Shown piece after piece: positions 1 to 64,000 of a stretch of DNA of 64,000 bases. The notes beneath the pieces are model-generated. The model saw nothing but the letters and a program-made list of their open reading frames with translations, had not been told where the DNA came from and searched no databases. Every line of letters begins with the position of its first letter. Positions within the stretch are counted from its first letter, which is position 1. The stretch lies in contig JANJGN010000017.1 in NCBI GenBank assembly GCA_026770705.1, positions 77,748,001 to 77,812,000 of the forward strand, read 5' to 3'. The position numbers and the translations under genes were made by a program. The stretch comes from Isurus oxyrinchus. Lineage: Eukaryota.

Positions 1-429
1 CCTGCAGGCCAATGATCACTCAGTCTCCACCACCAATTCTACCTCCTTCCAGATGCCCTTCACCTCCACTGGAAAAAATTACTCCCTTCTGGCCTGAGGT
101 CCAGTGTCAGATCACCACCCTCATTCACCCCTTTCACATGGTATTATCAGCAGTGGCAAATCTTGATGATTCATATCTAGCTATGTGCAGCTCACTGGTC
201 CCATTGAAATGGAGTCAGAGGCCCAATATCAGAAGCTTCTCAGGTCTCACCCTGCAATGGGTGAATTTCTACACAACCACTTGAATGCAAGTTGTTGTTG
301 AATTCTGCTGTTGCTTCATAGGTAGTCTAGGAGAATTTATATTGTTGCTTTCTTCTTTCTCCTAAGGCATCCTTAAATATAAACTGGGGGATAAAAATAA
401 TAATTAAGTTCAAAGGACAAAATACAGTA

Positions 430-1972
430 AGTCAGAAAACTTATATTTTGGAAGCTGTGTTTAAAGCCAATCTTTGAGATCTCGGTAGCAAGGTGAGAAT
501 GGAAAATGGAAAATTGAGGTTAATAACTGGTACATAAACAGAGACTTTTGTAATCTGGACACTGTCCTAAAAATGAAAGAACTGATTTTAAGATTTCAGT
601 CTAAATTGTGTGCTCTAAGATATTTGGATTGAATCCTGGTTGAAAATATCTGCTTCATGTTGATTGAAGAGTAGATTCCGGACTTGTCCTTTCATTTAAT
701 ATGATCAATATTTGTTTTGTTAGAGCATAACATAGCCAAGACACGGAGGTACTTTCCCTGTAGATATTCTCCAATTTAATGAAGTTGATGGATGAAAACA
801 TGTACTAACAGGTGAAAACAGGTTCTGTGCTAATAAGACACGTCTGTTTGAAAGTTAGGCTCCACCAACACCGAACAGAAACCCAACATGATATATTTAA
901 AATCTTTATCCTTATTGCTATTTCTTATTTTTAAACCAGATTTTTCTGCTGAACAAAGACAATTAGGATGGTTGACTCTCTGTCGGGGAGTTATCCCCAG
1001 CAGTCTCCAAAGCAAAAGAATTCTCCTCTCAGTTTCGGAAATGTCACACCTCATTATGCCTAAGAAGATATTAACAGACAATCTGGGATTAGTCAGACAA
1101 ATTTCAAAGGGAGCTTCAGGAAGGCCATTTGTATTTGATAAACCAATCTTGCCAGCAGACTCAGTGGGTCTACTGAGACAATAGCTTCCCAAATGCCAGA
1201 CCCTCAACATAAGTGGCACCCCTTTCCACCTATAGTGGCTGAGATATTATCAGCCCTATAAACAAAGCCAATTCCAGATGTTGGAAAAACACCCATTTTT
1301 TTAAGCCATTGTGGAAAAGGAAGGTCATATGACCCAAGATTCTGGCCTTTTGAACAATTTGATATTACATTTCTGAGCTACACACCCGGTTTTCTGTTTT
1401 ACCATCCAACTGGCAAGCCACAAAGAAACCAGCCCTGTCTAGGTAGGACAACCAGCCCATCTAACCTGACTCTGTTGGAAGATCCCATACCATCGCCTAC
1501 AGAACTGACTTAATCTCTGCATGCCTACTTCATCTTGTGACATCTGAAAAGTGAATCTTACAACATTGGTCTCCAGCCAGCCAAACTAGAAACACTTATG
1601 TGCAGGAATTCCTCATTGGACTCTGAATTTGGGACTCTGGAACTCATGTAAACCAATAGTCAGTTTTTTTCTGGTCCATTTACTGGCAAAGCTTCTTTTC
1701 CCTATCCTCCCTTTACTGTGTGAATGCGAATTGGGACATTGCGGACACTGCTTTCATGGATTTTGAATGTGTGAAATAAACTAACCTTCTGAGGTAATCC
1801 TAACCTGAGGTTGCATTTTATATTAGTAAAATTGGCTCACACAAAAATCGAGGGTTGGGAAAAATACGCCACCACATATTTTTTAAAACAAACTAATTCA
1901 AAATACTTTCTGTTTACCAACAGGTGTTAAGAGGAAAACTGCTGTTTGAACTGTTCCCATCCTGTTCATAAC
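430..1972 (+). mobile_element. Possible solo LTR-like element
   Basis: Ends in ...ttcataaca with an internal AATAAA at ~1775. The 5' boundary and TSD were not identified. Confidence 0.3.
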
Positions 1973-3680
1973 AAAAGCCTAGCTTCAGCCTGCATTTTTG
2001 AACCATAATTTAAACATGCTCTGAGGTGCTATGACACTTGCAGATTTGGCACTCAAGTGCTGATTAGAAGCAATTTTCATGGAACAATAGCTCCATACAC
2101 CCACTTCCATTGAAGGTGTGGAGTACCCCAGCTGATACGCAATGAAATATGTTAGGATGGCTCAGGCACCAAGTGTGAGGTTGCACAGGTTCTCTGATGT
2201 CCTAGAGGAAGAGAGATGTTCTGTACCCTCAGGGATAGGAAGGGGCCCACCTGGCTGATCTGCAACGTAACTTTTGCTCCATATTCCTTGGCAATCGATC
2301 AATTGTTGCTTTAAAGAGTTAGATTGCAGACCAGCATGATCTTATTGAATGGTTGAACCAGACTTGGGGAGCTAAATGCCCTATCCCCACTCCTTTGTTC
2401 CTGTGGTCCTTTCAGCTACCTCTCATTTCTGTAAATGATACAATTTATACAGATGCCATTTCACTATCCTTGAAAATCTCTGTTATTGCCCACTTCTCAA
2501 AAAACCTACTTTAGGTCCCCCCTGTGTTTTCTTCCAAACCAATATCTAACCCCCTGCTCCAAAATACTTCAATGCCTCAACGCCAGTCATGCTCACCTCC
2601 CTGTTTTCTGAATCCCTTCAATCTGTTTTGTGATGTGTTCATGAATTGTAAAATGCCATTTCAAGACCTTATGCTAAATATCAAGATGAATGGATGGCTG
2701 GCTGTGAAAATCAGAGATAATATTGGCAGCAATGTGTAGCTTTAAAGCTGGGAACAATGAACACAAGTTTTGATTTGGATGCGTACTAGGCAATTGGACG
2801 GTGCTGAAACATGCTGTCAGCAGCAGGTCAGCCTCAGGTAGGATGGGAAGAGGAGAGGTGGGGGTAAATCCAGTGCCTTTAAATCAGAAGCGGGATGTTA
2901 ATGGGAAGAGGAGATCCCAAGTGGTGGGGTGGATTGGGGCAGTGGAGGTATCAGCAGTGTGTGGAGAGACTCTTTTGGGCTGGGTGAAGCATTGGTACTC
3001 CTCTTAGCTGCACTGAAATCAATGAGAGAGCTTCTTTAACCATATTTTTGAAGCAGAGTGTGAAGGACCCTTTAAAAAGCACTAGATCAGCGGGTCAATT
3101 CGAAGTTCAGCTAGATGAATGGCTCAGTGGATCACTAGAGTTGCATCTGGATCCTATATATGGTGTAGGATCCCGAGTTCCTATCTTATGTGGGAGCAGT
3201 GTTTACTTCATTCCTGAGCCACCCCAAAACCAAAGGATTGATGTCAGCAGGAATGAAGCAGTACCTATTTTAAGTTTGTGTTTGCCCTGTCCGAAAACAT
3301 TGTCGGAAAAATCACCCCCAGGTGATGTTAAGGTGGTTTATGGGGGAACTAATGAAACATGTTAGAAGTACAATTAAATCTGGGAGTTTGCTGTTTGGTT
3401 TATCTTTTAATAAGAAGAAAGGCCTACATTTGTATAGCATGTTTCAAGGCCTCAGGACATCTCAAAGTGCTCTACAGCCAATGAATTACTTCCAAAGTAG
3501 GGTCTTTCTAATGTGTGAAATGTGGATCAGACACAACAATAAATATTCATGTAACATCCAGTAAGTCAATGTGATCAAAATGCTTAAAGATATGTGTTAA
3601 TCTACACATCTTCATCCATGACAGCTGTTTGTACTTGGATTTAACTCATTGGCTTGTCTTTTCTCTTGTTCTATGTGCAG

Positions 3681-4334
3681 TGATCCTGTCCAGTTGCAAC
3701 AACTACACAACCAGGTTCTACTTGAACAGCAGCAAGAAGTGACCTTACAACAGCCACCATCGCAGTCCTTAACCTTGTCCTCCTCACTTCCAACTGCCTT
3801 TCAGTCCACCATGAATGTTGTCAATTCTGCTCCTCATCCACCTGTGCAGCCATCCCCATCTAGCAAGTCACCAACACCAAAAAACACCCTGCCCCAGGCA
3901 TTTAATTATGCCCGCCCAAAGCAGTTTATTACCACCCAGAATGTTGTACGAAGTTATTCCCCCTCACTTTCTCCTGTGTCCATGCTGAGCACAGGATCTG
4001 AAAAGACAGAAAAGCAGTATGATGAAGAAAATTACTTTGGATTTCCACTCACACCAGCATATCAGGGTCCTGTTATATATCCCAGTAAGAGTTTGCCATC
4101 CCCAGCCTCACGCAGTTCCTCTGCCACAAGTACAATCGGGCAAGCCATTTCTTCCACTATTTCTCCTCTGCCAAATTTTCAACCTCAGATTGTATCACCA
4201 ACTTCCATTAATGCTGGTAACTCCTGCCCTAGCCCAGTTCAGAATCCAGTGGCTTTCCTCAGCTCTGTATTACCATCATTGCCTTCTGCACCGTCGACCA
4301 ATGCCATGGGCCTTCCCAAGAGTGCTCCAGCAAT
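3681..4334 (+). CDS. MYPN: Myopalladin internal coding exon (Pro/Ser-rich region; DPVQLQQLHNQVLLEQ...QNPVAFLSSVLPSLPSAPSTNAMGLPKSAPA)
   Basis: Acceptor tgtgcag|t at 3680/3681 and donor at|gtaagt at 4334/4335 (phase 2-2). The motifs QLQQLHNQVLLEQ and QNPVAFLSSVLPSLP..TNAMGLP.SAP match myopalladin. Confidence 0.93.
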
Positions 4335-4589
4335 GTAAGTGTCAGTTACAAAAGATGTATTGCTACTGTGCTAGTAGGGGAGATTTGGACATTGGTCATT
4401 AAAGCCTGTTCCTTTAAATTACTATGTAAGGGAACTGGGCAGCACAATGGGTTACACACTAGAGGCTAGATTCTCCAACTATCACCCTGTTTTTTTTGTG
4501 AATCTGGGCAGGCATGGGTGTGGTAATTAACTTGATTGAGGATGTGCTATGTTGTTGTCTTGCATACCACCCTTTCTTAGTTGTTTAGT

Positions 4590-5335
4590 CCATAGAGTCA
4601 TAGAATGGTAACAGCTAAGAAGGTAACCATTTGAAACAAAAACAGAATTACCTGGAAAAACTCAGCAGGTCTGGCAGCATTAGCGGAGAAGAAAAGAGTT
4701 GATGTTTCAAGTCCTCATGACCCTTCGACAGAACTAGTTCTGTCGAAGGGTCATGAGAACTCGAAACATCAACTCTTTTCTTCTCCGCCGATGCTGCCAG
4801 ACCTGTTGAGTTTTTCCAGGTAATTCTGTTTTTGTTTTGGATTTCCAGCATCCGCAGTTTTTTTGTTTTTATCTCAAGGAAACCATTTGATCTGTTGTGT
4901 CCATGCTAGCTCTCTGCAAGAGCTACTAACTGCCCTCCTTCCCTGCCATTTCCCCATAGCCCTGTAAATTTATTTCTGTTCAGATAATTATCCAATTCCC
5001 TTTTGAAGGCCACATTCTCTTTAAGTACGTTCCAGAACCTTATCGCTCGCTAAAAGATGTTTTTCATGATGTCGCCTCCGGTTCTTTTGTCAACCACTTT
5101 ACATCTGTGTCCTATGTTTCTCAGCCCTTCTACCTATTGGAACAATTTCTCTCCATCTACTCTGTCCACACCCCTCATGATTTTGAACACCTCCACCAAC
5201 CTTCTCTAAAGATAACAGGCCCAACTTTGCCAATCTGTGCATATAACTGAAGTCTCTCATCCATGGAATCATTCTCCTAAATCTTTTTTGTACCCTCTCT
5301 AAAGCCTTTACATCCTCTGAAGTTGTAGCACCCAG
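4590..5335 (-). mobile_element. CR1 LINE 3' fragment (interrupted by the palindromic PLE)
   Basis: Reverse-complement CR1-type 3' end (catagagtcatagaatgg...) and degenerate RT C-terminal sequence. Confidence 0.6.
4635..4875. mobile_element. Penelope-like tail fragment forming a loop-less palindrome
   Basis: Two ~100-bp inverted copies of the PLE tail meet at gaact|agttc (4735/4736). Flanked by a 15-bp TSD aagg(t/a)aaccatttga (4620-4634, 4876-4890). Confidence 0.85.
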
Positions 5336-5959
5336 TGGCCTAAAATGTCACCACCTATACCTTCCATCTGTAAGGGCCACTGTCAGTATTCACAGATGGT
5401 GGATGTAGCTTTTGGGATGCAAATAAAGAAGATTCTATGAAAGCACTCTCAGAGTGGAATTGTGCACAGGCCCCATTAACAACTAAAACTGTTTAAAAAG
5501 CAAAATCTTTCTTCAATCAGTTTGGAGGCCCTTCCTTCTGCTCTTACGGCCTGGTATAAGTCTCTGCCCTAATCTTGTGCAACTCTTTAATGGAGTTCAG
5601 TGGTAACCTCCTGTAATTAAATTACCCCAGGGCCAAGAAATATAACCAGAGTCAAGGAAGCATTCTGTCCCACCAAAGATGAATCAATTGGAAAATCCAG
5701 GCCTAATTCTTCACTTCTGAGTCCTAAGTTCAAACCTAGCCCAGGCTGATGGGATGGGCGTGACCTCTGCTGACTCTACAGTTTCTGTATGAAATGATTT
5801 GAAGCCTTTTCAATAGAGTCAAATTGTCACAAAAGTAGCTTTAATTGGCGATTGCAGTTGGAGGGGTGACAAGTGTGGAAAATTCATGCAGTAGCAGGTA
5901 TTTTTTTGGATGATGCTTATAGCCAATTTGGGAGCAGAAAGGAGCATTACTCTGCACTT

Positions 5960-8900
5960 AACTCCAGCATGATGCCACCACCAAACACATCTTCCCTTCA
6001 CCCTCGCTGGCACCATTCCATAGGGATCGTTCTCTCCGGGATACCCTGGTCCACTCCTCCATCACCCCCTACTCCTCAACCCCCACCTACGGCCCCTCCC
6101 CATGCATACGCAAAAGATGCAACACTATCCCTTCACTTCCTCTCTCCTCACCGTCCAAGGGCCCAAACACTCCTTTCAAGTGAAGCAGCATTTCACTTGC
6201 ATTTCCTCCAACTTAGTCTACTTCAATCGTTGCTCCCAATGTGGTCTCCTCTACATTGGAGAGACCAAATGTAGATTGGGTGACTGCTTTGCAAAACACC
6301 TTCGGTCTGTCCGCAAGAATGACCCAGACCTCCCTGTCGCTTGCCAATTTAACACTCCACCCTGCTCTCTTGCCCACATGTCTGTCCTTGGCTTGCTGCA
6401 TTGTTCCAGTGAAGTTAAAGGCAAACTGGAGGAACAGCAACTCATCTTGCGACTAGGCACTTTACAGCCTTCCGGGCTGAATATTGAATTCAACAACTTT
6501 AGATCTTGAACTCCCTTCTCCATCCCCACCCCCTTTCCGTTTCTTCCCCCTTCCTTTTGCTTTTTCCAATAATTTATATAGATTTTTCTTTTCCTACCTA
6601 TTTCCATTATTTTTAAATCTATACCTTTTATGCCCTTTTAGTCTTATTCCACCCCACCCCCATTAGAGCTGTACCTTGCGTGTCCTGCCATCCATTCTTA
6701 ATTAGCACATTCTTTTAGATAATATCACCACCTTCAACACTTCTTTGTTCTTTTGTCTGTAACATCTTTTGATTATCTGCTCCTATCACTGCTTGCTTGT
6801 CCCTACAACCACCACCCCCACTTCTCTCCCCCCACCCCTCCCCCCACCTTAAACCAGCTTATATTTCACCCCTCTCCTATTTTTACTTAGTTCTGTTGAA
6901 GGGTCATGAGGACTCGAAACATCAACTTTGTTCTTCTCCGCCGATGCTGCCAGACCTGCTGAGTTTTTCCAGGTAATTCTGTTTTTGTTTTGGATTTCCA
7001 GCATCCACAGTTTTTTGTTTTTATCTCTATGTTTAATTGACTGCCACTTCTCTTCAAGAAATGCCTACCTTGAAGAAGTATTGCTCTTCTCTCGAACAGG
7101 ATTTCCGTGTCTCTCTTTTGCCTTGTTCACCTTCATTGCTTTCCATTTCTCTCATGGTGTTTGACAAGGTGTTTACTAAAACCCGCTTTCACAGCCATAT
7201 TTCCTTTCTCAGTGACTGTCTCCGTCTCCGACTTATGCCACGTGGATTTCAACTGAAATTCCATTCCTCATGTTTTGGACCCACCCAGGATTACAGCTAT
7301 CTCCGGGACATAAAAACGTTTCTCGGACTGCTGTTCCCATTGCATTCTGAGATCCACACTCTGTGCCATGCACCGCCATATGAAGACACTCGACCTCTCC
7401 CTTCAGCAGCACTGCCGCACCCTTTTTCAAAGCTGCGCGTGCCCCCGGTTTCATTTTATTCTTCGTCTCATCCGACACCTCAACAAGAAACTTTTTCTCT
7501 TTCTCTCAAGTGCTAAGGAACACAAGCTGCAACAACTCATCGACACCAACACCCATCTAGGACCCTCCATCCCCACCTGTCCCTCCGTCCCCACCCCATC
7601 TTCCAATCCCAGCCCTGGCCATGTATTCACTATACCCCTTGACCTTCCTCTCTCCGATGCTGAATGTTCAGTGCTCAAATAAGGATGTAGTTTCATACCC
7701 TTACGCCTCATCTCAATGAATTTCGGGCTCGGCATGATGCTGAACTCTTCTTCCGCCTCCTTCGTCTCCATGCTCAGTTCTTTGGGCAGGAGTCCTCTCC
7801 CCGTTCAATGGATCCTTTTACCCACCTCCAATATTCTCCCTCCACCTGGACCCCTCCCTCTGGATTCTTACCTTCTCTTGATCTTTTCATTGAGAACCGT
7901 CGGCGTGACATTAGTCATCTCAATTTCTCTGCTCCTCTCACCCATTCTAACCTATCTCTCTCTGAACTCAGTTCTCTCAGGTCCAACCCTAACATTGACA
8001 TCAAACCCGCTGACAAGGGTGGTCCTGTTGTTGTCTGGCGCACTGACCTCTACCTCACGGAGGCTGAGCGTCAACTCACAGACACTTCCTCCTACCTCTC
8101 CCTGGACCATGACCCCACCACTGAACATCAAACCATTGTTTCCAAGACTGTCACCGACCTCATCTCCTCTGGAGATCTTCCTCCCACAGCTTCCAACCTG
8201 ATAGTCGCCCAACCTCGGACGGCCCGCTTCTACCTCCTACCCAAAATCCACAAACAGGACTGTCCCGGCAGACTGATCGTGTCAGCCTGTTCCTGCCCCA
8301 CGGAACTCATTTCTCATTATCTTGACTCCCTTCTCTCTCCCCTTGTCCAGTCCCTTCCTACCTACCGCCGTGATTCCTCTGACACCTTACATCACATCAA
8401 CAATTTCCAGTTCCTTGGCCCCAACCGCCTCCTCTTCACCATGGATGTCCAATCCCTCTACGCCTCCATCCCCCATCAGGATGGTCTGAGGGCTCTCAGC
8501 TTCCTTGAACAGAGGCCATCCACCACTACTCTCTTCCGTCTGGCTGAACTTGTTCTCACACTGAACAATTTCTCCTTTAACTTCTCTCACTTCCTCCAAA
8601 TAAAAGGTGTGGCTGTGGGTACCCGCATGGGCCCCAGCTATGCCTGTCTCTTTTTGGGGTATATAGAACATTCCTTGTTCCAGTCCTACTCTGGCCCCCT
8701 CCCACAACTATTTCTCCAATACATCGATGATTACTTCGGTGCTGCTTCATGCTCTTGTCGGGACCTGGAAAAATTTATTAATTTTGCTTCCAATCTCTAC
8801 CCCTCCATTATTTTCACGTGGTCCATCTCTGACACTTCCCTTCCCTTCCTTGACCTCGCTGTCTCAATTTCTGGTGATAGACTGTCCACCAATATCCATT

Positions 8901-10306
8901 ACAAGCCTACCGACTCCCACAGCTACCTCGACTACAGCTCCTCACACTTTGCTTCCTGTAAGGACTCCATCCTATTCTCTTAGTTCCTTCGCCTCCGTCG
9001 CATCTGTTCTGATGATGCTACCTTCAAAAAAAGTTCCTCTGACATGTTCTCCTTCTTCCTTAACTGTGGTTTTCACCCACGGTCGTTGACAGGGCCCTCA
9101 ACCGTGTCCGGCCCATTTGCCGCGCATCCGCCCTCACGCCTTCTCCTCCCTCCCAGAAACATGATAGAGTCCCCCATGTCCTCACTTATCACCCCACCAG
9201 CCTCCGCATTTAAAGGATCATCCTCCGCCATTTCCGCCAACTCCAGCATGATGCCACCACCAAACACATCTTCCCTTCACCCCCCCCTCCAGCTGCATTC
9301 CGTAGGGTTCGTTCCCTCCGGGATACCCTAGTCCACTCCTCCATCGCCCCCCTACTCCTCAACCCCCACCTAGGGCACCTCCCCATGCCCACACAAAAGA
9401 TGCAACACTGCCCCTTCACTTCCTCTCTCCTCACCGTCCAAGGGCCGAAGCACTCCTTTCAAGTGAAGTAGCATTTCACTTGCATTTCCCCCAACTTAGT
9501 CTACTGCATTCGTTGCTCCCAATGCGGTCTCCTCTACATTGGAGAGACCAAATGCAGATTGGATGACCGCTTTGCAGAACACCTGCGGTCTGTCCGCAAG
9601 AATGACCCAGACTTCCCTGTTGCTTGCCATTTTAACACTGCACCCTGCTCTCTTGCCCACATGTCTGTCCTTGGCTTGCTGCATTGTTCCAGTGAAGCTC
9701 AACACAAACTGGAGGAACAGCAACTCATCTTCCGACTAGGCACTTTACAGTCTTCCGGGCTGAATATTGAATTCAACAACTTTAGATCTTGAACTCCCTC
9801 CTCCATCCCCACCCCCTTTCTGTTTCTTCCCCCTCCCTTTTGTTTTTTCCAATAATTTATATAGATTTTTCTTTTCCCACCTATTTCCATTATTTTTAAA
9901 TCTGTACATTTTATGCTTTATTAGCCTTATTTCACCCCACCCCCACTAGAGCTGTACCTTGCGTGTCCTGCCATCCATTCTTAATAAGCACATTCTTTTA
10001 GATAATATCGCCACCTTCAACACCTCTTTGTTCTTTTGTCTGTGACATCTTTTGATTATCTGCTCCTATCACTGCTTGCTTGTCCCTACAACTACCACCC
10101 CCACTTCTCTCCCCCCCACCCCTCCCCCCACCTTAAACCAGTTTAAAATACACCCCTCTCCTATTTTTACTTAGTTCTATTGAAGGGTCATGAGGACTCG
10201 AAACATCAACTTTGTTCTTCTCTGCCAATGCTGCCAGATCTGCTGAGTTTTTCCAGGTAATTCTGTTTTTGTTTTGGATTTCCAGCATCCGCAGTTTTTT
10301 GTTTTT
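5960..10306 (+). mobile_element. Penelope-like retroelement (Neptune-type) with a direct pseudo-LTR
   Basis: 5960-~7026 duplicates ~9239-10306. Perfect 14-bp TSD attactctgcactt at 5946-5959 and 10307-10320. Encodes RT and GIY-YIG. Confidence 0.93.
7061..9792 (+). pseudogene. Disrupted PLE ORF: N-terminal domain, RT (KPADKG, LPKIHK, GTRMGPSYA, YIDD), Cys linker (CPHKRCNTCP), GIY-YIG (VYCIRC...YIGET)
   Basis: ORF pieces 7037-7516, 7368-7682, 7808-8983 and 9559-9792 are separated by frameshifts and stops. Confidence 0.9.
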
Positions 10307-10412
10307 ATTACTCTGCACTTGGTCGAGCGATACCTGACCAAACCTGACCATGCTTAATGGGCAGCTGAAATGAGAAGAGTTCCATTCTCCAGCACTAAGG
10401 TTTTCACAATAG

Positions 10413-13045
10413 TGGGGAGAGTAGGGCAGTGGTAACCTGGACCAGTAATCCAGACGCCCAAAACAAAAACAGAAATACCTGGTAAAACTCAGCAGGTCTG
10501 GCAGCATCGGTGGAGAAGAGCAAAGTTGACGTTTTGAATCCTCATGACCCTTCAACAGAATTAAGTAGAAATAGGAAAGGAGTGAAATATAAGCTGGTTT
10601 AATGGTGGGGGGGGGCTTCTTTTTTGAGGACTTAAGGGTATGAAACTAAGTCCTTTGCTAAGCACTGAAAGTTCAGCGTCGGAGAGGGGAAGGTCAGGGG
10701 GTATAGTGAATACACGGCCGGGGCTGGGATTGGAAGATGGGGTGGGGACGGAGGGACAGGCAGGGGTGGAGGGTCCTAGATGGCTGTTGGTGTCGATGAG
10801 TTGTTGGAGCTTGTGCTCCTTAGCACTTGAGAGAAAGAGAAAAAGTTTCTTGTTGAGGCGTCGGATGAGACGAAGAATAAAATGAAACCGGGGGGGGCAC
10901 GCGCAGCTTTGAAAAAGGGTATGACGGTGCTACTGGAGGGAGAGGTCGAGTGTCTTCATATGGCGGTGCATGGCACTGAGTGCGGATCTCAGAATGCGAT
11001 GGGAACAGCAGTCCGAGAAACTTTTTATGTCCCGGAGATACCTGTAATCCTGGGTGGGTTCGAAACATGAGGGATGGAATTTCTGTTGAAATCCACGTGG
11101 GGTAAGCCGGAGACGGAAACAGTCACTGAGAAAGGTGATATGGCTGTGAAAGCAGGTTTTAGTAAACACCTTGTCAAACACCAGGAGAGAAATGGGAAAC
11201 AATGAAGGTGAACAAGGCAAAAGAGAGATACGGAAATCCTGATGGAGAGTAGAACAAAATTTCTTCAAGGTAGGCATTGCTTGAAAAGAAGTGGCAGTCA
11301 ATTAAACACAGATAAAAACAAAAAACCGCGGATGCTGGAAATCCAAAACAAAAACAAAAATACCTGGAAAAACTCAGCAGGTCTGGCAGCATCGGAGGAG
11401 AAGAGCAAAGTTGATGTTTCGAGTCCTCATGACCCTTCAACAGAACTAAGTAGAAGTAGGAAAGGGTTGGGGCTCCAGAGACATGAATTCAAATCCCCCC
11501 TCAACAGCTGGAGAAATTTAAATTCAACTAATTCATAATTCTGGAATAAAAAGCTTATCACAAAACTATTGGATTGTTGTAAAAACCCATCTGGTTTACT
11601 AATGATAAACTCACCAGAAGTGACGGCACAATGATATACAGTTGGGAGGGTAAGGTCATGGGAGTCCTAAACATTGACTCTGGGCCTAATGAAGTCTCAT
11701 AGCATCAGGTCAAACATGGGCAAGGAAAGCTCCTGCTGATTACCATCTACTTGCCTCCCTCAGCTGATGAATCAGTACTCCTCCACGTTGAACACTATGT
11801 GGAAGCAGTAAGGGTAGCAAGGGCACAGAGTGTACCCTGAGTGGGGGATTTCAAATGGAGGAGGAAGCTCAACAAATGTCCCCATTGGTTAGAGTCTTAC
11901 CTAGCACAAAGGAAGATGGTTGTGGTTGCTGGAGGTCAATCATCTCAGTCCTAGAGCATCGCTGCAGGATTTCCTCAGGGTAGTGTCTTGGCCCAACCAT
12001 GTCCAGATGCTTCATCAATGACCTTCCTTCCATCATAAGGTCAGAAGTGGGGTTGTTCACTGATGATTGCACAGTGTTCAGCACCATTTGCAACTCCTCA
12101 GATTCTGAAGTAGCCCATGTCTTTATGCAGCAAGAGCTAGACAACATTCAGGCTTGGGCTGATAAGTGACAAGTGATGTTCGTACTATACAAGTGCCAGG
12201 TAATGATCTTCTCCAGCAAGAGAGAATCTAACCATCTCCGCATGACACTTAATGACATTGCCATTACTGAATCCACTGATATCAATATCCTGGGGTTACT
12301 GTTGACCGGAAACTGAACTGAACCAGCCATATAAATACTGTGGCCACAAGAACATCTCAGAGACTGGGAATTCTGTGGTGAATAACTCCCTTCTGACTCC
12401 CCAAACCCTGTCCACCATCTGTAAGGCACAATTCAGGAGTGTGATGATATACTCTCCACTTGCCCGGATGTCATCATCCATGTCATAACATTCAAGGCTA
12501 TGGGCCCAGTGCTGCTAAGTGGGATTAGGTAGGTAGGTCAGGTGTTTCTCATGTGTTGGTGCAGACTCGATGGGCCGAAGGGCCTCTGCTGCACTGTGAT
12601 TCTGTGTGCAGCTCCAACAATACTCAAGAAGTTCGACATCACAAACCTGTCTGTTTGATCAGTACCCCCATCCACCAACTTAAACATTTACTCCCTCTAC
12701 CACAGTAGCAGCAGTGTGTACCACCTACAGATGCACTGTAGCAATTCATCAAGGCTCCTTCAGCAGCACCTTCCAAACCTGCAATCCTGACAACCTAGAA
12801 TGACAAAGGCAGCAAATGCATGGGAATATCACCGCATACACGTTCCCTTCCAAATTACACACCAGCCTGACTTGAAACTATATTGCCTTTCCTTCACTGT
12901 TGCTGTGTCAAAATCCTGCAACATCCTTCCTAACGGCACCATGGGAGTAGCCACACTGGATTGACTGTAGTGGTTCAAGAAGGCAGCTCACCACCATCTT
13001 CTCAAGGGCAATTAGGGTTGGGCAACAAATGCTTGACTTATGCAC
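10413..13045 (+). mobile_element. tRNA-headed, internally deleted CR1-group LINE derivative (contains the nested PLE and a CR1 tail at ~12483-12606)
   Basis: tRNA-like head (10413-10459 plus 11468-11605), endonuclease/RT remnants (PQGS.LGP, INDLP) and a 3' tail aagggcaattaggg..gggcaacaaatgc. Homologous to 41465-44180. Confidence 0.7.
10460..11465 (-). mobile_element. Internally deleted Penelope-like copy (tail, ORF N-terminus, tail)
   Basis: 11301-10622 matches the N-terminal ORF of the 5960 element and is flanked on both sides by the same tail. Nested in a tRNA-derived head. Confidence 0.85.
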
Positions 13046-15541
13046 CTCATGAAAGGTTTAAAATAAAAGGTGCGTTCTGTCCACAAAATATAGGAAAAAT
13101 CCCAATCAGGCCAATTACCATCAGTAAAATCTCAATTAGCAGCAAAGTGATAGAAGGTTTCTTCGACAGTGCTATTAAGCAGCATTTACACAGCAATAAA
13201 CTGCCCACTGATGCTCAGTTTGGGTTCTGCCAGACCCACTTGGCTCCAGACCTCATTGTAAACTTGGCCCAAACATCGGCAAAAGAGCTGGAATGAAGGG
13301 AGGAGAGAGTGACTACCTTTGACATCAAGCCAGCATTTGACTGAGTATGGCATCACAGAGCCCTAGCAAATTCAATGGAAATCAGGGGGAAATCTCTCCA
13401 GTGGCTGGAGTCATACCTAGCACCAAGTAGGGTGGTTGGTTGTGCTTGTTGGAACTTATTCAGGCTGATCACAAAGACAAATTCTGATTGGCTTGCCTCT
13501 CCCCACTTTGTCCTGACATTGTGACATTTTAAACCCTGTGCACCCCACAACTGGTGGAATGCTAGTCTTCCCCCATAAATTTCACCTATTCTGCCTCCTC
13601 CATGGCTAGCAATATTGTCTGCATGCAGCAGACATGCAGGCGGTACAAAGCTTTAAGTGGGACCCCATATCCTGCTTCCAAACAGCAACTGACACACAGT
13701 CATATAGGCAGAGCGGCAAAGGACGTTTTAATAAATTTCTGATACTTTTAACTACAATACCAAGATTTCTAGGTCATTAATAATACTATAGACTTACATA
13801 ACAATTTCATTAAGTTAAAACACTTGATTTTCTTGTCTGAAGCATCTATGTATCATAGTTACCAAATTAGATCACAAATAACTTTCTTCTGGTACTTTAA
13901 TTATGAGTTATCTCCTCAAGCTAATGAAAGCCTTTACTAACATGTTTAACTGTCATTTTATTTTGATACAAATTTATACATGAATAATCCACCATGTTAT
14001 GTCTTCCAATTCCCATTATTTAGAAATAATCACACTTTAGACTCAAATTCCTGGAGCTTCGTCGAGTGTATTTCATTCAACTCTGTATGGCTGGTGGACT
14101 GACACTGTTACTCGGCACCTGACTGCAGTGCAACAGTAAAATGTGCCATCGTGGATGTACATTCTCATAACAATTAGTTCCTATTTTTTATAAATAATAT
14201 AACAGCACGATGAAACAAACCACAACTTTTAGATCAAACAAAAACTTTGCCTAATGGTAACTGATAAACCAGTGGCCAGAAGCTCAGAGGGAAGTTAGGA
14301 TGTGGAACAATTTTGCAACTTTGTCTCCATGTGTTAGCTCCCAGTGCTCCTAGATTAGATATAGAATAAAATTACTGTCCCGAATCTTCCAAGGAGTGGC
14401 AATCGCCATCAGATTGCCACTTCACTCCTAGTTTTCCAAGCCACACCGGAGCTCCGTATTTCTGGACAGATCTTCCAATCCCAGCTCTCCAGAAATGTGG
14501 AGCATACCAAAATTAAACTGCTTCTTCGTAGTGCTGGATTGTCAGGTGAAGATGAGCCGTGCACTCTTTTTATGGCACTAGCTCCTGTATTCTAGTAAGT
14601 AAAGAGTTTAAATGTCTCAAAGCTTCTTTAAAAAGCTTTGGAGAGAATGTAAATATGTAAGGGGGTAGGGTGGCATCTGAGTAGGGTGGCAGCTAGGTAG
14701 GGTGTTAGATAGGTAGGGTGGCAGGTGGGTCAGTGAGCTGGGGAGGGTAGTCAGGTCGGGAGGGGTTGTCAGGTTGGGGGCTATATGTCAGACCCTGTTG
14801 GGGGGGGCAGCTGGGTGGCAGGGTCTAGTTAGTTTTGGATGGGGGCTAGTCAGGTCGGGGAGGGAGTTATGGGATCAAGAGGTTGTCAGGGGTGGGTGGG
14901 AGAGAGTGGTCAGTTTGAGTGATTGGGGGAGTCAGTTGTATAGTTACCTAGGAATTAGACTAGGATTTTTCTGTTTAACATTTTCTGAGTAACTATCCAG
15001 GTAAGTAAGTTAGAACTGTCCAAAGTCTTAGATTCTAACTCACAGTTGGAGACTTTTGCGGAGGATTCCAGGGAGTAGGGTTATTGCCCATTGGAAGTTC
15101 AAACTTCCCAGGCAATTCCCAAAGAGTCATTGCGTTGGGTCTTCTAATTGGCGTCCCATGGTGCATTTTCTGGGGTGCATCTGGAGATATCCGGAGATCA
15201 GAAGATCTGGGCCACTATGTCTCAACCAAGAAAAAGCAGCAACTGCTGGACCAGTGTTGACTTTTCTGCATCCAATACCAACCATCACTTTCTGAGTCAG
15301 ATCTTTGCTGATTGTGGGAAGTTTTGTGAAGTGGGACAGAACAAACTCATTTTACGTGGGTTCAAACAGATGATCCAGAGGCAACATGTTAACCAACTGC
15401 ACCATCCTGTTGCCAACAGATGCCAAATTAATGATTCATCTTGAAATATATTATAGTTAGTTGTTTTGCAAATTAAACAATATCATTTATTAAAGGGGTG
15501 TACAGATGTTATAAAATTACACTTTTTATTTAATAATGCAG

Positions 15542-15686
15542 CCCTCCACAAGGTATCTTGAAGAAAGTGCTGAAATCCCCTCTAACATCCACCAGTGATG
15601 AAATATGTAAGAGCAAGGATACTGTAATACATGACTTAGACAGAAAGTTACACTTCAAAGAGGAAGTTTTCCAGACTGGACAACAG
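15542..15686 (+). CDS. MYPN: Myopalladin coding exon (PPQGILKKVLKSP...DLDRKLHFKEEVFQTGQQ)
   Basis: Acceptor aatgcag|c and donor cag|gtaaga; 145 nt, phase 2-0. Joins the previous exon in frame and aligns with the MYPN/palladin K.AVI.DL..K..F segment. Confidence 0.9.
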
Positions 15687-16668
15687 GTAAGAGCTTTCTA
15701 CACAGAGGAAATCAAAGAGTTTTCTTGCTGCATTGACATTGAAAATATATTTCATATCCCAGCTTCAGCAATATTTTGTCAAATGTTCTGCTGTGACAAC
15801 AGAATAATGTTTAAACTCCCTTAACATGCAAAAGCATTCAAAGTTACCCCCGGAATATTTACAAATGTAATTCCTTTGTCTCCCTGCTTGTATCATAAAA
15901 CATGAACATGGTAGTGTGTCTTTTTGATTTTTTAAAAAGGCACAAGGATAAATTCAGGAATACTGCATTCCTGGAACAGAATCTTGCTCAATGGCAGTGT
16001 GAGCTCCTTGGCATTATATGGCCCATTCTGCATCCTGCAGTCCCACCAAATGAATCTAAGAGTTGAGAATTTCAGCATCACTGAATTTACCCCAAAGATT
16101 ACTAAGTAGTGCAATAGTCAGCTACTACAAGCCCAATGCCAGGAGATAATAGTTACAGCAGAGGTTTTTGTTGCTTCCTCTGTTTGTGGTTGTCACTTTA
16201 GAGGATTATCATAAGACAAGATCAATATCCTGAAAATTCCTACCTAACAGCCCTGTGGATTTACTTACACCACATGTACTGTAGTGGTTCAAGAAGGTGG
16301 TTCACCACCACCTTCTCAAGGACAATTAAGTATGGGCAGTAAATGCTTACCCTTCCAGGAACACCCACATCCCATTCATTCTGAACTATTCTGCAATCTG
16401 CTTATTGCAATAACTTTATTGTCTAATCACCTGCTTCCCTTCAATAGAGAATAATTTATGAGGATAAAATGGCCTGCAGATTTCTTGGACCAAATTCTCC
16501 TTAAAAATTTAATTTTGACGAGGTAGAGAATATTGCAACACAGGAGGCACAACACCATTCTTTTAGTTCTCTTTCGTGATCAATACCATTTGATTCAATT
16601 CTATTTGAAACTATTCAATTGCTGTAATTAACATTTAACAATTCATCAGCAAATTATTGAATTAATTA

Positions 16669-17734
16669 CAGAGATAAAAACAAAGAAAACTGCGGATGCT
16701 GGAAATCCAAAACAAAAACAGAATTACCTGGAAAAACTCAGCAGGTCTGGCAGCATCGGCGGAGAAGAAAAGAGTTGACGTTTCGAGTCCTCATGACCCT
16801 TCGACAGAACTTGATTTCGAGTCCAAGAAAGAGTTGAAATATAAGCTGGTTTAAGGTGTGTGTGTGGGGGGGGCGGAGAGATAGAGAGAGACAGAGGTGC
16901 TTGTGTAGACAAACAAGCAGCATTTCACTTGCATTTCCCCCAACTTAGTCTACTGCATTCGTTGCTCCCAATGTGGTCTCCTCTACATTGGAGAGACCAA
17001 ACGTAAACTGGGCGACCGCTTTGCAGAACACCTGCGGTCTGTCCGCAAGAATGACCCAAACCTCCCTGTCGCTTGCCATTTTAACACTCCACCCTGCTCT
17101 CTTGCCCACATGTCTGTCCTTGGCTTACTGCATTGTTCCAGTGAAGCCCAACGCAAACTGGAGGAACAACACCTCATCTTCCGACTAGGCACCTTACAGC
17201 CTTCCGGTCTGAATATTGAATTCAATAACTTTAGGTCGTGAGCTCCCTCCCCCATCTCCACCCCCTTTCTGTTTCCCCCCTTTTTTTCCCCTTTTTTTTC
17301 CCTATAAATTTTATAGATTTTTCTTTTCCCACCTATTTCCATTATTTTTAAATATTTTAAAATCTTTTATGCTCCCCCCACCCCCACTAGAGCTGTACCT
17401 TGAGTGCCCTACCATCCATTCTTAATTAGCACATTCGTTTAGATAATATCACCAACTTTAACTTTAACACCTATGTGTTCTTTTGTACCATTGTCGCTGA
17501 CATCTTTTGATGATCTGCTTCTATCACTGCTTGTTTGTCTACACAAGCACCTCTGTCTCTCTCTATCTCTCCGCCCCCCCCACACACACACCTTAAACCA
17601 GCTTATATTTCAACTCTTTCTTGGACTCGAAATCAAGTTCTGTCGAAGGGTCATGAGGACTCGAAACGTCAACTCTTTTCTTCTCCGCCGATGCTGCCAG
17701 ACCTGCTGAGTTTTTCCAGGTAATTCTGTTTTTG
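16669..17734 (+). mobile_element. Penelope-like element, 5'-truncated, with an inverted pseudo-LTR
   Basis: 16669-~16920 is an inverted copy of the tail; 16921-17734 is the GIY-YIG end plus tail. 14-bp TSD tattgaattaatta at 16655-16668 and 17735-17748. Confidence 0.9.
17636..17674 (+). ncRNA. Minimal type-I hammerhead ribozyme-like motif (variant core CUGUCGA)
   Basis: agtt-CUGUCGA-A-GGGUC(augag)GACUC-GAAAC-GUC^-aact. Related copies at ~4698-4735(-), 4736-4773(+), 6889-6927(+), ~10172-10211(+), ~10524-10562(-), ~11409-11448(-) and ~16772-16811(-). Confidence 0.7.
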
Positions 17735-18189
17735 TATTGAATTAATTATCTGTACATAAATTTATTAAAATATTTAACATCTATTCATTGCATACATATC
17801 TAATCTGCACTATATGAAATAAAGCGCCATTGATGCATTGTCCTCACCATGTATTATGCACAGAGATTGCAAAATAAAACCTGCTGTTTGTATGAACAAT
17901 TAATCATTAATATATTGCCAGTCTCACAAAAAGCTTCTCCTAACTTTGCGCATGATGTTGGAGTCTATTCGTAAAACAGATTGAGTTTGATGTTTCTATT
18001 CAAAAGTTATCTGTGAACTTTTAAAAAAAGTTGTGTCCCTAAATATATCCATCTGTCACATCCATCACATTACTCAAGCTTAACGTGGTAAATTGGTGAA
18101 CTATACATCCAGATACGATATTTTGGTTATTAATCTGGAACATAACAGAATGATAGGATGTTTTCCATAATTTTCCAAAATGATAATCA

Positions 18190-18900
18190 ACCATCCATTC
18201 ATCCATCTATCCAATAAATTCATCCAAACCATTCATCCATCTGTTCAAGATATCTGTACAATCCATCCATCCAAGCCATCCTTCAAATCCATTGATCAAT
18301 CCATCTATCTAAGGCATCATTCATCCTTTGATCTATCTGTTCAGTCTATCCATCCAGATCGCCCTTCAAATTCATCCATCTACCCAATCTGTTCACCTAT
18401 CTAATTTATACATCCATCCATCATTTCAACCAAGGAGTCCAATGACCCATCCAAGCAATCCATTCAGTTCATCAATCCAGTCACCCTACTGTATAAGCTG
18501 TTCATCCGTTATTCTATCTAATCCATTTACCTATCCATCCATCCAGTCCATCCTACTAATCTGTCCTTCCATACCTGCCCTGCATAAATTCCACCCATCC
18601 ACTCACCTGCTCACCCAATCTCACCCATCCATCCACCCAGTCCATCTATAAATTCCATCTTTCCATCTAATACATCCATCCAATCCATGCATCAGTCTGG
18701 TTATCCATTCATCCAATAATTTATTTAGCCAGCAAGTCTATTTAATCATCTGACTAACCATCTAACTAATCCATCCAGCTATCCAACCATCTATCCTTGT
18801 ATGCATGCACCAATCGATTCATTCAACTACTTATTCACTTAATCCATTTATCGATTAATGTAATCAATTCAATTTATCGATCTACCATCCACCCCTTACA
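18190..18900 (+). repeat. Degenerate (ATCC/TCCA)n simple repeat
   Basis: Directly visible ccatccatccat-type degenerate tract. Confidence 0.85.
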
Positions 18901-19023
18901 CCTCTCCATCTATTTTTCTTACCTACAGGTCCCCTGTGCAGGTTCTCCATGATCCAAGAGCTGGCTACTTATGGTGATAAAATTTAGAGTCAAGTATTTA
19001 TTAAATTCTTTTTATGCCTGCAG

Positions 19024-19074
19024 GACTTTAAATATCTGATAGAATCAACTCGCAGCGGTCTTGGTCAGCAACAG
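19024..19074 (+). CDS. MYPN: Candidate 51-nt in-frame cassette exon (DFKYLIESTRSGLGQQQ)
   Basis: Acceptor ttctttttatgcctgcag|gac and donor cag|gttaag; phase 0-0, no stop; lies between the ...GQQ and EYKVSS exons. No transcript evidence. Confidence 0.5.
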
Positions 19075-20268
19075 GTTAAGTCGAAAGCAACATTTTACTA
19101 TCTCTTCTTTATTTCAGAGCCATTTCTCATCATTCTTCTGTTTTACATTACTAGATGTGGTACTGAGGCATATTGTAGCCAACTGTTTGAGGAATCAAAG
19201 TGCCAGCTCTATAAAGCACCCTTTCATAGTGAATCTGTTTTTAGAGAAAATATCTTTGGACAACCTTCAACCCTGAGTTTGCAGTGTTGCTTGCCGAGTT
19301 CCTTCAGCAGCCATTAGTCAAATGTTGCATGCCTGTCTTGCTGTTTAATTTCTTTGCACCTGCTAACTTAAGATGGCTATCTCTTGAACTGATTTTATTT
19401 TTTTTTAAAAGAACCTTTTCTTTACTTTGGTTCTATCTGGAGCATGGAAGTTGAAATCTAACATAATTCTCAAGTGTAGTGACCCTGTCACTAACTGGTA
19501 AACTTAAACTATTCAATATAGCAGTTACTTATCTCAAGCCCTGCTCATCTACATTGGCTTTCTTTCCCTCTAAAGCATTATTTTCAAAACCTTCATCTTT
19601 ATTTATAAATCCCTCCATAGCCCTGCGTTACCCTACCTCCATTACCTTCTGCACATTTATTTCTCACTGTGGGCTCTTCATTCTTCTAACTTTGGTGCCC
19701 TGTGCATTGCACATCCTCCCCCACCCATTGCACCACTGGAGGCAGAGGTTCTACTCTCTGTAACTCAGTTCTTGAGCCGTTTCACCTTTCTACCCAACTT
19801 TAACTTTTCAAAACCAAGCTGTCTAACCACCACTTTGCACAGCTTTCCTCTTTCTCCACTTAAGCTATATTTATCTTTTTTTCCCTTTACAAAGTCCCTT
19901 GGGGAACTGGAGCACACTGTTGAAGTTAAACAAGCAGAAGCAAGATTTCAGATTAGATTGTGAGATTAGATTATTGGGTCATATAGAGTATTTTACATGT
20001 AGAACAGTCATTGGATATAATGTTTAATAATCCTTTCAAAAATGGAGTTACAAACTACCTGCCTAGGAACAGGATTGAAATATATGGAGATGAAGAAAAT
20101 GTTGAAACTGCACAGCAGCTCGCTAAGGGAAAAGACTGATTGTTGTTTAAGTAAGACTTGTTGTCAGAACTGGAAACTGAAAGACAAGTAAATCCTTTAG
20201 AATGGTTGGAAAAGGAAGAAAAATAAACATGATGTGGAGAAAAGGACAAAATTTGAGATACTCTAAAA

Positions 20269-23200
20269 GGCCTGAATTTTTAACTCGGCAGGCGGGCACA
20301 ATTGGCAGGCCTGGGATCAGCCAGGAAATGGACCACTGACCGCGATTTCACACTGGCTGGCCAGGGTGGGGGCGGGAAGAGGGCAAAGAATGACATCAAG
20401 GCGGGCGAGGTTGAGCACTGAGAGAAATCTCCCTGAAGGCATGGAGCTTATAACCATCAAATAAAGTTTCAAAAATCCGGAAAAAAATGTCCCAGCATCA
20501 GAATCAGGCAAATGAAAGTATAGATGATAAAAATGCAGTCCACAGATTTTTATTTTTATTTTATTTCCTAACAGAAACCACATCCCACCCTTGGATGAGG
20601 TTTCATGAAAAATGTAAAGGCTATCTGGCCAATTTGCCCGTCCACCAACCATAAGGTTGGATGGACCATGAAAAATCAGAGTCAATTTTTCCATTAATGG
20701 GCTTAATTCCCTCTTAATTGTCGGCAGGCACGCTTCCAACTTTTGCGCACACCTACCGACCGGAATATCACACGAGATTGGGATAACGTTGGGACGCTCG
20801 CCCAATGTCATCTTGCCGGATTCCATGTCCGGTGCAGGAAATGCGGCCGGGTATGCGGGAGCATCTTGGGGGAGATATATGAGATTATGCTTGGCTTGGT
20901 CTCCGTAGTGGAGGAGTGTACTCCGACAATCATCGAAGCAATAAGCCACATGTCCGAGCACCATGCGTCCTCCATGGACAGAGTGACGACTCTTGTGGAG
21001 AGGCTCCTCCAAGAGAGCAGCCGGGGCTTCCTGGGGAAGCGCTCTGACCAGCAAGCCCTCACATCGGCATTGACCTCAGCAATTTTCCCAACTCGGTGCC
21101 CATCCACCCACGGTGAGCAGGGAGGTCCGAAGCAACTTCACATCGTCATAGCAGCTGCCTGCCATCTCTGCGGGCACCTCTCAGGATGCTCCGGTTCAGA
21201 GCAGCAGCTCCTCTGCCCCTCTCTCAGTGACCGTAGAATACAGTAAGGCTGCGACGACTGAGGAGATGCCAGATGCGGAACTAGCAGATCCCTCCTAGGC
21301 GGGGCCAGCACAGGGTCCATTGGCCAGACGACGACCGCCAAGGTCATCAAGGCCAACAGGACAGCAGAGTCAGCAGGTTGTCTCAGATGCCACTCCCAGC
21401 GATGGGGCAGTGTCAAGATGTAGCACCCAGAAACATAAACATAAGGCACCCAAGGCGCACTATTACTGGTGCTTTTGTGTTGGGCCGAGATGAGGTCTTT
21501 ATGATTTGCTTTGAATTGGAACACTATTATCATTTTTTTGGCTTAAGTTTCTTTGCTTGTGATATTAAATTCAGACATGTGACCTTGGCTGAGGGTGCTT
21601 CTTTCCTTCTGCATGTGTACGGGTTCCAAAAATGTTAGGAGTGCTTTGTGGGAATTCAGCTTTATTAACAAGCCCTTAGTTACTGTTCCTAACTTGGAAG
21701 ATTTGGCACTTAGGTATCAAGTATGGAGCCTACAGCTCAGGCTTGTCCTGGAGGCCCATCTGTGGTGTGCTAGTTGAAGGTTCTTTGGATTTGGAATGTT
21801 CTGTGGCGTCCCTGCCTCCCTGCAGTATTCTTGGGTCAGCGTCTTTGCCCTCAGCATTTCCTTGTGCATGCTTATCCTCAGACTCACTGCTGGACTCTTC
21901 ATGTGCAGTCGCAGCCACTGTATCGATGTCTTCATCATCCACTGCATCCCCCCTTTCCAGTGCAAGATTGTGGAGAGCGCGGCGTGCAACAACTATCACT
22001 GAGACATGAACTAGGAGGTTCTGGAGTGTGTCCCCTGAGGGGTCCAGGCATCGGAAGGGCATCTTGAGAAGACCGATGGTTCTCTCCATCACAGCCCTTG
22101 TGGAGGCATGACTCCTATCGTACTGCTGCTCAGCTTGTACTCTTGGATGGCGGAGAGGTATGATGAGCCACCTTCTGAGGGGATAGCCCTTGTGACCCAG
22201 CAGCCATCCATCAAGTCGGGCTGGAGCACTGAACAGCCCCCGCACCTGGGAGTGTCTGAGGATATAGGTGTCATGGGAGCTGCCTGGGTACCTTGCACAG
22301 ACTTGTAGAAGCTGCATCCTGTGGTCACACACTATCTACACATTCATGGAGTGGAAGCCCTTCCTGTTGATGGAGGCACCAGGCTCACCTGCTGGCGCCT
22401 TGATGGCCTCGTGTGTATAGTCTATTGCACCCTGGACACGGGGGAAGCCAGCAATGGCCACAATGCCTCTGGCTCACTGTGTCTGGCTTGCCTGGTCCCA
22501 ACAGAAGTGGGTGAAGGTCAATGCATGCCTAAACAGAACGTCTGTAACCTGCTTGACACAAGTGTGGATAGCTGATTGGGAGACACCTCAAAGATCACCC
22601 ACCGACCCCTAAAAGGAGCCAGACGCATAGAAGTTGAGGGCAGCAGTGACCTTCAGAGCCATTGGCATGGGGTGTCCACCCACACAGTGAGCGGAGATCT
22701 CAGGCCCAGTCATCTGACTGATATAGTTGACTATCTCCTTTGAGAGACGGAGCCTCCTTTGTGACTGCACTCCTGACGTATTGAGGTAGCTGCTTCGTTT
22801 CCTGTATACCCTGCCACGATAGTCGCGTCTTCTGCGGCCCCTTCTGCCTTGGTCTACCTCTTGGCCCTGCGCCTCTTGTGCCTGCGCCTTTCTTCCTAAA
22901 TGTGGCTACCTTGGAGGTTGAATGTGCACTCCTGGCCTCCTCCCCCTTCTAGTCCTCCCTTCCTCCTCAAAGGAGGTGCCTTCAGTGGACAGTTCAGCTC
23001 CCATTCCCAGGCTAAGGGAAGGCTTCTTGAAACCTGCAGGCCCAAAAAAGATTCCTCACTGCAGAGTGCTGACCTGAAGTTTAAGAGTCCAGACAAAACA
23101 GCTGGTATGTGTTTTGAAGTATTGCAGATCACACAGGCAAAGATATTTTTCAATATCTTTGAAAAATCAATACTTGAGAGAGCACACTCGCGACCCCACA

Positions 23201-23420
23201 GAGCCTTCTTATCCCACCCGTGGATAGGTTCATATAAATGTGTCCTACCCGCCTGCCTGTTCACTGACCCGAAGATTGCATGGGCGCAGAAAAATCAGCA
23301 TTGATTGGTGAGTTAAGGGCCTTAAGTGGCCCGTTAATTAATGGCGGGCGCGCATCGGATATCATTGCATACCCGCCCAATGAAATAGCGCAATGGCGCG
23401 CAGTGATGTCGGGACGCTCG
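20269..23420. mobile_element. PIF/Harbinger transposon, partial (transposase on -, Myb-partner 3' part on +)
   Basis: Left TIR ggcctgaatttt. DDE_Tnp_4/HARBI1-like ORF 21730-22332(-): YPGSSHD, WLLG.KGYP, ERTIGLLK..FRCL, LHN. Right TIR not seen. Confidence 0.85.
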
Positions 23421-24146
23421 GAACCATCAAGGGTAAGAGTGCTCTGTTGCTAGCTTGTTCCTTTCACCCTTATCCCACACTGGGGAATATTTCCAGAAAT
23501 GGCAATGGGGGCAGGAATCATGGAATTGGTTCCCTCCCACCATTTTTAAAGGAATCCTGGGCCGGAGTAACTTGGTGAAAATCTGGGCTAAAGTCTTTCA
23601 TTATCACTACTCTATAGTTTGTGTGCCTCTCAGTAATTTCCTTGAAAACCTGTGACTCTATTTCCTTCCCACTATTTGGTGGTCTATAAAATACACCAAG
23701 CAGCATAACAGCAAAGAGGACTGGGAGAAAGTTGGAGTAGAAATAATACAGAATTAAGTAAAATCATATAAAATACAAAAGGGTATAAATTAGGTTTGAA
23801 ATACATGTGTGCAACTGTACAAAGTGTGAGTTGACAAAGTTAGTGAGCTGCAGGTGTAAATAGCCATGTGGGAATATATTGTAGTGATGATAACTGACAC
23901 CAGTCTAAAAAAGGAAAAGATTGGAAAAATTAATATTCCTAGGTACAAGGTATCAGGAAAGATAGGGAAGGATAAGCAGGAGAGGTAGTAGTTTTGAACA
24001 AGAAAATAATAGTGCTTGAAAGAGAGAATGTCATTGTGGAATTAAAAATAAAACCCATTTGGCTGTAGTTAAGAAACAATAAAGGAGCTTTTATGGAGAT
24101 GAAGGGTAGAATATTCCCCCATCTGGGGGGGGGGGGTGGTGGGGTT

Positions 24147-24990
24147 AAACATAGAAACATAGAAAAAAGGAGCAGGGATAGGCTATTCAACCCTTCGAGC
24201 CTGCTCCACCATTCATTATAATCATGGCTGATCATTCAACTCAATAGTCTGCTCCCACTTTCTTCCCATATCCTTTGATCCCTTTCACCCCAAGAGCTAT
24301 ATCTAACTCCTTCTTGAAAACATACAATGTTTTGGCCTCAACTACTTTCTGTGGTAGCGAATTCCACAGCTCACCACTCTCTGGGTGAAGAAATTTCTCC
24401 TCATCTCAGTCCTAAATGGTCTACCTCGTATCCTCAGAGTGTGACCCCTGGTTCTGGACTCCCCCATCATTGGGAACATCCTTCCTGCATCTACCCTGTC
24501 TGGTCCTGTTAGAATTTTATAGTTTTCTATAAGATCCCCCCTCATTCTTCTGAACTCCAGCGAATATAATCCTAACCGACTCAATATGCCAGTCCCGCCA
24601 TCCCAGGAATCAGTGTGGTAAACCTTCGCTGCACTCCCTCTATAGCAAGAACATCCTTCCTCAGATAAGGAGAGCAAAATTTCACACAGTATTTCAGGTG
24701 TGGTCTCACCAAGGCCCTGTATAATTGCAGTAAGACATTCCTGCTCCTGTACTTGAATCCTTTTGCTATGAAGGCCAACAAACCATTTGCCTTCTTTACC
24801 ACCTGCTGCACCTGCATGCTTACCTTCAGCGATTGGTGCATGAGGACACCCAGGTCTCATTGCACATTCCCCGCTCTCAATTTATAGCCATTCAGATAAT
24901 AATCTGTCTTCCTGTTTTTGCTACCAAAGTGGATAACCTCACATTTATCCACATTATACTGCATCTGCCATGCATTTGCCCACTTAGCTT
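24147..24990 (-). mobile_element. CR1 LINE 3' fragment nested in a Harbinger-type MITE (~24104-25576)
   Basis: LVRPHL.YCV.F.SPY, RLGLYSLEFRR.RGDLIE and an acatagaaacataga tail. Confidence 0.85.
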
Positions 24991-26104
24991 CTCCAAATTG
25001 TGTGGGGGCGGGCACGGACCCGATTGGTATCCCTGATCGGGTCCGTGCCGCCATTTAACATGGGCAGGCCAATTAAGGCCTGTCCAGCATGACGCGTGCC
25101 TTGAAGCGCTGTGCACTCCCTTTGCGGGCGGGGTGGGGGGGTTCCGAGTCAGGAATGCGCGCTTTCGCGCATGCGTGGAGCTGCCTCAGGGAGATTAATT
25201 GGAGTGTGAAAAACCGCAAAAAAGATTTTTAAAAAATATTCGGACATTTCCCCTCATGTGAAACTGTCACGTGAGCTGGGACATGTGCATTAATTGCAAT
25301 AAAAAATTTTTTCAAAATTTAAAATCATTCATGAAACCTCATCCCAATCTTAAGATTGAATGGGCAACTCTGTTAATTACTCTAATTGACAGTTTAATGG
25401 CCTTAATAGGCCTTTGACAGTACGGCGGGCGCGCAGCCGACTCGGCTGCTCACCCACTGAACTGAAAGTCTGAATGATGCGCAGTGACATCGGGATGCAC
25501 GCCTGATGTCACCACGCATCATTTTAGGCCTCTGCGAGAGGGCCCCATTTCTGCTCGCCGAGCCGAAGATTCAGCCCCAAAGGTTTGAAGGATCAAAGGC
25601 CTCTGGTGTGGGTGGAACAGGGGGAGAGATCGAAGTTCTCAGTTTGGGAGGGAATGTCAGAGGCCTTGGGAAAGATTGGGGGTCTCTGGCGCAGGAAGAT
25701 TAGAGACCATGGAAGCGGTTGAATCAGGGGGAAGGTCAGAAAGGTTGGGGTGTATCTGATTGTGAGGGATCTGCGAGGCAGGTCTGCTGGATTCAACAAG
25801 TAAGTTGAAAGGCAGTTACCTCTGAATCCAATAGTCCTTGCCTTCCTGTAGCTGCTGGGCATCTTGAGGCTCAGGAAACCCAGCCAGATAGCCGAGCAGA
25901 ATTCAGTTGGGAATGTTGGATTAAAAATGAGGCTCAGCTTTATTATAATATTTAAATTGCCAACTTGCCAGCTGATGGTGAGTTGGCTGCCTGCCCCCAT
26001 CCTGTCGCAGGAAGGGTGGGATCGGGATTCAGATTTTAATACTTTAACATTCTACCCAGCCCAATCCAATCCAACCTTGTCCATTTTTTAGGGTTGAAAC
26101 TCCC

Positions 26105-27310
26105 CTGATAATTCAGGAGAAAATTAATAGCCAATTGGATGAAAAAGGAAATCCATTATGGATTTGTAAAGGGAAAATTGTGGTTGACTAACTTGCTTCA
26201 GTTTTTTTTTGATAAGCTAACTGAAGAAGCAGATGAGAGCAGTGTAATTGATGTATATGTGGACCGTCAAAAGGTATTTGATGAAGTACTACGCATTAGG
26301 CTTGTTAACAAGATTGAAGTCCATGGAATAAAAGGGGTAGTAGCAGATAGAAATATAGAAAATTGGGATATAAATCAGATTTGTGAATGGCTGTTTTTCA
26401 GACTGGAGGAAGGTATACAATGATGCTCACAAGAGTTCAGTACAAGGACCACTGCTGTTTTTGATATACATTAATGACATGGACTTGGGATACAAGGCAC
26501 AATTTAGAAATCTGCAGCTGACATGAAACTTGGAGTTGTAATAAAATAGTGAGGAAGATAGTTATGGACTTCAAAATGATACAAATGGAATGATGGGCAC
26601 ACGGCATATGCAATTTAAACGCTGAATAATCTGAGGTGATACATTTTGAAAGCAAGGAGAGAAGCTAAATAGTACAATTTTAAATGGGGTGCTAGAAGAG
26701 AGATACACAAATCTTTGACAGTGGCAGGGCTGGTTAACAAAGCAGTTAATAAAGCATATGAGATTTTGGGCTTCATAAGTAAAGGCATAGAGTGCAAAAG
26801 CCAGCAAGTTATCCTAAATCTACATAAAACATTAGTTTAGCTTCAGCTTGAGTATGTGTCCAATTCTGGAAACCATACTTTAGGAAGGGTGTGTAGGCTT
26901 TGGAGAGAATACAGAAGAGATTTACTTGGAATGATTCCAGGGATCAGGAATTATATTTACATGGATAGACAGCAGAAGTTGTTTATTTTCTCCTTGGAGA
27001 AGAGAAGGCAAAGAAGAGATTTTGATAAAGGGGTTAAAAATCATGATTGGCTTAGATGGAGCAAATAAAGGGAAATTATTGAAGGGATGATAATGACAGG
27101 CAAAAGAACCAGAGATGACATGAGAGACAGTCACTCAATGAATGGTTAGGATTTAAAATGCAGTGCCTAATAGGTTGGTGGAAACAGATTCAATAGTAAT
27201 TTTCAAAAGGAAATTGGATAAATACTTAAAGGAGTAGAATAATTGCAGGTGGGAAAATAATGGGAAAAGAGCAGAGGACTGGGACTAACTGAATTGAATT
27301 GCTCTTTGAA
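26105..27310 (+). mobile_element. Degenerate CR1 LINE RT fragment
   Basis: HYGFVKGK..LTNLL.FF and FSLEKRR.R.D remnants. Confidence 0.75.
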
Positions 27311-27318
27311 AGATTCCA

Positions 27319-28866
27319 GGGGTGGAAATTTACTTGGACTGATCCACTCAAGTGAGGGGGATGACAGCATGTTGGGAACAGCTGTACCGTCAGCAATGTG
27401 CTTCCGGCATTACCAGTCAGTGGCAGAGTGCAGATGTAATGACAACCCACAGATGTCTGATGAGGCTTTGTATTTAAAAGGGTTAAAATGGCTGCACCCT
27501 GCATTCTTAGTGAAGACAAATAAATGGTGACAGGGAGATATGGTAAGGCTATCCCTCCTGTCCTCTCTCAGTTGTCTGGCTCCTCACTAGAGGTGAAGCT
27601 GGAAGCAGTTAGAGCCATAAAGGAAAGGTTGCCAACAGACGAGGGAAAGAGGCCAATTCTCCAAACCAAATGTGTGTGTCTGGCGGTTGCGGAGGTAGTG
27701 AGCAGTGGCAGCATGGTCCCTCGCAGCTGGCTACAGTGTCGCAAGAAGTTTATTGACCTTATAAGGTCAGGAAAGGTAAGTGCATAACAGGTGCCATCTC
27801 CACACTTTGACTTCCCCAGTATTTTCCCACACAGCACTCTTCATAACACAGCTTGTCGTTCCAGCCATTCCTCTCTATCTGGCCATCTCCTCATATTCCC
27901 ATCTGAACAGCCAGCATTCACACTCAACTTCATCTTATTGCCATCTTGCACCCATCCTTCACTGCCACCCTTCACAAATGTTGAATTCCATCCTCTTCCT
28001 AACTCTACTTCTCACACTCATAGCTCTGTTTTCTCTCATTGCAGGAGAACAGAACACACAACTCCAGGGAAAGACAGAAAACCTGGAGTGTAGCCATATT
28101 TACCACTGTGGAGGAACAGGCTTTAGACATCAGCAAGGTGGCAGTGTCCATGGGTGTAGACAATGGAGAGCTGGGGGTCTTCCACATATCTGATGGCAGC
28201 ATGAGCTATTGCTTTGCCACTGAGGACATAACAGTCACTCATATTGAATTGATGTCACCGCTAACTGAAATATCAAAATATGTGTAATGTAGAGTTTGAC
28301 CCCTTTCATCAGATTGCGCACTCTTGCGATATTTTGCTTGTCGGCATGTTCAAGAGACAGCAGTGTGCCCACCAACAATTAAGAGGCCTGTTAAGGTCCT
28401 TAATCAATTAATTAAATGGAATTTTTTGCTGCCTGTCCAACTGTTCAGTTGGCGGGTGGTCAAATAGGCCAAGTAGTCTTTGAATTTTTTGGGAAACCTC
28501 ATCCATAGGCAGGATGAGGTTTCAACCAATGATTTAAAAAAAAACTTTTAAAACCCATTTTTAATATGTCCCTGCTCATGTGACAGAGTCACAGGGACAT
28601 GTTTCCCTTATTCTTCCATTCTTTATTTTTCATGTTAAAAACCTTCAGCTCTCTGAGGTAGCTCTGTGCCTTCAGGGATCTTTCACTGAGCACACCCGCA
28701 GGCATGTGCACACTTCAGCGCTCACACTCCTCCCCCTCACCCTGGCAGTGCTGAGCATTTCAGTGTGCGATTCACACTGGCTGGCCCGATCATGGAGGGC
28801 AGACCATTGTGTGGCTGCTCCCCGGCCTGCCCGCCACACCTGCCCAAAGAGGGGAAAATTCTCACC
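27319..28866 (+). mobile_element. Compound Harbinger remnant (Myb/SANT-like exons plus MITE right end)
   Basis: ORF 27524-27787 (AVAEVVSSGSMVPRSWLQCRKKFIDLIRSGK|gtaagt); TIR-like ends ggggtggaaatt and gaaaattctcacc. Confidence 0.6.
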
Positions 28867-30003
28867 AAAGAGTTTGGGCAGCAGTTTTCCTTACAGAAAT
28901 CCTTAATGTTGATTTGCAGCAAGTTGATAGTCCTGCAGGGAAAAAAAATACTTCAGGGCAAAAAACTTTTCGTTTTTAACTTTAATTCTAAACTGCTATA
29001 AATTTGGAAGAAAATTGCATTTGCATTTGGCATGTAAGCTGATTTATATACTTATTTTAATATTAATTTCTTTACTCTTAAGTTTGGGTAGTCTCGTCAA
29101 GTGCCTAAAATGATGTAAACTAAAAACAATCCTCCTACACAGAGAAAAAGCACGGTGACACAGACCTTTATAATGGCTAGTTTCCAAATGTTTCTCTTCA
29201 AACTCTACTTTATAACTCATTTTACCAAGTTGTTTAGCGTGTATGAACCCTTTTAAAACTCAGACATATGATTTTAAAATCTCCAGGTTTATGTTTTTGG
29301 CAATGGATAACAGTCAATCAGTTCCAGTCAACAGTTTATGCTTCTTTGCAAGCATCCGGACAGATGTACAATGTACCAGGCTTTAAGTTTCAATATCTGC
29401 AGTTTAATGGGAGTTTGGTTGTTTGTTGTTCATTGTTAGTGACTTAGCTGCTTCTTCATTTACATCCCTTTATATGTAAAATAAAAAGATACAGCAACCA
29501 ACAAAGATCCTTGGCAAATCTAAACTTATATGTCAGTTTGCCAGTTAATGCCAATGTTTTATTTCACTTTTTACATATAATAATTGGATATGCAAAACTG
29601 CAAAATACATGCTCATTTAACATAAATATATCAAGAACTGACAAATTGATTATTTAATCAAGAATACACTGGCTATATGCAGATAGCACATATCAGGAGT
29701 GGCCATGTCTACCAAAGCAGTTGTGCTTTGGCAAATAATTTCTGCTCTATCAGCTATTCTGGGCTCTCATTGTTCCATCATATACCTTTAAAGTTGTGAT
29801 TGGTTTATTACTGTGTTAGCCTCCTCAGCACATAGTGTGCGACTTTGTTGGTCTGGTGCCTCAGCTATAAATTTGTTACTTTTCTCTCAACAGCCTGGAT
29901 TTTACAGCAGTTCTTCATTTCAAAATTCTGCCTTATACTTCAATTTTAACCACATAATAAGTGTTTCCATATGTTAATGTGTACAGGTCATCTCTGTTTT
30001 TAG

Positions 30004-30225
30004 GAATACAAAGTGTCCAGCTTTGAACAAAGACTTATGAATGAAATTGAATTTCGCTTGGAGAGAACTCCTGTCGATGAATCTGATGATGAAATACAAC
30101 ATGAGGATATTCCTACAGGGAAGTGCATTGCACCGATCTTTGATAAGAAACTCAAACATTTCCGAGTGGTTGAAGGATCACCAGTAACAATGAGCTGCAA
30201 ACTTTTAGGGATACCAGTGCCAAAA
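30004..30225 (+). CDS. MYPN: Myopalladin coding exon, start of Ig3 (EYKVSSFEQRLMNEIEFRLERTPVDESDDEIQ...GIPVPK)
   Basis: Acceptor ttttag|gaa and donor aaa|gtaagc; 222 nt. SSFEQRLMNEIEFRLERTPVDESDDEIQH is MYPN-type rather than palladin-type. Confidence 0.96.
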
Positions 30226-30388
30226 GTAAGCTTTGTATTATCTGTGATATTATTTGTGGGACCCAGTTCCCACAATGCTTGTGAGAGTTAATCATTATTA
30301 TCTAAATATTTCATTTATTCTACGTGAATATATACTTGCTGCAAAACAATCACATCAGTTTACAATAACTTACAATTTATACTTCAAG

Positions 30389-30538
30389 GTATACTGGTTT
30401 AAAGATGGTAAACAAATTTCCAAGAAGAATGAACATTTTAAGATGAAGCGCGATGGCGATGGTGCATGTTCATTGCATATTGAATCAGCCACTAATGATG
30501 ATGACGGCAACTACACAGTTATGGCAGTAAATCCCCAG
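30389..30538 (+). CDS. MYPN: Myopalladin coding exon, Ig3 core (VYWFKDGKQISKKNEH...DDDGNYTVMAVNPQ)
   Basis: Acceptor ttcaag|gta and donor cag|gtgagc; 150 nt; I-set Ig motifs WFKDG and DDGNYT. Confidence 0.96.
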
Positions 30539-33085
30539 GTGAGCACCAAAATCTTTAATTGGAATGTGTGATTTGTCAGCTCATCTTCTGTTTCCATTGC
30601 AACCTGTATCATTATATGATTACAGGATGCACAATTTTTATGGAAATGAAACTGTGAATTGCGATTGTTCAAATAGTAAAGTACATCTGAAGGGAGGGTG
30701 TGCTATTTTTCTGCTCTCTCATCATCATACGCCCATTATGTAGTTATACTCTGAGGCCATTCGCCTCCTGAGCCTGTTCCAGCATTCAGTGAGATCATGG
30801 CTAATCTGCGGCCTAACTCCATCTTGACCATCTTTTGCCCGATATCTCTTAATATCTTGGGTTAATCTTTTATTTTTCCCTCTATCACTTCTTAATAGAT
30901 TAAATGTTTGCCAATAATTTGTTGCTAAGGCACAAGCCCTCTCCATAAGGCTTCAAGGCATTTCCAGTGACGAAGGAGTATGGATGAATCATATAGACAT
31001 ATCACCAATACTAGCAGATACACAAGTTTTTCTATGGGTGGAATCTTCGCAGATTTGCATTAAGTGCGGTAGCGGGTGTGAAAAAAGATGTTTTACCTGC
31101 CGGCCACAATGGCAGGTTTTTGCACCATATCGCCCCCTTCCTGCCTCATAAATTATGCAGTCACGGGAAACACACTAGATCGCAGGCGGGCGGCTTCCGA
31201 TTTGCCTGCCTCACCGTTACCTCGCTGCTTCCTCACACTGGGCGCCATATTTAAACTGCAACCGCCTGTACACTTCTCAATGCTTGCAACTCAGGACTCC
31301 TCTGGTGAAGACATGGCACCAAAAGCCAAGAAGAGTGAGCCCCCCGATTCAGTGACACATCCCTGGGAAGCCTGCCGGACGCTGTGGAGGCCCACTGCGA
31401 TGTCCTCTGCTCCTGTTCTGCCACAGGAAGCCCATAAGTCTCAGCACTCCAGCTTGGGAGGCAGAGGCAGAAGTGGTCAGTGCCAACACTGCACACAAGG
31501 GTTCAGCCATCCAGTACAGAAAACAGATGAATGATCACATCCGTGCCGCCTGGGTAAGTCAGCCATCTCATCGATCTCAACTCACCCACTCACAAGCCTA
31601 TCACATATTCACTGGCATCTCACTCACTGCCAGTTCAAGGGACATCACCACTTACTCTCTCTCACTTACCCTCACATCTCCAACTGGCCTCATTTCCTCT
31701 GGACACTGCCTCCTCATCCTGTCCATGGCTCCACTCAGCACACATGCACTCCTGGCATCCCTCTCACTTAGCCTGCAATGCACCTTCATCATACTCACTC
31801 CATCTGTCTTTATGCAGGACTAAGATTGTGCATAATCAACAGGAGAGGTCCCAGACCAAGGATGGAGTGCCAGAATCAAGGTCCTCACTCCATTCGAGAG
31901 TTGTGCATTGGAGCTAGTCAGAGAGGACGTGGATTGTTTCTGCGGCGATAGTGAGGTCGGTAGCGAACACCCACATGAGGATTCTGCGCCACATCATCCC
32001 TCTCTCAACACTACTCTGAGTCCATTCTTCTGTGTTCAACACAGCTGCCAAGCAGTAATAATCTCCACTTCCTGTCCTAGGCACATCTGACACATCGCTC
32101 TCAGGCAAACTTGACCTCAGCCCCAGCACTAAGAGTACCTTAGATGAGGATCTAAGGGCAGCACAGTTGAAGACCCATCACAGTACTCACCCATACCCTC
32201 CACCAGTGCAGCGATACACACCTCGGTGCGACCTAGATGCAGAGCAGCCTCGGGCTGTCCCACAGCAGGCAGACGCAGGGACATCCTTGGTCGCCAGCAC
32301 TCTGATGACTGCTGGAGGCAAGGAATCTGCTGAGTCAGATGATGAGTCTCTGGACTCAATCAGTTGGTGGAGCTTCAAAGACAATCACGGGAACATCATG
32401 ATGGGATGCCTAGTGCACTCCATCGATTGCAAGGGACAATGGAGGAGTCCGTTCACCTTCAGTCCGAGGTGATAGCACCAGCATGCCGATACACTGAGGT
32501 CAACCCTGGCAGAATGGTCGCTGCCATGGAGACCTTGGTCCAGGACATCAATCCTGCACTGCTGCCCGGGCTGAGCTCCCATCACTGACACCATAGGTGG
32601 CCTCCAACAGTGTCAACGTGAGAGGGATGTGGGGCAGCTCGATCTCACTTCAGTTTTCCCTTCTCCTCAAGGAGTCAGCTAGGGGCTGTTGGGCACCCAT
32701 GGGGAGGAGGACCAGCAGCTCGATAACCTGGGGCCGTCCACCCAGGTGACTCCAGAAATGTCTGGCTGATCCAATTCCCCCCTTCCTGTGATCCCCGTAG
32801 CTCCAGCGACACAGGTCAAAGAGGATGCAGCTGGTCCACAGCAGGACAACCAAAGCAGGCCGGGGTCCTCCAGAGGACATCCGTCAAGGTCATCATAGAC
32901 AGGGCATCACAGTCAGCAGGCTGCCTCCATCTCCATTGTGAATGTCAGGGGAGCACCAAGATGTAGTGGTATGGTTAGGAAGGTTAAGAAGATGTAACTC
33001 TTTCGAGTACAAACCCGTTTCCATCTGTTTCAGATGAAGTTACATTGTTTCATAGTTTTGCCATTGTGAGATTTGAACTCTTGAT

Positions 33086-34365
33086 AATCTTTTAAATGAA
33101 AACAATTAAACCAAATCAACAAAATTGGGATAAATCAGGCACAGCCCCTAATTCAGGTCAGCTGTAAAACCAAGGACAAAAATTTAAAGGAACCTTACAA
33201 ACTTTAAATCAAAATGTGATTAAAGGGGTCAACAAAAAACCCCAGTCCCCGCGGTGCCCACCGAGCACGGAAGGCCTCGAGAGTGCCAGCAGACACCGTG
33301 TGCTCCCTCTCCAGGGACATCCAGCAGCGAACGTAGCCGCGGAAGAGGGACAAACAATCGGGCGGGACTCCCCTGTCGATCGCCTGCTGCCTGGACCTGT
33401 TAATGGCCAACTTGGCCAGGCCCAGGAGCAGGTTCGCGAGGAGGTCCTCCTCCTTCCCGACCCCCTTCCGCACCGGGTGCCCATAGATCAGGAGCGTGGG
33501 GCTGAAGTGCAAACAAAACATCAATAAAAGGTTTTTCAAATAACTAAAAAGGGAGTGCAGCCTACAACACCCTATGTATACATGGTCCACGGACTCCACA
33601 AGACCGCAAAAAGGGCACGTGTCCTGAGAGTCCGTGAACCTATGCATCCTCTTATTATAGGGGACTGTTGCATGCAACACCCTCCAACCCAGGTCCCCGA
33701 TAAAAAGGGGGAGGACACCTCCGTAGACGGCCTCCCACGGGGTGCCTCCGCCGCCGGACGGCAACAAGGCACGCCAGGGCGTGTCCGGTCGACGGACAAG
33801 GGCGAGAAAATGGAAGGTGTGCAGCAGCAGTCCATACAAAAAGCCCCTCTTTGCCGTGCCAAAAGGCACGGAGGTCATGTCCCCAAGGAGGCTCATATTG
33901 CGGGGCACCAGCACCCGAGGGAGGGTTCGGGGCTTGGAGCCAATGTGGAATTCTGTCCAAATAGGGGAACGTTCGGACGGAAGACCATGGCGCACCCGGG
34001 CCACTTCAAGACCCAAAATAACGTCGGGTCCGAGCACGACCGTTCTCAGGTCTTGGATGGCATCGGCTGCGACCTGGACACTCACAGATGCACGATGCGC
34101 CAACTCCTGCGGGAGCATCCAGCCCAGTCCTCCGCCACCCAGCACGTCCCCGATCCTGGTCACCCCTGCGGCCACAGCCCTCCTCTCCGCCAACCACTGA
34201 AAAGGACGGAGGGGCGGATTCCTGAGCAGCGGCTCTCTGATGATAGCCGCTACTCCTGATGGGGGAGAGCTGCGTCGCGAGGCGACCACTTTCCAGACTT
34301 TGATCAGGTCCTGGTAAAAGACGGGCAAAGCCTGCAAGGAGCCACCCAGGCCCATCTGTTCTATA
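33086..34365 (-). mobile_element. Tx1-clade non-LTR retrotransposon, 5'-truncated (copy 1)
   Basis: Open ORF 33204-34355 with the Tx1 ORF2 C-terminus: GDLGWRVLH, zinc knuckle CPFCG..ESVDH....C, HFSPTLLIYG, DLLANLLLGLAKLAI.RSR. Confidence 0.9.
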
Positions 34366-34489
34366 TGGGGTTACAAACCCAGTACCATAACCACTTGGCT
34401 ATTTAGGCCAAGCTAAAACACGTTTCCATCTGTTTCAGATGAAGTTACATTGTTTTATAGTTTGCCATTGTGAGATTTGAACTCTTGAT

Positions 34490-35804
34490 AATCTTTTAAA
34501 TGAAAACCAAATCAACAAAATTGGGATAAATCAGGCACAGCCCCTAATTCAGGTCAGCTGTAAAACCAAGAACAAAGTTGAAAGGAAACTTACAAACTTT
34601 AAATCAAAATGTGATTAAAGGGGTCAACAAAACACCCCAGTCCCCGCGGTGCCCACCGAGCACGGAAGGCCTCGAGAGTGCCAGCAGACACCGCGTGCTC
34701 CCTCTCCAGGGACATCCAGCAGCGAACGTAGCCGCGGAAGAGGGACAAACAATCGGGCGGGACTCACCCGTCGATCGCCCGCTGCCTGGACCTGTTAATG
34801 GCCAACTTGGCCAGGCCCAGGAGCAGGTTCGTGAGGAGGTCCTCCTCCTTCCCGACCCCCTTCCGCACCGGGTGCCCATAGATCAGGAGCGTGGGGCTGA
34901 AGTGCAAACAAAACATCAATAAAAGGTTTTTCAAATAACTAAAAAGGGAGTGCAGCCTACAACACCCTATGTATACATGGTCCACGGACTCCACAAGACC
35001 GCAAAAAGGGCACGTGTCCTGAGAGTCCGTGAACCTATGCATCCTCTTATTATAGGGGACTGCTGCATGCAACACCCTCCAACCCAGGTCCCCGATAGAA
35101 AGGGGGAGGACACCTCCGTAGAGGGCCTCCCATCGGGGGCCTCCGCCGCCGGACGGCAACAAGGCACGCCAGGGCGTGTCCGGGCGGCGGACAAGGGCGA
35201 GAAAATGGAAGGTGTGCAGCAGCAGTCCGTACAAAAAGCCCCTCTTTGCTGTGCCAAAAGGCACGGAGGGCATGTCCCCAAGGCGCCTCATTTTGTGGGG
35301 CACCAGCACCCGAGGGAGGGTTCGGGGCTTGGGGCCAATGTGGAATTCTGTCTGAACAGGGGAACGTTCAGATGGAAGACCACCGCGCACCTGGGCCACC
35401 TCAAGACCCAAAATAACGTCGGGTCCGAGCATGACCGTTCTCAGGTCTTGGATGGCATTGGCTGCGACCTGGACACTCACAGACACACATCGCGCCAACA
35501 CCTGCGGGAGCATCCAGCCCAATCCTCCGCCACCCAGCACATCCTTGATCCTGGTCACCCCTGCGGCCACAGCCCTCCTCTCCGCCAACCACTGAAAAGG
35601 ACGGAGGGGCGGATTCCTGAGCAGCGGCTCTCTGACGATAGCCGCTACTCCTGACGGAGGAGAGCTGTGTTGCGAGGCGACCACTTTCCAGACTTTGATC
35701 AGGTCCTGGTAAAAGACGGGCAACACCTGCAAGGAGCCACCGAGGCCCAGCTGTTCTATAAACAGGAGCTGCACGTCATAATTCAGACCGTGCATCTGAC
35801 GGAA
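34490..35804 (-). mobile_element. Tx1-clade non-LTR retrotransposon, 5'-truncated (copy 2)
   Basis: ORF 34764-35795 ends at a premature TGA. Same family and same 3' junction as copy 1. Confidence 0.9.
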
Positions 35805-38800
35805 TAAGAAGATGTAACTCTTTCGAGTACAATCACATTTCCATCTGTTCCTATTCAGATGAAGTTACATTGTTGCATAGTTTGCCATTGTGAGATTTGA
35901 ACTCTTGATCTTGAGGTTACAAACCCAGGACCATAACCACTTGGCTATTTAGGCCAAGCACTCTTTCGAGTACAAATCCCTTTCAATCTGTTTCAGATGA
36001 AGTTACATTGTTTCATAGTTTGCCATTGTGAGATTTGAACTCTTGATCTTAGGATTACAAGTCTAGTACCATAACCACTTGGCTATTTAGGCCAAGCGTT
36101 AAGAAGATGTAACTCTTTCGAGTACAAAACCGTTTCAATCTGTTTCAGATGAAGTTACATTGTTGCATAGTTTGCCATTGTGAGATTTGAACTCTTGATC
36201 TTGGGGTTACAAACCCAGTACCATAACCACTTGGCTATTTAGGCCAAGCGTTAAGATGATGTAACTCTTTCGAGTACAAACCCGTTTCCATCTGTTTCAG
36301 ATGAAGTTACATTGTTTCATAGTTTGCCATTGTGAAATTTGAACTCTTGATCTTGGGGTTACAAACCCAGTACCATAACCACTGGCTATTTAGGCCAAGC
36401 ACATGTTTCCATCTGTTCCTATTCAGATGAAGTTACATTGTTTGCTATTGTGAGATTTGAACTCTTGATCTTAGGATTACAAGTCTAGTACCATAACCAC
36501 TTGGCTATATAGGCCAAGCTAGTACCATAACCACTTGGCTATTTAGCCCAAGCGTTAAGAAGATGTAACTCTTTCAAGTACAAACACATTTCCATCTGTT
36601 CCTATTCACATGAAGTTACATTGTTTCATAGTTTGCCATTGTGAGATTTGAACTCTTGATCTTGGGGTTACAAGCCCAGTACCATAACCACTTGGCTATT
36701 TAGAAAGTTGCACAGCCTGGGATTGGGTGTTAATCACTTGTACATGTGTTCACTATTGTAAATAAGCTCCCAGGAATGTCTCCTTGCCCATGACTCCTTG
36801 TTATGATGAGCAGTGTTCGTGTCATTGTGAAATCTTGGTTACTTCACAAGATAAAGGCAGGTGCCTCAGTCCAGGACCACTTCCCTGTGAAGTGTGTAGC
36901 CTTCAGAGCAAAGTGATGGTCCAGCTTCATATTCACTGGACACATCAGTGATGCCTGTACCTTGATGGTGCTTTTCATTGCTGCCAGAATGTCATAGGCA
37001 GGTGTCATAGACTATCATTCTCTCTGAGTGCTCTCAGCACCTTTGAGGTGGGGCTAGCCACCTGTCACCAGTGATTGTGTGCTCCTGAAGGGATCAGGTA
37101 CTGAAGGCTGACAAAATATCAGGTGCATTTAATGCTTCATGGCTGCGTCTCCATGATATGACCCTGATCACAGAGCACAAACGAGCTGCCCTCAACCAAA
37201 CAGGAATCAGAAATTCACTGATGCAAGGTGAGTATGTAAGGACTGTCCTCACTGCATGTCGTCATCCTGCAGCTATGAAGGCCTACAAAGCGCACCTGCC
37301 TCTTCTGGCCAGTGCAATGGCCTCATCACCAGGACCCTCACCTTCAAGAACCTCATCACCGTCATCCCCTTTGACGACTTTCTCATCGGAGGAGACGTGC
37401 AGCGCTTCCATCTCCTCCTTAGCCAGACCCTCTCCCCATTGCAGCACCAAGTTTTGTAGCATGCAGCAAGCTACGATGATGCGGGACACCCCCTGGGGAC
37501 TGTTTTGCAGTGCTTCATCAGACCTGTTGAGGCACCAGAATCTCATTTTCAAGATGCCTATTGTTTGCTGCACGGAAGTCCAGGCTGTGGCATGAGCCTT
37601 ATTTTACTGGCACTCTGCTGCTGCCTGAGGCCGCCACATGGGCGTCACATCCTCTGTGGGTAGCCCTTGTCTCAAGGAGCTAATCCTGAAGCCTCTGTGG
37701 ACCCTGGAATAGGTCAGGGATCTGAGACCTGCTAAGGATATCAGAGTTCATGGATGCTCCCTGGGAAGCATGCGCAGACCTGTGGGATATGTTTGTGGTG
37801 GTCACAAACCAGCTGAACGTTCAGCAAGTGGAAGCCCTTGAAGTTGATGTAGTTGACTGCTTGTTGCCATGGAGTGCCACATGAGTGCAGTCGATGGCAC
37901 CCTGCACCTGTGGAAAACCAGAGATCTGCGCAAATCCCAGCGCTCTTACCTCCTGTTTTTCCTAATCCCAGGCAAAATGCACAAAGCTCTGTGCCTTCAT
38001 GAAGATGGCGCCCATTACCTCCTGGATACACTTGTGGGTGGATGCCTGCGAGATCCCACACATGTCACCTGTGGAGCCCTGGAAGGAGCCACTGGCGTAG
38101 AAATTGAGCGTCGCCGGGAAAAAGCGACTTGGCTGTGCGCACCCACAAATGCAGGGCACCTCTTCCTTGCTGCCCTATGGGCAATGCTCATGAATGCTGC
38201 TCAAGGTTGTGTGCAGTCACCTCCAAGTTCATCTTGAAGTTCAGGTCGCCAGATGCACGCCTTTTAAAGGCAGTCATGAAGCTCACCGTTCTGAAGTCAC
38301 ACCAACGTGGGAGGATGATTCCGGCATGAGGGCACAATAATGAGATGCAAGTACATTAAAATTAAGTTCCCGATGTTGGATGGCGGGAAAAGCCGCCCGC
38401 CATTGACAGGTGGAGTGGACAATGGGAAACTGGTTTAACAATGACATGAAACCTGTTTTTGGCCTTCTCACCATATTTTCTGCTCACGCCTGCCTTGACA
38501 CCTTCCGCCAATGGGACTGGACGATTCCACCCATATTTTTCCCTTTGGCTTCTGGAATAAATTTCAAAGGGGTGTAAATGTCTGGGGGCACATTTTCTTT
38601 CTAAAATACTCTTCCATTTTTTAAAAGAAATCATTCAAATGCACTAATAATCTCCTGGAGGTCCAGCATTTCCAGGTCACTTTGTGAAATCCCCAGCACA
38701 TGTGTGCCTCAAGGCTGCTCCATTGCCTGCAGTCACAAATATGACTTTGCAGTAGCCTGAGAACCAATCTGGAAATGCCTAACTGCAGAGAACATCATAT

Positions 38801-39251
38801 TAGGTGCAAATGCCTTAAACCATGCACAGCATCACCTTGCCACATCTGTAAGCTTGAGGGGCTAAATGCCTATTCCTGTTCCTGTGTTTCCAAGAGTGAT
38901 AAAGCAGCCAATGACAAATGATGCGTGTGCCTCAAATTTCCAAGTGGCTTCTCCAGTGGGAGATTGGTTGAACCCGAAAATGACTAAGTTCAGACATTTG
39001 GGCTATTTCTCCAAGATTACCAGCAATGTTGCAATGCGAAAGCTCTGGAAATTCACAGCCAAATCTGTAGGTCACTTAATATGGGGGGAAGTGCTGCAGG
39101 TTAGAAGTTGATCATAGGCCGTTCTGGTTAAGTGATTTTCTGTACTGACTGCTGCAGGGTGGATTGCACATTAGTTTCCTTTCATTTTTACTGAAATCAT
39201 TCTCTCACCTGAGCATATTTTGAGTGTATTAACATGTTCTATTTTACATAG

Positions 39252-39334
39252 GGAAGAAACAGTTCCTCTGGTCATCTCATGATACAGAATACTCCAATAC
39301 GTGGCCGTATAGTACCATCAGTTCAGAGCCAAAG
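39252..39334 (+). CDS. MYPN: Myopalladin coding exon (GRNSSSGHLMIQNTPIRGRIVPSVQSQR)
   Basis: Acceptor tacatag|gga and donor ag|gtaggt; 83 nt, phase 0-2. Matches MYPN GRISCSGHLMVQ..PIR. Not in the ORF track. Confidence 0.9.
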
Positions 39335-40043
39335 GTAGGTTCATCTTAGTTGTCATGTCATATAATCTATTATTTTCCATTCTTACACGTAAAGTAATAG
39401 ATATTTTGGGTGTAGTAACTTGTCAATAATCTACCAATATCTGGATCCTGAATGCTACATGCAATGACCAAATCAGTCAGTTGGGACACTGACCCTCAGT
39501 TTTCAGTATGGGTTTACTATTGTGGCAATAATTTTCTGTTGTAGTCATAAAAACAGCAATGAAGGCCATGAAGGTTGATCCAATCAACTTCAGCCACTCT
39601 ACAATTTGAATACATAAATACATGTACACATGTTGAAACATGGGAACAGGCTCAAGGAGGCAAGGGGAGGCTATTCAGCCTCCTTGAGCCTGGTCTACTA
39701 TATAATTCATGTTTGATTTATATCTTAACACCATCTGCCTGTAGTGGTTCCATATCCTTCATGTTATGATCCTGTTAGGACTATTAAAATTTAACAAAGA
39801 AATCTGAACACCCAGTAATTAGCTGACAGAACTACACCATAAGATTCGCTATTTTTTTAAACAAAAACAATTTTATTGTTTTTTAAAAAGAAAATCTATA
39901 AAGCAAGCACCACTAATTTACAAACTGTACTTATAAAGACGTATGTTATAAACTCAGTTCTACATTTTACTTCCCCCAAGAGTTCCTTTTATCTTATGAA
40001 ATCTTGAAGGTTAATTCACTTTTCCTCTCCGGGACTAAACCAA

Positions 40044-40171
40044 GGGTGGGACTTTCCAACCCTGCCTGCCGCCAGGATCATCCGGTCCCACCGAAAGTCA
40101 ATGGACTTTTGGCTGGGCTGCCAAACCTCCTGCAACAGGTCCCACCATGACGGGCCAGAAAATCCCAGCCC
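40044..40171. mobile_element. Short Harbinger-type MITE (relative at 44472-44596)
   Basis: Imperfect TIRs gggtgggactttcc / gaaaatcccagccc; shares an internal caaaagtccattg motif with the 44472 copy. Confidence 0.6.
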
Positions 40172-40934
40172 AAAGGTATATCACCTCTCTGGAATTCACT
40201 CTGATTTATTTTCAGTGTTACAGCTATTCGCCAAGCTGCAAGATTTAATTGGGGTCCTTCCATTAGCCATTGGCTAAGTGACCCTCCAATTTCTTTAACA
40301 ACCACATGACTCTGGATTCTATAGCTCCAGCATGGGCCTCCCTGAAGCAGTGAGTTAAAATTTCAGAAAACACCATCGGCTTCCAATAGCCCTCTGCTAT
40401 GGTTTAAAACTACAACTAAGCTGATTTCTTTCAGAACTCCAACTATAACAATGTTATCTGCCTTTCACAGAGGATTGCTGTAGATTCAATCATTTTTCCC
40501 CTTACCAACTTTGTCTTATATTGAATACCAGCTCCCGATTGCAGATTGCTCCATCATGGACAATAAATCTAGCATTTATTGTACTTCAGGTGTAGGTCTG
40601 GCTTTATCTCTCAACCTTCAAGGATCTGCAAGCTACATAAGACCCAAGTCTGACATAGTCTCTTAGCTGCTTTTCCAAACATCAACCAATCTTGCCTGCT
40701 GCTACGCCCTAAATGAATTCGCAGAGATAACTCAAAACAAAGAATCTCACTGAGCTCCACTTATCTCCATGGTAATGTGACACACACAGCCTGTTCCCCA
40801 GTAAAAATGCAAACTAACTATCTTTTAATTCCAAAGCTTTCCTTAATTCTGGAAAACCATATGAATAACTTATCCTTTATTGGAATAACTTCAAAAGTCA
40901 TGTCTCCAGTTCTTTAGCTCAGTAAGCCCACCTG

Positions 40935-41460
40935 CAACATAGGACTCAGGAGCAAGTATGTAGGTAGGACATTCAGCCTCTCAAGTCTGCTCCACTGTTC
41001 AGTAAGATCATGGCTGTTCTGGTTGTGGTCTCGACTCCTCTTTGCTATCTTCACCCCATAACCCTTGACTCCTTTGTCTATCAAAAATCTGTCTAACTCT
41101 GCCTTGAATAAAGTCAATGACCCAGCCTCCACTGCTTTCTGGGAAAGAGAATTCCACAGACTAATGATCCTCTGAGAGAAGAAATTCCTCCTCATCTCTG
41201 TCTTAAACAGTAGACCTCTTATTCTTGAACTGTGTCGCCTAGTTCTAGTCTCTCCTACAAATAGAAATATCCTCCCAGTATCTATTCCATCAAATCTCCT
41301 CAGAATCTTATATGTTTTAAAAAGTCACCTCACATTCTATTAAACTCTAATAGGTAAAGGCCCATCCTGTTCAGCCTTGCTTCATAAGATAAGCTTCTCA
41401 TTCCAGGAATGAATCAAGTGAACCTTCTCTGAACCTTCTAACACAATAATATGTGTTCCC
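40935..41460 (-). mobile_element. CR1 LINE 3' fragment
   Basis: MRRNFFSQRIISLWNSL..KAVEA...FKAELDRFL. Confidence 0.8.
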
Positions 41461-41464
41461 AAAA

Positions 41465-44180
41465 TGGGGAGGCGATGGGGTAGTGGTATTATCTCTGGAC
41501 TAGTAATCCAGAGACCCAGGGTTAATGCTCTGGGGGCCTGGGTTCAAATCCAACCATGGCAGATGGAATCAATACAAATCTGGAATTAAAAGTCTAACAA
41601 TTGTTAATTGTTATAAATTTCCATCTGGTTCACTACAAAGGAAATCTACTGGCCTACATGTGACTCCAGAATAGGCAGGGTCCTGCCCTACCAGCAGAAC
41701 AGACCCAACAGAAGAGGTGACACAGTGATATACAGTTGGGAGGGAGTTGCCTTGGGTGTCTTGTCAAACCTGGACCCCATGAAGTCTCATGGCATCAGGT
41801 CAAACATGTGCAAGGAAACCATGGGCTGATTACTAGGAACCGACACCCCCTCAGCTGATGAATCAGTGCTGATTCACTGATGGTGGCAAGGGCCTTGTAC
41901 CTTGGGTAGGGGAGTGGCTCGGTAGCATCACTACTGACTGAGCTGGCTGAGTCCCAGTCCTAAAGGACATGGTTGCTGGACTGGGTCTGTGGCAAGTGGT
42001 AAGGGAACCAACAAAAAAGGAGAAACATACTTCACCTCATCCTCACCATTTTCTGCAGATGCATCTGTCCATAACAATATCGGTAGGCATGGACCTGGTC
42101 CCGAGTCCTGCCTGAGGATGCCCTCCATCATGTTCTGTGGCACTACCATTGTGCCAAATGGGATAAATTTGGAACAGATCTAGCAACCCAATCCATCAAC
42201 AGCAGCAAAATTCCAATCAAACACAATCCGTAACCTCATGGCCCAGCATATCCCCCACTCTGCCATTACCACCAAGCCAGGGGATCAATTCTGGTTCAAT
42301 GAAGAGTGCAGGACGGCATGCCAGGAGCAGCACCAGGCATACCTAAAAATGAGGTGTCAACCTGATGAAGATACAACACAGGACTACATGCGTAAATAGC
42401 AAATGATAGACAGAGCTAAGCAATCCCACAACCAACGGATCTAAGCTCTGCAGTCATGCACATCCAACCATGAATAGTTGTGAACAATTAAACAACTCAC
42501 TGGAGGAGGAGGCTCCACAAACATCCCCATCCTCAATGATGGGGGAGCCCAGCACAGCAGTGCAAAAGGCTGAAGCATTTGCTACAATTTTTAGCTAGAA
42601 GTGCCCAGTGGACAATCCATCTCAGCCTCCTCTTCAGATGCCAGTTTTTAGCCAATTCTGTTCATTCCACGTGATATCAAGAAACGGCTCAAGGCACTGG
42701 ATAGTGCAAAGGCTATGGGCCCTGACAATATTCTGGCAATAGTACTGAAGACTTGTGCTCCAGAAATTGCCACACCCCTAGCCAAGCTGTTCCAGTCTAG
42801 CTACAACAGTGGCATATACCCAGCCATGTGGAAAATTGCCCAGGTATGTGCTGAACACAAAAAGCAGGACAAATCCAACCCGGCCACTTACTACCCCATC
42901 AGACAACTCTCGATCATCAGTAAAGTAATGGAAGGGGTCATCAACAGTGCTATCAAGTGGCACTTGCTTAGAAATAACCTGCTTACTGATGCCCAGTTTG
43001 GGTTCCACCAGGGCCACTCAGCTCCTGACCTCGTTATAGACTTGATTCAAACATGGACAAAAGAGCTGAACTCCCGAGGTGAGATGAGAGTGACTGCCCT
43101 TGACACCAAGGCTACATCTGGATGAATGTGGCATCAAGGAGCCATAGCAAAACTGGAGTCAATGGGAATCAGGGGGAAAACACTCATTCATACCTAGCAC
43201 AAAGGAAGGTGGTTGTGGTTGTTGGAGGTCAGTCAGCTCAGCTCCAGGACATCACTGCAGGAGTTCCTCAGAGTATTGTCCTCAGCCCAACCATCTTCAG
43301 CTGCTTTATCAATGACCTTCCTTCTATCATAAGGTCAGAAGTGCGGATATGCACTGATGATTTCACTATTTGCGACTCCTCAGATACTGAAACAGTCCAT
43401 GTCCAAATGCGGCAAGACCTGGGCAACATCCAGGCTTGGGCTGACATGTGGCAAGTATCATTTGTGCCACACAAGTACCAGGCAATGACCATCTCCAGCA
43501 CGAGAGAATCTAACCATTGCCCCTTGATGATTATCCTGGGGGTTAGCATTGACCAGAAACTGAACTGGAATAGCTATATAAATACTGGCTACAAGAGCAG
43601 GTCAGAGGCTAGGAATCCTGCGACAAGTAACTTATCTCCTGACTCTCCAAAGCCTGTCCATCATCTTCAAGGCATAAGTCAGGAGTGTCTTGGAATACTC
43701 CCCATTTGTGGATGAATGCAGCTCCCACAACACTGAAGGAGCTGGACCGTCCAGGACAAAGTAGCATGCTTAATTGGCACCACATCCACAAACATTCACT
43801 CCCTCCAGTACCAACACACAGTAGCAGCAGTGAGTACCATCTAGAAGAATTCACCAAGGCTTGTTAGACAGCACCTTCCAAACCCATGACCACTGCCATC
43901 TAGAAGGACAAGGGCAGCGATAGATGGGAACACCACCACGTGGAGGTTCCCCTCCAAGTTACCATTCTGACTTGGAAATATATAGCCGTTCCTTCATTGT
44001 CGCTGGATCAAAATCCTGGAACTCCCTTCCTAACAGCACTATGGGTGTACCAACACCACATGGACTACAACAATTTAAGAAGGCAGCTCACCACCACCTT
44101 CTGAAGGACAGCTAGAGATGGGCAATAAATGCTGACCCAGCCAGCAAAGCCCACATCCTGCGAATGAATAAAGAAAAAAT
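41465..44180 (+). mobile_element. tRNA-headed CR1-group LINE derivative (EN and RT remnants)
   Basis: Head with A- and B-boxes (tggggtagtgg...ggttcaaatcc). RT pieces GPDNI..VLK.CAPE, QFGFHQGHS, GVPQS..LSP..F..FINDLP. 3' tail gggcaataaatgctg...gaataaagaaaaaa. Confidence 0.82.
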
Positions 44181-45129
44181 TCAAATAAGGAAACCAAAAT
44201 GCCATTTTATGATCTTACTTCTTTAGCTGTTAACCTCTTAACAGGGCCCTAATGTTTTTAGTGTAATATACTCCAAGCTTGGTTGAATTGCATTTACTTC
44301 AGGGCTGCTTATCAGTTTCTTAACCTGATGCCTCTATTTTCTACAGTTAAAACTTTAATTCCTAAAGCTAAAAGTTATATTTTAAAAGCTATGAATTATG
44401 AACTAGATATTTACAAAACTTGATACCTTTACAAAACAATAATCTTAGTTTTGAAATCCTCGATTGACCTAGGCTGGGATTTTCCTGCCCTGCCCTGATG
44501 GGACCCACCATCAGTATGAGGTGTCTCAGCCAAAAGTCCATTGTCTTTTGGCTGGAGCGGATGATCATGGTGGTGGGCGGGGCAGGAAAACCCACCTCTC
44601 ATCTCAGCAGCTTTTGTGGGAGAGAGTTCAAGATTTCCAAATAGCTTTATATAAAAAAGTGCTCCCTGATATTGACTTGGTTTTAATTTTAAGCACTTGA
44701 TCTGGACTTCCCCAGTCAAAGAAAATAATTTCTCTCTATCTATCCTATCAAATCCTTTCATTATCTTAAACATCTCAATTAGAACACACATTAATTTTCT
44801 ATACAGGTATTCAAGGGAATATAGGTTTGGTCTATGCAACATCATAATTTAGCTTTGTTAACTGCAGGCCTTAGTAACTTGTCAAGGATACTGTTGGGTT
44901 TAACCTGATTTCAAAGATGAACATTCCATATAATTTAACGAACTGATGAGGTGATAGTGACAAGACCAATTTTTTGTTATCATGGCTACCATCATCCTTT
45001 TGTAGGAATGGAATGAATAGAAGATACAGGAATAAAGGTGGAGAACTCGAGCCATCCTTAACAGAAACTTTCAACATCATTTCTGTTTAAATGCGCTCAA
45101 AATATTTAGTAACATAATTTGACATCAAA

Positions 45130-48100
45130 GGGCAGAATTTTGAATTCGGCACACAGGTGCAATCGGTGGGCCTGGGAGTAGCCAGGAAATGTGCTGTCAC
45201 CCGTGTTCGGCCCCTCCCTGACCGTGATTTCAAGCTCGCGGGCCAATTAAAGCCTGTTGAGTGTGAACGGCGGCTCCCCAATGACCAAGAAGTGGCGTGC
45301 AAGGGAAGGGGCCTATTGGCTGCCTGGTCCAATGGCGACCTGGTGGCCAGTTTAAAACCAGCACAGTCAGCCCTGAAAGGCTGCCAGTGATGAAGACATC
45401 TTCGGTGTTGTCAACAGGAGATTATAAATTATGGATTCAAATGTAGCTGCAGATGCCAGATGGGAGGACAGATCGGGCAGGCACTCGGCCTCACGGTTTT
45501 CTGATGAGTACCTCGCGGTCCTCTTGGAGGAGATGGCTGCCAGGAGGGACACCCTTGTCCCCAGGAATGGAAGGAGGAGGTCACTGCACCTTTCAAAAAG
45601 AGCTTGGGAGGAGGTGGCAGCGCTGGTCAGCAGCCATGATGTTGTGCAACGCATCAGGATTCAGTAGCACAAGAGGTTTGATGACCTGCTGCGCTCAGGA
45701 AGGGTGAGTACTATGTTGGCATGGATCAGTGTGTTGAAGTGTTAAGGGCTGGCCATACCCCAATGGAGGGGTGTTAGAGTCTGAGTGCTAACTGTCAATG
45801 ATGCCAGAGCTAACCAAGGGGGTGAGCCCTGGCTGCTTGGACTGAGTGCCTTGTGGCTCAAGGGCCACAACTCGGATGTGCCCTGCAAGATGCTCCTGAG
45901 ATGGGATTGGCCATGCTGCAGTGGCGCTGCAGGTAGAAAGTGGACTAACCAATGCTCCTCTGTCCTTTCAGGACAAGATGGCCCATAACAACATTGAGGA
46001 GCAAAGGACAGGCAGCAACCCCCCCCCAAACCTCCCAATCCTAACCAGGTATGGGCAGGATGCCTCGGAGCTGGAGAGGCACTATGCACCTCGGTCAACT
46101 GGCCGCAGAGAGGCTGGGGTGTCAGATGAAGGTAAGAGTGCAGTGCACAGTGGTGAGAGTTTCAGATGGTGCAAACATTCATCACTGAATGGGAGCCTCA
46201 AAACTGGATTCCCGTTGATCATTGAAAGATGATGGCACCATGATGCAGATCTCCATTGTCTCACCAGGGTGCCTAGCACGCACAGTTACAGTGTGGTGGC
46301 TAAGGGTGACATGTTCTCCCTTAGATTTGCCACCCAATTGCAGCAACCCAAAGAGCCACCCCTGACACCAGAGGACCACCAGGCTCTAGATGCACCTGCA
46401 TCACACCCGCTTTCTCAACCAGGCACCAGCGCAGATTTCAGCACCTCGGTGGGTGTTAGATCTTCAGCTAGAACGTCGGTGCATATTGGTGAGGGCACTT
46501 TACACTCACTGGAGATACAGGAGGAGGCAGGGAGTGTCCAGGGCACCAGCAGTCAGAGGACTGCTGGAGACCAGGACGATATTGAGCCAAAGGCAGATGA
46601 TGAGCCTCTGGAGTTGTCCATTAGGCGACAGAGGCTGGATATCCAGTGGAATGTGTGGGAAGATCTGGCGGAGATCCATGGACGTGGGGAAGATGTTTCC
46701 ATTAGTAGGAGAGACTAGGACCCAAGGGCACAGCCACAGAGTAAAGGGAAGACCTTTTAGAACGGAAATGAGGAGAAACTCCTTTAGCCAGAGAGTGGTG
46801 AATCTATGGAATTCATTGCCACAGAAGATGTGGAGGCCAGGTCATTGAGTGTATTTAAGACCCAGATAGATAGGTTCTTGATTGGTAAGAGGATCAAAGG
46901 TTACAGGGAGAAGGCGGGAGAATGGGGTTGAGAAACTTATCAGCCATGATAGAATGGTGGAGCAGACTCGATGGGCTGAATGGCATAATTTCTGCTCCTA
47001 TGTCTTATGGTCTATGAGGGTACACGTGCCATGGTCTCCGTTGTGGAGGAGTCCATGCGGAGCATTAGCACTGCGCTGACCCTCATGGCTGAGTGCACTG
47101 CCTCCTCCATTAAGAGAGTGGCGACTCTCATGGAGAGGCAGCTCCAGGAACAGAATCCGGGGTTCCTGGGGTTGTGTTCGGACCTGCAAGCCCTCACACA
47201 GACATTGACCTCAGGTGGTCAGTGTCCATATGGGAGATGGATGAGGTACCCAGTATCCCAGCTAGGTGCTCATTCATCAACCTCATGTTGGCGTATGAGC
47301 TGCCTGTCATCTTTGCGGGCTCCTCTCAGAGCGCTCCGGATGATGGCAACAGCTCTTCCACCCCTCTGCCAGTGGCCGTGTAATCTGATGAGGCTGCGGC
47401 AACTGGGGAGATGCCAGCTGTGGAACTTGCCGCTCCCTCCCATGCGGGGCCAGCACAGCCTCCACTGGCCAGAGGACACCCACCAACGTTATCAAGGCCA
47501 ACAGAACAGCAGAGTCAGCAGGCTGTCTCCAATGCTGGTGCTAGTGAAATGGGTGCACCAAGACATAGCACTTGCAAACATAAGTTTAAGGTGCCATGAG
47601 CACAAGAGGGACTGGTCACGGGTAATCTTCTGTTGTGCAATGTTTTATTTATGTTTACTGCTCTGGGGTTGAAGACCAGAGAAGGTGCTGTTAATTTGTT
47701 TTGACTGTCAACATGAGATAAATTTTCTTTTGTCGTAATGGCCTGAGTATAGTATGCTTCACCTTTTTTGTTTAATGTGGTGCAGGGTACGCCGGTATAT
47801 AATGCTGGACATAAGTGGCGCGAAACTTAATTGCACTGAATGGACTTTGAGGTCAAAAGAAAGGGTCATTGCAGGCATTCGGGATGGAGGCGGCAGCCCT
47901 GGCATGAGGTGGTAGCACTTATTTGGCAGCCTAGCTGAAGGAGCATTGGATCAAGGCACCCCTGGTGTCCCTGCCTCCCTGGAGGTTACAGAGGTCTGCC
48001 TCCATGCTCTCAGCATTCTCCTCACTGTGCTCCTCTTCTGACTGACTCCTAGCTTCATCATCTGCGGCCTGTGGAGCTGTATCAAGATCCTCTTCCTCCA

Positions 48101-49627
48101 GTAGGTTCCCCCTTGCCAATGCCTGATTGTGGAGAGCTTGCAACCACTATTAGTGACACCCACTTTGGGGGGGGGTATCGTAGTGCTTCACCTGAACAGT
48201 CGAGGCATTAGAATTGAATCTTCAGAAGACCAATGGTTCTCTATCACCGCCCTTGTGGAGCCATGGCTCCTGTTATACCGCTGCTCTGCCTCTGTTCTTG
48301 GTGGGGAGGTGTCATAACCCACCTTTCAAGATATAGCCCTTGTCACCCAGCAGCCATTCATGCAGTCGGGCTGGAGCACTTAAGGTCCTCGGCACCTGGG
48401 AGTGTCTCAGGATGTAAGCGTCGTGGGAGCTGCCTGGGTACCTTGCACAGATTTGCAGAATCAGCATCAAGTGGTAACACACTATCTGCACGTCCATGGA
48501 GTGGAAGCCCTTCCTGTTGACGAAGGCACTGTACTCACCTGCTGGTGTCTTGATGGCCACATGTGTACAGTCTATTGCACCCTGGACGCGGGGGAAGCCA
48601 GCAAACACTGCAAATCCTCTGGCTCACTCAGTCTGGCTGTCCGTATGGAAATGAATGAAAGTCAATACCCAGCTGAACAGAGCTTCTGTCACCAGCTTGA
48701 TGCAACTGTGGACAGCTGATTGGGAGACTCCACATAGATCCCCCACTGAGCCCTGGAAGCAGCAAGAGGCATTCAAGTTGAGGGCCACTGTGACCTTCAG
48801 AGCTAATTGAATGGGGTGTCCACCCACACAGTAGGAGCTGATCTCAGGCCCAATCATCTGACAGATGGAGGTCATTGTCTCCCTTGAGAGGCGGAGCCTC
48901 CTTCGGCATTGAGCCTTGGACATACTGAGGTAGCTGCATTGCCGCCCGTAAACCCTGGCTGCAGGGTAGTGGCATCTTCTGCTGCCCCTAACGATTTGGA
49001 ATGCCAGCTGTGCCTGTGCCTCTCTTCCCACAGGTCGCTCCTCTGGAAGTTGCATTGGGACACCTGGCCTCTTCTCCCTTCTGCCCCTCTCTTTCTTCTC
49101 AGAGGAGATGACACCAGTGGAGACCACAATCCTGATTAGCAGGGGTAAGGGAAGGCTGTCTGATATATGGAAGGGTCCACACGGTCAGAATTCTCCGGGG
49201 TCCTACAAGAAACCAAGGAGCCCTGAAATGACGCCTGGAAACGTGAGCAATGAAGCCCCGAACAGTGATGAAGCTGCCATATACCACTAAGTCACTAGCA
49301 ACAAGCAATCTGCCAAACTCGTCACTACTCACACTGGCAATTCTGCTGACCCTTTTAACTCTGTCCTTGAATGAGGATTTTGAAATTATCGGCTGGCCGC
49401 CTGCCCGAATTGCTCATGCGATGAGTGTAAAACCGCACGGTCAATGAAAAATAGGGGTCAATTGCCTTTTTAATGGCCTTAGCTGGCCTCTTAATTAATG
49501 GCCGGCGTAGCTCCGGCACCTGCCAACTGAAATATCGCACAAATACGCTCACCTGACGTCATCATGCTCTATTTTACACTCGAGCGGGTCGGGCACATGC
49601 CTGGCCACTCAGTAAAAAATTCTGGCC
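45130..49627. mobile_element. Near-complete PIF/Harbinger transposon: spliced Myb/SANT-like gene (+, 45431-47599) convergent with transposase (-, ~49130-47931)
   Basis: TIRs gggcagaatttt / aaaattctggcc with a 3-bp TSD AAA. Transposase motifs GAIDCTHV, NRKGFHS, YPGSSHD, LLGDKGY. Both genes carry stops or frameshifts. Confidence 0.92.
46685..47012 (+). mobile_element. CR1 3' fragment nested in the Harbinger Myb gene
   Basis: KMFPLVGETRTQGH...RTEMRRNSFSQRVVNLWNSLP and a tail tcttatggtctatg. Confidence 0.85.
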
Positions 49628-49680
49628 AAAAGATATAATTTGGAAAGAGGCATAAAAAAACGATCTTTAAGCATGCCGTA

Positions 49681-49790
49681 CCACCCCCCCCCCCCCCCAC
49701 CACCACCACCACCACCCCCCCCCCCCCCCCCCCCACCCCCCCCCACCCCCCCCCACTCCTTCCCGCTACCACCCCCCTAGGCATGCTTAC
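49681..49790. repeat. C-rich low-complexity tract (another at ~63123-63175)
   Basis: Poly-C and (CCA)n runs visible directly. Confidence 0.8.
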
Positions 49791-51718
49791 ACTCCAGGCC
49801 CCAAACCCTAGTCTCTCAGCCTCACTTTCTCTTCAGGCCTCAGATTTTCCACCAGCCTTGACCTCACTCTTTCCCCTCGGCCTCAATCTCTCCCTACGGC
49901 ACCAGTCCCAAGCTCTCCTCCCCCCACCCCCAGACTCGGTCCCACTCTCCATCCCATCCAGTGATAGTGACTTACAGAGGGGAGGTGGCACCTTGAGCTT
50001 GGCCCATCACAGGAAGGAACTCTACAGGCTGCATCTGAGCTACTGCAACAACCAATCACAAAGCGATTTAAAGGCAGCTGGCTTTGCTTCAAGCATTGCT
50101 GAATGCATCATTCATGTGCATGTTTCTTAGATATGGTCATGTGATAATTAGTCCTTTCTATTGAGGTTTGTCAGTGAAGAAATGTCTTGGGGACTGTATT
50201 GTTACAGTTCTGTTATCTATTCTGCCTATGCCCTGGGGAACTTGAATTGTCTTCCATTCAAGTATATCTCTCAAATTGCTGCTAATAATACTTGGTGAAT
50301 TAGACAAGGAGGCTGTTGTGTCATAGAATAAAGCATTTACAAGTTCCTGAAACTGCGGTAGATAGCATACTAGATCACAGCCACTACAGCCTATAGCAGG
50401 ATCTAGCAGTGTAAACATGAATGCAATCCTCACTTTTATTACCACAGTTAAAACAGTTCTATTGGTTGACGGTGTGTCCAGACCTGGATGTAGAAGATAG
50501 TGACTGCATCTTTGTTAATGGCCCAGATTTTCCATTCCCAATTGCAGTGCATGCTGAGACGTTCAGCACTATTGAAGGCTACAGTGGCACTGTAACTTGC
50601 AGCGATCTCACTTGTGCCAAGATATGGAAATTGTGGTGTGTCTCAATGGGCTCTGGATGAGTGTAAGCTACACAATGCATGTATAACACACTGGATCATC
50701 TGGGACTTATAAAAACTCGATGATCTCATTTGATGTCAGTTGAATGCTTGTGAGTACTTTGAAGGCAGTTAAATATTGCTAAATGATAACAAAAGATGTT
50801 GTTTGAGCACTGTATGATTTCATTTGATGTCAATTGATAATTAATGTCAGCTGACCGCTATTTGATTACATGGGATGTCAAATGATGGCTAAACGATGAC
50901 TTTTGAGTGCAGATTATGTCAAATGATGGTTAAATGACACTTTGGAGCGCAGACAATCGCAAGTGAATACATATGATGCCTGTTGCATGCAAATGATGTC
51001 AACATTTTCTGGTAGGGATATGTCTAAAGGAAAGTCTGTTGCTTTACTTAAAAGACCTTACCTTGGTCTAAGCAGTGAGGCTTGTGTGAACTTCTGCACT
51101 TTTTGCATTAAAGGTCATAATAAGGTCTTGCTTAATTTTGTTATTGGATAATTTCAATTAACATGAGCATAAAGAGTGAATATTATGGGCCAAATAACTG
51201 TGTCTTGGTTTTAAAAACTGTTTTGGTAGAATTGCAAGCATCTGTTTCTATACCATGCAGATCAACTGTTATACAAATAGCACCAATTGACTTTGTTCCC
51301 TACCTTCCTTGAGTGTGATTAACTGCACTTAAGTGGAAATAAATATGGTAACAATCTATCCCTGTCTTACACCAGTTGCAAATGTTTTCACTTGGTCAAT
51401 GTGCTGAACTTTATATGTGGATACAAGGCATTCAGGCAAAATATAATTCCTTTATCTTCAGTCATTCATCTCAAATATTTAATTATTTTCTGCTCCCGTT
51501 GGCCGAAGGATCAAGAGCCAGAGGACACAGATTTAAGGAGATTGGCATAAGAAACATTGGTAACATAAGGAAAACCTTTTTTACTCAGAGAATGGTTAGG
51601 ATCTGGAATGCATTGCCTGAGACTATGATGGAGGCAGATTCAATCGTGGCTTCCAAAAGAGAATTGGATCATTACCTGAAGAGAAAAAATTGCAGGGTTA
51701 CAGGGAAAAGGCAGTTCT

Positions 51719-51857
51719 GGTATGATAGCCAAGTGGTTATGGTACTGTGCTTGTAACCCCAAGATCAAGAGTTCAAATCTCACCATGGCAAATTATGAAA
51801 CAATGTAATTTCATCTGAATAGGAACAGATGGAAATGTGTTTGTACTCAAAAGAGTT
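51719..51857 (+). mobile_element. Solo copy of the tRNA-Thr-derived short element, inserted in a CR1 3' fragment (~51480-51960)
   Basis: Same head and tail as the array units; TSD ttacagggaaaaggcag on both sides (~51698-51714 and ~51857-51873). Confidence 0.88.
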
Positions 51858-52375
51858 ACAGGGAAAAGGCAGGGGGGTGGTACTAGGTGAATTGTTCTTG
51901 CATAGACATGACAGGCCAAAGGCCTCCTCCTCTGCTGTAACCATTCTACAATTCTATTTTTGTTTCTTTTCCTCAATGATCTTGTCACAATTATTTTCTA
52001 ATGCAACTTCTGTGCCATTGGAATGCAAGCAATTACCTAGATGAGAAGTGAAAGGGTAAAGCAGTAACACTACAAAGAAAATGAATAGCTAACTAGAATT
52101 AGAAGCTGAGATACATAATTCAAGAAAGAAATCAGGTTGGCAACATGATGTCCTCTAAATAGAAAGTTAAAATAGGTTAAGTTTCCAATAAATTAAGTTA
52201 CTAAATACATTTCACACTGGCCTAGCAATTCAAAATAACAACTTGGATACAGATGTTTCCTCACTTATTGAATTTGATTGCACATTTCACTGCCTGCATC
52301 TTACCTGAGAAAGAAATCAAATGAATAATATCTAATTGCCCATGGTAATACAATTCGTCATGTATTAAATAACAG

Positions 52376-52499
52376 GACAAGATCTCGTGTATTGGAAGGA
52401 GAAGAACCTGTACAGGAACGTTTTTTCTGCCCCCATTTTCTTCAGGCTCCTGGTGACATGATAGCTCATGAAGGACAAATATGCAGATTGGACTGCAAG
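52376..52499 (+). CDS. MYPN: Myopalladin coding exon (TRSRVLEGEEPVQERFFCPHFLQAPGDMIAHEGQICRLDCK)
   Basis: Acceptor aataacag|g and donor aag|gtaaaa; 124 nt, phase 2-0. QERFF.PHFLQAPGDM.AHEG..CRLDCK is the start of Ig4. Confidence 0.94.
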
Positions 52500-52883
52500 G
52501 TAAAAACTAACATTACAGTTAAATCACAGTGAGAAGTGTGACAAATTGAAGAACATTTTTATCTACAGTGTATTGTGGTATTGGTTTCCTTCTTTCTCTC
52601 AGTAGTTATAAACCCCGGTTAATTCAGAAAAATGTGGCCCAGCTTGTTTGGATGAATAACGAATGTTTATTGCCAGGTCAAGCTCTCAGAGGAAGAGCAC
52701 TTAACTCAATACAAGCATGTTATAGGCTTTTTGCATGTGATTTGCAGCTCTTTTCACATTTAAGGGACGCACATTTAAATTTGTTTGGGCTGTATCATTT
52801 TTTGATAACTATTTCTCAGTCATCTTGTAAAATTCAGGAGCTCATCTGAGATTGAAAGATTGATGTTAACTAAAAAAGTCAAT

Positions 52884-53519
52884 AAGCTGGATTTTGTCAG
52901 GGCAGCAGTGACCTTAATGATGGGCAACCCTGCCTCGGCAGTTTGGGCAACTCTGGCCAGATTTTATGCCCATCTTGTAGCTATTGAGCTGCTGCCAGGG
53001 CTTCTGTATTTGAGGTTGTGGAGCCTGGCTGTCACTGCAAGGTAAGAGGGGTTGGGTCTCACCAGGGCCAGTCAGGCAGGCCGACTAAGGTGGGTGATGG
53101 GATTGGTGAGGGCAGATGGGGTTTTGCCACAGGATGGACATTGCTGCGGGGGTGGTGGAGGAGCCCTCCATCATCCACAGAATGCCCAATTAGGAGGGCT
53201 CCCCTCCCCCAAAAGCCCAGAGGGAGGCCGGCAGTGTTCACCATGAGGTAGTCCCATGCGCTGGAGGCCTTGCCTGCTACTGGTAAAATGCCAGCGGTGG
53301 CCAGAACAGGACGTTAATTAGTCACATACATACCTCAGTTGACCTATGTGCAAAGGGGCAGCCTCCACATTCCTTGCTAGCAAAATGTCATGGTGATGGG
53401 AAGGCATCAAACATTCCATTCCCCCCACTTTCCCTCCTCAATATCACCACCGCTGCCTCCCACTCCCCACCTAGCCCAACTTCTTATCTCACTCCTGCAG
53501 GCCCCATAAAATTCAGCCC
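52884..53519. mobile_element. Harbinger-type MITE
   Basis: Imperfect TIRs aagctggatttt / aaaattcagccc; 3-bp TSD AAT. Confidence 0.6.
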
Positions 53520-53864
53520 AATATATGCATTGCAGTCATCAGTATATCAACTCGAGGAGCTAATTGTTACTGAAAAATCTATCATGTGATTGAAATAGGA
53601 ATCCAAATTATAGTAACCAGGCTCATGACAAATTACCTAAATATTACAGGGATAAAGACAAAGGAATATTCTGGGGCTCACTATTCCAGAAGTGGTCTAA
53701 GATCCTGAGCAACACAAAAATGTCAACAACATAACAGATGGCATCAAAGCTGTAATTAGTGACAACCATCTGACTTTTTAATCTTAGTTGGAAACTGGAT
53801 TGCTGAAATTTCACAGTTGGAACTGTTAACCATTTAGTCGTTTGGTAGTACAAAGCTTGAGTAC

Positions 53865-54497
53865 TGCTGAAAAAAGAGACATGTCAAAGTTTTTTGTCTT
53901 TCACTCATCATGGCACTTTGTAAGAATACCAATATAAGGGGAAAACAACAATTTATATTAGAAGAGAGTGCTGATAGATTGGCAAGTGGACTCTGATTGG
54001 TAGAGGCGTTGCCACGGAGAATGCACCAGTTGATGGTGACTGGCAGTTAACTGCCAGCATTGTTTGAAATTTAAACCAGGCAGCTTGACCCTGATTGGTC
54101 AAGGCACTGCCCTGAGGAATGAGTCAGTGAATAGCTGCCACTTATTTTGTTTAGCTGAAACAGGCACAATGTGTGTACACGTTCCTTCTGTCTACAAAGA
54201 ACAGGGCCCTATGTATTAATATATATAGTCCCCAATACACACAAATGCACCACACTGTGAGCCCGAATGACAATCTTAAATTGATTGTCAGCATAATTCT
54301 TACCACACTGAGGATTATTTAAGTGACAGCTATTTGCTGACTCATTCCTAAAGACTGGCAGATCATATCAAACAGCATGTCTCAGCCGCTGTTTGCAACG
54401 GCAAAGTACAGACCGTAGCCAACCAGCCTGTGATTGCAAAACATAGTGTCCAACATTAGATATGATTCCACAATTGGACAACATTTGCTAAATAATA
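53865..54497 (-). mobile_element. Second Penelope-like family: GIY-YIG 3' end with a 5' inversion
   Basis: The - strand reads LNNPQCGKNY..QFKIV..GPVLCRQKE. The + strand (54340-54497) reads RLADHIKQHV...DSTIGQHLLNN. Confidence 0.75.
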
Positions 54498-54989
54498 CCT
54501 CTTCCACTTGTAAGAAACCTTCTCCTGCAAGAGAAGATTAAAAGTGAATTGGCCTGAGGGCCAAGGTATTTGATGGATCAAATTGAGGCCACAGTGGCTG
54601 AAGGGTCAGATTGAGGGCCACAATTCCTTGTAATTTATTCTAATTTCTGGTATTCCATTACTCATGGAACAGTAATTTGTAAATTAAAATAAATTGAAAA
54701 ATTGGGTTGATGCATAACATGCTTAATATTTACAGGACATTTAATATATCTTATAACAATGTGAAATAAAATCTTTTTTTCTTATTAAATCATGTAAAAG
54801 TAAGTCTTGTGAATTGGCCTTCTTGGCATACAGCTCTGCACAATGTCAGCACTAACAAGAAATGGTCTGCAAAGAATGGCATACCTTAAGTGATCTGCCA
54901 TGTGACCTTTGCCAGTTAAGCTCTAGGAACACTGCCATGTAACCTGGGGATGGATTACATCTGCACACATGCATCAAAGCTTTCTAAAA

Positions 54990-56840
54990 CAACAACCTAT
55001 ATTTATATAGTAACTTTAACATAATACAGCATCCCAAGATGCTTCACCGGATCATTATAACGCAAAATTTGACACTGAGCCACATAAGGTGATATTAGGG
55101 CACATGGCCAAAAGCTTGGCTAAAGAACTAGGTTTGAAGGAACGTCCTGAAGGGAAAAAGAGTAGTAAATTGGAGAGATTTAGGGAGGGAATTCCACACC
55201 TTAGGTACTCGCCGTATGAAGGCCCAGCCATCACTAGTGGAGTGATTAAAATCGGGAATGTTCAGAAGGCCAGAATTAAGTGCAGATACCTCAGAGGCTT
55301 GTGAGGCTAGAGGAGATAAGAAGAGGCAAAGCCATGGAGGGATTTGAAAACAAGGATGAAAATTTTAAAAGCAAGATGTTGCTTGACTGGGAGCCATTGT
55401 AGGTCAGTGAGTAGGTCATTGGGTGATAGGTGAACAGGACTTGTTGTTCGTTAAGGCAGGCTAGCAGCAGAATTCTGGGTGATCTCTGCCTTGGAATAGT
55501 TGAGACTAGAAATAACAGACACAAATGAACTGAGAGGCAGGGGTGAAGCCAGGAAATGTTAAGAAGGTGGAAACAGGCAGTCTTAGTGATGGTGCAATTA
55601 TCTGGTCAGAAGCCCATCTCAGGATCAGATATGACTTCAAAGTTGCCAACACACTGGTTTAGTCTCAGACAATTGCCAGGGAGCGGGATGAAATTGATAG
55701 CTAGAAAACAGAGTTTGGAGGGGGGACTAAAAGCAGTGGCTTCAGTCTTCCTAGTGCTGGATGTTGGATAAGCAGCCTGATAATTTAGCAACAGTGAAGG
55801 AGTTAAGGGAGGCGGTGGTTGAGGCAGAGCTGGGTTTCATCAGCATATGGGTGAAAATTAATGCTGTGCTTTGAGATGATGTCACCAACGGTAGAATGTA
55901 AATGAGAAATATAGGAAGAGGCCAAGGATTGATCCTTGAGGGATACTGGAGGTAACGGTGAAGGAATGGGAAGCGAAGCAATTGCAAGTGATTCTATGGC
56001 TATGATTAGATAGATAACAGGGTCAAATGCTGCAGGCAGGCAAAGAAGGATGAAGAGGGATAGTTTATCTTTGTCACAGTCATATAAGATGTCATTTGTG
56101 ATCTTGATAAGAGCTGTTTTGTAACTGTGACAGGGCAGAAACCAGTTTGAAGGGATTCAAACATGGAGCTCCAGGAAAGGTAGGTGTGAATTTGGGAGGC
56201 TGCAATACATTTGGGAGAGGAAAGGGAGGTTGGAGATGGGATGATAGTTTACAAGGATGGTGGGGTCAAAGGTCTTTTTTTTAGGTGAGGGTGATGGCAG
56301 CAGATTAAGGGAGTTGGGACAATACCTAAAGAGAGAAATGTTAACAACATCCTAACATGGGGACCAGAAAGCAAATTGAATGGTCAGCAGTTTAGTGGAA
56401 ATAGAATGGAGTGAGAAGGAGATGGGTCTTGTGGACAAAATGAGCTTGACAAGGGCATGAGAGATGACAGGAGAGAAGCTGGAAAAAGATGTTGGACGTA
56501 GGCTAGGTCAGGGGTGAACTTTAGAGGAAGTTTGGCCCGTTGGACTAGTGGAAGGGGCAGCTGATTGGCTGGTCTCAATCTCAGTGACAAAGAAGTCCAT
56601 GAGCTCCTTGCACTTATTGTTAGAGGTGAGGATGGAGGAGACAGGGCAGAGCAGTTTAAGAAGATGAGTTGTGGTAGTGAAAATAAGTCAGGGGTATCTT
56701 TGCATTCCTGGATGATCCTGGAATAGTGAACAGCTTTAGCAGAGAAGAGCAGGTGGTATAGTCAATTCTGGAATTGAATAGCTAAACCAGTTGGTCACCA
56801 TATCCTTTCAAGTCTGCATCCCTTGGGTTTAAGAGAGTGG
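54990..56840 (-). mobile_element. Degenerate L2-clade LINE
   Basis: PQGS.LG and H.YAD.TQL remnants on the - strand; 3' end near 54990. Confidence 0.7.
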
Positions 56841-57165
56841 AGATGACTTGGGTAACTGGGATGTGTCCTTCCAAAGTGAGTGTGCACTCCATTTGAGAAA
56901 ACTCAAACCCTATAGATAAACATAGATTTTCAGGGGCTTGATATAGAGATTCTCAAATGTGGTAAAGTGTTTTAGCTGATTCCACCTAATGAGTGTAAGC
57001 TCCTAATATACATCTCAGAGTTGAATTGTGTATCACAAGGATATCAATTTGAAAAGCTGTAGTTTGTTAGAAAATTAGAGACAGTTTTCATTGCACTTTG
57101 CGTAGGATCAACACTTATCTTCAAGCCATTTTACCCTGTAATAAACATATTCCCTTTTTCTTCAG

Positions 57166-57373
57166 GTGAGTGGGCTACCAAATCCTGACCTTATCTGGCT
57201 GCTGAATGGAAAACCCATCTTACCAGATGTTACTCACAAGATGCTCGTGCGTGAAAATGGAATTCACTCCCTCTTGATTGATCATCTTACAGCAGGAGAT
57301 GCAGGAACTTATACATGCATTGCGACAAACAAAGCAGGACAAAGTTCCTTTAGTTTGGAGCTGTCTGTTGTAG
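57166..57373 (+). CDS. MYPN: Myopalladin coding exon, Ig4 (VSGLPNPDLIWLLNGKP...DAGTYTCIATNKAGQSSFSLELSVV)
   Basis: Acceptor ttcttcag|gtg and donor g|gtaaag; 208 nt. The gene continues beyond the window (Ig5 exons not seen). Confidence 0.95.
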
Positions 57374-57449
57374 GTAAAGTATAGTTCATACAAAGAGGAA
57401 AGTTTAAAAGTTTTCTGTAATTCTCATATAAACCAATTGACTGCCAAAG

Positions 57450-58850
57450 ATGCTCCTGTGAGCAATCACTTAATAATGATAAGGGGAATATTGAACTTCC
57501 CCAGTGGCTGCAGCATGGGTGATGGAAGGCTACTGCCCTCCAATTGAAGGGACTGCAGATGACCTTTGAGGGCAACCTCGAGCAGCCTCAGGCCTAGAAG
57601 CCCAGATGTAGGTTGCATAATTTCAGCAGCAGGTAACAGCAAAAGCACTGGTAGATTGTGGGAGAAGAAATAGGTTTCATGCTTCATGAAGCTAGTGCCA
57701 CTCTGTTGTAGTGGCGCCTCAGCAATCCTGTAGATCTGTTGGAGAACAGATTGATGGACAGATGTAATGCCCTGGAAGCACTTCTGCACCAGAACCATGA
57801 TGGTAGCAATCTGATCTTGCAAGGCAGCAGTTTCTACTGTAGCACTCAGATCCTTGTTGGAAATTGTTTGTGCTTCACTGGAAGCTGTGACATCAGCCAT
57901 CAGACATTGCATCATGGTGGGTGCCACAGGCATGACTGATGGAAATGACAACCTGTTCTATGTTGGAAAGAATAGGCTCCAAGCTCAACGTAAAGGCCTG
58001 TGCCACTTTGGAGCTGGACTTCTCCATGCTCCTTGACTTTGAGTACAAGCTTTCTGGTTATATATAACCATCAATCCGCTTCTACAGCCTGGCACATCAA
58101 AGCCTTCATCTGAATTGTTGCAGTAGAGCTAGTGGCAATCTCACCTTTTGGCAAACTGGTACCTTTGTTATTCTTGCCCTCTGTCCTCTTTGCACTCTGC
58201 CCAGTGTATCACCACATGCAGATCCCTTCTCCATCCGAGTCATTAAAATACTTGCAGCGTCAGTCTCTGAACTTGTGGCTGTAACTGTAAAATAGAGTGA
58301 TGGTGTCACTTCATCTTCACTGTCTTCTTTATCTTCCTCCACTGACTTGGAAGGCTGCAGTTCTTTGGTGTCTGAGATGATGAGTTGTGGTGAAGGGAAA
58401 AGAGAAAGTATGAGGTTTATGCTTCTAAATCAAAAGAGATTGAGGGACGCAGGAGAAGTGGTTTGACAGGAGGAGGATTAGATATACAGATACCCTCAGC
58501 ATCAGTCCTCCAGTCTGCCAGTGGCCACAACCTCAGTGATGCCCATTTTGATGATGACCAACAACGTCTCCAGCACGGTGTGTGGGACCAGATTCAGGGA
58601 TTCCCGACCCCATTCCCGTTGGTGGCAATTTTAGTGGTGTGGGATAAGAGTGAGGGTACTGAGCCCACATAAAAGCAGTCCCGATGTTGCTGACTCCATT
58701 GCAAGGATGGATACTTCAGACCCTACTCAATTTTGATGGAGTTGAGCCGGATTCTGAAGGCGACATGGTTCAGAGGTGTTGTGACCATGGGGGGAGTACT
58801 AGCCTAGAGTTGGGAACCTTTTGACAGGTGAGTTCAAAAGCTGTTGCCAA
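57450..58850 (-). mobile_element. Harbinger Myb-partner gene remnant
   Basis: Acidic segment MEEDKEDSEDE... and overall similarity in style to the other Harbinger partner ORFs; heavily decayed. Confidence 0.4.
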
Positions 58851-58861
58851 CTTCACATGCC

Positions 58862-61440
58862 ATACTGAATCACAGAATCACAGTGCAGAAGAGGCCCTTC
58901 GGCCCATCAAGTCTGCACCGACATGTGAGAAACACCTGACCTACCTAATCCCATTTACCAGCACTTGGCCCATAGCCTTGAATGTTATGACGTGCCAAGT
59001 GCTCATCCAGGTACTTTTTAAAAGATGTCAGGCAACCTGCCTCCACCACCCTCCCAGGCAGCGCATTCCAGACCGTCACCACCCGCTGTGTAAAAAAGCT
59101 TTTCCTCACATCCTCCCTAAACCTCCTGCCCCTCACCTTGAACTTGTGTCCCCTTGTGACTGACCCTTCAACTAAAGGGAACAGCTGCTCCCTATCCACC
59201 CTGTCCATGCCCCTCATGATCTTGTACATCTTGATCAGGTCGCCCCTCGGTCTTCTCTGCTCCAGCAAAAACAACCCAAGTCTACCCAACCTCTCTTCAT
59301 AACTTGAATGTTTCTTCCCAGGCAACATCCTGGTGAATCTCCTCTGCACCCCCTCCAGTGCAATCATACCCTTCCTATAATGTGGTGACCAGAACTGCAC
59401 ACAGTACTCCAGCTGTGGCCTCACCAAGGTTCTATACATCTCCAACATGACCTCCCTACTTCTGTAATCTATGCCTCGATTGATAAAGGCAAGTGTCCCA
59501 TATGCCTTTTTCACCACCCCACTAACATGTCCCTCTGCCTTCAGGGATCTGTGGACACACACGCCAAAGTCTCTTTGTCCCTCAGAACTTCCTGCTGTCA
59601 TGCCGTTCATTGAATACTTCCTTGTCAAATTACTCCTTCCAAAGTGTATCACCTCACACTTTTCAGGGTTAAATTCTGTCTGCCACTTATCTGCCCATTT
59701 GACCATCCCGTCTAAATCTTCCTGTAGCCCAAGACACTCAACCTCACTATTAACCACCCGACCAATCTTTGTGTCATCCGCAAACTTACTAATCCTACCC
59801 CCCACATAGTCATCTATGCCGCTTATATAAATGACAAATAAAAGGGGACCAAGCACAGATCCCTGTGGTACACCACTGGACACTGGCTTCCAGTCACTAA
59901 AGCATCCTTCTGTCATCACACTATGTCTCCTACAACTAAGCCAATTTTGAGCCCACTTATCAAATTACCCTGTATCCCATGTGCATCTGCCTTCCTTATA
60001 AGTCTCCCATGTGGGACCTTGTCAAAGGCTTTGCTGAAATCCATATAAACCACATTAACTGCACTACCTTCATCAACACACCTGTTCACCTCCTCAAAAA
60101 TTTCAATCAAATTTGTTAGGCATGACCTCCCTCTGACAAAGCCATGCTGACTATCCCTGATCAAACCTTGCCTCTCCAAGTGGAGATAGATTCTCTCCTT
60201 CAGTATTTTCTCCAATAGTTTCCCTACCACTGATGTGAGACTCACTGGCCTGCAGTTCCCTGGCTTATCTCTACAACCCTTCTTAAATAGCGGAACCACA
60301 TTAGCTGTTCTCCAGTCCTCTAGCATATCCCCTGTGGCCAGAGAGGAATTAAAAATTTGGGTCAGAGCCCCTGCGATCTCCTCCCTTGCCTCCCTCAGCA
60401 GTCTGGGACATAAATCATCCGGACCTGGAGATTTGTCCACTTTTAATCCTGCCAACACCTTCAATACCTTGTCACTTCCTATATCAGTTTGCCTAAGAAC
60501 CTTGCAGTCTCTCTCTCCGAGTTCGATACCTTCATCCTCATTCTCTTGGGTGAAGACGGATGTGAAGTATTCATTCAACACTCTAGCGTTGTCCTCTGGC
60601 TCCACCCGTAGATTGCCCCCTTGGTCCCTTATGTGCCCTACTCTTTCCATGGCTATCCTCTTCCCATTGATATACTTATAGAATATCTTGGGATTTTCCC
60701 TACTTTTACCAGCCAGAGCTTTCTCATATCCCCTTTTTGCTCTTCTAATTGCTTTCTTAAGCTCCACCCTGCACTTTCTGTACACCACTAATGCCTCCGC
60801 TGATTTGCTTCCCTTGTACCTGCTAAAAGTCTCTCTTTTCCTTCTCATAGTAACCTGAATATCTCTGGTCATCCATGGTTCTCTGGGCTTGTTACTCCTT
60901 CCTATCACCCTAGAGGGAACATGTTGAGCCTGAACCCCGCCCCCCCCACATTACCTTTTTGAACGCCCTCTACTGCTCCTCTGTAGATTTCCCCACAAGT
61001 AGCTGTTCCCAGTCTACCTTAGCCAGATCCTGCCTTATTTGACTAAAATCCACTCTCCCCCAATCCAAAACATTTTTTTGCAACTTGTCGATTTCTTTGT
61101 CCATAACAAACTTAAACTGTACCATGTTGTAGTCGCTATCACTAAAATGCTCACCCACCACCACCTCAGCCACCTGTCCAGCTTCATTCTCCAGAATTAA
61201 GTCCAGCTCTGCGCTGTCCCTTGTTAGACCTTCCACATATTAACCTAAAAAGTTCTCCTGTACACATTTCAAGAAATCCAGTCCATCCAAGCCCTTAGCA
61301 CTATGTCTATCCCAATTAATGTTGGGAAAGTTGAAATCACCTAATATAATTACCCTATTGTTATTGTTTTTACACATCTCTGCAAATTTTGCACATTTGT
61401 TCCTCAATTTACCGCTGACTATCTGGGAGCCTATAATAAA
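58862..61440 (-). mobile_element. CR1 LINE, 5'-truncated ORF2 (EN end plus RT)
   Basis: ORFs 60970-61236, 59916-60908 and 58945-59919 (KSPGPD, QHGFVRGRSCLTNL, DFSKAFD, GVPQGSVLGP, FADD); (cacagaat) tail. Confidence 0.95.
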
Positions 61441-62509
61441 GTGCTGCGTGATAAGTTAAATATGCTTTTCATGCAGTGATTGATGAATGGGCTTTGTTCT
61501 TTAAGTTGCAACCATTAAATTAATCAGCATTATGTAAGTGGAAAAGTATTTTGATGCATTGGAGTACATTATCCAGTGGAGAAAGTGCACATGCTACGAC
61601 TGAGAGAAGCTGTATAGAAATTTGGTTTGAATGAGTGGGTTGCTGGAAAATTGCAAACATCAACAATTGAAAAGAAGTGAAGCGAGACTGTGAATAATTG
61701 GAAGAAAAACCACATGATATTCTCAGAATTCCTTCTATTTTCCATATATCAAGTTGCTTTTCTACTTGTGACACAAGATAACACAACATGAATGTCCATT
61801 CGCTGCTTGAGAAACCAGTTTAAAAAATCCTTTTCCATTTGAGGAGGCTATCTTAGAAATCATTACCAAGATGAGTGTAGGAGAACAGTTCAGAGCTATT
61901 GCTGCAATCCTGGTTACCAATCAACATTCTTATTGTGCCATACATGCTAACAACACTGCAAGTAGATTTAAATAGTAATTAACCTGGAAATTAAACAACA
62001 CTACCACATGAATTCATCACCTATTACTAAACTATTTCATGCCAGGAATAAGATAAATCCAGATAAATTGTTGTCTTACAGTGCTCATACAATTACCCAG
62101 CCTAAATGGGGATGATTTTCCGATGCTTTGTATCCTAAGTATGTTAAAACAAAGTGGAGAGAAAACGGCTGAAGTCCCATGAGCCCCAGCCATTTTGTGC
62201 TTCATGGAGACTTGTGAGGTTTCTCCTAGGGCAGTGTAAAACTATTGAATTAAAAGGGTTAGAGAAAATCAGGGGCCATCTATAGATGAAATCGGACCAG
62301 GTTAGATGTCAGGAGATTTTCTTATTGCAGAGGCTGTTCGATTTTTGGAAGAAGTTGTTAGCCCATACATTGAGAGTGGATTCGTTGCAATTAGGAGCTG
62401 GACAAGGCTGAACCTGATACCTTTGCATAGGTGGGGCATTTGGTCATGTTCCACATGGTCAGTAATCCCATAAATATGTTCTGAGTGTCAAGGTTTCTTT
62501 TGAAGAGTG

Positions 62510-63119
62510 AGGCAGGATTTTCTGGATGGCTGGGGGGGTGGGGGGGGGGGCGCGGAGCGGGTGCAGGCAGGCGTGGACCCGATAGCCGCTCTTGTGGGCG
62601 GCGGGTCAATTAAGGCCCGCCCGGCATATTTCAAAACTCTCGTGCATAGCGGGAGTGGGCGGGCGGTGGCGGGCACGCTCAGGCCGCCGGATTCAGTGGC
62701 AACCCAGCGGCCTGTATAAAGGAAGGCCTGGCAGCCTTGGAAAGGCTGCTCACAATGGCTGGCCGAAGGGCTCTGCAGAAGGACAACGGAGGTGACGCAA
62801 GTCCGGAGGGTAGGCCATCGGGGCAGGCCAGGCTGGAGGGTAGGGCGGGGAGCCAGTGTGCCCCTCGTTTTTCTGACGACTGCCTTGCTACCCTCCTCGA
62901 GGAGCTTGCAGAATGGCAGGAGTTGCTGGCTCCCCAGGGGAAGGACAACCCCCCCACCCAGCCACTTGACAAAATGTGCCTGGGAGGAGGTGGCAGAGGT
63001 GCTGAGCTCCCGCAACGTGGGGTGGCACACCTGGATCCAATGTCACCAGCACTTCAATGACATGTTGCGCTCTGGAAGGGTGAGGACAATGTTGGCATTG
63101 ATCACTTAACCCCCATCAG

Positions 63120-63153
<34 letters not shown>

Positions 63154-64000
63154 CCACCACCCCTCCCCGCCCCCAAGTCTAGTGACTGCATTGAATCATT
63201 GACGACATGTGTCCTTCGCTGGGTGGGCCAGCAGATATTGCCAATGCTGAGGTCAGCCTGAGAGGTTGTGGGTTCTGCCCCTGCAGCATGTGGTACACTG
63301 ACTGTTTTGGGGGCAACCTGGAGGCGCTGTGCTTGAACTGCAGGACATGTCCAAGTCAGGGTGATGACATGCTGGGAGGAGAGCTTGAAGGTGGCGTGGC
63401 AACGAACCATCTGCTGCCCTCTGCGCTCCACGTGCTTGCGCCTCCTTGCTATGGAAGGATATACAGTGTGGTGCCTAATGTGATGTAGGCAGCATGTGAC
63501 CAAGGGGAAGTGGGGAGTGTGGGGAACAGGCCTAGCACCTTTGTGTGCATGTTCGGCAGCAGCGAGGTGAGGAGGCATTGGAGCCCTGATATGTCCCAAC
63601 CTGGTTGGGGTGGGCAGTTCGTGAAGAGATTCCATGTACAATTTGCACAAATCAATGCCATTCTTTCATTTTCAGGAGAAGAATGCTCATAATGTTGCAG
63701 AGTGTGTGAGGACTGGTGGCGGCCAACTGCAGTTAGCCATTCTCAGCTGGTTTGAGCAGAAGGCCCTGGATTTGAAGAGGCGCCATGCACCCAGGTCCAC
63801 TGGTGTTGGTGAGACTGGGATGCCACGGCCAGGTATGTATGCCCAGCATTGAGGTCAGCATTGTTCTCCCAACAGCCATAGCAGTGCTGAAAGTTAAGTG
63901 CTTTAATTTTGCAACAAGGCTTGACCATTGCTTATGGAAAGATGAACGCATAATGATCTGGGGGACGGGGATGCACTTTGTCATTGTCTCCACGTTAACT
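62510..64000 (+). mobile_element. Left part of a PIF/Harbinger transposon (Myb-like exons 1-2), runs off the window
   Basis: TIR ggcaggattttc; APRFSDDCL..LLEEL and AWEEVA....WIQC..HFNDMLRSGR|gtgagg; exon 2 tttcag|gagaagaatgct. Confidence 0.8.

Follow-up and report, generated by a model that had tools for sequence, protein, structure and literature searches.

The window analysed here, a stretch of 64,000 nucleotides of Isurus oxyrinchus DNA, contains an old DNA transposon of the Harbinger/PIF type (31036..38533, minus strand) that hosts an entire array of SINE units and copies of a LINE family, here called Tx1-A. The transposon has short terminal inverted repeats of 9 nt (GGGTGGAAT at 31036 and ATTCCACCC at 38524), and the bases flanking it lack a clean 3-bp duplication (TWA was sought). 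In homologous Harbinger loci, 6 of the 66 ORFs scanned carry DDE_Tnp_4 (best E value 1.5e-19), a region that tblastn maps to transposase remnants at about 37295-37946 of the window; a profile search gave no match to a Myb/SANT domain at E 0.01. The Harbinger target site TTAAGAAGATGTA (32984..32996, plus strand), used by a sibling LINE family, Tx1-B, and by T-type SINEs, reappears as a spacer at 35805, 36099, 36251 and 36555.

Next to this site lies the 3′ half of a SINE (32997..33085, minus strand), comprising the T-arm, the body and an ACTC/GAGT terminal hairpin and split off by Tx1-A copy 1, a 5′-truncated copy of the older A1 type (33086..34365, minus strand) that consists of the ORF2 C terminus (33204-34365, with zf-RVT below the cut-off) and the 3′ UTR (33086-33203). 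The SINE head, the tRNA 5′ half, stands on the other side of this copy (34366..34413, minus strand). A further SINE 3′ half, without its last ~14 nt (34415..34489, minus strand), was split off by Tx1-A copy 2, which is of the younger A2 type, 5′-truncated and interrupted by one in-frame stop (34490..35804, end approximate, minus strand), and is joined to the next SINE through TAA microhomology. Six stacked SINE monomers follow (35817..36703, minus strand; 35817-35959, 35960-36097, 36112-36249, 36264-36400, 36405-36519 and 36568-36703), several with copies of the Harbinger site between them. A lone SINE copy (51725-51856), with a variant 5′ end and a 16-nt target-site duplication (TSD) beginning TACA, occupies 51699..51872 on the plus strand, and the unit is thus a dispersed SINE.

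The first-pass annotation had described two retrotransposons that end at one identical nucleotide, where the anticodon arm of a tRNA-like unit gives way to the T-arm, and this description is confirmed. Both copies join the target GAACTCTTGAT (33075..33085, plus strand; assigned from junction counts) directly to AATCTTTT, at 33085/33086 and 34489/34490, a cut that, read along the sense (minus) strand, falls within the variable loop of the tRNA; judging by the TSDs, the first nick would lie after 33085 and prime reverse transcription. As had also been claimed, the far side of copy 1 is the SINE head minus 2 nt at the junction, without a TSD, copy 2 adjoins a target repeat, TAAGAAGATGTA, and the copies differ in substitutions and in the 3′ UTR (94.9% identity, with an 8-nt indel). 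A whole SINE follows the target repeat beside copy 2. Relatives closer than 94.9% are found elsewhere for each of them (copy 1 has 46 such among 139 matches and copy 2 has 70 among 140, counts that include overlapping fetches of single places), and the pair is therefore not a local duplication. The two window copies are confirmed as independent, 5′-truncated Tx1-A insertions.

Identity and target specificity of Tx1-A

Copy L037 encodes an ORF1 of 712 aa, with a zf-CCHC match (E 0.003) below the cut-off, and an ORF2 of 1,303 aa in which Exo_endo_phos and RVT_1 are accompanied by a weak zf-RVT. The best named full-length match to ORF2 is Xenopus Tx1L (YTX2_XENLA; 50% identity over 99% of the length, and 43% between the endonucleases). 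Judged by this match and by its domain architecture, Tx1-A, a young LINE, belongs to the Tx1L lineage in the Tx1 clade. As to its activity, an open 1,303-aa ORF2 is present in about 78 of the 150 top endonuclease matches (hand count).

Genome-wide, 1,939 of 2,776 exact Tx1-A 3′ ends adjoin the same 11 bases (124 of 182 for the copy-1 type and 1,815 of 2,594 for the copy-2 type), totals that include tandem duplicates formed at the DNA level (nine copies on C2; L040 and L044). The random expectation for the site is ~4e-6 per insertion on the generous assumption of about 40,000 such sites, and the shared site is not due to chance. The junction is present on many contigs. Random 3′ flanks, named beforehand as the outcome that would refute targeting, were not seen: among the first 30 matches, 23 were at the SINE site and 28 followed TGAT. 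Where more than 20% of flanks in one repeat has been taken to mark target specificity (PMC4494074), Tx1-A has 70% of its exact junctions, and 23 of those 30 position-ordered matches, at one site. Among pooled loci, which were picked by junction searches and give fractions that are not genome-unbiased, 122 of 132 Tx1-A ends follow TGAT (110 at the SINE site and 12 at the Tx1-A 5′ end, with 10 ends elsewhere), and 64 of 72 Tx1-B ends follow TGTA, with none after TGAT. The SINE bodies adjoining Tx1-A fall into 11 and 13 classes, a variety similar to the 17 of empty-site bodies.

The target had been proposed to be the tRNA-Thr-like element or its source gene, and it is the former that the junctions bear out. 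Neither the TGAT site nor an insertion at it occurs in any of the 20 tRNA-Thr(TGT) genes examined (of 90 motif matches), and none of the off-target Tx1-A flanks examined looks like a tRNA. With those 20 genes uninterrupted, we reject a tRNA-gene-targeting element. A degenerate tRNA-Thr pattern gave no match. For a third target, within the 5′ UTR of Tx1, the case was not established; three matches were found with the site included in the search pattern, and an unconditioned search returned two, one of them elsewhere.

The SINE and its two insertion routes

The SINE head is identical to same-genome tRNA-Thr(TGT) genes at 50 of 72 nt, ungapped, and the heads in the window score 23-27 bits against the Rfam tRNA model (cut-off 29); by this measure the unit is a tRNA-Thr(TGT)-derived SINE (SINE2). 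It has at least 14,353 intact sites genome-wide and TSDs of 12-20 nt. Folding z-scores are near -1, and a hammerhead or other ribozyme in the body was rejected, the CUGANGA core being absent by eye and tRNA the only plausible Rfam family. Sequencing runs presumed to be RNA include both the SINE and Tx1-A, as assembled contigs from which strand and level are not readable.

The SINE inserts into itself. SINE-in-SINE junctions at the target site number 9,949, against 14,353 empty sites, and have 10-16 bp duplications; with tandem duplicates and possibly amplified dimers included, 9,949 is higher than the count of separate events. Of 107 head-plus-site junctions, 30 were examined and 18 are whole SINEs with the site on both sides; whole SINEs at the site have TSDs of differing length. 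Insertions at unique sites, with TSDs, separate two routes: those of Tx1-A (4 of 4) and of C-type SINEs (4 of 4) end in AT, and those of Tx1-B (14 of 14) and of T-type SINEs (17 of 20) end in TA. The C-type base is found in 80 of 98 monomers of the TGAT route versus 2 of 90 of the TGTA route. A one-base variant of the target site, CTCGAT, is filled 78 times and empty 4,275 times, compared with 9,949 and 14,353 for the normal site (odds ratio 38), although variant-site copies may be partly unhit through recency (1.3% versus 1.7%). Within TGAT-route bodies lie 0 of 32 A1 copies and 11 of 49 A2 copies.

The SINE tail had been likened to the end of Tx1-A. That resemblance is weak (~7 nt); instead, ~18 nt, including the ACTC/GAGT hairpin, are common to the 3′ ends of the SINE and of Tx1-B, the Harbinger-targeting sibling that the first reading had overlooked. 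The tail matches Tx1-B and not Tx1-A, so that Tx1-A, if it moves the SINE, has to take up an RNA whose end differs from that of Tx1-A. The broader proposal, that the LINE both mobilizes and parasitizes the SINE, gains support from SINE copies inserted at the target itself and, with TSDs, at unique TGAT sites, and from these common insertion sites we consider it likely that Tx1-A also copies the SINE. TGTA-route SINEs (divergence 1.7%) appear to be younger than Tx1-B (2.8%), and Tx1-B alone may thus not have moved them.

Tx1-B and the change of target

Tx1-B shares about 90-94% DNA identity with Tx1-A in ORF2 and inserts at TGTA, mostly within the Harbinger transposon that hosts the window array. 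All 30 Tx1-A 5′ ends examined carry TTAAGAARATG, which the search pattern demanded, and continue into the SINE site or a close variant of it, and TTAAGAARATG is the TSD of L213, a full-length Tx1-B copy. Tx1-B is the more diverged (2.8% versus 1.1-2.0% for Tx1-A). As the Harbinger site is kept as a relic at the Tx1-A 5′ end, a recent switch from the Harbinger site to the SINE site is the probable direction on a Tx1-A/Tx1-B tree that is unrooted.

The endonucleases differ at E156G, A157V, Q164P and L168R, in the loop that follows the catalytic GDFN motif, with the B state in 3-4 of 5 Tx1-B copies; one of the five, L218, combines an A-type loop with a B end located at the Harbinger site. No family with the variants of the L214 endonuclease came up when that endonuclease served as query, and the next match stood at 88%. 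An AlphaFold model of the endonuclease built from one sequence (pLDDT 39.9) was discarded and an alignment to L1-EN taken instead. As the cause of the switch, we prefer a change in the endonuclease loop combined with short pairing between RNA and DNA at the primer end.

Proposed mechanism and alternatives

From the observed junction counts, TSDs, two routes, 5′ relic and depletion of hits at the variant site, we infer which protein moves which RNA as follows. The ORF2 protein would nick after TGAT, with a pre-insertion preference for TGAT^nnTG, and the 3′-OH at the nick would prime reverse transcription of either Tx1-A or SINE RNA; a second nick 10-16 bp off would create the TSD. Each TSD, SINE body and Tx1-A 5′ end would regenerate the site, giving rise to growing stacks. 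Truncated Tx1-A cDNA would often be completed, probably by a template jump onto SINE RNA, the head of which matches the target, and the T-to-C change that is frequent in a SINE lineage of the TGAT route would confer immunity to further hits. Among truncated on-target Tx1-A copies, 41 of 57 join a second SINE body; of 17 readable 5′ extensions, 14 are foreign to the locus, 12 of these ending in a T-rich tip, a feature that bears indirectly on transcription by RNA polymerase III, and 2 match the local flank. U6 and 5S sequences are also captured. Overall, we put at roughly 0.78 the probability that Tx1-A is a young sequence-specific LINE with a one-nucleotide target in a SINE that it likely copies, and that it likely descends from the Harbinger-targeting Tx1-B.

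A tentative alternative, to which we give perhaps one chance in four, moves the choice of site from protein to RNA: a near-identical endonuclease would nick both sites, and the primer end would be picked by the few bases (AUCA or UACA, copied from the donor flank) into which the RNA reads at its 3′ end. The two sites differ in only four primer-side bases, and the post-nick bases look common to both (G at +4 in 7 of 8 versus 12 of 31; GTTG in Harbinger, CTTG in the SINE). In L1, the β-hairpin loop and R155 read the downstream bases (PMC1950540), and this loop and the residue aligned with R155 are unchanged between Tx1-A and Tx1-B. A single SINE base sorts by route, the SINE RNAs seem to read into flanks, as the T-rich tips of the foreign extensions suggest, and L218 pairs an A-type loop with the B end and site. 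However, L218 is one copy and could be a mosaic, the four substitutions cluster in the post-GDFN endonuclease loop, the targets of SART1 and TRAS1 switch upon endonuclease swap (PMC7265360) and the Tx1L endonuclease is specific by itself (PMC1950540). It is possible, at that same modest weight, that read-through bases choose the landing site of an APE-type retrotransposon, its preference being inherited from the donor location. If so, the LINE would have been turned on its own SINE, the SINE would target itself, an escape-mutant SINE lineage would have been selected, and SINE RNA would serve as the splint that completes LINE insertions.

Much less probable is that most junctions were inherited through co-mobilized composites, in which Tx1-A is transcribed together with a SINE 3′ half and SINE dimers amplify through the TGTA route. 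Many dimers do lie within one TGTA-type TSD (L084, L092 and L105) and the 5′ extensions of L003 and L068 match the local flank, but off-target Tx1-A copies stop exactly at the junction with TGAT TSDs of their own, L013 and L014 have both head and TSD, the Tx1-A 5′ end is also hit (12 of 132), the bodies adjoining Tx1-A are heterogeneous and whole SINEs at the site have TSDs of variable length. Composites are refuted as a general explanation and may account for a minority of junctions. Nearly negligible, and refuted for this window, is the reading that one insertion was later multiplied by duplication on the spot or, in a satellite, by unequal crossing-over: DNA-level duplicates were seen at other loci, but the window copies come from separate subfamilies, are truncated at different points and have closer relatives elsewhere, and the junction recurs across many contigs. 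The preferred reading remains repeated, site-specific insertion of Tx1-A and the SINE.

Comparison with known systems

The closest known system is crocodilian Tx1-Mar/SINEU (PMC4494074), in which a Tx1-clade LINE and a SINE likewise prefer one site in a DNA transposon, Mariner-N4_AMi, SINEs lie in tandem around the TSD, mobilization was inferred from the common target and snRNA pieces are joined to 5′ ends (PMC4494074). In that system, a third element serves as the target, and SINEU carries an snRNA head together with a poly(A) tail (PMC4494074), whereas the SINE described here is tRNA-derived, has a short 3′ hairpin end in common with a LINE and is itself the target of the derived family; in addition, the switch is recorded in two siblings, Tx1-A and Tx1-B, and one variant of the site escapes. 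Tx1-9_AMi resembles Tx1-B in preferring Harbinger transposons, but its insertion point is ~300 bp from the 5′ end of Harbinger and it is a member of a separate crocodilian group (PMC4494074); the Tx1-B site lies ~1.9 kb from one end, the two being compared here by position. Xenopus Tx1L has the same APE-RT-zinc architecture as Tx1-A and also inserts in a DNA transposon, Tx1D (PMC4494074), a different target; the published account consulted mentions no partner SINE. Dewa, Mutsu and Keno are sequence-specific Tx1 families at multicopy small-RNA loci (the tRNA-Leu spacer, 5S rRNA and U2 genes; PMC3706591), whereas Tx1-A uses a SINE and avoids real tRNA-Thr genes.

SINE multimers and SINE-derived satellites likewise form tandem arrays of SINEs or their parts, for which unequal recombination, or insertion more than once at the same locus, has been invoked (PMC10702118). 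Unlike those satellites, the growth of the arrays described here is explained by a defined internal target and TSDs. Zepp of Chlorella reportedly inserts into earlier Zepp copies, comparable to the insertions of Tx1-A at the Tx1-A 5′ end, but is said to have neither a SINE partner nor a SINE target. In the open-access literature, we found no earlier report of a Tx1 element targeting its own partner SINE; PMC13343379 does not mention Tx1.

Discussion

Tx1-A and the SINE pile up in thousands of stacks at one site within the SINE. Changes of target in site-specific LINEs are hard to study, known families being far apart. Tx1-A and Tx1-B are close siblings at TGAT and TGTA, with intact copies of one, few candidate residues and thousands of natural integrations, and it is this combination that makes the question of endonuclease versus RNA directly testable, with a bearing on the engineering of targeted retrotransposons. 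The findings also offer a mechanism by which a dispersed SINE is turned into tandem arrays, and they point to a possible conflict between LINE and SINE in which the SINE carries an escape allele.

Tx1-A targets a tRNA-Thr-derived SINE

The two Tx1 copies of the window belong to a young Tx1L-lineage family (Tx1-A) and lie on the minus strand at 33086–34365 (copy 1, older A1 type) and 34490 to about 35804 (copy 2, younger A2 type). On re-reading, both join the tRNA-like unit exactly where the first-pass annotation had placed the junctions. The copies share 94.9% identity and are set apart by an 8-nt indel in the 3′ UTR; elsewhere in the genome, each is matched by sequences closer to it than the other copy is. 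Across the 4.98-Gb genome, the same 11 bases, ending in TGAT (the SINE site), precede 124 of 182 exact copy-1-type and 1,815 of 2,594 exact copy-2-type 3′ ends (70% overall). Such pattern totals are whole-genome exact matches, so that they can understate the number of copies and overstate the number of events; the fractions given further on for hairpin base and site variant by route, divergence, A1 and A2 copies in TGAT-route bodies and far ends of insertions are drawn from loci selected through junction searches. Tabulation of the 3′ flanks, set as a test beforehand, showed that they are not random: among the first 30 matches by position, 28 ends follow TGAT and 23 lie at the SINE site. Off-target copies carry target-site duplications (TSDs) of 12–15 bp that end in GAT, indicating that the junction is correctly placed.

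The target is a SINE of about 138 nt that carries TSDs. In an ungapped comparison, 50 of the 72 nt of its head are identical to the tRNA-Thr(TGT) genes that this genome contains; at least 14,353 intact sites are present genome-wide. The earlier proposal of a family directed at this element or its source gene therefore stands for the element, on the 70% of exact ends, but not for the gene: in 20 real tRNA-Thr(TGT) genes read from 90 motif matches, we found neither the TGAT site nor an interruption there. ARAGORN's sole tRNA call in the window, a 90-nt Thr(AGT) at 41472–41561 (plus strand), corresponds to the head of another repeat that is itself common.

Full-length Tx1-A copies of about 6.3–7.1 kb are present. 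One (L037) encodes a 712-aa ORF1 and an open 1,303-aa ORF2 with APE, RT and a weak zinc motif; this ORF2 shares 50% identity with that of Xenopus Tx1L across 99% of its length. A partial protein match (68%) to a horn shark hints at a cartilaginous fish. The family is young: by hand count, an open frame of 1,303 aa contains about 78 of the 150 top-ranked endonuclease matches. Nine full-length copies stand in tandem at G000:C2:61831271-61890203 (L124–L132, L175) with a spacing of about 7.4 kb and SINE pieces with each, and similar spacings occur on C4, C7, C11, C26 and C35.

Completion of Tx1-A insertions

The far end was in view for 67 on-target copies, of which 57 were kept after 10 internal deletions were dropped; it lies at a second SINE body in 41, at the head in 10 and elsewhere in 6. 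An extension was readable in 17 cases. It matches the local sequence in 2 and is too short in 1; the other 14 carry sequence foreign to the locus, and 12 of these terminate in a T-rich tip as read along the RNA strand. Copies of U6 and 5S RNA were found at such 5′ ends. These data fit template jumping, in which the Tx1-A cDNA would jump onto a read-through Pol III transcript, the head of which would then pair with the target. Copy 2 of the window agrees with template jumping, and also with a deletion that reached back as far as the following spacer.

The SINE uses two insertion routes

Genome-wide, TGTA precedes 13,779 SINE ends and the site within the SINE itself precedes 9,949; as the latter may contain amplified dimers, independent events were sought. 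At 107 places a SINE head leads into a copy of the site. Of 30 that were read, 18 are an entire SINE flanked by the site at either end (duplications of 10–16 nt, some being local duplicates), 8 were unresolved and 4 have the start elsewhere. Among 676 matches selected so as to leave out the perfect site, 30 were read and 7, from five places, are SINEs at unique TGAT sites, all of one subtype with TSDs of 15–16 nt. One base of the terminal hairpin tracks the route: of 98 TGAT-route monomers 80 have C there, as do 2 of 90 TGTA-route monomers, and 98 of the first 100 TGTA matches have T. TSDs at unique sites end in AT for Tx1-A and C-type SINEs (8/8), and in TA for T-type SINEs (17/20) and the sibling LINE family Tx1-B (14/14). 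From these sequences, the SINE employs both routes.

In one SINE subtype, seen at window 51715–51724 and at L007, L051, L081 and L106, another 5′ end stands in place of the initial ~11 nt of the tRNA-like head, and rare copies carry an A-type end (AATCTTT) in place of the B-type end (L270; G000:C9:113438808). At 36112–36175 (minus strand), 8 nt of SINE body are complementary to the stretch in which the SINE 3′ terminus runs on into the Harbinger site, a match noticed by eye and post hoc that could close a stem in the read-through RNA.

The Harbinger host and Tx1-B

The whole array is hosted by an old transposon (31036–38533), assigned to the Harbinger type by its DDE_Tnp_4 transposase; a transposase region of Harbinger type recurs in two other, diverged copies at 20878–22794 and 47013–48938. 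The Harbinger site has 1,251 exact matches genome-wide, and among 30 read, 15 are empty, 8 hold the SINE, 6 hold Tx1-B, 1 holds a few bases and none holds Tx1-A. For Tx1-B, 30 of 317 exact ends were read: 23 lie at the Harbinger site, and the SINE site holds none of them; of 53 further loci, 45 follow TGTA and none TGAT. The SINE tail, previously likened to the Tx1 end, matches the Tx1-B end over about 18 nt, including the terminal ACTC/GAGT hairpin, but the Tx1-A end over only about 7 nt.

An I-set immunoglobulin-domain exon (30385–30540, plus strand; Pfam E 1.6e-10) adjoins the Harbinger element on the left, and so the array is probably intronic, within a gene for a muscle-type Ig-domain protein that may be palladin-like. 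Another repeat forms clustered direct and inverted copies at 4588–17778 (90–99% identical, ORFs up to 430 aa).

Probable direction and possible cause of the target switch

We infer a switch from the Harbinger site (Tx1-B) to the SINE site (Tx1-A), the tree of the two being unrooted. Of 291 Tx1-A 5′ ends, 30 were read; all of them bear the Harbinger-site string, and the SINE site or a close variant of it comes next, in a sample for which the search pattern itself demanded that string and nine members come from one tandem array. In a full-length Tx1-B (L213, G000:C1:25207500-25216500), which has an internal deletion and a 5′-UTR minisatellite grown to >2 kb, the same string is the TSD. Tx1-B copies are the more diverged (2.8% versus 1.1–2.0%), and endonuclease positions 156–157 read EA in Tx1-B, like DA in Tx1L, and GV in Tx1-A. 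The Tx1-A 5′ end is also hit, with another Tx1-A next in 6 of 30 and a SINE body next in 12 of 30. TGAT-route bodies hold A2 copies (11/49) but not A1 copies (0/32), and the self-targeting SINE wave therefore likely arrived with A2. A small number of Tx1 copies whose 3′ ends are of other kinds (L376, L390/L453, L454, L455, L218) share one 5′-UTR spot of another Tx1, a possible third target.

The two endonucleases differ at E156G, A157V, Q164P and L168R, in the loop after GDFN, with the Tx1-B state in 3–4 of 5 copies; a fifth difference, at position 94, varies within Tx1-A. Read-through pairing is a feature of R1-type elements. Unchanged between the families are the β-hairpin loop and the position that corresponds to R155 of L1, which in L1 read bases downstream of the nick (PMC1950540); those bases look common to the two sites, and the four primer-side bases differ. 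Moreover, L218, a Tx1-B copy, has an A-type loop yet a B end and B site. Because the unchanged parts read shared bases and L218 is mismatched, a protein-only model of the switch is likely but incomplete, and steering of site choice by the RNA is a less likely possibility. Endonuclease swaps are described for SART1/TRAS1 (PMC7265360).

Relation to other systems

In a second organism, 87% of junction-stretch words are present, and its DNA contigs contain the LINE, the SINE and a SINE-in-SINE joint; some span the SINE/Tx1-A junction with about 21 nt on one side, below the 31-nt rule, and are suggestive at most. The literature already describes Tx1 families directed at other transposons as well as a SINE mobilised by one such family (PMC4494074; also PMC3706591, PMC8869645, PMC3747384 and PMC10702118); in PMC4494074, the SINEU/Tx1-Mar pairing rests on the same kind of shared-site evidence as here. 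Searches of the open-access literature brought up no case of a LINE targeting its own partner SINE; Repbase, Kojima and Fujiwara 2004 and the PMC4494074 figure and supplements may bear on this point.

A variant of the SINE site

CTCGAT or CTCAAT replaces the normal sequence at the own site of 42 of 80 C-type TGAT-route monomers versus 4 of 88 T-type TGTA-route monomers. Genome-wide, a SINE fills the variant site 78 times while 4,275 variant sites are empty; the normal site is filled 9,949 times and empty 14,353 times (odds ratio 38). By construction, a stack is capped by an unhit head, which bears on this comparison. Variant-site copies are younger (1.3% versus 1.7% divergence), which may account for a little of the depletion. 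The variant may reflect selection on the SINE for escape.

What the first reader, a model, noticed from the sequence alone, without database searches (positions are those of the whole stretch)
32983..36703. Repeat-spacer-like array built by serial retro-insertion at one site: a host 14-mer recurs five times between tRNA-Thr-derived units
Seen: gttaagaagatgta is the last codons (..VKKM*) of the host Harbinger Myb-like ORF at 32983-32996. It recurs at 35805-35816 (partial), 36098-36111, 36250-36263 (one mismatch) and 36554-36567; a possible eroded final copy (agaa-agttgcac) sits at the right flank. The solo element at 51719 lacks this 14-mer, so it is target DNA and not part of the unit. Each interval holds 1-3 units. 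The units mix diagnostic variants in several combinations (tail gtttcag vs gttcctattcag; anticodon arm ttggggttacaaacccag vs ttaggattacaagtctag), and some are 3'-truncated and fused head-to-tail. Inference: repeated target-primed reverse transcription at the same nick, each round re-duplicating the target and often template-jumping between different RNAs. The result is an ordered record of RNA templates, architecturally reminiscent of a CRISPR array but retrotransposon-made.
Basis: partly seen in the sequence, partly recalled or inferred. Interest (0 to 1): 0.85.

Follow-up and report, generated by a model that had tools for sequence, protein, structure and literature searches.

The report
Retroelement stack at one Harbinger site
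A short jumping element (a tRNA-like SINE) and its LINE partner have inserted again and again at one 14-letter site inside an old Harbinger DNA transposon in a shark genome, re-copying that site each time; this kind of stacking has already been described in crocodilians.

Summary
The 14-mer GTTAAGAAGATGTA occurs at 32983, 36098 and 36554 (exact), at 36250 (13/14) and at 35805 (12/14). All retroelements lie on the minus strand.

- Uninserted copies of the Harbinger family carry the 14-mer once, followed directly by GTTGCACAG.
- Dispersed SINE copies end at ...GAGTTACA with random flanks, so they lack the remaining 10 letters of the 14-mer.

The 14-mer is therefore target DNA, a 14-bp target-site duplication whose last 4 letters match the RNA's 3' end.

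The best reading is five retro-insertions at one regenerated site. Four spacer-less junctions look like template jumps: each downstream unit starts exactly at SINE base 1, and each upstream unit is cut short at its 3' end. The first interval holds two 5'-truncated LINE fragments from the L1/Tx1 group. They share the SINE's last 87 bases or so.

Corrections:
- The Harbinger ORF most likely stops 17 nt upstream of the 14-mer (...GSTKM*), not inside it.
- There is no real final copy of the 14-mer at the right edge.
- The kind is already known (Kojima 2015, SINEU/Tx1-Mar in Mariner-N4). The CRISPR likeness is only topological.

Other first-stage notes of this scan report the same target on other pieces of this genome. 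Long-read confirmation and Tx1-clade placement could not be done.

The parts
32727..32966 (+). C-terminal piece of the second ORF of the decayed Harbinger; ends ...GSTKM then TAG at 32964-32966
   Evidence: aligns to the C-end of a distant Harbinger ORF at 21262-21420 (E 6e-8). No Pfam domain.
32983..32996 (+). Native Harbinger 14-mer. On this strand it would be the primer for reverse transcription, with the nick after ...GATGTA.
   Evidence: the empty-site consensus (loose end before 36706).
32997..33083 (-). 3' module of LINE1 that is shared with the SINE (T arm to ...GAGT)
   Evidence: Alignment.
33084..34360 (-). LINE1 body, 5'-truncated; holds ORF2 C-terminal 383 aa (33204-34355) with zf-RVT
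   Evidence: 95.6% identical to LINE2.
34361..34413 (-). Unit h: first 53 nt of the SINE (starts at base 1, ends ...GTAACCCCA), fused to the 5' end of LINE1
34414..35804 (-). LINE2: 5'-truncated LINE with a shortened shared module (...GGAAACGTGTTTTA), abutting base 1 of unit h
   Evidence: 853 raw reads run on past 35804 with one consensus (agreement 0.97), so the LINE family continues 5' of this point.
35805..35816 (+). Partial spacer, 12 of 14 (TAAGAAGATGTA)
35817..35959 (-). Unit g: full SINE, GGG-type arm, long tail
35960..36097 (-). Unit f: SINE ending ...GAGT, joined to base 1 of unit g with no spacer; TAG-type arm, short tail
36098..36111 (+). Spacer, exact 14-mer
36112..36249 (-). Unit e: full SINE
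   Evidence: tRNA model 23.7 bits. 1743 raw reads break off at its base 1 into random flanks.
36250..36263 (+). Spacer, 13 of 14. Raw-read depth here is 2383.
36264..36400 (-). Unit d: full SINE
36401..36519 (-). Unit c: SINE 3'-truncated at ...AACATGT, fused to base 1 of unit d
   Evidence: tRNA model 26.7 bits.
36520..36553 (-). Unit b: first 34 nt of the SINE, fused to base 1 of unit c
36554..36567 (+). Spacer, exact 14-mer
36568..36703 (-). Unit a: SINE lacking its first 7 nt. It is followed by 2 filler bases (36704-36705) and no spacer.
36706..37285 (.). Harbinger right flank; resumes as (A)GTTGCACAG
   Evidence: contigs of other copies align from 36706.
37286..38064 (-). Decayed PIF/Harbinger transposase remnants
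   Evidence: DDE_Tnp_4 29.7 bits, above the 24.8 cut-off.
51715..51855 (+). Solo SINE copy with a 17-bp target-site duplication TTACAGGGAAAAGGCAG (51698-51714 and 51856-51872); no TCTTCTTAAC

Best explanation
A target-preferring non-LTR retrotransposon of the L1/Tx1 group and its tRNA(Thr)-like partner SINE use one site in a Harbinger DNA transposon as a landing pad.

Inferred mechanism. The element's endonuclease nicks the window's + strand after ...AAGATGTA. The last four bases, TGTA, pair with the RNA's 3'-terminal UACA and prime reverse transcription. The other strand is cut 14 nt away, so filling in leaves the 14-mer on both sides of the insert. One of the two copies still sits in enough of the original context to be cut again. 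Repeated rounds therefore build a stack of retro-copies separated by the same 14-mer.

This locus records five such rounds, listed left to right on the + strand:
1. LINE1 + head h + LINE2
2. units g + f
3. unit e
4. units d + c + b
5. unit a

Within three of the rounds the reverse transcriptase, on reaching the 5' end of one RNA, carried on along a second or third RNA. That gives four spacer-less joints: L2|h, f|g, c|d and b|c. A fifth spacer-less joint, h|LINE1, joins two internal positions and may instead be a LINE inserted into a SINE. The last round at the right edge lost the duplicated target.

Shown: the target is native to the Harbinger; the SINE's own ends; the spacer identity; the junction anatomy; and that head-14mer-tail junctions are common genome-wide.

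Inferred: the nick positions, the endonuclease specificity, the order of events, the template jumping, and that this LINE is the driver. No host function is implied.
For: 1. Empty Harbinger copies read ...GGTTAGGAAAGTTAAGAAGATGT|AGTTGCACAG (loose ends before 36706; 53 contigs in X1, 64 in X6). Their left part carries the family's own variants at 32970 and 32972 (table 3).

2. Dispersed SINE copies end at ...GAGTTACA. Loose ends before 36260 (795 reads) and before 36564 (391 reads) have random consensus, agreement 0.33. The same boundary appears in the contigs of X5 and X6. The solo copy's target-site duplication starts TTACA.

3. The SINE 5' end is exact. 1743 reads break at 36249. The tRNA model's position 1 lies 5 nt inside the unit, as expected for a Pol III start. 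All 7 internal heads start at base 1.

4. The three full internal spacers are exactly 14 nt and the fourth keeps 12 of 14.

5. Depth inside the spacer at 36255 is 2383 raw reads, against about 400-1000 on the Harbinger flanks. The odd joints of this particular array have depth 10-94. Such junctions are therefore common in the genome, but this array as a whole is not amplified.

6. Reads from elsewhere show further joints between head base 1 and an internal position: 36249->36624, ->36634 and ->33048.

7. LINE1 abuts the 14-mer with the same tail as the SINE. The LINE has RVT_1 and zf-RVT, its relatives carry an APE-type endonuclease, and the nearest solved structure is human L1 ORF2p.

8. Precedent: tandem SINEU-3 copies sandwiching a 16-bp target-site duplication in Mariner-N4, with Tx1-Mar LINEs sharing the target (PMC4494074).
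Against: - The right edge has no 14-mer, so the expected n+1 copies are not all present. This needs a 5' junction deletion.
- The order and independence of the rounds are not shown, and the unit tree is unresolved.
- Some growth by unequal crossing-over or gene conversion between similar arrays cannot be excluded; units d and e differ by only 3%.
- Many SINE copies lie at other, AT-rich sites, so this is a preference and not strict specificity.
- The h|LINE1 joint lies 4 nt from the start of the LINE/SINE homology. It may be a LINE inserted into a SINE rather than a template jump.
- Tx1-clade membership and the endonuclease of this LINE were not seen, because both copies are 5'-truncated.
- No long read spans the structure in the data I could reach.
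Confidence: 0.7

Rival explanations
1. The 14-mer is simply the element's own 3' end, shared by LINE and SINE. On this view the region is a head-to-tail concatemer or tandem SINE repeat, not re-duplicated target. This was my first reading.
For: Every 14-mer sits directly 3' of a complete tail, and none sits at the 5' edge of the array. LINE and SINE share the tail.
Against: Uninserted Harbinger copies already hold the 14-mer with no SINE sequence beside it. Dispersed SINE copies stop at ...GAGTTACA and lack the other 10 letters. The solo copy lacks them as well.
Confidence: 0.05
2. One or two insertions at the site were followed by unequal crossing-over, slippage or gene conversion within and between arrays. 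That would multiply the unit-plus-14-mer modules and create the fused joints.
For: TRF sees a 152-bp period with 4.9 copies. Units d and e are the same subtype and differ at 4 of 137 positions. Thousands of similar arrays would offer partners for exchange.
Against: Neighbouring units belong to different subtype combinations and differ by 3-11%. The joints are all different. Every spacer-less joint has the downstream unit starting at exactly base 1, which random recombination would not give. A 14-bp repeat is too short for homologous exchange.
Confidence: 0.12
3. A single reverse-transcription event copied a chain of RNAs. Some were read-through transcripts from Harbinger-resident copies and carried the 14-mer at their 3' end, so the internal 14-mers came from RNA rather than from repeated target duplication.
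For: Template jumps clearly occur in this system (spacer-less joints; further joints). Site-specific LINEs are known to use read-through 3' ends (general knowledge of R1/R2; discussed in PMC4494074).
Against: All the full internal spacers stop at exactly 14 nt, with no further Harbinger letters (CTTTCC...). There is no Pol III terminator at that point. Nine jumps in one event is a lot.
Confidence: 0.08
4. The array is an assembly artefact: repeats were collapsed or mis-joined.
For: No contig or read that I could lay spans the stretch.
Against: The units differ by 3-11% and the two LINEs by 4.4%, which is enough for a unique assembly. Private variants of unit d are visible against the family background (36336 and 36382). 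Runs of two organism labels hold 46-65% of the stretch's sampled words.
Confidence: 0.03

Closest known systems
SINEU SINEs and Tx1-Mar LINEs targeting the Mariner-N4_AMi DNA transposon in crocodilians (Kojima 2015, PMC4494074)
   Same: A LINE and SINEs share a preferred site inside an abundant, old DNA transposon. The target-site duplication is long and fixed (16 bp there, 14 bp here). Tandem SINE copies sandwich a target-site duplication and are explained by sequential insertion. RNA-derived sequence is added at the 5' end by template switching. Targeting is partial, not absolute.
   Different: The target here is a PIF/Harbinger, not a Mariner. The SINE head is tRNA-like with a Pol III promoter, not U1/U2. 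The LINE and the SINE share a long 3' module of about 87 nt that includes the tRNA-like T arm. This stack has five rounds and includes LINE fragments. Tx1-clade placement of the LINE was not tested here.
Tx1L inserting into the Tx1D DNA transposon of Xenopus laevis (Christensen et al. 2000, as cited in PMC4494074)
   Same: An APE-type LINE of the L1/Tx1 group is aimed at a defined sequence inside a DNA transposon.
   Different: The host and the target family differ (piggyBac-type there). I did not verify any partner SINE or multi-round stack with these tools.
L1 chimeric retrocopies (U6/L1 and the like) and R2 end-to-end template jumping (Buzdin 2002; Bibillo and Eickbush 2004, as cited in PMC4494074)
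   Same: Two RNAs are joined in one retro-copy without any target DNA between them.
   Different: Here the finished template is complete at its 5' end, and the next RNA is entered at or before its 3' end. The jumps occur inside a site-specific stack.
CRISPR arrays
   Same: Topology only. A staggered cut on both sides of a short sequence duplicates it at each integration, regenerates the site, and can give an ordered series of inserts.
   Different: This is a eukaryote. The copying is RNA-templated and done by a LINE enzyme. There are no cas genes and no leader. The inserts are the parasite itself. There is no evidence of transcription into guides or of any defence function.

Membership tests
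Target-specific LINE/SINE pair of the Tx1 type | Reverse transcriptase falls in the Tx1 clade in a phylogeny with reference elements | not testable with these tools
   Only the C-terminal 383 aa is present here. A 67%-identical relative, P0001, has the end of RVT_1 plus zf-RVT. More distant relatives carry the APE endonuclease domain PF03372. The nearest solved structure is human L1 ORF2p. No source names any hit Tx1, and no reference Tx1 sequences were on hand. The result is L1/Tx1 group only.
Target-specific LINE/SINE pair of the Tx1 type | A given sequence flanks a large share of copies (more than 20% in Kojima 2015) | tested here: met
   For the SINE, raw-read depth inside the spacer at 36255 is 2383, against 795 reads that break into random flanks at that unit's 3' end and 1743 at its 5' end. 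This is rough, because multi-copy reads are placed on the best-matching unit. For the LINE it was not measured; 2 of 2 copies in the window lie in this stack.
Target-specific LINE/SINE pair of the Tx1 type | Uninserted copies of the target exist and carry the site once | tested here: met
   the consensus before 36706 in X1 (53 contigs) and X6 (64 contigs) is the left flank plus one 14-mer.
Target-specific LINE/SINE pair of the Tx1 type | Fixed target-site duplication at the site | tested here: met
   The 14-mer occurs three times exactly, once at 13/14 and once at 12/14. The right edge lacks it.
Target-specific LINE/SINE pair of the Tx1 type | LINE and SINE share their 3' end | tested here: met
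   About 87 nt from CAAGAGTTC to ...GAGT are shared by LINE1, LINE2 and all units. The LINE 3' UTR upstream of that point shows no similarity above shuffles.
tRNA-derived SINE | tRNA-like head with A and B boxes, a defined 5' end, and target-site duplications at dispersed copies | tested here: met
   tRNA model scores of 16-27 bits, below the gathering score. A-box-like TAGCCAAGTGG and B-box-like GAGTTCAAATC were read from the sequence. The 5' end is exact in 1743 reads. The solo copy has a 17-bp target-site duplication.
PIF/Harbinger host element | DDE_Tnp_4 transposase and a second (Myb/SANT-like) ORF | tested here: inconclusive
   Transposase remnant scores 29.7 bits, above the cut-off. The second ORF is recognisable only by its likeness to another Harbinger's ORF end. 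Pfam finds no Myb domain, and the library search gave one weak hit.
CRISPR array | Constant repeats of 20 to about 50 bp with foreign-derived spacers, a leader and cas genes, in a prokaryote | tested here: not met
   This is a vertebrate locus. The constant element is a 14-bp target-site duplication, the inserts are SINE/LINE copies, and there is nothing Cas-like among the ORFs.
Satellite made by unequal crossing-over | Regular period with the same joint in every unit | tested here: not met
   TRF reports period 152 but only 74% matches. The nine joints are of six different kinds.

The most novel reading that the evidence does not exclude
Most copies of this SINE subfamily in the genome may sit in such 14-mer-separated stacks inside about a thousand Harbinger copies. 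If each stack grows at one end only, the stacks would be natural, ordered logs of successive reverse-transcription events at a single nick, template jumps included. The LINE also seems to have taken its 3' recognition module, including the tRNA-like T arm, from the SINE or from a SINE it inserted into. That is the reverse of the usual direction of borrowing.
Probability: 0.25. Interest if true: 0.6.

Novelty: new member of a known kind. Interest (0 to 1): 0.4.

Why it matters
The locus is a clean, multi-round example of how a target-preferring LINE/SINE pair regenerates its own landing site and piles up there. It extends the Tx1D and Mariner-N4 cases to a shark, to a Harbinger target and to a tRNA-headed SINE.

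The stacks have three practical uses:
- Annotation: they are not a satellite and not a new composite SINE.
- Mechanism: many natural examples can show where this reverse transcriptase switches templates.
- Ordering: if growth is polar, SINE subfamilies could be ordered in time.

It does not reveal a new mechanism, and no host function is indicated.

Tried and rejected
1. My first reading, that the 14-mer is the element's own tail, was dropped.

2. I looked for an empty site inside the window. The only other Harbinger (about 20700-22480) belongs to a distant family and does not align at the site. The pattern AAGATGTAGTTGCACAG has no other match.

Two exact-pattern scans of metagenome contigs found nothing.

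4. Naming the LINE clade failed. Two protein searches gave unnamed relatives, or host proteins with an exonised LINE piece. The Atlas says only LINE-1-like.

5. Checking the Harbinger ORF end in the 1.84-billion-protein library gave one weak, repetitive hit.

6. The tree of array units plus the solo copy has all forks under 80% support, so monophyly could not be tested.

7. Likeness between the LINE 3' UTR and the SINE upstream of the shared module is at shuffle level.

8. Rfam at gathering thresholds found nothing in the window.

9. Long-read confirmation was not possible. The served runs were short-read raw data or Logan contigs, none spans the stretch, and read laying is capped at one call.


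Full report
**What is there**

All retroelements in 32983-36703 lie on the minus strand.

Read in element sense, from right to left on the window, the region consists of:
- Harbinger flank ...CTGTGCAACT, then 2 filler bases
- unit a (36703-36568), a SINE lacking its first 7 nt
- 14-mer
- unit b, the first 34 nt of the SINE
- unit c, cut short at ...AACATGT
- unit d, full
- 14-mer with one mismatch
- unit e, full
- 14-mer
- unit f, ending ...GAGT
- unit g, full
- 12 of the 14 letters
- LINE2 (35804-34414), 5'-truncated, its tail cut at ...GTGTTTTA
- unit h, the first 53 nt of the SINE
- LINE1 (34360-32997), 5'-truncated, with a full tail
- 14-mer at 32996-32983
- Harbinger flank

The 14-mer count is far above chance: 6 hits at up to 2 mismatches against 0.6 expected, with none of 100 shuffles reaching 6. 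One of the six, at 55558, is unrelated sequence.

TRF sees a 152-bp period, but with only 74% matches. The units differ pairwise by 3-11%, and LINE1 and LINE2 are 95.6% identical. The two anticodon-arm variants and the two tail variants occur in all four combinations.

**What the units are**

- The Rfam tRNA model hits the heads at 16-27 bits, below the gathering score of 29 (E 0.004-0.04), with anticodon TGT, i.e. Thr. ARAGORN does not call them.
- Model position 1 lies 5 nt inside the unit. The unit's first base is therefore a plausible Pol III start.
- The LINE fragments encode the C-terminal part of an ORF2 with the zf-RVT zinc knuckle.
- A 67%-identical relative, P0001, adds the end of the RT domain. 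More distant relatives carry an APE-type endonuclease domain. The nearest solved structure is human L1 ORF2p.
- The LINE therefore belongs to the L1/Tx1 group. The Tx1 clade itself could not be tested.
- LINE and SINE share the last 87 nt or so, from CAAGAGTTC (in front of the T arm) to ...GAGT. Upstream of that point they are unrelated.
- The host element is a decayed PIF/Harbinger. Its transposase remnant scores 29.7 bits against DDE_Tnp_4.

**Is the 14-mer target or tail?**

I first thought it was the elements' own 3' end, because it always follows a complete tail and is missing at the array's 5' edge. Laying public data on 32300-37300 decided against this. The data were three sets of Logan contigs plus one set of raw Illumina reads.

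1. Contigs from other copies of the Harbinger align to the right flank from 36706. They are preceded by ...GGGTTAGGAAAGTTAAGAAGATGT (53 contigs in X1, 64 in X6). This is the Harbinger left flank, with the family's own variants at 32970 and 32972, plus one 14-mer.

2. Reads from dispersed SINE copies break into random, AT-rich flanks at 36260 (795 reads) and at 36564 (391 reads). In both units the aligned part begins at TGTAAC. Contigs of X5 and X6 show the same boundary. The SINE itself therefore ends ...GAGTTACA, and TCTTCTTAAC is not part of it.

3. 1743 reads break at 36249, so the SINE's 5' end is exact.

4. The solo copy in the window (51715-51855) has a 17-bp target-site duplication that also begins TTACA.

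Together these results make the 14-mer a target-site duplication. Its last four letters, TGTA, can pair with the RNA's terminal UACA.

**How the stack most likely arose**

The steps below are inferred.
- The + strand is nicked after ...GATGTA. The 14-mer's 3' end primes reverse transcription on the tail.
- The second nick lies 14 nt away, so the 14-mer ends up on both sides of the insert.
- One copy remains next to original Harbinger sequence and is used again.

Five rounds account for the five copies.

The spacer-less joints b|c, c|d, f|g and LINE2|h all have the downstream unit starting at exactly base 1. The upstream unit is cut at different 3' positions. At f|g precisely the 14-mer is missing. 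This is what a jump from the 5' end of a finished RNA onto another RNA would give, and random deletion would not.

Reads from elsewhere in the genome show more joints between head base 1 and an internal position: 36249->36624, ->36634 and ->33048.

The right edge has a 5'-truncated unit and no 14-mer. This fits an imprecise 5' junction that removed the target. If the stack grew rightwards, that would have ended its growth. The direction of growth is not resolved.

**How common is it?**

In the raw reads, depth inside the spacer at 36255 is 2383. Harbinger flanks have about 400-1000. The odd joints of this particular array (36520 and 36553) have 10-94.

Head-14mer-tail junctions are therefore very common in the genome, several per Harbinger copy on this rough measure. 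This array as a whole has not been amplified.

Several first-stage notes of this scan describe the same LINE at the same target on other pieces of the genome. They are unchecked leads, and they moved my prior before settled it.

- The reading of the 14-mer as the last codons (VKKM*) of the Myb-like ORF is probably wrong. That frame is open for only 34 codons. Frame 0 is open for 79 codons and ends ...GSTKM* at the TAG at 32964-66. It aligns right up to the stop with the ORF end of a second, distant Harbinger in the window (E 6e-8). The target therefore lies 17-31 nt past the stop.
- The family consensus carries AAGATGTAGTGGCA and AAGATGTAGTTGCA 31 bp apart. This probably caused the confusion.
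- Pfam finds no Myb domain in the pieces.
- The first interval is mainly LINE sequence, not SINE units.
- The eroded final copy is not a copy.

**Comparison with what is known**

Kojima 2015 (PMC4494074) describes crocodilian SINEU elements and Tx1-Mar LINEs. They prefer one site in the Mariner-N4_AMi transposon and make a 16-bp target-site duplication. Tandem SINE copies 'sandwiching a TSD' are explained there by sequential insertion, and 5' additions are ascribed to template switching. The same paper recalls Tx1L in Tx1D of Xenopus.

The present case is a further member of that kind, with a new host, a new target family and a new SINE type. I found no paper on it in sharks.

The CRISPR likeness is topological only. 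In both, a staggered cut re-creates the site.

**Limits**

- Read laying and the look-up of sequencing runs are capped at one call each.
- No long read spans the stretch.
- The unit tree is unresolved.
- Copy-number statements rest on multi-mapped short reads and are ratios, not counts.

Noticed in passing
window 33083/33084 and 34488/34489 (start of LINE/SINE homology); 34360/34361 (h|LINE1 joint): The module shared by LINE and SINE begins in front of the tRNA-like T arm, so the LINE's 3' end holds the 3' third of a tRNA-like fold. Head h stops only 4 nt before that boundary. LINE1 may therefore be a LINE inserted into a resident SINE at a second preferred site rather than a template jump. 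Other notes of the scan suggest such SINE-targeting.
   Followed up: partly
window 32958-32971 and 32989-32996 with 36706-36711: The Harbinger family consensus carries a 13/14 direct repeat, AAGATGTAGT(G/T)GCA, 31 bp apart. The first copy holds the ORF's stop codon and the second holds the nick site. It looks like an old 14-bp duplication flanking 17 bp.
   Followed up: partly
window 34497 joined to 36278 in reads: 327 raw reads join ...GATAATCTTTT to a SINE/LINE tail. That is a widespread form in which the shared 3' module is preceded by another tail (tail-tail) instead of by the LINE UTR or the SINE head.
   Followed up: no
window 20700-22480: A second, distantly related decayed Harbinger lies in the same orientation. 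Its ORF ends ...GSVKM* at 21421-21423. There is no insertion at the corresponding place.
   Followed up: partly
window 41472-41561 (+): ARAGORN calls a 90-nt tRNA-Thr (AGT). By its context it looks like the head of a different SINE family rather than a working tRNA gene.
   Followed up: no
window 30013-30571 (+): Two open stretches read like immunoglobulin I-set exons of a host gene (for example ...WFKDGKQISKKNEHFKMKRDGDG...). If so, the Harbinger and its stack lie in an intron. This was not tested with Pfam.
   Followed up: no
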